The notes below the pieces were generated by a model. The model searched no databases. It saw nothing but the letters and a program-made list of their open reading frames with translations, and was not told the DNA's origin. The translations under genes were made by a program, and so were the position numbers. A stretch of DNA of 64,000 nucleotides. Source: Amphiscolops sp. MND2022 (taxonomy: Eukaryota). Where the stretch lies: positions 23,438,001 through 23,502,000 of the forward strand of contig OZ076409.1 of the NCBI GenBank assembly GCA_964187785.1, given 5' to 3'. Shown piece by piece: positions 1 to 64,000 of this stretch; positions within the stretch are counted from its first letter, which is position 1; each line of letters begins with the position of its first letter.

Positions 1-1539
1 TAGTAACAAAACTTCAAAGAATGACAGTGTATTTGGTAGTGCGAACAAAAGCGAAATTATTGTAAACAACATTGTTTTCGCACGTTACTTATTTTCTTGA
101 CACTGTAACTAAGATTTCTATCAAGAAATTGGTGTCACGACATTTCGTCCTATGCAATTTCAACCGTTGCCTTTTCAACCACTCAAAATTATACCATTTT
201 TGGCTAATTGATCCCAATTATACACTTATTTTAGGTTGCTTCGATTCCCATACATTGAAAAAAAAACGTTAATGATTGATTTCCAAATACGGTAACTTTT
301 ACGGTAGTTTTGATACGTTTTGGCTTCTTCATGGATTATTACCATTAATTAAGCCTGTTTGATTCATTTTTAACTTTTGTAATGAAATAATATCTCAACT
401 GAATTAGCAAGAATTAGTTTGTTAATATTGCAGAAAGTTAAAAATGCATTAGATTGAAATTGTCAACGGTTGAAATGGCAATGGTTGAACAACTTGCAAA
501 AGACGAAATGTCGTGTCCAAAAAATTGAAGAGGTTTGTGTGAAGCAAGAATAAACAAATGGTCATCAAGGCTTTCAGGAGTAAACGGAAAGAGTACGCAA
601 GAGCTTGGTAAGAGTTTAAAGACAATTTCAGGCAAGAGCTTAAAGGCACTGGGAAAGCTTTTGGAATTGGATCTAATTTACAAGTTCCTTTGTTTGAAAA
701 TTCTCTGACCATAATCACGGAAGTTAGAGATCTTTTTTTAAAGCCTAACTATCCAAAAATTAGTTTTTTTAAGACTTTCAGTAAAATGAATGATTTTTTT
801 TTCAAATGAGTGAATGAGGTTTGTGCTCAAACGAAACACCAATCTCCAGAAACCAGATATACCATTTGGTTTGAACAATAAAATCTGAATGGATTTGAAC
901 ATTTTGAAACTTTTTTTACCAGCTTACATTTACAAGTTTCAAAAATGGTAGAAATTTTTGGAAAATCGTACGCGCTGGTTTTGTACATTAATAGCGTTGC
1001 AGATTTTGAAATCAAATAAAGCCATATATATCATTCATTGTCTGAGAAGCGTCTCTTGACGCTTTTGAACTTCGTTCTTTAAAAACCCTTTTCTATGTCA
1101 AATAGAGTATGAATTCTATTCGGAAGGCTCGTGAAGTGTCCCAAAAATGTTTTCGGTTTTAATTTTTGACGGGGAGCTGGAGAAAACAGCCGATTTTGAA
1201 TATATGACTAAACAGCTGGTTGTTTTTCTACACATCAAGTGTGTGCATTAATCAAAGATAATTAGCACAAATAAGATAGTATTAATTACGCAGTTATAAT
1301 GTTTTGAAAATACCGCATCTTTAATATCGGATATCTTCCGATACTGTTTTAAATTTTTTTTCGTCTCAGTTTCAAAATATATATTTCAAACGCATCAATC
1401 AGCTGACTCGTGATTAGCTTCTGATCAACATCGGCTATTGTTGCGTGATAATTATGAAGGCTACGTTTTACCTTTTCATTTTCCTACCGAATCTGTTGTT
1501 TTTTCCCGCATCCGTCTGATGGTCCCATATTCTGTTAAA

Positions 1540-2792
1540 ATGGGAAACTTATAATAAGTGTTTTCGCAATAAAAAAAGCAAAAGGGAAGCGCGACAAAAC
1601 ATCCATTCTTTAAATGTCCCTATTTTTGGCTGCTAACATTTTCCTAATTAGTGGAACCTAATTGGTTTTGTTTAGTTTTGATAAAAGCGCGCATTCGAAC
1701 TCCCTAGAGAAATAACTGTGGATACAAAACGCCGTTTTACGTCGTTTTATATATCAGCTGTTATATCCCGCTGTGCAAAATCGACTGTTTCATCCTTTTT
1801 TTTAAAAAAAATGAACCTCCGGTTTTGCACGGCGTCTAAATTTCTAGCTCTAGTTCATAGGTATTGACTAAATTTGCGCAAGTTCAGCTTTGAATGTTTT
1901 TGGTGTACCCGAATTCCTAATAAAAGAATGTCCTTGCTACGAACTTGAACGACCCTTTAGTCTCGTCCGGTTTTGTAGGTTACGTTAAAAAAATTTCCGC
2001 GTCTTATATCCGGCGAATCTTGGTCAGCCGCGGTCTCAAATCTAGAATGCACCCGAAGAAACCTCTTATATCCGATGTAAACCGGCAAAAGTGAGTGGAT
2101 TTGTGTCGGGATAAAATCGAGGTTTTCCGTGGAGAAGCGTGATTTTTTAGATTGAAGCAATGATGGAACTGCAACCTACGAGAAGAATTTTTGCCTGACG
2201 CCCCAAAAACAAGCGATTCAGTCAAAAATACGTCCTGAAACATCGTCTAATTCCATCAAAAAAGCTAATGCTTTGGGGGTGCATTCTATCGAATGGTGAA
2301 AAAATGCTTGTTCCAATAAAAAAATTAAAGTGGATACCAGCTGTTATATTCAAATTCTGAAAGATCATGCACTAAACTTTCTGGATTTGCACACAGTGCC
2401 GAAAGAACACGAATTTGTTTTGAGGAAAATGCTATTGTCCGTCTAGAAAATTGGCCTCCACAGTCACCAGATCTGAACATTATTGAAAATTTGTGGTCAG
2501 TTCTGAAGAAGGCAGTCTCGCGGAGAAATCCCCAAAATCTCGATTAAACTTTGTCTTTTTCTCGAGAAGAATACGCCAAAATACCTAAAGAGTATGTGCA
2601 AAAACTTTATGACTCGATTCCGGACCGAATTACTCTTGTATTACAAAACAAAGGATATGCAACTAAATATTGAAATGAAAGCAATATTTTTCATATTTTA
2701 CAGTTTTCATTATCTTGTTTCTGTTCTGAGTTATTGCATTTTGAAATATATAAAGTCTTCTCACTATGTTGCGTTAAATAATATCACTACTG
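1540..2792 (+). mobile_element. Degenerate Tc1/mariner transposon (transposase pseudogene plus right end)
   Basis: Manual translation gives broken Tc1 motifs: WRSVIF(S)DE-like (~2128), LMLWGCI (~2265), WPPQSPDLNIIENLW (~2452-2497) and a C-terminus ...NKGYATKY* (stop 2671-2673). The right end reads CACTACTG|TA at 2792-2794. Multiple stops and frameshifts; left TIR not clearly found. Confidence 0.85.
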
Positions 2793-3270
2793 TATAGTTA
2801 ATCAGGTTTTTTGTTATTGAACTTTGAAATTAATGGTGATTGTAGCCGAAAGAAGAAATACTGAGCACTGCAAGGGCTTGTTTTCAACAGTTTAGTTCGT
2901 GTTCAGTATTGCGCACAACAACCTCGCCTTCTATCAAAAAGTAGAAATCAAATCACCGAAGATGAGTTTTTTAGAAATAAGCTTAGATTTTTATTTCCTA
3001 CGGAGGAAAATTTGATTTGGTTTCTGTCTTCTTTCTCTTCGTCACCGAATCAATATTTGAAAAAAAAATAATTGGAATAAAAATCCTGTTAAATTGAGAA
3101 TTTGTTCAAAGGATTGAAAAAAGCTTTCAAAACTAGTAAACTAAAAACCCTCATGAAAAACTTCAGCGCAAACCTAAAATTTTCAGACTTGTTTTGGTGC
3201 TCACTTAACTACACTGAGGTCAGAGATCGATGCAACAAGTGCACCCATTCCCCACATTAGTATCGTCATC

Positions 3271-6200
3271 ATGAAGGAAGACCCAGTTTTTGAGGAGACC
3301 AACAAAGAGTTATTCAACCAGTTATCCAAAGGATCTGAAGTAGAAGTCCTCTACGGCAAAGAATGGTATCAGTAGCAATATTTTGTCATTCAGCTCTCAT
3401 TTAGTTCATTCAGTTGTAGACATTAGAGTGCATGGGCAAGCTAAATTTGTCCCGGTTTCCAAGACAAGCAGCAAAATAGCTTGCCTATGCACTGTAATGG
3501 AAAAACTGTGCGTTAGATACCGATAAAAATATCAATGAGTGATTCTATGCTATTTTGACTTTTCAAGTTTCTTAGGAATAGGAAGTGAAATGGTGTCAGA
3601 CGTTTTAAAAACTACAATATATATGTAGATTTGAAAGTTGTGTTCAGGGTAGTTGATTCTCAATTCGAGCACATCGTTGTTTGAAATCCTCTTAAAATCA
3701 CTTTTGCTATATTAGTGTTTCTTTTGTTAGTCATCGATCAAAACGAATAGAGCAGATGTTGTGACCACTAATAGTGAGATCAATCGTTTCAAAATACGTA
3801 TCTGTTTGTTTCACAATCTATATAGTGAAAGCATGAAAAACTAGTTGGCGTGCATAATAATAAATGTTCCCCGGACAGGAAAGATATAGTTTTAGACATA
3901 AGCGAATTCTTCGAAAATGTACAAGTTTCATAAAATCATATTCAAGTGCTCTCATCTTTGTATATAGTTGATTGATTTTCTTGGCAGAAAAAACCTCTCA
4001 GCTGCGTTTTTTTCACTCATTTTGCCATACTTAATTTCACACTGATACGGATAGAGTTCCCTCCATAGAGTTCAACAAGAACACTCAGTTTTGGTTCATA
4101 TATATATTTATGGAGATATCTGAACTTTCCGAGAGAAAAAGTGCCTAAAAATAACAATACAAAAATGTTCCAATTTTCGAACTTTTCGTGGAGCTTTTGA
4201 ATGATTTTCAAAATTTACGTTACTGATAAAGTAGATAAGAGTGAAAAATATCCAGGGTTTAGTATCCGTCCTTCTTGTATTCTATAAACAATCTCAGACA
4301 ATTTTTACAACCAGTTTTTGCGATGACAGGTTTTTGTCGAAAGTGTTGCAAGTGAATCAGGAGAAGAGCCAGATCTTCATTCACTACAAAGGCTGGAACT
4401 CGAGACACGACCATTGGGTTCTCGTGGGCGATGGTGTCAGACTACCTGGGGTGGATGCAAGTGCCCCCAGCACTCCATCTAAAACGTCCTCCTCCTCAAA
4501 TAACACCCTGTCATCTGTAGTTGACGTTGCCAATTCACCAATTCAGAAAGTAAGTTACGAGCAGTTACTGCTCAAAAAAGGACAATGCTTCGAAATTAAC
4601 AAATAGTAGGTTTTGTTCAAGATTTTCAAGTTTACGAGATACGAGTTAAAATCTAGGTTAAAATCTCCTAAATGAAATGAAGTGAAAACATTGGCTGTAT
4701 GACTCGGCCTTCCTCCTTCCAGATCGGCCTTCGTTAAAACCAGCCGCTAGACCAGTAGTGGCACGTCGCTCCGATTTGCTTCGATCCTGCATTTAGGACA
4801 CTATCGGTATGTGGACGTAGCTAATCACGATTCTCTCATTTAGGAGGTTTTAACTTGGAATTTAAATGTTCTTGAAGCTCTTTGAACTGTTACATCCAAT
4901 CCGCTCTAAACTATAATTTAAACTATTGAAATTCAATTTAAACTAATAAAGCCAAAAGGCGAATTTCCAATTACTCTACGAAATCAAAAATAAACACTTA
5001 TAAGTCTCCAATGAAAAGGCGAAGAAATGCAATGGCGTTTTAAAATATCGCAACTCCATCGCCTAAAGCTTGAATCCAAGTATCTTGAAAATTGCCATGA
5101 ATAAAAAATGCCAGCTGGGAAAGTTCTTAAGAATTTAAAAAGAATAGTTTTCAAAACTTTTTGTTTGAAATCTCTACGACAAAAATTACAAACGTTAGAG
5201 ATTGTAAATTTTGAAAAATTGATCAATTTTGCACCTTTTCTCAATTTCCAGGAGTCGAAATTAATGTTTTTCTAAAATGTTCCCCAATCAACATTGATCA
5301 ACATTGAGTATAGTTTGATCAATTTTTTTTCGATTACGTATAAAAATCAAAATTTTTTCATACTGCCGTGCTCATAGACACAAAATTCAAAACAAATTCT
5401 CAATCAGGACAATGCAGTATGTTCGGTAGATTATAAAGACTCTCTGATGAACCAAAATTTCCAAAAATTTTGATTTCAAGCCACTCTAATTTCGAACAAA
5501 CTCCAATTTCAGTTTATTTAATTTTTTTCAAACTTTCTCAATATGCGTTGTCGAAATTTCTAGCATACATTTTTATTATTTCTGCGATAGCAGGAATACT
5601 ATTGAAACCTCAAGATTTCCACTTTTTTCCTGTAAAATTTTTGTCGTGATTCTTAAAAATTCAGATATTTTGTTCGGCAGTGAGTATAAGCGTGAGATTT
5701 AAATTTCTCAAGCTGCCGATAACAATTCGTTCCTCGTGCGATGGAACGAGCGAGTGGTAATTATTCGTTCGCCGAGAGGTTCGCGTGCATTCAAATACGA
5801 ATGCGAAACTTCGTCTACGCTTAGTAGTTATATTTACTTTAGTCCGAGAAGAATTAAAGGCGATGGTAGTGATTAATTGTGCGCTATATAAATGATTAAG
5901 ATATGCTTCTATTATTGAACATGAAAGCCTAAAAGCAGAAATAATAGTGTGCCCCGCAGGGGCCTATTTTTGTAAACTAGGTAAAACAAGTAACCATGGC
6001 TGATTATCATTGCGAATTTAGAATTTGGTCATTGATTTCTCTGTAATTTGTTTTGAAAGTTATTTACTAGCGCATGTCGTGGAAGCTATTTATTTATACC
6101 CACACTAGGGAGAGGCCTACCAGCCTGGAACGATGTTGCTTGGAGAATGGAAGGATGGGTACAAATATGTCTGCTTTGTTCAGTCAACTAGTGCAAATGG

Positions 6201-9200
6201 TAAAAACTTTCCATGATCTTTAACCTTGTTACGAAAACTTATATGCAGGATGGCTGATTATGATATGTTTGCAGGAGCTGCTGTCAACGTTAAGTTTTAC
6301 GACGGGTCTAGAGTGTCATTGCATTGGTCCAAACTGAGTCCTGTCACTGATTTAGCAATCAAAGAGGTATTTGAGTTTGCATTCACCCAAAGATGGTTTT
6401 GCTCTGAAAACGCGGAGTTTTTAAAGTTCATTTCATTTCAAGTATGAGCAATGGAAGTATGAAGAAAGTCAGATCAAAGATTACGAGAAACGGACTGGCA
6501 AGCGTGTGAAATCGTTCGAGCAGTTGGTCAAAGTTTTGGCACTAAACAACAGCTCCACGCCTACAAAGGGTTGGTATAAGTAAAATACGTTCTGAAAAAC
6601 AGCATACGTTTTGAACGCAGACGAAATGTACCACACCAAAAAGTAGCTTATAAAAGCTATGGATCTTCAGCATGGATATTCGAATTCTCATCGTGCTCAT
6701 TTTACATTGCGTGAAAGGATTATTTTTACTAGCTAGTTACAATCAATTTTCGACGGTTCGAATTTCAACATATTGGTGTGGTTAATCTCGTTGAAAAAAT
6801 TGTCAACATATTTTCGAGATATGCCTATTTTATTGTTATTTTTAATGTTGGCAGATCCACTTTCGTCGTCCCAGAACGTTGAATTGAAAAATCAATCTAT
6901 CATCCGTGACATCATCAAAGAACCCACTACTTGTTTGTTGGATACTACGGACACTATCAGTAGCAGCTGCCCCGAGTCGGGAAAGTTTCAATGTGAACAA
7001 CCGGACTGTGGCAAGAGTTTTCGCAAACTCACGCTGCTGTTGCACCACACGAAACACTACCACAAAAATTCTGATCTGGTCGACGAGCAAGTATCCAAGT
7101 CTTGCTCGGCTGACGTGCTGGCAAAGCAGCTGAAGGAACGCAGGTCGCTTGCAACTGGCCATGTACGGGAGCAGAAAAGAAAACATTCCCCACATGTTGA
7201 GATCCATAGTAGTCCAGGTTGGTACCTTTATTATTACCACTGTTCCCATTCTTGAGTCCGTATCAGCCATTTTATTCTTCCCCTTAAAACTTAAGAAGTT
7301 GGGATTCTTATTTAGACCTGTATGTGGATATTTCAGGTGGCAAACCGCATTGTTAGGAGCTAGCAAAAATCTTAGAAATCTCATTGAGTTTTTAAATCAT
7401 GAAAGTCATGTTTTGATGCTTACTGTCAAAACTCATCACATTCAATTTACTATCACCTTCAGCTGACTTCACAAATGACCTACCGGTAACCATTAGGTAA
7501 TAGCCTACACTAAAAGCCATCATTAGCCTTTTACTGACCGCTGTGGTTTTAAGTACCTTAAACAAGCCGGGAACGGCAAAAGTCGGCGCCATCTCTAAGG
7601 CTCAAATTAGCAAAAGGACTTCAAAGTTGCAAGTATTCTTTTCCAGTACCCGAAAAACCCAAAAGTTCGATCGAATGGGGGGGGGGCATTGAGAAAAAAT
7701 TTTCGAAAGGAGGTCTCACAATGCTGGAAAAATTTTGTGCTCCAGGGTTCACATACGTGGTTTGCATGTACTTCAAACCATGCACTTCAACTGCTTCAAT
7801 AAAGACAGAAACTGTTTTTTGCAATTCCATAATTGATTTTATTATGTATCTGTTCTCACGTCTCACGTCAGAAACAAGTTCAATTTTTAAGTCCATATTA
7901 TTTTGAAACATTAATTTTTGAAAGCCGTGTATCATAATGGCAAAGCTGCATTTTATGAAGTGACTGCCATTCAATAAAAGCTGCTGTGAATGAGATCAAA
8001 TTATTTTGTTGCTGAAATTAAGCAGTATGAATTGTTACAATCACTAACGTCGATAGATTTTTCATTTTGTCAAAATTTATACTAAAGAGCCATAATATAA
8101 AAACTTCATGAAATTTTGTCCGAGTTATGTAATTAGGAGGCAAATGGAATTCGGATCTTTTCTGTTAATCCCCCCACACACACACTAAGCACAAACATTT
8201 TAATAACCAACCCCCCCCCCCCCGCCAAAAAAATAACATGAGTTTCAGTTGCAGTTGCAGTAATAAATAATGCAATTTGATTGGCTATTAGAGTGATGAA
8301 ATGATTTGAACGCAAAACTAAAACCATTGAAATACTTAATTGTTCATGAAAGTTGTCAAGTTGATGGAATTGATCAACGAAACAAACACAAATCGCGGAG
8401 CAATAACTTTTTTACAACAACGAAAAATTCTACCGAAAAGAAAACTTGGCAGCAAAAAAAGGACACGAGATGCTGCTGTACATTAATGACAAAGATGCAA
8501 AACACTGCAGATGGCGTTGCGAAATTCGAAAATGTTGTCAAGATGTCGGAATTCGGACAAACAATTGGCTACAAGGATCCAGACTTGCCATCGAGAAATT
8601 GTTATTGATTTGTTTCTGGTCGGAGAAGAAAACAAGCATCGACTTCTGAAAAAAAGGATTGGGTATGTCGCCTTGCAGTGTGTTTGATTTTTAAAATTAT
8701 TTACGCGAAGTATGTGCCGAAATCTTGAAAAACAGCCAAAAAATTGGTGGAAAGGTCAAATTGTGGAGGTGGACGAGTCACTTTTCACCCGCAAGAAAAA
8801 CCACATTGGAAGAGTTCTACCATCAACCTGGGTTGTGGATGGCATTTGCAGAGAAACAAAAAAAGGTTTTCATGACAGTACTGCCTGATCGGTCTGCACC
8901 AACGTTAATGGCTGCAATTGAATTTTACGTTCAGCCTGGAACCCTCCTAATGACCGATTGCTGGAAGGGTTATTTAGTTTTGGACGATACTGGGAAGTTT
9001 TGACACGAAACTGTTAATCATCAATACAATTTCGTCGATCCGGTTTCTGGAGCCCACACGCGAGGCATTGAATACCTTTGGCGCGAGGCAAAGAAAAAAA
9101 CAAACAGCAAAGCGTTACCCATAGAAGTATGCTTGACAGCTATCTATGCGAATTTTCTATCTATGCTATCTATGCCTCACCAATGAGGACTTATTCGATA

Positions 9201-12200
9201 TTTTAAACGCAGTTCCAAAATTTTTGCCAATTTAATAATTATGAAACTTGTGTGTTGGAAATTGAACTGGCGCAGGTGTTTCTGTTCTAATATGATTCAA
9301 ATTTCACCTTTCATATATTATTTCAACACTCAAGTTACATTAATAATAATATTAATTACATAGAAATATATCATTTTTAAAAGTACCAATAATAAAGTAT
9401 TCAATTTTCAAAATAAAAAGTCCCGTATCGGGAATCGAACTCATGTCTATAGAGTGCGAGGCTCATGTCCTACCGCATGTGCCACTGATCCTGACAACGG
9501 ACTTACTTTAAGACCTTTATAAACTTGCAGTTGACTGCCTGTTCTACTGGTTGGATTAACAGAAAAGATCCGGGATTTCCTCTGACTTGTGAATCTTAGC
9601 TTTACATCTCCTAAACCGCATAAGACCTCACATCGAACCACATCTTCACAAAAATCAGAATGGGTTTCGTCAAGGAAGATCCACTGAAAACCAAGACTCA
9701 TCGAAGAAGTGAAAGCGAAAAACCTTAGACCTCAGTTTTTCCGAAAATACCCGAAAAAGCGAAAATGCTGGATATTTTAAGGGCATATGGCCTCAACAGC
9801 AAAATCATGAAAGCTATAGGGATCTTGTACGAAAATACGGAAGCAATGGTTCGCTCTCCTGATTGCGACACAACCTTTTTCGAAATAATGGCCGGAGTCC
9901 TCCAGGGAAATACATTGGCACCGTACACTGACTCTGCCGACGATATTGCACTCCTATCAGATACGATGCACTCGGTATCTCAGCTGCAGCACGTAGGAGA
10001 AGGAGCCGCGATACAGATCGGACTGCACATAAATGAAAGCAAAACGGAATACAAGAGCTATAATGGAAATGGAGATGGTCGAATCCTCTCAAGTAACGGC
10101 CACAAAATCAAGCTTATAACCGACTTCCAATATCTCGGCTCATGGCTAAATACCACCAAAAGAGACATAGATGTCAGAATCGCCAAAGCCTTGTCAGCAC
10201 ATGATAAATTGAAGATTATCTTGAAATCGGATCTGGACAAGGTGTACAAAATCGAATCTTTCAGAGCCACAGTTGAAAGCATACTCCTAAACGGCTCAGA
10301 GAGTTGGTCCCTAACTTCACTGCTCACCAAAAGATTGTCCGAGCAAAATCTCCACATATCAAACTTCATTTTCAGATCTGGGTTTGCTAATTATTTGCCA
10401 GTTCCATTTTGATATGCCAATCAATCATTAATGTATCTGCCGTGGCTTGAAACATTCAATTTTTAGTAGGCGCTTTTGAAGAAAAGTGGCTGACTCTTAC
10501 AGTAGTTTTTTTAGACGCGTAAGGTCCACTTTTTTGTTCATTTGTTCACCTTGAACTACGGATGCCCAAAACATACTGGAAACGTCAGAACCTCGTCCAA
10601 AACAAAACCGACGTCCAGAACCTCGAAAACATACTACGGATCCAAACTTAGGCTATCTTGTTTTTAACTTTTTCGGCACTATGAGATTTTTATCGAATTT
10701 TTTAGGAGTCGGAAAAAATTTTCGACTACTTATGCAATCGTGTTGTTTTTTTTGTTTTTTTTTCTCCCGACCTTTTCATGAAAATTTCAAATTTCTCAAA
10801 AACTGTCTATACGATTTTCACGAAATTTTGCACAGTCATTCTACACCCAAAGGGGCCCCTGCGTGTGCAAAGGCATCAAAATCGTATGGCTGGGATGTGA
10901 GAAACATAGCCACAATTAGCCCAAAAATGGCCAAAAAACAGCCATTTTTCGACTTTTTTCGATTTTCTCAAAAACTGTCCATACGATTCGAACGAAATTT
11001 TCTACAGTTATTCTACACCATATTAGAGTCCTATATGTGCAATGGCATCAAAATCGTATGGCTGGGATGTGAGAAACGTAGCCAAAATTAGCCCAAAAAT
11101 AGACAAAAAAGGGCCATTTTTCGACTTCAGAAGGAAAAAGGCCTAAGCCGACTCCTTTACCGCACATGCGGCTCTGGTTTTGATTACACCAAACGGTCCC
11201 CCTTTAATTTTTTTGAACTTTTGCAACAGAATGGATGTTAAAAAATCCCGAAGGGTCCACCTTTTACATTTTTCGGCACTGTGATACTGTTCAAATTTCT
11301 CACTTTTTTTTCGAAAAGTTTCTAATGTCTCCATAGGGATTCTTCTATTTTTTTTTCACATTTTCAAGCTGGAGTTTCAAAAAGCCCAAAGGGTCCCCTC
11401 TTTTACCATTTTAAAAAATTTACGCATTTTGAGCCTTAGATATATTGCCGCCTTTGGCCGTTCCCGGCTTGTTCGTGAAAACAGTTATAGAAGTTTTCAG
11501 AAACTAGTTGATTACCATTTGACTTTGTGGCTGGAAATGTACCGGACGTTAGATTTTCGCTCAATTTTGATACATTGCGGTTTCCACATGCGGAAAAAAT
11601 AATATGAACGACTGTCTTCAAATCCCGTCTTCGCGTCTTTTTCCATGAGATTGTATGCCAATTTTTCTCTAGACGCAGCGGCTACTGGAAGGAAGAAATC
11701 AAAAATATCTTCATCAAGCTCGCTTCCAAGCAGTCCCCTCAACAGCAAGAAAAGTGTCACCTCAAAAATGTCGGGCACTAGCGATAAATTGCTCCCTTCG
11801 GCTCCAAAGACAGCTGCTGTCACACAAAGCGAAGCTGCGACAGACGAAGAAGTCGATGTTTTTGTGGTCGAAGGTCAAGCACCTCATTCACCCGAGCTAA
11901 AAGGTGTTTCCAAAATAGGTAAGTAGGCTTTCAAATCTTCACGTTTGAGACAAAGCCACTTTTAAGACTTGGCTGATGAACGAAAATGGTAAATTTATGG
12001 ATTCAGCTCGCTCAGTTATGTGAAAAGAAAGTTAATCAAAAGGGTGGCAAAATATTGAACTCTTTGATGATCAGAACTAACTTTATTTCAGTAGAAACCC
12101 AATCTCTTGTAACCGATGAACAAGTTGTTGCCTCGGATATCTCCATGTATGAAACTGAAATCAATAAGAAAACTCCAGAACCCGCTTCTCCGAGTCTGCA

Positions 12201-15200
12201 TGAACTTTTGCGGTTTGCATCGAAGCAGAAGAACCAGAAGAAAACACCGAAACTGAAACTTACTGGTGGCAGCAAGTACTATTGCAAACTATGTGGAGGA
12301 TCTTTTGCTTCTGGAAAGAGTTACCATAAACACATGGCCATTCACGGAGGAGTTCCCCTCAGTGATGCCGGAAGTGCAAGTGAGGAGATGCCCAAGAAAG
12401 ATGCTGAAACCTCAGAGTCAGTTTTGCCCAAAAAGACGAAACAGACTAAAACACCTGCATCAAACCTTGAAACAAACTTCGGCAAAGATTTCACATGCCC
12501 CGTTTGTTCGCAGAAGTTCTTGACCGAAGAATCTTTGGAAGTGCATCAAAAAGTAAGACTTCATTTTGTGGATGAAAAAACAGACGAACCGGTGGCTTTG
12601 GAAGAGTCAAGTGCAGTAGAAGTAACAGATTCCAATGTAGCATTAGAAAGTGCACATGTAGACCTCAATGAGAAGTCTCCAAAGGAAGTAGTTTTAGACG
12701 AGTTGAAGTTCAAGTCGCCTATCAAGTCTCGTCACTCTCAGAAAAAGGACTCTCGTCGTTTAAAACTACTCAATAGTTTGAAAAAACCTAAGCTTCCTAA
12801 ATTTGGAGACGATGTTCCCAAAATCAAAGTCCATTGCGACTTCGGTGCAAAAGAGTCTGAGAAAAAAAAACAAAATGTCCTGCTACCTGCTGTTGCACCA
12901 GCATCTAAAGCACCACCAATGGGACCTAAAGTAGATACTGAGCCCGCTTTTGTGCCTGTATTTTTGGACCCGCCCTCTGCGGATGAGGTCACTGAAACCC
13001 AGACACCCGATGTAAGTACATCGATGAATGGATCAGGGTCACAAAAAGCTCCTTTGGTCACCGACGGCAGTGATGCAAAGATTCATTCCGGCAAAATCTA
13101 CGAGAAGGCACAAGCAGTTGTATGTCCTCACAATGGATGTGGCAAATCATTCAGAAAACAGTCGTTCTTAGACTTGCACGAGAAACATTACCATTCTTCG
13201 GAGAAGGTAGAGCCCAATAAGGAAACTTCAAATAAAGCTACCACAAGCAATGTTATAACCCTACCAACAAAGCCAACATCTAAAAAGATTACTGTGGCAA
13301 CTTCGAAAACAAAAACAAAGCCATCTGTGTCCAAAAAAGCCGCTACTGAACCCAGGCGTAATGTATCAAAAATCCCAACCTCAGCATCAGACACTTGGAA
13401 ACCTATTTCACCGAAAATTGTCGAGGAAAGTCCTGTTGTTGAACCTCCTGTGAAAGAAACATACAATGATATTTTGAATGACAGCTTAACTGCGAAAGCT
13501 GAAACATCACCTCTGTCAAGTGATAACGAAGAGAACTTTGCAGAAAAATTGACCGTCAAGTCTGTGCATGATTCACCGAGTCAACAGGGCTTGAAAAAAG
13601 TGTTCAAATTGAAGTTTACGTCACTATTATCTGAAAACCAAACTGGAAATCCTGAATCCCAAAATGGTGATTCGCCAAAGAAGTCTAGCAAGTTCAAACG
13701 TGCAGTTATTGACGATTCGGAAGTTGAAAGCGAAGCTTCTGTTGACTCAGAAGGTTGGTCGGGAGAAACCATCAAATGTGTCTGTGATTTGGTGGAGGTT
13801 TTTGGCACAATGGTCCAATGCAGTTTCTGTAATGTGTGGTTACATGCTGAGTGCTTAGAAGTGAACGAAAACGCGCTTCCAGAGGAGTATGAGTGTCCTT
13901 ATTGCGAAGTGAGACGAAGGGTTAGAGACACTGAGGTTCGCTCTGATTGGTTCACCCAAAGTTGTCCTCAGGATCCCCTTGGTTCCGGAATTCCAACTGA
14001 ACCCCTGGTCCAAAAGACCGCCCCTTGGATTGCTGCTACTGATCAGTTGTCGGATGATTTGGATAACCTTCAGACTATGATTGAAACCTTCGAGGAGTTA
14101 TACGAAGTGATGCAGAACCCAGGACATGTCAATTATCCCCAATTAGTGCTACGATTTCAGAATGATTTACAAACTTTCGACAGTCATAACAGCAAATTGG
14201 AATATTCTGACTTGGATCCAAATGTAGTCAAGTTGATAATGGAATTAGAAGAATCTTCTAGTAGATTGATTCAACCCGAAGAGGACTCGCCTGTAGAAAG
14301 TTCTTTCAAGAATGAAACCAGCGACCCAATAGACGATGCCACAAATCTCGAGTAAGAAGAATATCATGTGATATTGTGTAATTACCCGTAGACCTGTGTG
14401 TTGGAACTGTAGGCCCTTGAGATCTTATAGTAATAATCGTGGAGTTATCGGCCGAAATGAATATGACACTGTAGTCATGTAGTTCTAAAATGTTCAATTC
14501 TTAGATACTTCAAATTTTTCAAATGCAAGGTGTTGTGTGAAATTATTCAAGTTGTGTGTTGAATTGATATACTCGTGAGGAATCATTTAGGAAGTTTTGC
14601 TCAAAAATGTGAATTTCAGTTCCTCTTTGGAGATCGACGAAGGCAGAGATTGTTCTGAGAACAACGAGAAAAGGCCAGATCCTATAATAACTTGGTTGTC
14701 TCCTGAAAAGATGGACCTTGAAAGTCTGGACAATATTGGTAGCCTTAATGGCATCTCTTGTGGCAATGCCGACGACGAATCTTCTACGAAGGTAACTTTG
14801 AAATTGATAGTTGGTGCTCTTGTTCAGTATTTAGGTAGCTTTCATTAATAGGATTATGGTATTCATTATTCAACTGTTTGCCCTTTTCCGAAACTAGCAT
14901 GTCAGTTTTTCATGAAAGAGTTTGTTTCTGTTCGTCACGTTATCTCAAATAGTTATAACTGGAAATGATGCTTTTAGTAGTGTCACGGTTTTGTCATTCA
15001 AGTCAAAGTTTCGACAAACTTTTCTGGAAACTTGTGACAATTCTGTGATGTTTCTTAACATTCGTTCATTCATGTTTCATTAAATCAAATCGTCAACATT
15101 GTTTTCGGAAAATATTAAATGAGCCAATAATTCAGATTCTAAATATACATATTCATTGCTTTTAAAAACCTTTCATTTACCATTTTCCATGAGTTTGATT

Positions 15201-16978
15201 CTCTGATAACATCATTATTTCTGGCAGGATACACAGAATACAGACAGGAGTGAACTCAGCACAGATGCGTCTAAATCAGAGCTCACGTCGAATGAATCAA
15301 ACATAGCCAACGATTCTGACGTCAAACATAGTTCCGAGTCCAGCTCTCTTGAGAGCGAGCAAAGCAAGGGAAGCAACGAGCCGAACGCAAACAAACCGGC
15401 AAAAACAGGACGAAAAGTGACAATTGACTTTGATCCCTCCGTTCCGCCGAAAAATATTCTGGAAATGATGAATCGGTTACTCTTCCAGCTCGAAACCAGA
15501 ATGGATCACCTGGAGAATCTTTTTGAAAGTTAGTTTTGAATGCTTAGAATTTCTTCTTCCAAACATAAAAATTGTCAATTCATGTTTGTTTATAATCACT
15601 TTGACAAAGAAGCACAGACGGTAGCAGTGACTTTTAAACAAGGCGAGAACGTTTAAAGTCGGCGCTATATCTAAGGCTCAAAAAGCGCAAAGTTTTTAAA
15701 ATATGCCCAGGACGTATTTATGAAAAGCTCAGAAAACAGTTCCGAGACACCCAAAGGGTGCCTTTCATGCTCGATAAGACTCGGAAACCACTTTTTCCCA
15801 TACTGGGAACAAAAAAAAACATTTTAAAAAAATTGGGATTTCTTTCGGAAAATGTCTCAGTGCCGAAAAATGCAAAAGGGGGACCCTTTGGGATTTATTA
15901 ACATACATTCTGTTGCAAAATATCAAAAAACTCGAAGGGGGTCCCTTTGGGGACATGAAAAAATTTTCGAAGAAAAGCACAGTGCCGAAAAAAATCGAAA
16001 GGGTGGACTCTTTTAGTCCCGTCCGGTTTTGTAGGTTACCTTGAAAAAGTAAAAATGAAAGGGGGAACCTTTGGACTACGTTTGCCTTGGCCAGACTTGG
16101 CCTGAGGTGGTTTCAGGATTGTTTCTAAAAAGTGGACCAATCAGTGTGAGGATTGTAGTCTGAAGAAAAAAAGTCACTGCTATAGTCGGGCATTTTTCCT
16201 TAAAAGGATAAAGCGCCGACTAAAAAACTAACTGACAATCGTTTTTTAAAAATTTTCTATGATAATCGTAGTGAATTTTAGCATAAGTGCGTAGTTGGTC
16301 TAGTGATTAGAGAGTATAATTAAAGAGAAACAAGACCTATGGTTAAAATCCTGATTGGATCCAGCTTTTTCGTATTTCTGTATTTCTTATGGCAAAGGAA
16401 AATTAATGTCACTTCTTTAAAAACAAATTTTACCATATTTTTAATAGTCCGAAAATAGTTGTTTTCCACGGTGATCGACGAAGTGAAATTCAGGCTTGTT
16501 TGTAGCACATGTGTTTCTGGGGATATCTGATTTTTTAAAAAAGTGCCTGAAATAAAAAGAGCCAATATTGTGACTTGGTTCAGTTTCCGGGACTTCCTGA
16601 TTTTTAGGCTATATTAGGTTTTTAAATTATTTACCATCAGATTTTCAAGCTTGTCGAGCTTTTGACTATAGAATTATGCTATTCAAAATTTGTAAAAAAA
16701 AAATAGCGGTTGTATATGGGCGAAAAAACGAAACCTTTAGTTTTCATTGGTATTTTGAGGAACGTTTGTGTGAAGCTGAAGCAACTTACTAAAATGTGAA
16801 GTCTGTTTCAGAAGTAGAATCAGGGTACTACAATAGTATTGAGTCTTTCCCCTCTGAGAGAAGTCATTACAAATTCTACAACGGAGAGATCATGTCAGAA
16901 GAAGAGCTCAGTTACGAGATGCGTCGTCTCTCTAACGATCTGTTCCTCATCACACAACTCAGTAAATTTACGGCGTAG
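3271..16978 (+). CDS. PHF20L1: PHD finger protein 20 / PHF20L1-like chromatin reader (Tudor-Tudor-C2H2 x4-PHD), 11 exons, ~1377 aa
   Basis: Exons with GT-AG and consistent phases: 3271-3365, 4330-4549, 6109-6199, 6275-6366, 6443-6569, 6855-7217, 11673-11918, 12092-14351, 14620-14791, 15228-15528, 16812-16978 (sum 4134 nt, divisible by 3). Domains: chromo-barrel/Tudor EWFLSKVL..IFIHYKGWNSRHDHWV; second Tudor LLGEWKDG..VNVKFYDG; PHF20-type finger CEQPDCGKSFRKLTLLLHHTKHYH; PHD IKCVC..MVQCSFCNVWLHAEC..YECPYC. AATAAA near 17099. PHF20 versus PHF20L1 cannot be distinguished; probably a single co-ortholog. Confidence 0.85.
4645..4865. mobile_element. Small MITE-like inverted-repeat element in intron 2
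   Basis: ttaaaatctaggttaaaatctcctaaatga (4645-4674) is an imperfect inverted repeat of tcatttaggaggttttaacttggaatttaa (4836-4865). Confidence 0.55.
8400..9230 (+). pseudogene. Merlin / IS1595 (ISXO2-like) DDE transposase relic
   Basis: Across frameshifts: WRCEIRKC..GIRTNNWLQGSRL (N-terminal zinc ribbon), KIGG..VEVDESLFTRKK, VLPDRSAPTLMAAIEFYVQPGTLLMTDCWKGY, HETVNHQYNFVDPVSGAHTRGIEYLWR. These are typical ISXO2/Merlin motifs. Lies in intron 6 of the PHF20-like gene. Confidence 0.85.
9765..10345 (+). pseudogene. Non-LTR retrotransposon reverse transcriptase fragment (RTE-like), internally deleted
   Basis: ORF contains GVLQGNTLAPY, ADDIALL, GLHINESKTEY, FQYLGSW and VESILLNGSESW. The GVLQG-to-ADD spacing is shortened and the 5' part is missing. 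Confidence 0.8.
10460..11473 (+). mobile_element. Helentron/DINE-1-like non-autonomous element, family A (hosts a nested family B copy)
   Basis: 5' end ttttagtaggcgc...gctgact (T-run, subTIR, hairpin); 3' end gccgcctttggccgttcccggcttgtt (subTIR, GCCG-ttcc-CGGC stem-loop, CTTGTT). The same termini recur many times in the window. Confidence 0.6.
10698..11179 (+). mobile_element. Helentron/DINE-1-like non-autonomous element, family B, with internal ~172-bp tandem repeat
   Basis: 5' tttttAGGAGTCGGaaaaaattttcgact; 3' CCGACTCCTtta-ccgcacatgcgg-ctctggtt (inverted subTIR, stem-loop, CTGGTT). Two ~172-bp internal repeats at about 10797-11127. A homologous copy lies at 50451-50875. Confidence 0.6.
15637..16227 (-). 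mobile_element. Helentron/DINE-1-like element, family A
   Basis: On the + strand it begins aacaaggcgagaacgtttaaagtcggcgc and ends tagtcgggc...gcgccgactaaaaaa. Located in the last intron of the PHF20-like gene. Confidence 0.65.
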
Positions 16979-17224
16979 AACTCAGTTGGAAGAAAGCAGT
17001 CTTCAGTGCTCGAAGTAGCCTCCTCATTAGACTAATTTTATCCCTATTGTTTGCCAAAGTTTTGTACGAGATGTGTATTTTGAAATAATTTATTCCCTAA
17101 TAAAACAGTAGATTAAAATCTTTTTCCTAATATTAGAGTAGATATGTTAAGAGTTCTTGGAGCTGCCATTTGTTGGAATTCGTGGTGCTACCAGTCCTTA
17201 TGCTTGAAGTGACCAGACAGTGAA

Positions 17225-17598
17225 AAGAGAAATTGTAAAAGGGGAGACCATTTGGACTTTTTGAAAATCCAGTTTGTTGCGAAATATCAAAAAATGAAGG
17301 GGGGGCCCTTTGGCGACAAAAAAATCAAAAGTCTCACAAAGCCGAAAAAAGGGCGGGAAAATCTCGTAGTGCCGAAAAATAAATAAGAAATTGGGGACCC
17401 TCGTGCTTTGGAATGGTTTTTTGGGGACCCTCGTGCTTAGGAATGGTTTTTTAGAGACTTCGGATGCGTTCAAAATCGAGTACTAAGTACAGTGCACAAA
17501 AAGTTGTACATACAGAGGTCTGTGGTCTGACGAAAAGAAAGAAAAACTAGCCACTGTAATAGTCGGGCGCTTTTCACTGGAAAAGCTCCGACTAAAAA
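17225..17598 (-). mobile_element. Family A element, partial
   Basis: Shares family A internal motifs (gggggccctttgg, gtgccgaaaa) and the terminal hairpin tagtcgggcgc...gctccgactaaaaa. Confidence 0.55.
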
Positions 17599-17921
17599 TA
17601 CAGTAGTGGGAGGAATGTTTCGCACTCCGATTTGTGACAAAAATCGAACGATGTACATAATGTCCAAATGCTCAAAAAAGACAAGGAATTCGGAAAATTG
17701 TCTCCCTACAAGTTTTTGCTATTTCAATTAGGCCATTTTCGTTCAAAATTTTCTGGATCAAATTTCCATGAGTTTGTAAAAATCTTATAACAGTACTTTC
17801 CGTGTTTGAAGTGCTGAAATCTTGTTTAATTCTTGCACTCTATCCTCGACAGTACACCGAGTTGAAAATTTGACAAAACTTGGCGATATTTTTTCAGAGC
17901 TTTATTTCTCCACGAATGATA

Positions 17922-20900
17922 ACTTCAGCTCAAATCGGTTTTCTGTTCCTGAAAGCCCTTCACGTAAGCTTTCAAATGCACACTGGGAGTTAGTGCACCA
18001 ATTAGACTGGGAGTTGGCGCCATCCAAATGGCGGTCGTACTCATTGCTGAAGCTTCATTTGAAAAATCCTTTTTGCGTTTTCAATGATGACTTATTGTAT
18101 AACTAGAGTGGGACAGTAACTTAGCAAACAGTTGCTCCAGGTATTGAGAAAATACAAATTTTTTGAACTTTTTTGAAATGTTTTTTTGCAAATTTTTTCA
18201 GTTACTTTTTTGACGATGGCATGGAAAAAAACTAAATTGACTCATAACAACGCACCCCAGTTAGTCCAATAGCTAGCTTGTGAATAAGAAAGCTTGTTTT
18301 CTTATGTTTTTTGTTTTTCGAAATTTTTTATCGATTCTGAAAAATATGGCTGTCCTCATTTGCGGAATCTCTGTCGAGGCTATTCACAGGCATTTTCAAA
18401 AAAATTACGACAGATAAAATTCCATAAATGGTTGCATTTAACCTTTCTAGAAATTCTGATTGCTTTTCGAACATTTACCTGTAATAATGCTTTCTTCTGT
18501 AACATTTTTCATAATCAAGAGCGAATCAATTCTCCCACTGCATTAGAAACAAGCTGGAATATTAACATCGGCATTAACCTTTTTTGCCGGTAGCAAAAAA
18601 GTCATTAGCCCTTGTAAGTTTTTTTTTGAGTTACACTGAAAGCAGCTAGTGAAAGGCATATTTTCACAAATAGAGAGCGATGCTGTTCATTGACTAAGCG
18701 ATCGTTACCTTACACTTCAGCTCAAATCGGTTTTCTGTTCCTGAAAGCCCTTCACGTAAGCTTTCAAATGCACACTGGGAGTTAGTGCACCAATTAGACT
18801 GGGAGTTGGCGCCATCCAAATGGCGGTCGTACTCATTGCTGAAGCTTCATTTGAAAAATCCTTTTTGCGTTTTCAATGATGACTTATTGTATAACTAGAG
18901 TGGGACAGTAACTTAGCAAACAGTTGCTCCAGTTATTGAGAAAATACAAATTTTTTGAACTTTTTTGAAATGTTTTTTTTTGCAAATTTTTTCAGTTACT
19001 TTTTTGACGATGGCATGGAAAAAAACTAAATTGACTCATAACAACGCACCCCAGTTATTCCAATAGCTAGCTTGTGAATAAGAAAGCTTGTTTTCTTATG
19101 TTTTTTGTTTTTCGAAATTTTTTATCGATTCTGAAAAATATGGCTGTCCTCATTTGCGGAATCTCTGTCGAGGCTATTCACAGGCATTTTCAAAAAAATT
19201 ACGACAGATAAAATTCCATAAATGGTTGCATTTAACCTTTCTAGAAATTCTGATTGCTTTTCGAACATTTACCTGTAACAATGCTTTCTTCTGTAACATT
19301 TTTCATAATCAAGAGCGAATCAATTCTCCCACTGCCTTAGAAACAAGCTGGAATATTAACATCGACATTAACCTTTTTTGCAGGTAGCAAAAAAGTCATT
19401 AGCCCTTGTAAGTTTTTTTCTTGAGTTACACTGAAAGCAGCTAGTGAAAGGCATATTTTCACAAATAGAGAGCGATGTTGTTCATTGACTAAGCGATCGT
19501 TACCTTACACTTCAGCTCAAATCGGTTTTCTGTTCCTGAAAGCCCTTCACGTAAGCTTTCAAATGCACACTGGGAGTTAGTGCACCAATTAGACTGGAAG
19601 TTGGCGCCATCCAAATGGCGGTCGTACTCATTGCTGAAGCTTCATTTGAAAAATCCTTTTTGCGTTTTCAATGATGACTTATTGTATAACTAGAGTGGGA
19701 CAGTAACTTAGCAAACAGTTGCTCCAGGTATTGAGAAAATACAAATTTTTTGAACTTTTTTGAAATTTTTTTTTTGCAAATTTTTTCAGTTACTTTTTTG
19801 ACGATGGCATGGAAAAAAACTAAATTGACTCATAACAACGCACCCCAGTTAGTCCAATAGCTAGCTTGTGAATAAGAAAGCTTGTTTTCTTATGTTTTTT
19901 GTTTTTCGAAATTTTTTATCGATTCTGAAAAATATGGCTGTCCTCATTTGCGGAATCTCTGTCGAGGCTATTCACAGGCATTTTCAAAAAAATTACGACA
20001 GATAAAATTCCATAAATGGTTGCATTTAACCTTTCTAGAAATTCTGATTGCTTTTCGAACATTTACCTGTAACAATGCTTTCTTCTGTAACATTTTTCAT
20101 AATCAAGAGCGAATCAATTCTCCCACTGCCTTAGAAACAAGCTGGAATATTAACATCGACATTAACCTTTTTTGCAGGTAGCAAAAAAGTCATTAGCCCT
20201 TGTAAGTTTTTTTCTTGAGTTACACTGAAAGCAGCTAGTGAAAGGCATATTTTCACAAATAGAGAGCGATGTTGTTCATTGACTAAGCGATCGTTACCTT
20301 ACACTTCAGCTCAAATCGGTTTTCTGTTCCTGAAAGCCCTTCACGTAAGCTTTCAAATGCACACTGGGAGTTAGTGCACCAATTAGACTGGAAGTTGGCG
20401 CCATCCAAATGGCGGTCGTACTCATTGCTGAAGCTTCATTTGAAAAATCCTTTTTGCGTTTTCAATGATGACTTATTGTATAACTAGAGTGGGACAGTAA
20501 CTTAGCAAACAGTTGCTCCAGGTATTGAGAAAATACAAATTTTTTGAACTTTTTTGAAATGTTTTTTTTGCAAATTTTTTCAGTTACTTTTTTGACGATG
20601 GCATGGAAAAAAACTAAATTGACTCATAACAACGCACCCCAGTTAGTCCAATAGCTAGCTTGTGAATAAGAAAGCTTGTTTTCTTATGTTTTTTGTTTTT
20701 CGAAATTTTTTATCGATTCTGAAAAATATGGCTGTCCTCATTTGCGGAATCTCTGTCGAGGCTATTCACAGGCATTTTCAAAAAAATTACGACAGATAAA
20801 ATTCCATAAATGGTTGCATTTAACCTTTCTAGAAATTCTGATTGCTTTTCGAACATTTACCTGTAATAATGCTTTCTTCTGTAACATTTTTCATAATCAA

Positions 20901-23900
20901 GAGCGAATCAATTCTCCCACTGCCTTAGAAACAAGCTGGAATATTAACATCGGCATTAACCTTTTTTGCCGGTAGCAAAAAAGTCATTACCCCTTGTAAG
21001 TTTTTTTTTGAGTTACACTGAAAGCAGCTAGTGAAAGGCATATTTTCACAAATAGAGAGCGATGCTGTTCATTGACTAAGCGATCGTTACCTTACACTTC
21101 AGCTCAAATCGGTTTTCTGTTCCTGAAAGCCCTTCACGTAAGCTTTCAAATGCACACTGGGAGTTAGTGCACCAATTAGACTGGGAGTTGGCGCCATCCA
21201 AATGGCGGTCGTACTCATTGCTGAAGCTTCATTTGAAAAATCCTTTTTGCGTTTTCAATGATGACTTATTGTATAACTAGAGTGGGACAGTAACTTAGCA
21301 AACAGTTGCTCCAGTTATTGAGAAAATACAAATTTTTTGAACTTTTTTGAAATGTTTTTTTTTGCAAATTTTTTCAGTTACTTTTTTGACGATGGCATGG
21401 AAAAAAACTAAATTGACTCATAACAACGCACCCCAGTTAGTCCAATAGCTAGCTTGTGAATAAGAAAGCTTGTTTTCTTATGTTTTTTGTTTTTCGAAAT
21501 TTTTTATCGATTCTGAAAAATATGGCTGTCCTCATTTGCGGAATCTCTGTCGAGGCTATTCACAGGCATTTTCAAAAAAAATACGACAGATAAAATTCCA
21601 TAAATGGTTGCATTTAACCTTTCTAGAAATTCTGATTGCTTTTCGAACATTTACCTGTAATAATGCTTTCTTCTGTAACATTTTTCATAATCAAGAGCGA
21701 ATCAATTCTCCCACTGCCTTAGAAACAAGCTGGAATTTTAACATCGGCATTAACCTTTTTTGCCGGTAGCAAAAAAGTCATTAGCCCTTGTAAGTTTTTT
21801 TCTTGAGTTACACTGAAAGCAGCTAGTGAAAGGCATATTTTCACAAATAGAGAGCGATGCTGTTCATTGACTAAGCGATCGTTACCTTACACTTCAGCTC
21901 AAATCGGTTTTCTGTTCCTGAAAGCCCTTCACGTAAGCTTTCAAATGCACACTGGGAGTTAGTGCACCAATTAGACTGGGAGTTGGCGCCATCCAAATGG
22001 CGGTCGTACTCATTGCTGAAGCTTCATTTGAAAAATCCTTTTTGCGTTTTCAATGATGACTTATTGTATAACTAGAGTGGGACAGTAACTTAGCAAACAG
22101 TTGCTCCAGTTATTGAGAAAATACAAATTTTTTGAACTTTTTTGAAATGTTTTTTTTGCAAATTTTTTCAGTTACTTTTTTGACGATGGCATGGAAAAAA
22201 ACTAAATTGACTCATAACAACGCACCCCAGTTAGTCCAATAGCTAGCTTGTGAATAAGAAAGCTTGTTTTCTTATGTTTTTTGTTTTTCGAAATTTTTTA
22301 TCGATTCTGAAAAATATGGCTGTCCTCATTTGCGGAATCTCTGTCGAGGCTATTCACAGGCATTTTCAAAAAAATTACGACAGATAAAATTCCATAAATG
22401 GTTGCATTTAACCTTTCTAGAAATTCTGATTGCTTTTCGAACATTTACCTGTAATAATGCTTTCTTCTGTAACATTTTTCATAATCAAGAGCGAATCAAT
22501 TTTCCCACTGCCTTAGAAACAAGCTGGAATATTAACATCGGCATTAACCTTTTTTGCCGGTAGCAAAAAAGTCATTAGCCCTTGTAAGTTTTTTTTGAGT
22601 TACACTGAAAGCAGCTAGTGAAAGGCATATTTTCACAAATAGAGAGCGATGCTGTTCATTGACTAAGCGATCGTTACCTTACACTTCAGCTCAAATCGGT
22701 TTTCTGTTCCTGAAAGCCCTTCACGTAAGCTTTCAAATGCACACTGGGAGTTAGTGCACCAATTAGACTGGGAGTTGGCGCCATCCGAATGGCGGTCGTA
22801 CTCATTGCTGAAGCTTCATTTGAAAAATCCTTTTTGCGTTTTCAATGATGACTTATTGTATAACTAGAGTGGGACAGTAACTTAGCAAACAGTTGCTCCA
22901 GTTATTGAGAAAATACAAATTTTTTGAACTTTTTTGAAATGTTTTTTTTTGCAAATTTTTTCAGTTACTTTTTTGACGATGGCATGGAAAAAAACTAAAT
23001 TGACTCATAACAACGCACCCCAGTTAGTCCAATAGCTAGCTTGTGAATAAGAAAGCTTGTTTTCTTATGTTTTTTGTTTTTCGAAATTTTTTATCGATTC
23101 TGAAAAATATGGCTGTCCTCATTTGCGGAATCTCTGTCGAGGCTATTCACAGGCATTTTCAAAAAAATTACGACAGATAAAATTCCATAAATGGTTGCAT
23201 TTAACCTTTCTAGAAATTCTGATTGCTTTTCGAACATTTACTTGTAACAATGCTTTCTTCTGTAACATTTTTCATAATCGAGAGCGAATCAATTCTCCCA
23301 CTGCCTTAGAAACAAGCTGGAATATTAACATCGGCATTAACCTTTTTTGCCGGTAGCAAAAAAGTCATTAGCCCTTGTAAGTTTTTTTCTTGAGTTACAC
23401 TGAAAGCAGCTAGTGAAAGGCATATTTTCACAAATAGAGAGCGATGTTGTTCATTGACTAAGCGATCGTTACCTTACACTTCAGCTCAAATCGGTTTTCT
23501 GTTCCTGAAAGCCCTTCACGTAAGCTTTCAAATGCACACTGGGAGTTAGTGCACCAATTAGACTGGGAGTTGGCGCCATCCAAATGGCGGTCGTACTCAT
23601 TGCTGAAGCTTCATTTGAAAAATCCTTTTTGCGTTTTCAATGATGACTTATTGTATAACTAGAGTGGGATAGTAACTTAGCAAACAGTTGCTCCAGTTAT
23701 TGAGAAAATACAAATTTTTTGAACTTTTTTGAAATGTTTTTTTTTGCAAATTTTTTCAGTTACTTTTTTGACGATGGCATGGAAAAAAACTAAATTGACT
23801 CATAACAACGCACCCCAGTTAGTCCAATAGCTAGCTTGTGAATAAGAAAGCTTGTTTTCTTATGTTTTTTGTTTTTCGAAATTTTTTATCGATTCTGAAA

Positions 23901-25858
23901 AATATGGCTGTCCTCATTTGCGGAATCTCTGTCGAGGCTATTCACAGGCATTTTCAAAAAAATTACGACAGATAAAATTCCATAAATGGTTGCATTTAAC
24001 CTTTCTAGAAATTCTGATTGCTTTTCGAACATTTACCTGTAATAATGCTTTCTTCTGTAACATTTTTCATAATCAAGAGCGAATCAATTTTCCCACTGCC
24101 TTAGAAACAAGCTGGAATATTAACATCGGCATTAACCTTTTTGCCGGTAGCAAAAAAGTCATTAGCCCTTGTAAGTTTTTTTTGAGTTACACTGAAAGCA
24201 GCTAGTGAAAGGCATATTTTCACAAATAGAGAGCGATGCTGTTCATTGACTAAGCGATCGTTACCTTACACTTCAGCTCAAATCGGTTTTCTGTTCCTGA
24301 AAGCCCTTCACGTAAGCTTTCAAATGCACACTGGGAGTTAGTGCACCAATTAGACTGGGAGTTGGCGCCATCCAAATGGCGGTCGTACTCATTGCTGAAG
24401 CTTCATTTGAAAAATCCTTTTTGCGTTTTCAATGATGACTTATTGTATAACTAGAGTGGGACAGTAACTTAGCAAACAGTTGCTCCAGTTATTGAGAAAA
24501 TACAAATTTTTTGAACTTTTTTGAAATGTTTTTTTTGCAAGTTTTTTCAGTTACTTTTTTGACGATGGCATGGAAAAAAACTAAATTGACTCATAACAAC
24601 GCACCCCAGTTAGTCCAATAGCTAGCTTGTGAATAAGAAAGCTTGTTTTCTTATGTTTTTTGTTTTTCGAAATTTTTTATCGATTCTGAAAAATATGGCT
24701 GTCCTCATTTGCGGAATCTCTGTCGAGGCTATTCACAGGCATTTTCAAAAAAATTACGACAGATAAAATTCCATAAATGGTTGCATTTAACCTTTCTAGA
24801 AATTCTGATTGCTTTTCGAACATTTACCTGTAACAATGCTTTCTTCTGTAACATTTTTCATAATCAAGAGCGAATCAATTCTCCCACTGCCTTAGAAACA
24901 AGCTGGAATATTAACATCGGCATTAACCTTTTTTGCCGGTAGCAAAAAAGTCATTAGCCCTTGTAAGTTTTTTTCTTGAGTTACACTGAAAGCAGCTAGT
25001 GAAAGGCATATTTTCACAAATAGAGAGCGATGTTGTTCATTGACTAAGCGATCGTTACCTTACACTTCAGCTCAAATCGGTTTTCTGTTCCTGAAAGCCC
25101 TTCACGTAAGCTTTCAAATGCACACTGGGAGTTAGTGCACCAATTAGACTGGGAGTTGGCGCCATCCAAATGGCGGTCGTACTCATTGCTGAAGCTTCAT
25201 TTGAAAAATCCTTTTTGCGTTTTCAATGATGACTTATTGTATAACTAGAGTGGGACAGTAACTTAGCAAACAGTTGCTCCAGTTATTGAGAAAATACAAA
25301 TTTTTTGAACTTTTTTGAAATGTTTTTTTTTGCAAATTTTTTCAGTTACTTTTTTGACGATGGCATGGAAAAAAACTAAATTGACTCATAACAACTCACC
25401 CCAGTTAGTCCAATAGCTAGCTTGTGAATAAGAAAGCTTGTTTTCTTATGTTTTTTGTTTTTCGAAATTTTTTATCGATTCTGAAAAATATGGCTGTCCT
25501 CATTTGCGGAATCTCTGTCGAGGCTATTCACAGGCATTTTCAAAAAAATTACGACAGATAAAATTCCATAAATGGTTGCATTTAACCTTTCTAGAAATTC
25601 TGATTGCTTTTCGAACATTTACCTGTAATAATGCTTTCTTCTGTAACATTTTTCATAATCAAGAGCGAATCAATTCTCCCACTGCCTTAGAAACAAGCTG
25701 GAATATTAACATCGGCATTAACCTTTTTTGCCGGTAGCAAAAAAGTCATTAGCCCTTGTAAGTTTTTTTCTTGAGTTACCCTGAAAGCAGCTAGTGAAAG
25801 GCATATTTTCACAAATAGAGAGCGATGCTGTTCATTGACTAAGCGATCGTTACCTTAC
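17922..25858. repeat. Tandem array of 10 near-identical ~794-bp units
   Basis: Unit acttcagctcaaatcgg...cgttaccttac starts at 17922, 18714, 19509, 20303, 21096, 21891, 22683, 23478, 24270 and 25064; the array ends at 25858. Units differ by a few SNPs and homopolymer lengths. Confidence 0.98.
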
Positions 25859-26272
25859 GCTACCAGAGCCAGCCTTAGAGCTTTGACAGCTTTCAAAAAA
25901 GTGCGAATCATTTACAGTAAAAGAATCGAACCCCTAAATGATATTAATGTTTCGAACACTCTTTTCGTGCTAGCATCATCATTTAATTTAATCATCAGGA
26001 GAGAAGCATTTGACAAAAGAAGTTCTTGAATTTAATCTACTTTACATTCGTGTTTGTTTGAAAGTTGTTGCTCTATGCTGATATCAATTTCGCAGGTTTC
26101 GATTTTAACAAATCAACAAAAAAACAAGAATTTTTCTGAATTATTCGAAAGTGGCATTCTAAGTACATTCAAGCAGTTCTGCGAGAATCAAGTGGAGCAA
26201 GAGCAGAACCTGTCACTTGATATGAAAGAATTGTTCAGAAACAGTCTTTTGTTGACTGCAGTCGTCTTCAAT

Positions 26273-26776
26273 GGGAGTGACAGATTTCGTCTCAAACAGA
26301 TTTCGTCCCACATGGAAATTTTGACAGATTTCGTCCCACACAGATTTCGTCCCATTTTTGACAGATTTCGTCCCAAATAATTATTATAACGTAGTCAGCT
26401 ATGTTAACATACCCCTAGTGCCCTAAATGCAGGAGCGAAGCGAAGCGGAGCGACGTGCCATATGGCCATGCCTCAATATTGCTACTTGGCGAAGGGAGCG
26501 AAGCGACCGGAGCCATACAACAAATATGCTAACCTCTTCAAAAAAATCAAGTTCCATACATATTGGCTGTAACAGCACCGAATGAAGAATCACCGAATAG
26601 ATTATACCGATTAGCGCTTAATTTTGTGTATAGCATAGAATAATTTCCCATACTATTAGTAATCCGGGACAAAATCTGTCAAAAATGGGACGAAATCTGT
26701 TAAAAATGGGACGAAATCTGTTAAAAATGGGACGAAATCTGTCAAAATTCGACGTGGGACGAAATCTGCCACATTC
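26273..26776. mobile_element. Foldback/Mutator-like MITE with modular TIRs and a 9-bp TSD
   Basis: Left arm has repeated acagatttcgtccca and right arm has repeated tgggacgaaatctgt. Perfect direct repeat gtcttcaat at 26264-26272 and 26777-26785. Confidence 0.85.
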
Positions 26777-29099
26777 GTCTTCAATACACGATACAAAGCG
26801 TTACATGGACCTTCTGCCCACGAAAGTTGTTGTACTCGACTCTAGTTGTGGCACTGGTATTTTCTGCTTCCTCTGATGAGTTTTCAGGAAAAAAATCGAC
26901 GAAGGATTAGCAAAGTTTGTCTTAAATTTGATAAAAGAGCTGCATAAAGATATCCGTGATGTGCAATCATGTGTTGATGAAATTCTTCAATGAAGTCTCG
27001 GCCTCATGCTTTTTTGACTAAAACGTGTTTATCTTCAAAAACCCGATGACTTTATAGTTTCAAATTCGTAGAAATTGAGTTTCCTGTCAAAATTTTGAAA
27101 AAAAAATTGGCATTAGCCCTGTACGAACGCGTGTTCAGAGATTCGGGCGTCTTTGCAATGAAAACTTATTTTCAAATGCGCTGAGAAATGCGGGAGAAGT
27201 TATTTCAAGAGTCTCTCTTGAGTGAGACCACATGTAGCCGTAGTGTTTATACCTCTACGCAGGTTAATAACCCATTTTCAAACTTCAAGGCGATGAACTA
27301 GCTAGTATTTTCAGTCCGAATTAGTGAAAAGACCGTTTTTTTAAAATTTTTTCAGCCCAAACACGCTGTTGCTGAGACCGTGTATTGGTGCAATGGTTTT
27401 ACGTATGCTAGCTTAGCTCAAAAAGCTCGTGTGATGACGGTGGAAGCTGATGTGAAGTGTCTTGAAGGACATCTATTTTGTTGGAACGCTAAATGTGACA
27501 TCCTAACTGTTTCAAAGTTTTTGAGCCCACAACAGATGCATGGCTTTCTCATAGGAAATATTCTTGACTTATCTATTTTCGTGCAGAAGTCTACTTTCAT
27601 CATTAAAATATAGTCAAAAAATTAATTTCTTCAATTTCAAAACGTATCTGTTCCCATTTTTGTATTCACTTCTCTGAGTCGGACCCCCACAAATTATTTT
27701 AGTCAAATGGAGAAGTTTTCAGTTTGTACCTTGTTCAAAAAACTGAATAAAATACGTTATGTTTTCACCAATTCCCGACTTCATAGGGAAATGAACGATA
27801 CGTTCTTTGGGGCTCCGTACGATACGTTTATTAATAGTTGTTTACTTACTCTTACCACGGATTTTACGCTAGACGTTTTCTGTAACTGCGAAGCGTTTAG
27901 GGTTCGTCTTCAAATGTCTTATTTTTAATCCAGAAATTTTACACGCTGAACTCGATACAAAGTTCGTAATGGTTAAAAAGTCTGTCATTGTTCAACTCTC
28001 GCAGCTACGTTCAACTTTTCGCATACTGTGCAAGCCATGCGCTTAGTACTTCACAGCCTCTTTCATGCTTGCCAGAAAGTTTTGCAATCATTTTGTACCT
28101 TCAAATCGTTCGAACGGGCAATTTTCTGCGCCTTTTTTGAAAAATAAATTTTTGAAGAGAAAGTTATTGCGCTTCGGAGAATTTTTTTTACAACACCTAC
28201 ATAAATAGCACTGAAACAAACAGTCGTAAACGTTTCCGCACGAGAAAGATCGGAGAGATCGAACCCAGAAACTCCTTTGTTAGTCCGTGGAACTGAGCAA
28301 TAGGACTATTTGGTCATCCGGCTTACTTCACGCGACTGAACTCACTAACAATACAGAAACTAATTTTTGACAAAAACATTTGGAAGCAAAATAATTCTCT
28401 GAAATTTTTCATTTTCAATCAAACGCTTTTATGTATACAGTACTGTGGTTAAGAAAACGTTCCCCGGGGCGATTTTAGGCTCGATTTTCTCGAAATCTGT
28501 TGAGAATTTTGAAAACATCAGAAATAAAAGTTTCTCAGAATTTTATCTAGTTTATATTAGTATTCTTCAAATTTTTCTGGGACAAAAGAAGAGGAAATTA
28601 CAAATATCTGATTTTGAGCAAATTTGGTACTTTTTTTCTGTTTTTCCATTTTTTGACAGTTTTATCCAGTTTTTTGGCAAGTTTTGTCCTCAAATAACTC
28701 GCACAAATCTACTGAATCCATGAATAATTTTCCATTTAAAAAATTATCAACCGTTTTCGAAATATCATGCTCGAAAGGTAAATTTTCGTCGATTTCCATG
28801 TTTTAAGATAGGAAATGACCGTTTCGCTGCGAAAAACTGCGATTATTTTTTCATTTAAAATTTTGAAACAAAATTATATCATTGATATCATCTTCCTAAA
28901 CTAAAAATAAGAAAAAAAGCATAAAGTTTTTCATTCTTTTTGGTCTAATACTTAATTTATTAGTATCAAAAGAAATGCCTGTGCAACCAATGAATGGACA
29001 GTCCCCAATGAGATACGAACTAAGATCCAAGTGCAAACATTTTAAACATAATCGTTTTTTATATCCGTAATCTCTCCACTAATTAAAGAAATATTCCTC

Positions 29100-32000
29100 T
29101 TTTGGTATAATTTGAAACAAACATCAATTGGCGAGCCTACTTATTCCTTATTTTTAGGATTGCGAACCACATTCAACATGTTTTTTCAATGGAAACTCTC
29201 TTCGAGCGGCGACATTGAAATAAATCCAGGACCACTACTGAACTTCAAGTATTTAACAACCTTGTTCAGGAAGTTTTTCCATCTAAATGCACAAAGTTTA
29301 CTTAAAAAAGATCGACACTCGAAAATCTCATCAACGATCTTGGGGCAAAAACCATTTTTGGTCTTTCAGATTCATGGCTAAAAACCAGCGATGACAAGAA
29401 ATTATGGCAAATAAACCCAACTCATTACAAAACATTTCGGACTGATAGATAAGCACCAAATAGAGAAAATGGTGGAGGTGTAATGCTAACACTTCCTGCA
29501 TGCCTTAATCCCAAAACGCGCAACGATATAAACTATCTGAATAAAGAACTTTTTGGAAGCCTCTGGATCGAATGCAGCTTAAATAATAGTACTTCCAATA
29601 AGCAGAAGCAGTTAATAAATATTAGCTACAACCCGAAAAAAAGCATATTACAATCAATTTCTTGAAGTGTTATCCGTAAGTATTGATCATGCAATTGTCG
29701 AAAATAAACCACTGACAATGATGGGCGATTACGACATAAATTATCTGAACCAGAGAAAAAGAAGATCTTGAGACTGTTATTTTGCCCCATGGGTTCACAA
29801 CAATCAATACTGATCAACCAACCAGAATAAGCAATGAATCGGGGTCATTGATAGATTATATTATCACGGATCACTAATGCTCATTCCTTTTCATCATTTG
29901 TATCTGACAGCCCGTTCGGTACATCAGCTGATAAACCAATTGATCTTTTTGCGACTTCTGTAATTAGTAATATTAAGTTGCAGCCGTCGCCAAAAGTTTT
30001 CATGAAAGAAATTTACGATAAAAAGTCATATAAAAATGAATTTTTTCAAAACTTACTGGGTAATTGTAACTGGATATACTTTTATGGACAAACGTGTCCT
30101 GGGGGAATGTTCTCAATATTAACGAGATTTTTGGAAAATTCCTTGCGTAAATCGATATCAAAGAAAGTTTTCATCCGCAATGATAAGAGTAATCTAACCT
30201 ATGATCAGAAGTGGGTTTCTACTGAGACCAAACGTCTTTATAACAAAATTAGGCAAGATATGAATCCAAATGACCTAAAATACGAACACATACAACAGCA
30301 ATTTATTCGTAATCTCAATTAAGATCACGATGAAAATACATCTAAATATTTCATCGAATTGACTAATGAACGAGAAAAATGGAACTTCATAAATGAGGCG
30401 CGAAACTCACTGAGAACCAAAACTGTCATCCCATCTCTAAAAATTGTTTTTGGAGATTATGTTACAGATCAACAGGAAGTAGCAAACCTCCTCAGTTATA
30501 GATTTTCAAAACTGCGCGGTTTTATTGGGCAATGGAAATTTTCCAAAGAAGAAACGTTTAATATTTCTTCGATCCCAAACTCAGCAAAATTTGGTTTTCA
30601 TCCGATAACTCTGTATGAACGCAAAAAAATAGTGAGGAGCCTAAATACAAAGAAACCACTTGCACCATCTAATATACCTGCATGGGCGCTTAAAGACTCT
30701 CTAAACGTCATTGCTGAATCACTCACATTCCTAATAAATGCGTTTCTTCAACAGGGAAACTTTTCCAAATCATCTTAAAAGAGCTCTTGTAGTACCAATA
30801 TACAAAAATGGTGACGCGGAAGAACCAAGCAATTATAGACCCATATCAATAACTTCAGCCTTATCGAAAGTTTTTGAAAAAGTAATTTGCAATCAAATCC
30901 TAGAACATCTCGAAAGAAATACTTTACTGAGCCAAATTCACTTTGGATTCAGATCAAAGTACTCGACAACTGATGCTCTCTTGTATGCTACGGAAAAAAT
31001 AAGATCTGATATTGAAAATAACAAAATGGTAGCTGCGGCCTTTCTCAACCTATCTAAAGCTTTCGATTCCATCTTCCATGAAATTCTATTGGAAAAGCTC
31101 GAAAATTTAGGATTCGATCAGATAGCTATTCCTTTAATTGAAATCTATCTAAGTAACAACGCAAAACGTTATTCTCCAAAATACATCATCAGATTGGATT
31201 GACTCATACCAGGGTGTTCCACAAGGTACTATTCTCGGTCCTCTCCTATTTAATCTATATGTTAATAGTATGCAGAGTGAAATCCAAGAATCATGTGAAC
31301 TGGTTCAATATGCAGATGACACTTTTCTGTTTGTCTCCAATGAATGTCTCAATACTGCCATAAGTCAACTTGAAACTAATGCTGCCAACTTAGTAGACTA
31401 TTTTGAAAGGCATCGATTTAACCTCAACGAGAGTAAAACTGACTTCATTGTTTTCTGTGAAAGATCTAAAAACAATTCTACAAAAACCTAACATTTCGTG
31501 TTAGAAATCATAGGACAAAACATTCTTCGTTTGTGAAATATCTTGGAGTATACTTAGATCAAAATTTGACATATGAGTAAGAAGTGAAAAATATTTTAAA
31601 AATGGCATGTGGTAATAAATTTTTATACTCAGTGAAATCGTTTCTACCAGATAAAAGATGTCTAATGCTACTCAACTCTTTTGTTATTAGCCATATATAT
31701 TACCCAGATTACCCAGCAGTATTACTTAATGGAATTTCGCAAAATTTAATTACAACCCTAAAGAAACAACTAAATTGGGATGTGAAAGATTGTTTAAACA
31801 GAAGAAATATGATTCCTCTAGTGATCTAAAAATAAAGTACAATTTTTTTCCGATCAGAATTCTTTTAGATCTAAAAGCAGTCACCTACTTCTGGAAATAT
31901 CAGAATAACCTACTACCTGCCTTTAAGAGCTCGAATAAAATAACAACTGCTCTGATAAAAACACAGTCACGGACAAAGGAAATTAGTTGCGGTTGTCTAG

Positions 32001-32230
32001 CAAAGAGTGCTTTCATGAAAAATAGTTTCTTCATGAGAATTATACCCTTGTGGAACAGCCTACCACTAATGTTATTCAAGAAAAAATATTCTATCGAAAC
32101 TATGAAAATTAAACTGAAACGATACTTTATTGGTAAAATAGCCCATGAAATAGAGCATCCAGAATATAGGAAGAAGTGTTGGAGAGATTACCGGTTTTAA
32201 TGTTACATAAACCTATTATTATTCACTTTC
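29100..32230 (+). mobile_element. Degraded CR1/L2-group LINE ORF2 (2A-like motif, APE endonuclease, RT)
   Basis: Fragments in order: GDIEINPGP, FFHLNAQSL, GGGVML, MGDYDIN, PTRI..SLIDYII (APE); NYRPISITSALSKVFEK, FGFRSKYST, FLNLSKAFDSI, GVPQGTILGPLLF, QYADD, KYLGV (RT); SFFMRIIPLWNSLP (C-terminus). Many frameshifts and stops. Confidence 0.92.
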
Positions 32231-34327
32231 ATTTTAACATCAACTTGTTGTTCAGTCTTGTACACTGCCTTTAATAATTCAACGATTGCGTTTTATTTGA
32301 AAAGGAAATTCAGTGTTTTTTATCTATAAAATCTGCAGAATTCGACTAATTTAAAATTTTCGGGAAAATATTTCAAAAACGTGCCCGAAACTTGGACAAT
32401 AGCAGAAGTGTTCTTTCTGCGCCGGAAATTTCACTTGTTGCGCCATTCAGAATTGAAAGTGAGAGCAAATAAGCAATTCTAATTGGTTGATAACGACGCT
32501 CACCGCATAGGGGGACGATTTCTCATTCACATTACTGTACCATACTGTAATAATGAATTGGCCCCCTGATTGTAAAAAATGATTTGGTCTGAAAGTAAAG
32601 TAGCTCGAAACACGAGTGATTTTGTAGGTAATAAAAAACGCTTGATCTGATATTAAATTTGTGAAAACACTTCAGAATCAGTTTTGCAAACACTTTTGGA
32701 GCGTTGTAAAATGAGTTTCACCAACTTGTATCTACTACTAAATTTTGATCTAGGAGCAAATTTTGCAAAATTAAATATCTGACACACGCAGTTTTACAAT
32801 TTTGTTGAATTGACAGAGACTAATCCATCCACTAACGACGATAATGTTTTGTTTACAGAAACCTTTTATGTAAGGTTTCTTTCAAAAGTAATTTTTTGCC
32901 CTTTCTTACTACATTGCATCATTACGATACCTATGCCGCAACGAACTAGCAAGATCTTGCTAGTTCGATTAACAGCCAATAAAAACGCGTTCTTATTTCA
33001 GATACGCGTTACGAGTTTTGCTCGTTACACTGTGTGATTTCGCGTTACGCGTAGTGATCAAAATACAGTAAATGACTACTTTACACTCTCTACAATTACT
33101 CTCTACTTTACATGTTCTGTTCAAGAAGGTGTCTTTTCAGAGTTTTGCTATAAAAATTATTTCAGTGGATACTTCTCATGAAAAAGCGAACTTTTTTTAA
33201 CACTCAAGGCTTTCGAAATTTGAACTAAAATGGTTAGAAACGAAATCAGTTGTAAAATGCACAGTTTCCAAGTTTTTGTAAATTGATCTCAGAATTTTCA
33301 AACAAAATTGTTTGTACTCAACGTTAAGTTTTATTAAACTTTTAGATTTACAGTTTTCCAAAATACTTTTTCGTTCAGAAGATTTTGGTCTCCTTTAATC
33401 GAGTCCATATCATTTTTTACAATCAGAGGTCCAATTCATTTATTACTGTGGTATATGCTCAGACATGCAAGTTGATGCTTTGAAATCTACATCGACAATT
33501 ATTCTACCCTATCATCATGATATGCTACTCAATTTGAACCCCAATGATTTGAACATTTCAAATTAAATACTTTCTCGTTCATATTTAGATCCGACTTCGA
33601 TGCGGTCTAATGAATGAAAACAGCAAAGAGGTTCAACTTATCTCTTATCTCATTCGAATTCGAGTTGGTGGTTACGGAGTTCTTTTACCTCGTAACATCA
33701 GGAGTTCTTCTTGATGCTAGAGTTAGTTAGTTTAGCCATTTCATGATGCAATTTTTCTTGTTGTTGATTTGTGCAGATGTTTGTTACATTTCATTCGTGC
33801 TAAAGCTGAAATGAAGGCATCGCAAATACCCTGTTTTTAGTCGGCGCCTTTTCCCTTAAGGAAAAAAGCCCGACTATTACAGTGGGAAGAAAATGAATAA
33901 GGACTCACAATCCACGGCTGTGTGATCTTCTTGGCTGGATCATGTCCAAGAACTCAAGAGTACATATTTTTATGCAAAATTGATTTTTCACAGTTTGAGG
34001 CAGCTGATTGTGCTGGAATGTTCAAATTGCCCCCCAAGGATGATGTGGCGCCGCATGAAAAAACCTCATTAATTCTTGTCTCGCAGTGCTGAAACGTTCA
34101 CATGGAAAAAGACAAAAAATGAGAAATCTGAACAAATCGATAAAGAAAGCTTTTTATAAAGTTCTGTTCATACTAGATTATTATTGAGACTGGTTATGTC
34201 TACTTTTTACTGAACAATTCTTCAGCCTTGGTTACAGAAATCGAGTAGTGATATATCCCGAATTGATAGTTAACCGAGAGCTTAGTTACCTTAGAAAGAG
34301 TGAATGCAAAGGGATTATATACTAGTA

Positions 34328-34498
34328 CAGTCAACTCCGGTTAATTCGTATCCGGATAATTCGGATTTTTGTTCAATTCGTATGTACCTGAGACCCCTAT
34401 TTCGCGATAACCAAAGTAATATCATCCGGGTAATTCGTGTTTCTCATTTTCGACATTTTATTCAGCCCATAGCGGTACGCATTAGGCGGATTCAACTG
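34328..34498. mobile_element. Tc1/pogo-type MITE
   Basis: TA|cagtcaactccggttaattcg ... cgcattaggcggattcaactg|TA: imperfect TIRs flanked by TA. Confidence 0.6.
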
Positions 34499-35411
34499 TA
34501 CTCCCATATGTTTTAGTGGAAAACTTTAATCTCTTATATTCGAGTATCAAAGCATAGCATGCAATATTTGGATTCTTCGTGAGGAAGTTAACAAGCAGGG
34601 TTTGCACTTTTTGCCTAAGTTTCAAAAAACCATTTTCTCGGAAATTATGCCGAGATTTACTAGATTTAATAGAATTTTAATAGAAATTTAATAGAATTTT
34701 CCCAAAAAATATTCCAAAAAATCTGTGGATAGACTAGACATTCTTGAAATTCATTGGAATTTTTTTGATTGAAAATATGACCGATGAAATACGAATAAAT
34801 TCTCAAGAGTTCAATTTTCTTAAAAGCCTTTTTAAATTTTACTTTGAAAAAAAAAACAAGTTCCACTTCGATAGGCTCTGGGTATCTTTACTCGAGCTAA
34901 TTCAGCGACTGAACGGCTGTCTCGCAAATTGTCAGGATCGTTCAGTTTATCATTGCGAATTTAGGATTCAATTTCATCATGACGACAAAGTAAATTCAGC
35001 TCACTGGGTACTGTCACCAAAATTACCTCATACTATTTTTCTAAAATGAGAAAACATAGGAATTAGAGATGCTGAAGGAATAACTTGAGTGAATGATGAA
35101 CCAAGGTAGAAATCGATGGTATTTGTGAGCGAATTTAAAATATTTCCTACGTCAACAAGTTATGAATCGTTCACCTTTTGATTTCAAACAATGCCAAAAC
35201 ACAATGTACACATAACTTGGCTCCAAAACGGCATCAATTGTTCTCTTTCATTCCCTCGAATGGTTAAGTGAATTTGTGAGCACGCTTAAGATTTTCGAGG
35301 AGTAATTGAGGGCTTCATCACAAAACCTCATAACCAAGCAATAGAAGTCCAAGTTCTTAAATCATTAATCCAAGTAAAAGGGAGGAAAACTAAGAAAAAA
35401 AGGCAACCAGA

Positions 35412-38400
35412 ATGTATAACGAACTATCTCAGTCATTCGCCATGCGAAATGAAGCTATGGCAGGGACTGTTCCAATGGAAGCATCTCTGATGATCTCCGG
35501 AAACTTCAACGTCACCAAGAGGAACCACTCGACTACCCGCAGAGTTGCCACAGCAGTCGTACTTACTCTTCTTAACGTCCTTAACTTCTTTGACAGGTGA
35601 GAAAATGAACGATTTTTTTGGCTCAGAAAAAATGTTTATAAAACAAAAAGAACCGTACGTATCGAAATCACAGGAGTGAGTAAAAAGTTTGTATGGGCGT
35701 ATATTTCAGGCAGAGTAGAAAAGTTTTCGGGTTTCAAAACATTACTCGAGAGTATTTGGATTGAGGACTCCTCAATCCAAATACTCTCGAGTAATGTTTT
35801 GAAACCCGAAAACTTTTCTACTCTGCCTGAAATATACGCCCATACAAACTTTTTACTCACTCCTGTGATTTCGATACGTACGGTTCTTTTTGCTCGGAGC
35901 AAAACCTTTCCACTTTAAAGCTGCGTGTTCAAGGTTTTTCTTGATAACAATGTAAAATTTGTATTTGTTCTTTTTTGTACTGCTGAAAAAGTTCGTGCTT
36001 TATCACAGTTGCCCTTGCAAAGGCCTCTATTTTGGACCATTTCTTGAACTTTCTAAAGCCTTGTGGTGCCTTAAATTTTTTTGCCTAGAATTTAGACTTC
36101 GCGATCTCGCATGCTATCAAAGATTATCACAATTTCGCTGGTAGCTCAAGCGATGAGCATTAAATGAAAGAAAGATCAATCTGTAGATTCTTCTTGACAA
36201 TGACATGTTCTTGCCTGCTACAGATCCATATATGGAGTGGTGCTGCCTCAAATCAAAAAGAACTTCCAGATTGGCAATTCTCAAGCGGGCCTCCTGCAAA
36301 CTATGTTTGTGATAGCGATCATGATTGCGGCTCCCATTGCAGGTGTGATTGGCAGGAAGTACAGCCGGAAGTGGGTGATCATTGCAGGTGCGACCATATG
36401 GGCTGCAGCTGCGATTTTGGGTCCCCTCGTCAACGGGGGAAGCTTCACTACTTTGTGCGTAATAAGAGCTTTCTCTGGAGTTGGTGAAAGTTGTTTGGCC
36501 ACTCTAGGTACGTGAGACCTTACATCTACAACGGCGCTCTTAGGATACGGCTACCAAAAAACGACATTTTTTCCTGGTAAAGGGTTTAAAATTCCTTGTG
36601 CTGAGTGAACTGCAAAAAGAAGCTCAAGCATGTTTTCGTAAACTGGTTAATAGAAGACATTGCATTCATTTTCGTGCTTAAAAATGATCTTGCCGAAATG
36701 TCTTTAGGTTCTAAAAGTCTTCAATAAAGCGATAAGGGTCGTGGGAAGGAGCGATTTTTGATAAAAACGTTTTCAAAACTTTCAAAACAGCTTGGATTTG
36801 TGACGGGAAAATAACTTTCCGAGCTTTGGATACATCTTGTGAAAAAGAAAACACTGAATTACTTTTGAAATACGATGAATATTCTTGAAAAAAAACACGA
36901 TATAAAAAATAGTGTAGACACAATTGTATAAAAACGAACGGATAAGATCACTAAAGCATTAGTGTATGAAAATATCGCAATGGAGTCGTACGAACAAGTT
37001 CAATTTTTTCGTAAGTTTATATTGGAACGTGTAATTTCAGCTGTCACTCTGTTTGCCGACATGTTCAGTGATCGTGTGCGTCCATTAATCCTCAGCATTT
37101 TCATGGGTTCCATTTTACTCGGGGGATCTTTGGCGTACCTGCTGGGGCCCATCGTAACTAAGAATTTGGCGGGTACTTGGGACTTGAAAGGCTGGGTCTG
37201 GGTAACATCGGGAACCGGGGCTGTCGGTGTTGTTTTGATCATACCAGCCATCTTCATCATTCCGGATATTCCAGTGCAACAACTCGCGGTCACTAAAGAT
37301 GTTAGTTAGAGCATATAAAACAAGTAGTGAATGGCTCTTTACGCTCGAAAAACGTTCCTGAATGAAAACAGGGAAAAGAATAAACGGGGAGAGTTCTAAA
37401 GTCGCACAACCGAAAACATCCAAAGAGGGTACCCTTTGATCTTGTCTAGTTTTGCAAAGTTGAAAAATAGACCAGCGCTGGATTCGAACCCAACTCCTGC
37501 TCCCCGGTTTTGCACGCTAGCCAACGGCCAAGCGTCGCGAATCAATGAACGAAATTATTTGTAAAAAAGGACTTCGCTGTAAACTGAAGAAAAAATTAAC
37601 AAATGAAAAACTAGCCACTGTAAGAGTCTGTTCTTTTTTCAAAAAGGCGCCGACTAAAAGCAAACCTTAAAGTAAACTGAGAATAATGTCGCGACTTTTT
37701 GTATAGACCTGTGCTTTGGTTTCAGACCACAGTCAAAGATGACGTGCTGTATCTGTTGAGGAACAAAACTTACATCATCACCCTTCTGGGATACACTTGC
37801 TTTTCCTTCTCCCTGGGTATGCTTGTTATTTTCCGTCCATATTTCATATGGGAAAGGAAAATATTTAAATCAAACGGGTTTTTTCTACAAAATTTGCCAA
37901 GAATTATTGTTTACGTAATATGAAGAAGTACATTCACAGAATTCAACTGACATAAATTTAGTTCCATGCGATATGTATTTGTAAAGATTTTTGGACTTAA
38001 AACGATTTTGTTGCTCAAATGATTTGGGGCGGAAAATATCCCGCTGGTCCGCGGGCGTCTTGTTTAAAATTTTAACCAGACATTCCCTTTACTTCGATAG
38101 TTTTTTTGTACGTTTTTACAGAAATCAGGAAGGAAACTTTCAAGGAACAAACATTGATGCATTTAAAAATTATCATTCAAACAAGACACCTGTTGAGCAC
38201 CGTGATATTTTTCGCCCTCGAATATTTTTAGCAACGACGTATTCTAAGGCTTGTGCGCAGCCAATAAACGTATGCCAACGAAAAATTTCAGGAAACTTCA
38301 GTTTGATAATTTTGACAGTTTTTTTTTCTAAATCAAATTTTTCTTCGGATCCACGCTCAGGAACTCACTGTTTTGTCGTTGAATTCTTTGGATATTCATG

Positions 38401-41400
38401 CCGACAAAAATGATCCAAAATAGGCTTGCATAAAAACGTCTAAAATTCCTGCGGAATTACAATTTTTTTACCAGTTTGGCACTTCAATTTCCTGCATTTT
38501 TGTTTCAAAAAAGTCAGATTTCTTCATAACTACGCGTGCTACGAACTTATTTTTTATTATTTTTTGCCGTTAAATTCTATGGAAAACGTCAGACAAAATT
38601 TGGGAATGAAACGCCGGCTGAAAGATAGACAAAATTTGGGAATGAAACGCCGGCTGAAAGATGAATTTTTCTTCCATGGTGGAATTTGGCGGAAAATGAA
38701 AATTCCAAAATATCCATTAGACAAATTAAGATGAATTTTTGGTTTTACTCATTTTTGGAGGATTCATAAAAGAAACATATATGTAGAGAACGAAATATTA
38801 TGTGACAAGGTAAAAGAGTGGACTATGTGTTGTGAATTGTCAACAAGTTAGTTGTTTTTCAGTCATTTTTTGCTTCAGCCGCCAAACAGTATTGGAGTGT
38901 AACTTTACTGCAAGAGGCTTCAGAGATAAACAGCCAAGTGCACGTAGATCAGCTGACTATGATAATCTCGGTTATTGTGTTCGTCTGTGGGTACTTCGGC
39001 TCTGCGGGAGTCGCGGAGGTCGCCCGATTCTTCAAAAACAAAGGAGTGCAAGGCGCCCAACCAGCTGTGACTGGGATCATCGGCATGTTCAGCGGTATCT
39101 CGTGTCTATTCTTCATCTATTTGATTGTGAAAAATTTACCTCTTGGTTAGTAAACCTTTGTCTTTTCCCACTGCCTTTTTTGTATTGTTCAGTTTAGGTG
39201 TTGCGGTTCGGCTGTTTTTGGACCGTATCTCTTTGAATAGGAGTCCCCCTCGAGTGCATCCTGCGCCGAAATAAAGCTGCATTTGGTCAAAATGATCGTA
39301 GAAGCCGCCCTGAATAGAAGAAGTAGGTTGTAATTTAATCTAAGCCCTGATTGTGAACTCGCTTCGAAAGGAACCGAAACGCCTTTTTTTCGTTGCATTT
39401 TTAATCAATTCAAGAAAAAACAAGCCAGGACCTGCTCAAGTCGGCACCCCGCTCAAGTTTCTTGAATATACAAAGGACACTGTTTTCTAACTTTTATCAC
39501 TTTCTCAGTTCCGAAAAATACCCCAAATGATACGCATAAGACTCGGAAATCACATTTTCCCCAAATGGAAACAAAGATCTATTTTTTTGAATTTTTAAAA
39601 AATTTTCTTGGAAAAATCTCATAGTGCCAAAAAATGAACTTTCAACTCAAAAAACTATCTTTTCCCCAGCCGAAATCGGCTATGGAAGCGGGAGGGTACC
39701 CTTTCACCAAATGAAAGTTTCGGGAAAAACGCACACAGCCAAAAAAGCTTGAATCAAGCATGATAAAGTATTGAGAAAAAAACAGCTGCTCGGTCAAGTT
39801 GAAAAAAAGGTCTCACAATACCGAAAAACAATCCAAAGGGGAACCCTTTGGCCTCAAATGTTTTTGTATCAACTCTAAATATCCTTAAAATTGAAAAGGG
39901 AACCCTTTTGTAACATTGAAAAATTTTCCAAAAAACGTTATATCCGGTATTCGTTTCATCAGAAATTCGTTATATCCGGTTTGCGCTAAATCCAGTATGG
40001 ATTGCGGTATTGTCGAAGGGGACTTCTTTACAGCTCAAATGAAGTATGTAGTTGGCCAAAAAGGACTTTGCCAAAATTGAACTTTTGGTAGAACTATTCT
40101 GTCAGTTCAATTGGTATTAGAAAAAGAAAAGTCACCATTAAAGTCTGCTCTTTCCACGAGAGCGCCGACTGAAAACTTTTGCTTAATCAAATTTGACGTT
40201 ATTTTTGATTGCCGAAGGGAATGAAAAACAAACCGGGACCGGCCCGAGTCGGCGCCATATCCAAGGCTCAAAAATAGCAAAAAGACTTCCAAGTGTCAAG
40301 TATTCTCTTTTGCAGTACTCGAAAATCGATCGAAAAAAATGGACCGAGTGGCGGGCTAAAGTCTCACAATGCCGGAAAACTGAAAGGAGGGACCCTTTGA
40401 GGTTTTTCAACATCCATTCTGTCGCAAAACATGAAAAAATTGAAAACAAAAAATTTTTATTTTTAGGAAAAAAAATCTCACAGTGCCGAAAAATTGGAAG
40501 GGGGACTCTTTGGGGAAAAAAAATTTCCGGAAAAAAAGTCTCGCAGTGCCAAAAAAAATTGGAAGGGGGGACCCTTTGGTCTCCCCGGGTATGGTATGGT
40601 ACGCGGGAAAACAGGAAAAACCTTTTTGGTTCAGTTCGCTAGACCAAATAGTGCAATTTGGTGCAATAATATTTTGTAGAACTTTTAAGAACTATTTTGG
40701 TCAGTTCGTGTGGATTGAAAACAAGCCGGGACCGGCCCAAGTCGGCGCCATATCCAAGGCTCAAAAATAGCAAAAAGACTTCCAAGTGTCAAGTATTCTT
40801 TTACAGTAGTCAAAAATCGAAAATTTTTCGAAATTCTTTTTTTTGAAAAAATTACATACTAAAAAAATGGACCGACTGGCGCGCTAACGTCTCACAATGC
40901 CGAAAAACTGAAAAGGGGACCCTTTGAGTTTTTAACATCCATTCTGTCGCAAAACATGAAAAAATTGAAGAAAACAAAAATTTTTATTTTCGGGAAAAAA
41001 TCTCACAATGCCGAAAAAAACTGAAAGGAGGAACCCTTTGGGATTTTCCAACATCCATTCTGTCGCAAAACATCAAAAAAAATGCAGGGGGACCCTTTGA
41101 GGAAAAAATCCGAAAAAAAATGTCTCGCAGTGCCGAAAAAAATTGAAAGGAGGGACTCTTTGGTCTCGCCCGATATGGTATGTTATGCGGAAAAACAGGT
41201 AAAACCATTTTGGTCCAGTTCGCTAGGCCAAATGGTGCAATTTGACACCATAATATTTTGTAGAACTTTTAAGAACTATTTTGGTCAGTTCGTGTGGATA
41301 GAAAAAAAAGAGTCACTATAATAGTCGCGTTTCACTTCATGAAGCGCCGACTAAAGAAAGAAAAGCCACTATAATAGTCGCGTTTCACTTCATGAAGCGC

Positions 41401-44400
41401 CGACTAATTACAATTTTTGGCTACATAGATACTCAGAGCAATACTTTTGAAGAATGCGCTCGAAGATAAAAACGTTCATCAAAAGAACTCGTAGAGTTCA
41501 GAAAAACATTTTGCGCTATTGCATGTCTCGATTAACATTACGATACATATGCCGCAACGAACTAGCAAGATCTTGCTAGTTTGATTAACAGCCAATAAAA
41601 CGCGTAATTATTTCAAATACGTGTTACGTATTTTGCTCGTTACACTGTTGCGCTTTGTTGTGCTGGGATTCAAAGCAACGGTGATCAATTTGAACCCCTT
41701 TCGGGTCCCTTTCTTCAGCTTGTGCTAATAACAGCTCTCACCGAACAGAACAGTGAGGGAACAGCACAACTCTCGTATTTTGTCCAACAAAATCTTACCG
41801 AAACTACGAAAGAAAATATCGACTTCATTCAGTCAGTTTCATTAGATATAAATAATCTCTTGTAAACCTATCCAACGAAACAAACATTTTCAGCGCGAAC
41901 GGTCCATTTTTTGTCTCTTCAGTGATAAGCGATTCTACTGTACTGGCTGTGAGCTGTTATCAGCAGTGGCTGTGGAACAGTGAGTTAAGCCATTTTTAAG
42001 CGAAAGCGCAAGAAAAGCGAAAGCGACATGATAGCCGAATAAATGCCGACAGCTAAAGTGACAATCGAAATTTGCGCTATCCAGTCGAAACCTTCATCTA
42101 CTTCTCAGCTTCTATTGAAGTTTTACAATCGTGCCAGAGCCACCAACTGGCATTAGACTAGTTGACATGCAACGAGAAAGTTCTGGAAAAGTTGAATCCC
42201 AAGTTTACAAAAAGATAGTTGTTAAGTACTGAGCCTTCCACCCGAAGTCAGTACAGCTAAAAGCCTATTCTTTTTTGCGGTTACTTTGTTGACAAAATGC
42301 GCAAGAGTTGAAGTTCGAACAGTTGAGAAGTTTTAGTTGAAAAGTTCAAATTGCTGAGCCAAACTTTTCTAAAAAGCGCCGTTTAAGCGTTAGGGGTCAC
42401 TCACAAGCGCAACAAGCGATAAGCGCGTTGTTTGGTAAACCCTAATTCACTGCTGAAGAAATAGTACTGGCACTGAGTACCTCAAAGTTGCAGCTGAAGG
42501 TCATTGACATTAATTAAATGGCTCGCGTATCATTCAGTGCTGTGTCATTCGAGCGACTACCCTCATTGTTTAAAATTTGCTTTGAATGGATTTGCGTTTG
42601 AAAGTTGATATAGGTCAATTGTTCAGATATTTGTTTAAAATCTTTTGTGATACATAGTTCGATGAATCTTTATTTGCATGAGCTTTGTTTTATGTATATT
42701 TTCAATCTAAGGTTTTTGCCAATAAACAAAGTACGTATATGGACGCTACAAGATTTTTTAGATAAGAATTTGAATCGATTGAAACAGCACAATCAAAATT
42801 ACGAGACATTTCAATGCCAGACATTTCAATCCAGCGAAGCCAAACATTCCAGTTCCAAGCGTTTGAATGTTTGAATTCCATAATAATGAAACATGTAGCC
42901 CATCTTCTTTAGCACTCTTTTTATTTCACAATTTGTTGGCACGGTTTGGTTTGAACTGCTCAAGCATCAGAAAAAGTGATTGTTTCTCTAAGGTTTCTTT
43001 CCAAAATTCAATTTTTTCAAGAACACTTGACCCATAAAAAAGACACCCCTATACCATTTCACAAAAAAGTCTTGCGCAACGAAACCACATACTATGCCGT
43101 TGTTGATACATACCCACGCTCATAGTTCATTTCTCTGGTAGAATATGGCGTGGTTGTGGAGAGATTAACCCTAATTGGCCCGGGCGTTTTCAAATTTTAA
43201 ATCATCAACATCACAACTACGCGTACCAGAGAAACGAACTATAGCGCGTTTGAAAGGTCTGGTATTGGGCTTTCATTTTGATCAGATGAGCCCCTGTCGC
43301 CGCGCGCCCCTTCCTTCAGAATTTTAGTTTCTTTTTCCGGTACCGCCGCATGGCGGCAGTTCCGCACTTCGTGCGGCCCGCTACGTGGGGGCTTGTAGTA
43401 ACAACAGAATATTATTGGGATTTGTTGGGTAAGAACATTTTACTATGGGTCAAGATTTTTTGAGAAAGCTGGATTTCGCCAAAAACGGAAATTTAGAAAG
43501 AAATAACCATTTTTTGTGCAAAAAACTCATTTTTCTGTTGTGAAGACATATTCACTTTTCCTAATTCTTGTGCCATTCAAACCAATTTAGGTACCAAGGA
43601 ATTGTTGAGAAAAAACAATGACTTTAATAAGCGCTTTCTTGAATTCAAAAAATCATCTTAAACCTTGATCGAGTATTTTCAGTGAAGATGTAAAAATCAG
43701 TTAGGCCTTCACGAAGTTTGAATTCCAAAGTATCCTATCATACCAAATTTTAATTGCGTAAACTTTTTTGTAAATTAAAGTTAACGTTCCCGCTAAAATT
43801 CACTGTACCAAATTCCTCGCTGTTTCTGTATTGTTTGATGATATTCAATCTTTTTCAACGAATTTAACGTGAAATTTTCCTGGGTTTCAGCTATGGTCTT
43901 CTATGGACTCACGAACGTGACCCTATCTTGTTGGGTGGGAACAACGCACGACATCCTCATGAGTGTCTCCCCACCCATTGTGAGACCTGTGGCTTCTGGG
44001 ATGGCCACCCTAGTCGCCCATCTGTTGGGAGACGGTTTCAGCCCCACTGTGCTCGGCACCCTCAGTGACTCCCTCTTCAGTGGTCACGACAACAACTACC
44101 AGGAAAAATTCGATTCCTTACAGGAAGCTTTCTTTTTGGCCGAATTCATATCAACCATTGGAGGTGAAAAATGATGGTTCTGTATATGCCTTGCCGTACC
44201 ACGACAATTCGTACATAGGACGTTTCGTACACAAAACGTTTCGCACAAAGTATAAAATCGGACATTTCGTACAAAAATAAAATCGGACATTTCGTACACA
44301 AGCGGATACAAATTTAGGTAAGCATACGAACAATGTGATTTTACTCATTCAGTGATTATTTTGAACTTGGTTTTACCTCATTTCAGTTCAAATTTTGCAC

Positions 44401-45056
44401 GAAATGTCTTGTGTACAAAATGTCCGTTTTCTATTTAGAACCAAACGTCCGTGTACGAAATGTCCGGTTTTTGGCCATTGTACGAAACGTACTGTGTACG
44501 AATTGTCGTGGTGCCATGCCTGGTAATGGTTTTCTTTGATGAGCGGGAATTGAAACTTGTATTGAAATTTTTCAACTTTTTGCTCAAACCTAGAGCAAGA
44601 GCACTTGATTTTGAAGGTTTCAACGGTTAAAACAAATTTTGTTAGAAGTTGAGTATGCTTCTTCCAGATGAAGATAGAAGTTTCAGATTTTCTTCAAGTT
44701 TATTAGCCGCGGCTTCAATCCCATGTGAATACAATGTTGGATGTTCTTTTTCTGTGTTAACAGGATCTCTCTACTTAATAGCGGCTATTTTCATGCCAGG
44801 CGACATGCAAAAAATGAGAGAAATGACCCATCAACCCAAGAGGACGAAGTCAAAGCACACACAGCAACCAAAAGACAATCCAAGTGTCGCTTTTGCCAGA
44901 CAAACGGACCAAAACGGCCAGTACAGAAGATCCAGCAGTGGAGGGGGAGTAGTGGAATTACCCCCAGCGGCTGCAAGTGGCAATAAAAACAAGCCTGAAG
45001 ACCTATTTGTGCCTCTGGACGAAAGTGACTCAGAGCAGCACCATGGGTACAACTGA
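35412..45056 (+). CDS. Spinster-family (SPNS-like) MFS transporter, 7 exons, ~550 aa
   Basis: Exons 35412-35596, 36224-36507, 37041-37300, 37726-37816, 38879-39145, 43891-44163, 44764-45056 (1653 nt; all GT-AG, phases consistent). Motifs: LLNVLNFFDR, QAGLLQTMF, IRAFSGVGES, LFADMF, DDVLYLLRNKTY, AHLLGDGFSPTVLGTLSD. Start codon choice is uncertain. Confidence 0.88.
35644..35892. repeat. Perfect 249-bp palindrome (124-bp arms, 1-nt loop)
   Basis: Arms are exact reverse complements around C35768 (…ttgagga-c-tcctcaa…). The + and - ORF translations mirror each other. Confidence 0.97.
38591..38662. repeat. Exact 36-bp tandem duplication
   Basis: agacaaaatttgggaatgaaacgccggctgaaagat occurs twice in tandem. 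Confidence 0.9.
39419..40175 (-). mobile_element. Family A Helentron-like element
   Basis: On the + strand: aacaagccaggacctgctcaagtcggc ... aagtctgctc...agcgccgactgaaaa. Confidence 0.6.
40227..41407 (-). mobile_element. Two nested family A elements (inner copy 40720-41355)
   Basis: Two AACAA-ccgggaccggccc-agtcggcgcc termini (40227, 40720) and two consecutive tagtcgcg...gcgccgactaa termini (ending ~41355 and ~41407). Confidence 0.7.
44195..44515. mobile_element. Foldback/Mutator-like MITE in Spinster intron 6 (duplicated at 47230-47550)
   Basis: TIRs cgtaccacgacaattcgtaca / tgtacgaattgtcgtggtgcc with internal ggacatttcgtaca subrepeats. Degenerate 9-bp TSD atgccttgc / atgcctggt. Confidence 0.75.
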
Positions 45057-46925
45057 TGACGTCATATCAAGACTCCAATATTACTTTTCAGAGATGAATG
45101 CCAAAATTTTAGATTGGAAATTTTGAATTGTTAGAGTTGTTAAAGAAGATGAAGAAAATATTCGAAGCCAGCTGCTTCCTAATACTTTTTTTCAACATTA
45201 GTCTAAAAAAATCTCGAATTGTTTATGCATGGGAATAAAGAGATTGTTCGACCATTCTTGTTGAAATTCACTCTTGCTGGTAAGAATTTTAAGTTGTTTA
45301 TGTTAATTTACATAAAACAGCTCTTATTTCAGAATTTGAGAGTGAGCCTAATAAATAAACTCAGGACCAACTAACTGAGATCAGTTAAACCAATTTTAAA
45401 TGCAAAGTTGAGCTCCTCTGAAAACGCTTAAGGGAAATGTGTAATGTGTAGACTCCAAAACTATCGAGGAAAAAGCAGCCGACCCGCATCGATTTGTAAT
45501 GTGTCCTTGGTAGACGCGCTTTGCAAGCCATGAGTAACTCTAAATTCAACGTTCCAAGGCAGTATCGTGTCCTTATCCTGAACACGACAACGTTTCCTCA
45601 TCGGTTCACGTTTCAAACGTCCTCATAATTCAACGTCCTAATCTTCTTAACCAACAAGTATTCAGAAAAATTGTTCATAACGCGAACAAAAAATCAAATA
45701 TTGATTTTAAAGAACTTTTTGAAAAACTTCAGGTGTTTCCGTAAGACCACTGAATCTGCAATTTTCTGTCATTGAATTATTTAAAAGGAGTATAACAAGA
45801 CAGGAACATCTCAACATTTAAGACTCCAAAAGCGCAAAGTTTTTAGTCGGCGCCTTTTCTATCAAGGAAAAAAGCCAGATTATTACTGTGACTAGTTTTT
45901 TAGTCGGCGCATTTTCGTTTAAGGAAAAAAACGACAATTTTTTTTGTCAGTGACTAGTTTTTTGTCAGATAACAGAATGGACACTTTACAGAAACTATTA
46001 AATTTACTAAACTACTGTACCGGCCAATTCTGGCCTACGGAAACGAATCTACGTTAGTGCAAAAGGTGCAAACTCCCCTGAAGTTTTCCTTTTTTAACGG
46101 AACTTACAAAACCGAACGAGACTAAAGCCCCCTTTATTTTTTAGGCACAGTGAGACTCGAATTTTTTTAATGTCTCCAAAGATTCCCCTTTCAATTTTTG
46201 TGATTTTTTGACACAGAATGGATGGTAAAAAATCCCAAATGGTTCCCCTTTAACATTTTTTGTCACTATGAGACTGTTCAAAACTCTCATTCGATTTTTT
46301 TGAAAATTTTCGAATGTCTTCAAGGGGTCCCCATTCAATTATTTGAAATTTTGCAACACAATGGATTTTGAAAATTGCAAAGTGTCCCCCTTTTCCGTTT
46401 TGGGCACTATCAGACAGTTTCAAAGTTCTCATTTTGAGCTGAAATTAAGATTCCGCAATATTCTGTTCGAATTTTGGACGTGGATGTTCGAATGCGCTAT
46501 ATGTGAGGTTTTGACGTTATATCCGAACTAGATTGCGTTTACTAAGGTGGAGTCGGAGATTCGAAAAAAGCGCCCCTATTTGTCCCAGCACGCTATATCT
46601 GAACTTTTGACGTTATATCCAAACTATAGTGCTTTTTACTTGGGAGGAGGCGTGAGGAAGCAAAAAGCGCTCTCACTTGTCTCAGCACGCAACACTTCAA
46701 CGTCTGAAGCGTTTTCAGAGCACAAAAGGCACCCTTTTGATGTTTTGAAACTGCTTTCTCATAAAAAACGACCCGAGCATATGTTTAAAATTTTGCGTTT
46801 TTTGAGCCTTAAGTAAAGCGACGACTTTAAAAATTCACTGTACCAAATTCCTCGCTGTTTCTGTATTGTTTGATGATATTCAATCTTTTTCAACGAATTT
46901 AACGTGAAATTTTCCTGGGTTTCAG

Positions 46926-48091
46926 CTATGGTCTTCTATGGACTCACGAACGTGACCCTATCTTGTTGGGTGGGAACAACGCACGACATCCTCATGAGTG
47001 TCTCCCCACCCATTGTGAGACCTGTGGCTTCTGGGATGGCCACCCTAGTCGCCCATCTGTTGGGAGACGGTTTCAGCCCCACTGTGCTCGGCACCCTCAG
47101 TGACTCCCTCTTCAGTGGTCACGACAACAACTACCAGGAAAAATTCGATTCCTTACAGGAAGCTTTCTTTTTGGCCGAATTCATATCAACCATTGGAGGT
47201 GAAAAATGATGGTTCTGTATATGCCTTGCCGTACCACGACAATTCGTACATAGGACGTTTCGTACACAAAACGTTTCGCACAAAGTATAAAATCGGACAT
47301 TTCGTACAAAAATAAAATCGGACATTTCGTACACAAGCGGATACAAATTTAGGTAAGCATACGAACAATGTGATTTTACTCATTCAGTGATTATTTTGAA
47401 CTTGGTTTTACCTCATTTCAGTTCAAATTTTGCACGAAATGTCTTGTGTACAAAATGTCCGTTTTCTATTTAGAACCAAACGTCCGTGTACGAAATGTCC
47501 GGTTTTTGGCCATTGTACGAAACGTACTGTGTACGAATTGTCGTGGTGCCATGCCTGGTAATGGTTTTCTTTGATGAGCGGGAATTGAAACTTGTATTGA
47601 AATTTTTCAACTTTTTGCTCAAACCTAGAGCAAGAGCACTTGATTTTGAAGGTTTCAACGGTTAAAACAAATTTTGTTAGAAGTTGAGTATGCTTCTTCC
47701 AGATGAAGATAGAAGTTTCAGATTTTCTTCAAGTTTATTAGCCGCGGCTTCAATCCCATGTGAATACAATGTTGGATGTTCTTTTTCTGTGTTAACAGGA
47801 TCTCTCTACTTAATAGCGGCTATTTTCATGCCAGGCGACATGCAAAAAATGAGAGAAATGACCCATCAACCCAAGAGGACGAAGTCAAAGCACACACAGC
47901 AACCAAAAGACAACCCAAGTGTTGCTTTTGCCAGACAAACGGACCAAAACGGCCAGTACAGAAGATCCAGCAGTGGAGGGGGAGTAGTGGAATTACCCCC
48001 AGCGGCTGCAAGTCGCAATAAAAACAAGGCTGAAGACCTATTTGTGCCTCTGGACGAAAGTGACTCAGATCAGCACCATGGGTACAACTGA
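46926..48091 (+). other. Duplicated terminal exons 6' (46926-47198) and 7' (47799-48091) of the Spinster-like gene
   Basis: Splice sites and frames are intact. Exon 6' is identical in translation; exon 7' has three amino-acid changes (G>R, P>A, E>D). Confidence 0.85.
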
Positions 48092-48874
48092 TGACGTCAT
48101 ATCAAGACTCCAATAATACTTTTCAGAGATGAATGCCAAAATTTTAGATTGGAAATTTTGAATTGATAGAGTTGTTAAAGAAGATGAAGAAAGTATTCGA
48201 AGCCAGCTGCTTCCTAATACTTTTTTTCAACATTAGTCTAAAAAAATCTCGAATTGTTTATGCATGGGAATAAAGAGATTGTTCGACCATTCTTGTTGAA
48301 ATTCACTCTTGCTGGTAAGAATTTTAAGTTGTTTATGTTAATTTACATAAAACAGCTCTTATTTCAGAATTTGAGAGTGAGCCTAATAAATAAAGGCAGG
48401 ACCAACTAACTGAGATCAGTTAAACCAATTTTAAATGCAAAGTTGAGCTCCTCTGAAAACGCTTAAGGGAAATGTGTAATGTGTAGACTCCAAAACTATC
48501 GAGGAAAAAGCAGCCGACCCGCATCGATTTGTAATGTGTCCTTGGTAGACGCGCTTTGCAAGCCATGAGTAACTCTAAATTCAACGTTCCAAGGCAGTAT
48601 CGTGTCCTTATCTTGAACACGACAACGTTTCCTCATCGGTTCACGTTTCAAACGTCCTCATAATTCAACGTCCTACTCTTCTTAACCAACAAGTATTCAG
48701 AAAAATTGTTCATAACGGGAACAAAAAATCAAATATTGATTTTAAAGAACTTTTTGAAAAACTTCAGGTGTTTCCGTAAGAGCACTGAATCTGCAATTTT
48801 CTGTCATTGAATTATTTAAAAGGAGTATAACAAGACAGGAACATCTCAACATTAAAGACTCCAAAAGCGCAAAG

Positions 48875-49882
48875 TTTTTAGTCGGCGCCTTTTCTATCAA
48901 GGAAAAAAGCCAGACTATTACTGTGACTAGTTTTTTAGTCGGCGCATTTTCGTTTAAGGAAAAAAAACGACAATTTTTTTTGTCAGTGACTAGTTTTTTG
49001 TCAGATAACAGAATGGACACTTTACAGAAACTATTAAATTTACTAAACTACTGTACCGGCCAATTCTGGCCTACGGAAACGAATCTACGTTAGTGCAAAA
49101 GGTGCAAACTCCCCTGAAGTTTTCCTTTTTTAACGGAATTTACAAAACCGAACGAGACTAAAGCCCCCTTTATTTTTTAGGCACAGTGAGACTCGAATTT
49201 TTTTAATGTCTCCAAAGATTCCCCTTTCAATTTTTGTGATTTTTTGACACAGAATGGATGGTAAAAAATCCCAAATGGTTCCCCTTTAACATTTTTTGTC
49301 ACTATGAGACTGTTCAAAACTCTCATTCGATTTTTTTGAAAATTTTCGAATGTCTTCAAGGGGTCCCCATTCAATTATTTGAAATTTTGCAACACAATGG
49401 ATTTTGAAAATTGCAAAGTGTCCCCCTTTTCCGTTTTGGGCACTATCAGACAGTTTCAAAGTTCTCATTTTGAGCTGAAATTAAGATTCCGCAATATTCT
49501 GTTCGAATTTTGGACGTGGATGTTCGAATGCGCTATATGTGAGGTTTTGACGTTATATCCGAACTAGATTGCGTTTACTAAGGTGGAGTCGGAGATTCGA
49601 AAAAAGCGCCCCTATTTGTCCCAGCACGCTATATCTGAACTTTTGACGTTATATCCAAACTATAGTGCTTTTTACTTGGGAGGAGGCGTGAGGAAGCAAA
49701 AAGCGCTCTCACTTGTCTCAGCACGCTACACTTCAACGTCTGAAGCGTTTTCAGAGCACAAAAGGCACCCTTTTGATGTTTTGAAACTGCTTTCTCATAA
49801 AAAACGACCCGAGCATATGTTTAAAATTTTGCGTTTTTTGAGCCTTAAGTAAAGCGACGACTTTAAACGTTCCCGTCTTGTT
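48875..49882 (+). mobile_element. Family A Helentron-like element (3'-truncated twin at 45840-46830)
   Basis: Two successive tttttagtcggcgc 5' termini; the 3' end is gcgacgactttaaacgttcccgtcttgtt. Confidence 0.65.
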
Positions 49883-50450
49883 AAAATATGATCAGGACCT
49901 TTTTATGAAAAACACAGAGTCGAAACATTCAACAAGTGCATTTAGTTCTCGAAAAACGCCTCAAAAGTTTAGACAGAGCATGTTCTGCTTCAAGGAAGTG
50001 CTTTTTTGAATCCAGGCCTCCTCTTAACTAAAAACACTGTTTACTTCAGATATAACGTGAAAACTCTGATAAAGCGCAATTTTTCCCAACCCCACTTCCT
50101 CCTTAGTAAAATTCAGTTTTTTACGGAGGTGAGGTCAGAAGTTTGAAAATAGAGTGCTGGAACACATGGGAGCGCTTTTTTCGAACCTTCGCTTCCTACT
50201 AAGTAAAACACGATAAAGTTCAGATATAGCGTGAAAAAGGCAGATATAGCGCAATATTTTCGAAGCTCGACCACCTCTTCAGTGGAACGCACCTTACGTC
50301 GGATGTAACAAAATAAATTGAAAAACTTGAATTGTATTCGTAAAAAATGGTGGATATGTATTGAGAAGTTTCGTATATTCGTAAAAGCAAAACTGAGAAT
50401 TTTGAAACAGTCTGTTAGTGCCGAAAAATGTGAAAAAGAAACACTTTGGC

Positions 50451-50875
50451 TTTTTAGGTGTCGAAAAAAGCTTTCGACTATTTATGCAATCGTACCGTTT
50501 TCTTTCCCGACCTTTCTAGGAAAACTTCCAAATTCTCAAAAACTGTCCATACGATTTTATAAAATTTTTCACAGCCTTTCTAAACCCAAAGGTTCTCCTG
50601 CGTGCGCAATGACATCAAAATCGTATGACTGGGATTTGAGAAACATAGCCAAAATTAGCCAAAAACAGCCAATTTAGACTTCTCCGATTTTCTCTAAAAC
50701 TCTCTACGATTTGTATGTCTTCCTACACCATATAAAGGTTTCGATTTGAAAGTCTTTCTGCACCATATAAGGGCTTAATATGTGAAATTTCATTGGAATC
50801 ATGTGACTGGGATTCCAGCGAGTCAAATGGGAAAAGTCCTAAAATGACTCCTTCACGGCACATGCGGCTCTGGTT
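50451..50875 (+). mobile_element. Family B Helentron-like element
   Basis: tttttaggtgtcgaaaaaagctttcgact ... gactccttcacggcacatgcggctctggtt; homologous to 10698-11179. Confidence 0.6.
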
Positions 50876-50886
50876 TAACATCCAAT

Positions 50887-51622
50887 TGTTACGACTACTA
50901 CACGGGTCATTATTTTGGGTAGAATTAATTCTGACCGATTTTGTAGGAGTATAGAAGCTCCTTGTTTCGTTTTCTGTTTCTTCTACGGAGTTATCTCTTG
51001 CATTTTCCTTCCTTTCAGGTTTTAGAAGTTTCAACATTGCCTTTTAGGACTCTATGAGGAGATTCTTGATCTCGGACGTGATCTCCTCCTTTAAAGATGC
51101 TCTTAAACTCTCCAAAAGGCTATTACTTCTCCTAGGGGATTTTGGTCCCGACGGACCTGCCACGTCGACATCCTGGTTCGGGGAATGAGAATTTTCTACA
51201 GCTATTGGTGAAACAAAACCCTCACTTACGTTATCATCAGCTTCTCGCTGGGTGTTTTTCCTCTTCTGGCTCCTTGTAGCTGAAATTTTTGATGAAGAAA
51301 GTTTGATTTACAAAGATATCAAATATATCTTTCTGGTTTTCAACAAAGTTGAGATTGGAACGAGATTAAAGCAAAAGTTGAGAACAACTGAATTTTACAG
51401 CTCGAAAAGGACTGAGTCCCTTAGCACTAGCAATCCATCATGTTTATACCCTCCTAGCATCATTTGATCACGAATAAACCCCTAATTTTCCTCAAACATC
51501 TTGTCAATTCCTGTATTATCAATGAAAAATTCATTTTGTTCCCAAGTTTGCGTCGACTTTTCGTCAAACTTTGAGACACGACGATTTTAAACTAGTATTA
51601 GTCATCAACCGTGATCATATCA
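50887..51622 (-). repeat. Putative 3' LTR of the Gypsy element
   Basis: Minus-strand sequence runs TGATATG...CGTAACA (imperfect TG..CA inverted termini) and is immediately preceded on the minus strand by a purine-rich tract gggaggaaacgaaaggacgccggaatgaaa (51623-51652). The partner LTR is outside the window, so this is unconfirmed. Confidence 0.5.
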
Positions 51623-53301
51623 TTTCATTCCGGCGTCCTTTCGTTTCCTCCCAGGCATGAAGTAGATATACTTCAGTCTGTCAAACCGGAAATATTTTCT
51701 TATTTTACTGCTTTGGTTTGTAAGAAACTGACGCTGGGATGACGCTGACGTGAACAACTAATACCTGATTTTGAATATTCACTTGGAGAAAATGCTATGA
51801 CTAATATTTTCAACATTGGAATTTCCATTGATGCTAGGAAAGGATAATAGCAAGATTATAGAACTAGCAACATTTTCCAAATTAACTCCACACTGAGTGA
51901 TTATTAATTAACGGAATAAAGGCAACGGAACATTGACGTTTGAATGAATTGGAAAGCTAGATTATTTAATCCGGAATTCTAATCTCGGTCATTGGTATTT
52001 CGACCGAAAGTGCTATTTAGCGACATAATGACGTCAATTTACTATTTACACACGTCAACAACACACTGACAACAGGTATTACTTCACACATATAGTAATA
52101 TTCTTGAACACAAAACATCTGACGACATAACGTCGACACTTCACAAGTTAATCAAAGAAACAAAAACTTCAAAACTTTTTGACACTCAACTTCAGTATTA
52201 CAGAACGTATAGTAGCAACGTAGGTCAATTACTCATGGCCCAATACATATGAGCAATGCTCTTCATCAATTTGATTCAGTACAAAAGTTTTGAATAGGTA
52301 ACTGCTCGATCCTGGAGTGGACAACGACATGCCATCGTCCGAATGAGCAATGTAAGAATTACAACTCATTCATTGGGTAGTATAAAATACGAGAGCACAA
52401 ACATGTAAAAATACGTTTCCAACACGGAAATACCTCCAATCTATCTTATTATGATCATAAATTTGACTTTCATTTATATTACCTGAAAACTTCCATTTCA
52501 GAATGAAATCTTAACGTGGTTTAAACCGGTAATGTCTTATTTGAGGGATGGATGGCGCCGAATTCGAAATCTCTTATCATTTCCCTAGTTAAGTTAGCAT
52601 GCAATTCAAACGCATTCCTTGCACGAGTTCGTTAGAATAATGTTCATTTGTCATTTTGGTTGGAGTAAGATAGCTTATTTCGATGGATTTTGGACGTAAC
52701 GTGGACGTACGCATTAGTAGTAGACTTAGTCTACAAATATAGCGGACGTAGCGTGGACGTAAATTTAGAATGAAATCTAGCTTGCTGCCATAGCTGTGAC
52801 GTCATATCGTCGTCTGATATGGAGTACATTTTAATTGGCTAACTAGTTAGTGACGGAGTGCTGACGTCATGATTATAGTAATATATGAATGTGCCGCTAA
52901 TACTTGTTTACTTAGCAACGAGATATCGTCCTATTCTACACTGATTGCTGTTCAAAATGCAATTAAGTTGTCCTTTCTTAGAAGAGACGTAAATATTTCG
53001 GCGTGCCATGTCAAAGTAATTTCTGTTTTAGATCTGATTGACGTTCTTTCTCAGGGAAGATTTTGGATATGTTTTCATTCAGATCGGTCTATGATCCTTT
53101 ATTCTAGGTGTGTTTTAATTTTTAGTTTTCAGGTGGCGAATGTTCTTTTCTGACGCGACAAAATCGTCTTGCCGGAAATGCGTGAAATCATTTTGGCTTA
53201 TTTTATTTCCTGCTCTCATTTTCATTTAAAATTTGCGCCAAACGGACGTACATTTGTATTTCTAGTCACAGCTTATTAGGTTTTGAAGTTGGAATGTTAG
53301 G

Positions 53302-53976
53302 TTACCATTCCGGGAAGCGTAGCTTGCATCCATGTCCCCTCCCGATTGCAATTCGCCTGCAAGTACATCCTAAACCAGGAGCGGGTTGTGACAGGGCCGC
53401 ACTTCTGGGGAGAACGTTATTCCCAGGATGACGAGGCATGGGCAACAATGTGGGTAATCTCATCCCGAGTTCTGCTGTGACGTTACTACTTCGTATCTCT
53501 TCAAGATCGTTCAGCGGGCTTGTGGTTCTGAAGCTGGTTTTCCTGGGTGTTCCCGTCGGCGTGTTGAAGTAAGAAGTAGAGTCTTCCGTTTCAAGGTATT
53601 CCGCTACTTTACTGCTTGTTATCGTCTTTTCATCGTTTGCCGAAGGTTCTACAACGAATATATCAGAGGACATGCTCTCGTATGGGCTTTCTGGGGAGTT
53701 AGCTATTATTTTCTCAGAACTTTCCGAATGCGGGTATTGTCCCGATTCCACTGTTTCGAAGCTCGTGTAGGATTCGCTAAGTTTCATTCTTTTGCATTCA
53801 GTTTCCAGGGAGTTTAGAGAAAGGTCGAGAAATTCTTTCTCATCTGCAGTAGCTTCCGCCGACGAGTTTAGTACTTCGACAACTATTCTGGGGTATTCTT
53901 TGCTGTCCCTAGGTAACGGGGTGGAAGCTCTTGTGATCTCGCCTTCCTCCTCGCTTGACGATCAACTCGTATACAT
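53302..53976 (-). pseudogene. Ser/Thr/Glu-rich ORF of unknown function
   Basis: The 161-aa ORF extends in frame to an ATG at 53976 with one internal TGA at codon 5. No recognisable domain. Confidence 0.35.
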
Positions 53977-54456
53977 CTAGTAGATTATTCATCTTTTTTA
54001 TGGGATTTCTTTTCTTTGCAACTGTCGTTCGTATTTAATTGTTCCACAATGGATTTCGGATTAATTAGGATTAAGGAGAATATTGGGATAAGTCCCTCCA
54101 TTCTGATTGGTTAACCAATCATTTTAATCCTTTTTAATCCTAAGTGTTGACGTTATGTCAACGTCGCATTTTTATTGGCCTCGAAATAAATTATTTCGTT
54201 TGACCAAAGTTGTCAACGTTTTGCTGACGTCAATTTTGTTAGCCTTTAGCTAACTTCTGAATTTGTCACCGTTTTGATGACGTCATTATAAATTACAGGA
54301 TTAACTCTTAACCCTGATATCTTTTTGTCGACGTTTTGCCGACGTCAATTGCGTTGAAAATTAGCCAACTTTAGGTTTTGTCACCGTTTTGGTGGCATCA
54401 GTTTTCAGTTGTTATTTTCATCTTGAGTTGTTTTTCAGATTTTTTGCTGTTTCTTG

Positions 54457-57350
54457 ATGAGTTCCCGTCCAAATACTCTCCCTATTGTTGATCCTGGAGC
54501 ACAGAGCGGGCGGGAGACTCAGTATTTGTTTTCTGAGGAGATGTGCGCCACAGTGAGGGTGATGATATCTGTCTGCCAGCAACCGGTAGGTTCATCATCC
54601 CTTGATCCATTAGGCTTTTGTGTAGTATACATTTAGCAGTTAGGTCTTTTCTGCCTTTGTATTTCCACAGCTTAGATTTTCTTGACGCGTCGATGATGGA
54701 ATGTGAATTTTGTTTTAGTGTTTGGCGCGACATCTACTGCTCCTTCCGTTCTTGTTGCTTCGTCTAACGGGAATACCGACGAACAGGAAACTGTTGCCGT
54801 TCATTCTGTTCCCCTTGTTTCCTTGACTGGGAATGCTGACGAACAGGATACTGTTGCCGTTCCTTCTGTTCCCGACAATACTTCGTCTGACGTTGTTCGT
54901 GAGACTGTTTGTTCGACTTCTGGATGTCAGGGGATTTTCCAACTTCTTGAAGCAATCGAACCTACTTCAGGGGTTCAGCCACCTGCAGACAAAGCTACTC
55001 CCTCAATGGCAACCCAGCAGGATTCGCGTGCTACTGAAGGGGGTGAAAATCTTCCAACTGCTCATCGTGAAGGCGATGAGGTTTGCCCCCTCCTGAAGGA
55101 GAAGGGACGCCGCAAAAACAGCAGAAACTGGGGTTGACTCGAACAGAAACGTCAGCCCGATTTTCATCTTTTTTTGCCGGATTCACCCAGACAATTCACG
55201 TACTGTCAACGACACGCTCTTCACCTCAAACTGAAGCTGCCCCAGGAGGTAATTCGTCCGGAAAACGTCGTCGTGTGGACTTCGCTATTGGGGGCCAGCA
55301 TAGTCATGGTTGAAAAGTAATGGTTGTTTCGATAATGTTACATGAGGGGGGGGGGGGCGACGTTGTGGCGTTATTGAGTTCCGTTTTCCATAGGTAGTGA
55401 CAGTGATGATTCCGAGGATGTTGCTTTGGCGGAAAAGGCTCAAGGTGTTTCTGCTCTCAGCGGTCTGATCACGTCCGGGGCTGAAGATCCAAGTGTAGAA
55501 TCTCTTGTAACTAGTAAGTGATTTTTTTCGATTTTGTATTTCTTTGAGGGTCTCGGGGTTGGTTTGAGTTCGTGTATTTCTGGGTTGTGTTTTGTTTGTA
55601 GGGTTGCAGGATCTTGTGTCTCGTATGGAAGCGAGCTTAGAAAAAGCAGTGTCGTCTGGGCAACGTGTGCGAAAGTACAGCAGTGGTCATCACTTGAGGA
55701 AAGACATGGTTGGAGATCATCCTTTCCTCAGTGTTTTTGTCAGTGGGTCCAGTACCGGAGTGTCTACCCGTTTTCATTGCATGATCTGTCGGCGTAATGT
55801 AGTCACGTGGGGCAGAAAATTCATTCGCTATTACTCCTCGGACAGACATTGGGAGCGAGATGTTGCTTATCGTTTTCAGAACGATATGTCAACGTATGAT
55901 CGTCAGATGGAGCCCATGGACCTGTCGACTGGACAGCGCGATGAGTATATGAATCGTGAAAAAATTGCCAAGGATGAGGGCTTTAGTTTCCCTGAAGACC
56001 TTTTGCCTAGTTGTACTCGCGTGGGATCTACTGATCCTTTGCTGACATTGGTGAATTGTATCGCTGAACTGTGTCGTTGTGGTGGTAGCTATGTGCTGTT
56101 GCGGAAACTGTGGGGTAATTTCAGGGCTACCCTTGGGCGCGAAGATCCCTTGTACAATCTTCATTGGAATCGCTCCGAGACTTTAGTTAGTATTTTTGGT
56201 ATTGTTAGGAGTTACGTGTAAACGAGGGTGGGTAGGTGTTAAGTGTATTTGGCTGGTTGGTTTTTCTTTTTCTTCTCTTTTTCTTATCATGTGATCTGTT
56301 TTGTTTCAGTCGTTAATTTGTCGTGCTCTTTTTCCTCGAGTCCTTCGATCTATGGTGTCACGAGTTGCAAAATTCGGTCATTACAGTATGACGTTTGAAG
56401 AGCGGTCCGACGGTCAATATTGCTTCGTTCACACGTGGGAAGGCTTCAGAGTTTGTGTGTGAAAATGGAGAAGCTTGATCAGCGTGTGCCACATGCTGAG
56501 TTGTCATCGCTGTCTCGGGTGGTGACGATTTTGCCTTCTGGGTTGATGCCCCTTGGTATCCGTGGTATGAGTCCGTTCCTTTTGCGTGTTGTTAGCGATG
56601 AGCGTTCAGATGGTCGTCGTTTCATCCTTGCTCGGGAATTCTCGTCCGAAGTTTTCCTGCATTGTTATCGTGTGGCACATCAGGAGATCTTTGGAATGCT
56701 GGAAGTGACCACGATGATTGATTTCTTGATGCTCAGATTGCGTGGAGCTTTGCAGGAGCCCTGAATGGAGTGTGACTTTTGACGAGCTTCGTGGAGTTGC
56801 GTCTGATCTCGTGTCTGTGTGAGATACTGTTCGCGAGTACGTTCGATATACTGGTCCACGACATATCAAAAGTTCCTTCGACAAAGTGAGAAAGGTTCTT
56901 CTTTAATTTCTTTTGACCTCATTTTTTGTTTGTTTGTTTTTTTGTTGGCTTGTGCTTCGTTTGACTTTCTTTGTGCGTCTTAGATGCGGGGTACAGATTG
57001 TTTTTTCCTGTGGTATCTACTGTTTCCTTCCTGAGCTGTTGTTAGCGGGGGATGATCAGCGTGTCTTTTAGTTGTTCTCCCGTGTAGTCCGTGTCTTGGA
57101 AAAGAGTGGTAGTTTGACGCCCAGTGTTTCCCGATCCAGCGTGGAGGAATTTAGAACGTTCGTTGTGGATATCCGGAGGCGGCACGTCGAGTCAAGTGTG
57201 AGTGCCGAGAATATCAGCGACGTGGTGACGTAGTGCTAAGCCTTTACGGAGGAGTGGGAGAGGATCTAGCAAGGAGAGCGGCAAAAAGAGTGACGATTCA
57301 TTGTGCGCCAGCGGGAAGAGCTCTGCAAAGAATCGTGCTTCTGGGTCGAA
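54457..57350 (+). pseudogene. Degraded multi-exon gene encoding a zinc-finger protein of unknown family, antisense to Gypsy pol
   Basis: Short GT-AG introns with pyrimidine tracts at 54586-54670, ~55309-55393, 55514-55601, 56186-56309 and 56895-56983. Frames join correctly at 55513/55602 and 56185/56310. Contains FHCMICRRNV..SSDRHW. Frameshifts and stops are present. Confidence 0.6.
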
Positions 57351-57499
57351 GATGTGAACTGTTTCTATAGACGTTTATATGTTTCATTACTCATTGTTGT
57401 TATTGTATTTGTATGATGCTTTTGATTCGTTATTACACTTTGATGAAGTGAAAAAACGAAAGAAGGAAAAAGGTAGTAACAGAAAATGGTAGTTGGGGT

Positions 57500-60400
57500 T
57501 ATAATATGCCTCTAATTAAAATCGTCAGACCGGTTCAGTTTGGACTCTGTATAATAGTTTTCTTTCATTTAGTTCGTCGTAGTCATAGCGTCAAGTCGTC
57601 GAAAGTCAGGATCAGCATTAGGATTAGGGTTAGGCCGCAAGTTATAATTGGCTATTTTTCGCGGGTTATACCCAACAATTGTAGGGGGCGATTTCGGGGA
57701 AATAGGGGGGTTTTCAATGGGTGGGGGCGTCGTTTGTATGGATTATCCCCCACATCTGTAGTAAGCTTTGAAAAATCCGGTGACGACGGCGCGACGTCAT
57801 TTGTGTCTTCAATTTGATTTCTTGGTGTTTGTGACGTCGTCATTTCGTCATTTGTGTTTGTGAGTTTCTGTATTTCTACTTGTTGGTTAGCTTCCGCACT
57901 TTTTGTTGTCTCATGTTCGTCGATATGCTTTCCAAAATCCATTTCCCACGATACTGCGTACCATTCATTGTGTGAAACGTTAACGTCTGGATCTGGTAAA
58001 TAAATATTCGCCAGATCGTACTGTGACGTCAAGCATGCGTTGTTCTGGCAGGTAGGGGCGTATTCGAATTCTGTGTAGCGTCTGTGTGTATCTCGTGCCA
58101 ATTTTTCGTATTGTGTAGTTGTTATTTGGTAGCACCTTTATCACAATATACGGTCCAATCCAAATGCAATCTTGGAACGCAAACTTTGTTGACTGGTTTT
58201 CAGCTTTCGGGTTGAGGATGTAGCAATAGTCATTTACCTTGAGCGGAGCTGCGGATGCTTTTATAATTGAGGTAGGACTGCATGATGTTGTCTTTTGCTG
58301 TGGCGCGGACTTCGTCGATTTGTTTTTGTGGCTGTTCTGCTATATCGGAATTAGGCGTAATCTTCCATTTTGGCTTGATGCCTAGCTTTAGATCTAAGAC
58401 ATTGTAGGGTATGCGTCCATGGAATACCGTATATGGCTCACAGCCTAATGTTTCATGATATGTTGTGTTGTAGTTCATTACGGCGATATGGACATATTTG
58501 TGCCACATTGAACGTTTTTCGCCCCTCGATATTTTTAGAGCAATTATATTTGAAGCGTGTGTTCTTTCCCAGATTCCAATAGTTTGTGCATGCTTCGTTG
58601 ACGCGTGGCTGATTTGGATTTCGAGTATTTGAGTTATTTCTGCGACGACTTCTGATCGGAATTGCGATCCCTTATCCGATAAGATTAGTGTTGGTAAATA
58701 TGCGTGTCTTGTCATGACATCGACGATACATCACTGTGACATTCTGCGTTGGGTATGCGAATAGGTAGCGTGAAAATACATCAATCATCGTGACAATGTT
58801 TTGGTGTCCTGCAGAGTTTGGAAAATTCGGCAGTATGTCGATTTCTAGGATATCTTCCGGACACAAGACGTGTTCCGTATTGTTGATCATTTTCGGTCTG
58901 ATTTGGTTGTTGTTGATTCTTTTGTACTTGATGCAGTCCTCGCATTGCATTACCCACTGTTTTATTTTTTTTTGCTAATCCGGGGTAATAATATTTTGAT
59001 CTGCGTTCTTGGATCAATTTCGTGATCCCTGGTTGTTTTCTCATTTGTCCATGAATTGCTTTCAAAAGTTCTGTGTTCAAATGTTCGAGGATTAATATTT
59101 GATGGTGAGTGACTTGGCCACATTCCCCGTAGTATTTGCCCATTAGGATGCCATCTTTGACTAATAATATATTTTCATGGACTAGGAGACGCTTGGCTGT
59201 CGGATCAATTTGTAGGAGGTGTTTGTCGTTTTCTTCGCATATTAGTTTCCTTTTGATTGCTTTGAAGACTAGGTTTGAGTCTTGTTCCACTCTGATGCGC
59301 GCGTCTTCTTTTATTGCCCCAAAGGTGTAAGATGCCTTGTTTATCGGGATTGGGGTTGTCTCTTTGATGGCAAATTTTATTTTTGTCGTCTCTTCGTCGC
59401 GCGCATCTTGTCTAGCTTGTTCCTTTTGCAGGAGGATTTCTTTCTCAGTTTCAATTGTTTCGTCTGGGAGGAAGAAAAGTTGTTCCTCATCTGCGACATC
59501 TGTGGATTGTAAGTTCACTTGTATTGGTCGAATTATGATGTCATCTCTGATCTTTAGTTCGACACTTCCTTTGGGGTTGAGGTCTATTCTTGATAAGAAG
59601 TCCGCCGCAGTATTGTGCGTTCCCGCTACATGCATGATGTGAAAATTGAATTGTAGCACGTAGTCACATGCGTTCCATAGTGTGGGAGGGATCGCTTTGG
59701 TTTGGAAAAACCTCGTTACCGACCTGTTGTCGGCCATCACGAGAGTTGGTAGGGTTGTATCCCAAAGACTATGGCTGTATTCTAGGAAGGCGGGATAGAT
59801 TGCCAAAAATTCCTTGCAGTAAATGGACATTTTTAGCTGTGCTGGGGAAAACACTTTTGATATGAATGCAACTGGGGCGAAAGTTTTCTTTTTTGAGTTG
59901 AGTTTTTTGTCGCTATCCTCCTCGATCATTAGCGCATAGCGTGATGCTCGGAAGCTGGCGTCCTTCATTAGGACGTATTGGCGTCCTGTGATTGGCTGTT
60001 TCAGGGCTAATCCACAGGCTTCCGCTAGTGTTGCGTTGATCGCTTTGTAGTGGTCGAGTGTCTCATCGCTGTTTTGGAGCGATTTGGCCATGGGCCTTTA
60101 CTGAGTTCACAGCAAAATCCATCAGATCAGTGAACAACGATCATGCAAAAAGAATCACATCATCGACCCGCCCCATAAATGACAGGTGGGACCGTGCGTC
60201 GTCAATCCGTGCGCCATTACTCAGAAGATTTGCAGAAGTGTACCTTCTAGTACCCATCAAATTAACGTTGGTTACAGAAGCATCGACGTCTACTCGGCAT
60301 TGGGCTGCCATGAACATGGTACGTACCTTTTACCAGCCCCCAATACCAGAAAAGTATCTTTACCATGATCAGTAGTGGTGGCATCGACCCAAATGTCACT

Positions 60401-63400
60401 GAGCTTTTTTGCACTTCAATCACACACTCACAATACAAATACAACCACAATTGACTTAGGAAGATCTGATAGTGAAGAAGGTTTGTTTATAAAGGTTTTC
60501 CCCCTCCTTCCAGATGAACCTTGTCCCGGAAAGCATCTCCACGAAGAGAGTACCTTTCACCAACAAGTTCACTGACTTCAAGACAATGATGTGTTTTGAC
60601 AGAAAATTGCGAATTCCGAAGAAGCTGAGATGGGATCATACCCCGATTCTCATTTAAGGACTGTGCAGGTAATTTTTAAGTCTTCCCTGTTGTCAGGACT
60701 CTTGAGGCTTTAGTTCCAGGCATTGTCTACTGAGCAACCGTAGTTGACACTTAACAGTAGCACTCATACGCTGGTGACAGCTCTGCCGGGAATGCTAGCA
60801 CTCGAAAACAGAACTTTCATTCCACTCGTGAAGGCAACCTCGAACAGAGCCAGTCGTCGAGTAGTTCTTCTGTCACTTTGATTTGCTTGTCCGCTTTCAA
60901 AAGTTCAAAGAACCCAAGCAACTTTTCAGACAACCTCGGGATGTAGTTGCGGTAATAATTGACAAAACCGATGTTTCGTTGTACTTTCTTCTTTGATTTT
61001 GGAAATCTCACGTTTGCCAGGATTTTTTGTATTTTATGATCCTGGGGGGCAATTCCTGTGGTTTGATTGTTCTTCCGAGGAATTTGACTTTAGTTACTCC
61101 GAAGTGGCATTTGTCAATGGATAGTTTGAGTCCTGCTTGTCTGATGCATTCGAAGACGGCTCGGATGTTCCGTATCATTTGCGTCACAGAATTGGCTGCA
61201 ATTCCATATCGTCCACATATTGCGCACACTGGTCAACTTTGATTAGTTTATCCAAGTATTCTCTCATGAAGCTTGAAAATGCAGACAAGGCTCTGCTCAG
61301 TCCTTGTGCTAAGCGTTTGTAGGCAAACGTCCAGCTTGCGAAGTTGAAAGCTAACATTTCAATTGACCTCTGGTCAGCCATTTGTAGGCAATGATATGCC
61401 TGAGAGCAATCTAGTTTGCAAAACAACTTTTTACCAGCTAGGTGTTGGGCTGCGTCTGACAGGGTGCTGACTGTATGATTGTTGTTGATGTAATCATTTG
61501 AGATCAATGCGTTTATTTTTCGTAGGTCGACAAGTAGACGTAACTTGCCGTTTGGCTTTCGCTGTGCGAAGATTGGACTTGCATATTTTGAAATTTATAG
61601 GGTCGTTATTATGCCGTGCCTGTGCATTAGTGCCAATTCAACAGTTAGGTCCTCTTTCAAGTTTATTGGTACTGGCAGGCTTTGCATATAAATTGGACGC
61701 TCGTCCTTCGGAATTAGTTTCACTTTGAAATTGTTGTTGATTCCATTGTCCAGTCGATGACGCGCAAAGATGTCGTTTTATTCGACTATTGTTTGTTCAA
61801 GTTGCTTTCTGTCGTTGCCTTCAATTTGAGAGCCTTCCCATTGGAACATGTCAAGAAATTTCTTTCTTGATTCTTGGTCGTTTGTTGGGTCTAAGTCTTC
61901 TTTCTTGATGAGCTCACGTATTTCCTTCAGTATTCGTCGTTGTATTGGCGTATGTTTGGCTTCATTTCCTGGGTTTTCAGGTGTGGGGAACCAGAGGTTC
62001 TCATCATTTTGTTCTGTTTCACTGGATTTCATGAGTTCGTTTAGATACATGTGTGTGTCATCAGGGTCTTCTAGCAGTTTGAGTGCAGCGGCGTCAACTG
62101 GTCGAATTTGTTTCGTGTCTTCAGGTTTGAGGATTTGTAGTTCCGCCAGTTTTGTATGGTTCTTTATTGTGTGAGGGAAGTCCGTCAAGTTGGCGATTCT
62201 GATGTTGAGTCTTTTATTGTAGGCGGTCGCTAACGCTGGTGCTACGATGATTGTCGCTGTTTCGTCGAATAGTGGTAGTTGTTGTACCGCACCAGTGACG
62301 TCATTCAAGTTTGTGGTGATTACTATCGCGTTCACTGTTGTTGTTTGTTGGAGTAACAGCGTTTGATACCCTTCTGCCATTATTTGAAGCGTTTTTGGAT
62401 TGCAATTTTTCATTTTGTCTGTCATAGCTAATGTCATTTCGACGTGTGGGAAATTGATTGTCCCATTGGCTGTGTCAATTACTGCCTGGTGGTTTCTCAT
62501 GAAATTCAGTCCTATGATTGGAAATAACGTTTTCGATAGGATGACGAATGTGTCCGTGAAGGTGTATGTTCCAATGTTGAATTGGATGTCCGCTGTGGCT
62601 ATGGGTTGCTCTAATTGTGCGTTTGCGCATTCAATTTTGAAAGAGGGTTGAGGGTACTCCTCTATCACTATTCATTTTGATTGCATTATAATCTGACCAG
62701 GACATGACGTTGATGAACGCGCCTGAGTCAACGAGTCCATCCATTGTTATTTCGCCAAATTCAAGTGGCAAATACAGCATTCTGCGTCGTTTCTTGAGTA
62801 CTATGGTCGAATGAAGTGGTATGCATGTTTCTCTTTCTCGATTACGTACTCTTTAATTGAATTAAGTGAGGCGGGGAAGTCGTCTGGGAAGATAGGTATC
62901 TTGGTGGAGCCGTTAGTATTTTCCTTAGTTGGTTGAGACGGTGATTGATCGCGGGGGCGTTTTCGTTTTGTTCTACTTGTGTTGCGATGGACTGTTCTGT
63001 GATGATGGGGGAGCGCTAGTCAGGAAGGTTCATGTGTTGTTTATGGTCGCCTCTGTAGTCTTTATCTTGGGTGTAAAGTTTTCTTTGTTCGATTTGTGGA
63101 TGTGGTTTTCTTATAGAGGCGATTGCTTGTCGTCTCGGCCAATCCTCCGTTGGGGTGCCATTGCATTCGATTGTTGTATCATTTCCGTATGTGGTAGGGG
63201 GACCATCCGTTGAATACGCCCTCGCGTCTACTGTTTCCCCGAAGCGCAGGCGCGGCGTAATTAGTTTTTTGAGTCGTCGACAGAAGTAGCTGTCGTTGGT
63301 TGGACGGAGTTATCCGTCTTTCGTTCTTGTGTAGGATGACGCTCAGGTCGCGGATCATTGGCAGAGTTGGCTCCATTCCAGCAACCGTTTTGTGTGGTTT

Positions 63401-64000
63401 GCGGCAAGCGTCGCATTTGAGCGGTCTGCCTGTACTGTTGTTAGCTTGTCCGTTATTTTTCCTGGTTTGCAGCCATTTAGATCGTTTCATTTTCCTGCAT
63501 TCGGCTTTGAAGTGCCCAAATTTAATGCAATAGAAGCAGTATTCTGTTTTGGTGTTCTGCGTAGTGTTTTCACCTTGCTTCAGCTCATTTTTCGTTTGGG
63601 TTGGTTCTATTTTATTTAGGGGTATCAGAGTCACCTCGTCCGGCGCTCCAAGGCCGTTAAGCCGCATTTCTCTTTCTAAGTGGAGCACTATATCGTTATA
63701 GGGTTTGTCCTCAAGGTACGCTCTATTGAGTATTTTCTTGGCGTGATCGGGCATTTTCGCGAAAATTGCCTTCTCAATGAATTGTTGGGCTTCCGATCCA
63801 AAGGCCTCTTTTGCTGTTTTTTGGAGTACATTCAAAATTTTGTGGAGTTTTTGTGTCGAGGGATCGAGTTTATGCGCGTCCCATTCACATCTGGCTTTTG
63901 CCATTGACAAGTAGTGGCCAAATCGACGCTTGAAAATTGTCATTATTTTGTCTAACGAGTCTTTTTTTGAGTCCTCTATATTGCAGAACGCTTGCAGGGC
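57500..64000 (-). mobile_element. Degenerate Ty3/Gypsy LTR retrotransposon gag-pol
   Basis: Minus-strand order: gag with CFYCIKFGHFKAEC knuckle (63179-63943), protease LVDSGA (~62725), RT (KLDCSQAYH, LAQGLS, YVDD; ~60860-61750), RNase H (KDASF, CKEFLAI, DNRSV, NTAADFLSR), integrase (H..C..C, LSDKGSQF, WIGPY). PR-RT-RH-INT is the Gypsy order. Many disabling mutations; runs off the window end. Confidence 0.95.
60060..60855. mobile_element. Unclassified ~796-bp insertion interrupting Gypsy pol
   Basis: The pol peptide VTEELLD|HYKAINATL is split, and gtcgagt is duplicated at 60053-60059 and 60856-60862. Confidence 0.8.

Follow-up and report, generated by a model that had tools for sequence, protein, structure and literature searches.

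A predicted spliced antisense gene, probably derived from a hAT transposase, in a Gypsy retrotransposon of Amphiscolops sp.

How does a gene with introns come to lie inside an LTR retrotransposon, and is it a working part of the element or a chance guest? The question is raised by a window of 64,000 nucleotides of Amphiscolops sp. DNA, the whole stretch that we analyzed. In it, a plus-strand gene (54457-57357) lies antisense to a Gypsy element, between the stop of its pol (57569) and its polypurine tract and LTR (50887-51622). A first-pass annotation, made from the same DNA, had already placed the gene between the integrase end and this boundary, and the placement stands; the end that it gave at about 57500 does not, since pol stops at 57569.

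The element and its antisense gene

The Gypsy gag-pol enters the window from beyond 64000 on the minus strand and is degenerate, with stops and frameshifts. RVT_1 (E = 2.4e-12) and RT_RNaseH (1.3e-9) exceed the Pfam cut-off; Integrase_H2C2, rve, Integrase_p58_C and zf-CCHC fall below it, and Pfam detected no protease in the minus-strand gag-pol. With the integrase domains taken at this subthreshold level, the order is gag and then RT-RNase H-integrase, as in Ty3/Gypsy. The RT is split by an insertion, and nesting is common in the window. The purine content of the polypurine tract (PPT) is matched by just 0.2% of 30-mers within the element, and the left flank resembles a host repeat (11127-11180) up to about 10 bp short of the LTR, near 50877. 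We rejected the idea that this is the 5′ LTR of a plus-strand element: a TGG-type PBS is absent at 51623, and the PPT is on the opposite strand. Env-like cargo was rejected as well, the gene being antisense and having a nuclear-type domain set.

Table 1. Positions of the Gypsy element, its cargo and the predicted exons of the antisense gene within the window
Feature	Position	Strand	Remarks
3′ LTR	50887..51622	-	736 bp, TG..CA on minus strand; 5′ end of element beyond 64000
Polypurine tract	51623..51652	-	30-mer, 83% purine, abuts LTR
Non-coding cargo rich in TGACGTCA/ACGT motifs	51653..53301		53178-53252 common to the copy behind P0135
ORF B, Ser/Glu/Thr-rich	53302..53976	-	Sense strand of Gypsy; ATG 53976, stop at fifth codon
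Divergent intergenic region, candidate two-way promoter	53977..54456		
Exon 1, predicted	54457..54589	+	Without homolog support
Exon 2	54719..55308	+	Acidic low-complexity region, KRRR basic patch, frameshift near 55085
Exon 3	55394..55513	+	Acidic; homologs P0001, P0100, P0136, P0206
Exon 4	55602..56185	+	C2H2 (BED-like) finger, damaged here, and conserved helical domain
Exon 5	56310..56894	+	RNase H-like core, then first part of helical insertion domain; frameshifts near 56440, 56765
Last exon, remnant	56984..57357	+	Matches P0184 aa 579-650; stop near 57070 followed by basic tail, much of the sequence absent
Degenerate Gypsy gag-pol (gag, RT, RNase H, integrase, tail)	57569..64000	-	Pfam; continues past window end

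Five candidate GT-AG introns (A to E), each 85 to 133 nt long, interrupt the gene. For intron D (56186-56309), valine, which is the GT of the donor, follows the exon end in 276 of the 283 homologs that reach it. The pair is VS, VR or VG in 261 of the same 283, and 9 homologs are without the intron, the exon end running directly into the sequence of the next exon. Intron C (55514-55601) is backed by the read-through homologs P0100, P0136 and P0206, intron B by P0001, and the donor of intron E by P0264, P0341 and P0483. Intron A has no homolog support, and the frame is kept there only through a weaker donor at 54590. The first-pass annotation had claimed at least five short GT-AG introns; homologs back B, C, D and the donor of E, and leave A aside. 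Its acidic low-complexity N-terminus is borne out by exons 2 and 3, and the two motifs that it had singled out, FHCMICRRNV..SSDRHW and FGHYSMTFEERSDG, are both found in the gene.

What had been overlooked is that the copy in the window is a pseudogene. Frameshifts near 55085, 56440 and 56765 and a stop near 57070 break the reading frame, the finger has a 3-codon gap and has lost one His, and about aa 450-578 and 665-850 are missing relative to the 890-aa homolog P0184. The family at large is abundant. The main exon has 121 homolog clusters at E ≤ 1e-3, the largest with up to 166, 77, 63, 59 and 52 members, and the homologs amount to 185 representatives at 50% identity. Many subfamilies, both intron-rich and intron-poor, are present, with many young, near-identical copies as well as decayed ones; one protein is identical on 10 contigs. 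No named host protein occurs among the cluster members read. In the intact homologs P0184 and P0325 all of the transposase-like body remains, some 550 aa past the finger. Scans of viral contigs and metagenome contigs gave no related loci, and a single match to a GTDB locus (L001; 27%, E = 1e-4) was taken as chance.

The cargo also holds ORF B, which diverges from the antisense gene and had likewise escaped notice. Past its early stop it is open for 219 codons (53302-53961), a length reached in 0 of 2000 shuffles, and it has neither a Pfam family nor a usable ESM Atlas match. The intergenic region (53977-54456) contains a 76-nt duplication (54210-54285 and 54325-54400) and two TGACGTCA. Five of the window's 10 copies of this CRE-like motif are within 2.4 kb of cargo and intergenic DNA, with about one expected in the entire window.

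Resemblance to hAT transposases

Pfam found no family above the cut-off in the exons or homologs, neither a hAT family nor zf-BED, and PDB sequence searches with them returned nothing meaningful, again with no hAT family. The C, C, H, H ligands of a C2H2 finger are kept in 304 of 357 homologs. We then modeled a natural, intron-poor homolog, P0184 (aa 242-794), at low confidence (pLDDT 49.6, pTM 0.27). In a Foldseek search with this model, Hermes chains fill the top 10 ranks (E = 2.7e-4 to 3.4e-3), and the next family follows at E = 2.9e-2. VIA-align of the same low-confidence model with Hermes gave Z of 6.9 to 7.3 over 194 to 244 residues (rmsd 7.6 to 8.2), a Z equal to that of generic RNase H folds; over the core only, 105 Hermes residues align at rmsd 3.1, and most other rows have 74 to 103 residues. 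An RNase H core with a helical insertion domain is recovered in this comparison, with moderate support from a model of low confidence. The ESM Atlas rows that carry a family name are FAM200/ZBED5, DUF4371, DUF659 and Dimer_Tnp_hAT, at 0.81-0.84. An earlier model of P0184 at full length (pLDDT 53) matched no fold, which leaves the well-predicted N-terminal domain without a structural match of its own. Against viral structures, Foldseek gave nothing under E 1e-3, a Pandoravirus hAT protein being at rank 5 (E = 0.024). Zinc finger, helical domain, RNase H core, helical insertion and C-terminal region are in the same order as in Hermes and other hAT proteins. These data suggest that the gene probably originated from a hAT transposase. 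The first-pass annotation had guessed at hAT and proposed a fold prediction with Foldseek; the fragment of P0184, at its low model confidence, indeed gives Hermes as the top family, and the ESM Atlas rows are weakly in favor.

If the protein is of hAT origin, it is very probably catalytically dead. The catalytic residues of Hermes are D180, D248 and E572 (PMC6027215, in excerpt), and we assigned their presumed counterparts by strand order and known Hermes motifs. At the presumed second site, the two positions that end strand 4, Asp is found in 0 of 15 homologs, which represent only about six subfamilies. The end of strand 1, the presumed first site, varies among K, Q, E and M, with an Asp close by in 2 of 18. 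FxxE/D takes the place of CxxH, and the probable third site retains an acidic residue in 13 of 14. The strand resembling FSLxxDESTD, offered in the first-pass annotation as a transposase feature, is predicted to mark a degenerate active site, not a working one. Unlike hAT transposases, the family keeps neither the catalytic Asp nor the CxxH positions so assigned, and the window copy has no TIRs.

Linkage to the Gypsy lineage, proposed history and alternatives

Parts of the element outside the gene are matched by 3 of 485 homologous proteins, all in the orientation of the window. In P0343 (58% identical, on a distant branch in a quick tree) exon and intron sequence continues into antisense integrase (E = 1.4e-8), P0135 (55%) has cargo 53178-53252 joined to the exon (E = 2.3e-8), and in P0336 antisense RT is fused with the exon (E = 3e-5); 10 shuffles gave no E better than 0.009. 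Just two chimeras reach pol, and in P0336 the RT lies on the upstream side of the exon, opposite to the order in the window. In a genome rich in LTRs, a few such fusions are possible through independent insertions.

Silent sites carry a strand signature. Fourfold-site A/(A+T) on the coding strand is 0.21 in the gene, 0.75 in gag-pol and 0.48 in a control ORF; the value for the gene is therefore 0.79 on the strand of the retroelement. Third-position T is 0.39-0.52 (0.52 in exon 2) against 0.16-0.26 at positions 1 and 2, and a strand bias limited to third positions is as expected under protein-level selection. Among 75 candidates for a TIR pair with an 8-bp duplication, none was better than 5/8, at this copy only, where old ends may have decayed. 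The chimeras, the silent-site strand bias and the absence of TIRs with a target-site duplication (TSD) together favor cargo over a nested transposon, and from such sequence evidence the gene is likely to be cargo of the Gypsy family. The accessory-gene reading of the first-pass annotation is thereby supported indirectly, as it is by the loss of catalytic residues; the nested DNA transposon with its own TIRs and TSD, which would have told against it, was not found at this copy.

We favor, by a modest margin over an even chance, a long-standing antisense accessory gene of the Gypsy lineage, derived from hAT, with its catalytic site lost and encoding a regulator of the element that would bind DNA in the nucleus. 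The first step was likely the antisense insertion of a hAT transposon into the ancestral region between pol and the 3′ LTR, followed by loss of the transposon ends. The gene would since have been copied by reverse transcription along with the element, as the strand bias and chimeras indirectly suggest. By established logic, the introns deduced from homologs would persist since it is the opposite strand that is packaged as genomic RNA. Transcription may start from an internal promoter at 53977-54456, common to the gene and the divergent ORF B. The accessory protein retains an acidic N-terminus, a basic patch, the C2H2 finger and the helical domain, and it may bind the element's own DNA, promoting transcription or countering silencing. 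That it is a regulator, and not something else, we predict with slight preference. In the fullest form of this reading, which we give an even chance, a DNA transposase was domesticated by an entire lineage of animal Gypsy elements, which carries it as a spliced antisense gene within a cassette of two genes; the disarmed protein would act on the element's own DNA as an anti-silencing factor or integration tether, and one sub-lineage is minus the 3′ introns. These were plausibly lost via the element's own reverse transcriptase.

With the same cargo and origin, the protein could instead tether the integration complex to target DNA, or bind and escort cDNA ends via the end-binding fold of the transposase. 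The long body of P0184 and P0325 exceeds the needs of a simple transcription factor, and nuclear import or transposition roles have been proposed for antisense aORFs (PMC7264820, in excerpt). However, the acidic N-terminus and the concentrated CRE-like motifs suit transcriptional control better, and we consider this function unlikely. The window copy and many homologous ORFs are broken, as would be expected of a neutral passenger of the Gypsy lineage or of a gene kept for its antisense RNA without protein function, and antisense RNA roles have been proposed for other elements (PMC7264820, in excerpt). Yet the finger ligands (304/357) and the splice donor (276/283) persist across 25-60% identity, and the bias is confined to third positions as under protein selection, which makes such a passenger very unlikely.

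An independent hAT-like DNA transposon family, one copy of which merely landed in this Gypsy element, is compatible with the transposase fold, the introns and the hundreds of copies; nesting is common in the window, and linkage comes from few chimeras. But catalytic Asp positions are kept in no subfamily examined, the window copy has no TIR/TSD pair, silent sites bear the strand bias of the retroelement, and P0343, at 58% identity, is fused to antisense integrase in the window order; we regard such a family as improbable. Host genomes commonly contain genes for hAT proteins that have been domesticated and are inactive. A host gene family of this ZBED/FAM200-like kind might have been transduced into this one element, in keeping with FAM200/ZBED5 among the ESM Atlas rows, but the many young and decayed copies across many subfamilies and the absence of any named host protein from the cluster members read leave this very improbable.

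Relation to known systems and significance

Gypsy elements of plants and fungi are known to carry additional antisense ORFs, whose aORF-3R class comprises those of plant Tat/Retand elements (Grande gene23, RIRE2, Retand; TRP28/PF04195) and of fungal Boty (PMC7264820 and PMC11963269, in excerpt). As in the aORF-3R elements of these excerpts, the gene here is antisense between pol and the 3′ LTR, and its cargo region of about 6 kb compares with 2.9-6.6 kb in Retand. An internal promoter of their own and a nuclear, DNA-binding role have been proposed for aORF-3R genes (PMC7264820 and PMC11963269, in excerpt). Unlike plant aORFs, the gene has no Pfam match to TRP28 (PF04195) or any plant aORF domain, and unlike aORF-3R genes it is predicted to have multiple introns and, from the model, a hAT DDE-type fold. 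A TE-insertion origin of aORFs lacked support according to a review (PMC7264820, in excerpt); the accessory gene family suggests such an origin for an aORF.

The plant mobile domain (PMD) is common to Gypsy and MULE elements and suspected of a silencing or anti-silencing role; it is an accessory domain, for which capture by MULEs from host genes was inferred (PMC5418596, in excerpt). Like the PMD so described, the predicted hAT-like fold occurs both in a Gypsy lineage and in DNA transposons, with a suspected silencing or anti-silencing role; unlike in the PMD case, it is apparently the transposase that moved into the retrotransposon. Compared with domesticated ZBED, FAM200 and GTF2IRD2, domestication here would be by a retrotransposon, not by the host. 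HBZ of HTLV-1 is spliced, and HBZ and APH-2 of HTLV-2 are small bZIP-type proteins with their promoter in the 3′ LTR, unrelated to the accessory gene in sequence and origin. They are like it as antisense regulatory genes in an LTR element with a nuclear product (PMC11963269, in excerpt; predicted here). Bdelloid ORF3s (PMC5408684) and planarian Burro (PMC6431247) are likewise animal Gypsy-like elements with acquired cargo; in the excerpts of both sources this is env, esterase, exonuclease or apoptosis/ubiquitin domains, and no transposase is named. Our literature searches, acoel-directed ones included, turned up no antisense gene of an LTR element that is spliced and derived from a transposase, most subscription papers and Repbase being outside their scope.

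Where the antisense extra genes of LTR retrotransposons come from, and what they do, are posed as open questions in the literature (PMC7264820 and PMC11963269, in excerpt). The accessory gene family offers a traceable origin, likely a hAT transposase, and a testable predicted DNA-binding product. Spliced antisense cargo escapes LTR annotation that relies on ORFs and would be mistaken for ZBED-like genes of the host, and the intron-rich and intron-poor subfamilies are a natural test of cDNA-mediated intron loss. Hosts domesticate transposases to control transposons; here, the transposon itself appears to have domesticated a transposase. If true, an enzyme of class II became the accessory protein of a class I element.

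Copies, introns and decay of the accessory gene

To judge from its homologs, the accessory gene is real and multi-copy. When its largest exon (55604-56185) was used as the query, 121 clusters were recovered among 158 candidates, the listed ones all from ENA assemblies and none named; clustering at 50% gave 185 representatives, with loose cluster sizes, as one cluster contains non-overlapping exons. One member is identical across 10 contigs, so some subfamilies are evidently young.

Homolog similarity breaks off at the predicted splice sites. Among 283 homologs reaching the exon end, Val comes next in 276, and 261 read VS, VR or VG, a translated GT donor; nine run on into next-exon sequence without an intron. 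A quick tree covering 92 of the 485 homologous proteins groups the intron-less forms into one 8-row branch (SH-aLRT 97; status assigned by eye in two rows) nested within intron-bearing rows, which suggests intron loss in this branch. The homologs P0184, P0325 and relatives lack intron D and the downstream introns, and the upstream intron appears kept; this 3′-biased absence appears to be the pattern typical of cDNA-mediated intron loss. The first-pass annotation had claimed at least five short GT-AG introns. Homologs back B (the protein P0001), C (proteins reading through), D and the donor of E (three proteins), while for A no support was found beyond frame continuity. Aligned with P0184 (890 aa), the window copy carries three frameshifts, a damaged finger, one stop and two large gaps, and on this comparison it is a pseudogene.

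Features of the window around the accessory gene
Feature	Position	Strand	Description
Accessory gene	54457-57357	+	predicted introns A-E
Gypsy gag-pol	from beyond 64000 to stop at 57569	-	degenerate
ORF B	53302-53976	- (sense to Gypsy)	Ser/Glu/Thr-rich, S/T-P motifs
Putative 3′ LTR	50887-51622		736 bp, TG..CA repeat; polypurine tract precedes
Insertion	60059-60855		~800 bp, interrupts RT-RNase H connection; duplicated GTCGAG on both sides; without strand skew of Gypsy element; possibly solo LTR or small transposon
Tandem array	~17830-25860		~ten 794-bp units, 95-100% identity
Direct duplication	44966-46831 and 48001-49867		99% identical, ~3035 bp apart
791-codon ORF	11980-14355	+	uninterrupted; C2H2 fingers and PHD finger; between arms of dispersed inverted repeat family (11178-11295 / 15844-15961); may be transposon-borne gene
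Inverted repeat	35644-35892		perfect, 124 bp, 1-nt spacer; immediately upstream of MFS transporter exons (36204-37306)
Fragments	8695-9000, 9729-10409, 30738-31488, 4235-4603		IS1595/Merlin-like transposase, two other reverse transcriptases, chromo/Tudor-knot domain

Likeness to hAT transposases

Pfam and PDB sequence searches with exons and homologs found no family, and a full-length model of P0184 gave no fold match. ESM Atlas returned hAT-derived families at 0.81-0.84, which we treated as a lead only. P0184 was modeled a second time over aa 242-794, from a 31-row alignment (low pLDDT of 49.6); the result consists of three strands, helix, strand, helix, strand and then a long helical region. 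With this model Foldseek placed Hermes transposase chains at ranks 1-10 (E 2.7e-4 to 3.4e-3, against 2.9e-2 for the family that follows), supporting the hAT-type likeness loosely noted in the first-pass annotation. In VIA-align, Hermes scored Z 6.9-7.3, level with other RNase H folds; in Hermes only did the ~200-240 aligned residues reach the helical region. Model residues 6-120 superpose on Hermes 145-264 at an rmsd of 3.1. We consider a hAT origin likely.

Hermes catalysis requires D180, D248 and E572 (PMC6027215). We assigned the catalytic positions from the order of the strands and from Hermes motifs. Among homologs, the residue ending strand 1 is variable, Asp ends strand 4 in 0 of 15, and the CxxH position reads FxxE/D; the probable third catalytic site is acidic in 13 of 14. 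Because the inferred catalytic Asp positions are not kept while the C2H2 ligands are intact (304 of 357 homologs), the family looks like a disarmed transposase that retained its DNA-binding end.

Cargo of a Gypsy lineage or nested transposon

The window DNA is eukaryotic and rich in repeats, and its gag is presumably reminiscent of acoel-worm elements. The gene does lie between integrase and LTR, as first annotated, with pol ending at 57569 rather than ~57500. The polypurine tract is 83% purine, equalled by 0.2% of 30-mers in the element, and the LTR's left flank is similar to a host repeat at another site in the window, up to ~10 bp before the TG. Both fit a 3′ LTR, whose partner would be beyond the window.

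Scans of viral, metagenome and GTDB collections yielded no further complete locus of the family, so linkage was approached through indirect tests. Gene callers run through deletion junctions of decayed copies, and on this rationale we compared the 485 proteins with the element, the gene masked. There were ten hits at E<=0.05, seven within shuffle level (best shuffle E 0.009, 10 runs) and three far beyond. In P0343 (58% identical, distant branch), exon 4 and its intron lead into the antisense integrase zinc-binding motif, ordered as in the window. In P0135 (55%), cargo 53178-53252 is fused to the exon in window order, a junction that gives no link between the gene and pol. P0336 has antisense RT fused to the exon in window orientation, with the order reversed. 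The fourfold-site ratio A/(A+T) reaches 0.75 for the strand of gag-pol; for the coding strand of the gene it is 0.21, equal to 0.79 when read on the retroelement strand, against 0.48 in an unrelated control ORF. This bias is located at third positions. A weaker sign is the amino-acid tilt of distant homologs (VFCWG/TKNHQP 1.2-1.4 vs 0.4-0.5 in controls); ORF B, at 0.51, lacks the element's bias. An independent hAT transposon nested here would have its own ends; we looked around the window copy for a TIR pair with an 8-bp duplication and found none. Without a catalytic site, moreover, the family would be unable to spread as an autonomous DNA transposon. Chimeras, strand bias, missing TIR pair and predicted loss of the catalytic site together make it probable that the gene is cargo of the Gypsy lineage.

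Known systems and proposed role

Antisense ORFs flanked by pol and the 3′ LTR, as is the window gene, occur in the plant elements Retand, Grande and RIRE2 and in fungal Boty; these sources give them no known function and call a TE origin unsupported (PMC7264820, PMC11963269). The plant mobile domain is common to Gypsy and MULE elements (PMC5418596), and other captured domains include AlkB (PMC9289625), rotifer ORF3s (PMC5408684) and Burro domains (PMC6431247). The accessible parts of PMC12477816 and PMC9911081 describe no such element, and the openly available literature searched yielded no spliced, transposase-derived antisense gene in an LTR element. The arrangement is of a known kind; content and introns appear new.

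The accessory gene and ORF B, which meets a stop soon after its ATG and matched no family, diverge from a 480-bp spacer, in which a 76-nt stretch is duplicated and a pair of TGACGTCA sites occurs. Of ten such sites in the window, seven fall within the element, with ~1 expected in the whole window. They may be host CREB/ATF sites rather than targets of the accessory protein.

Introns would persist in the accessory gene because the reverse-transcribed genomic RNA is antisense to it. The predicted product comprises an acidic N-terminus, a KRRR patch, the finger and the transposase body. Its main rival role is as a tether for integration; we favor a self-regulator, a protein that would bind the element's DNA and promote or protect its transcription.
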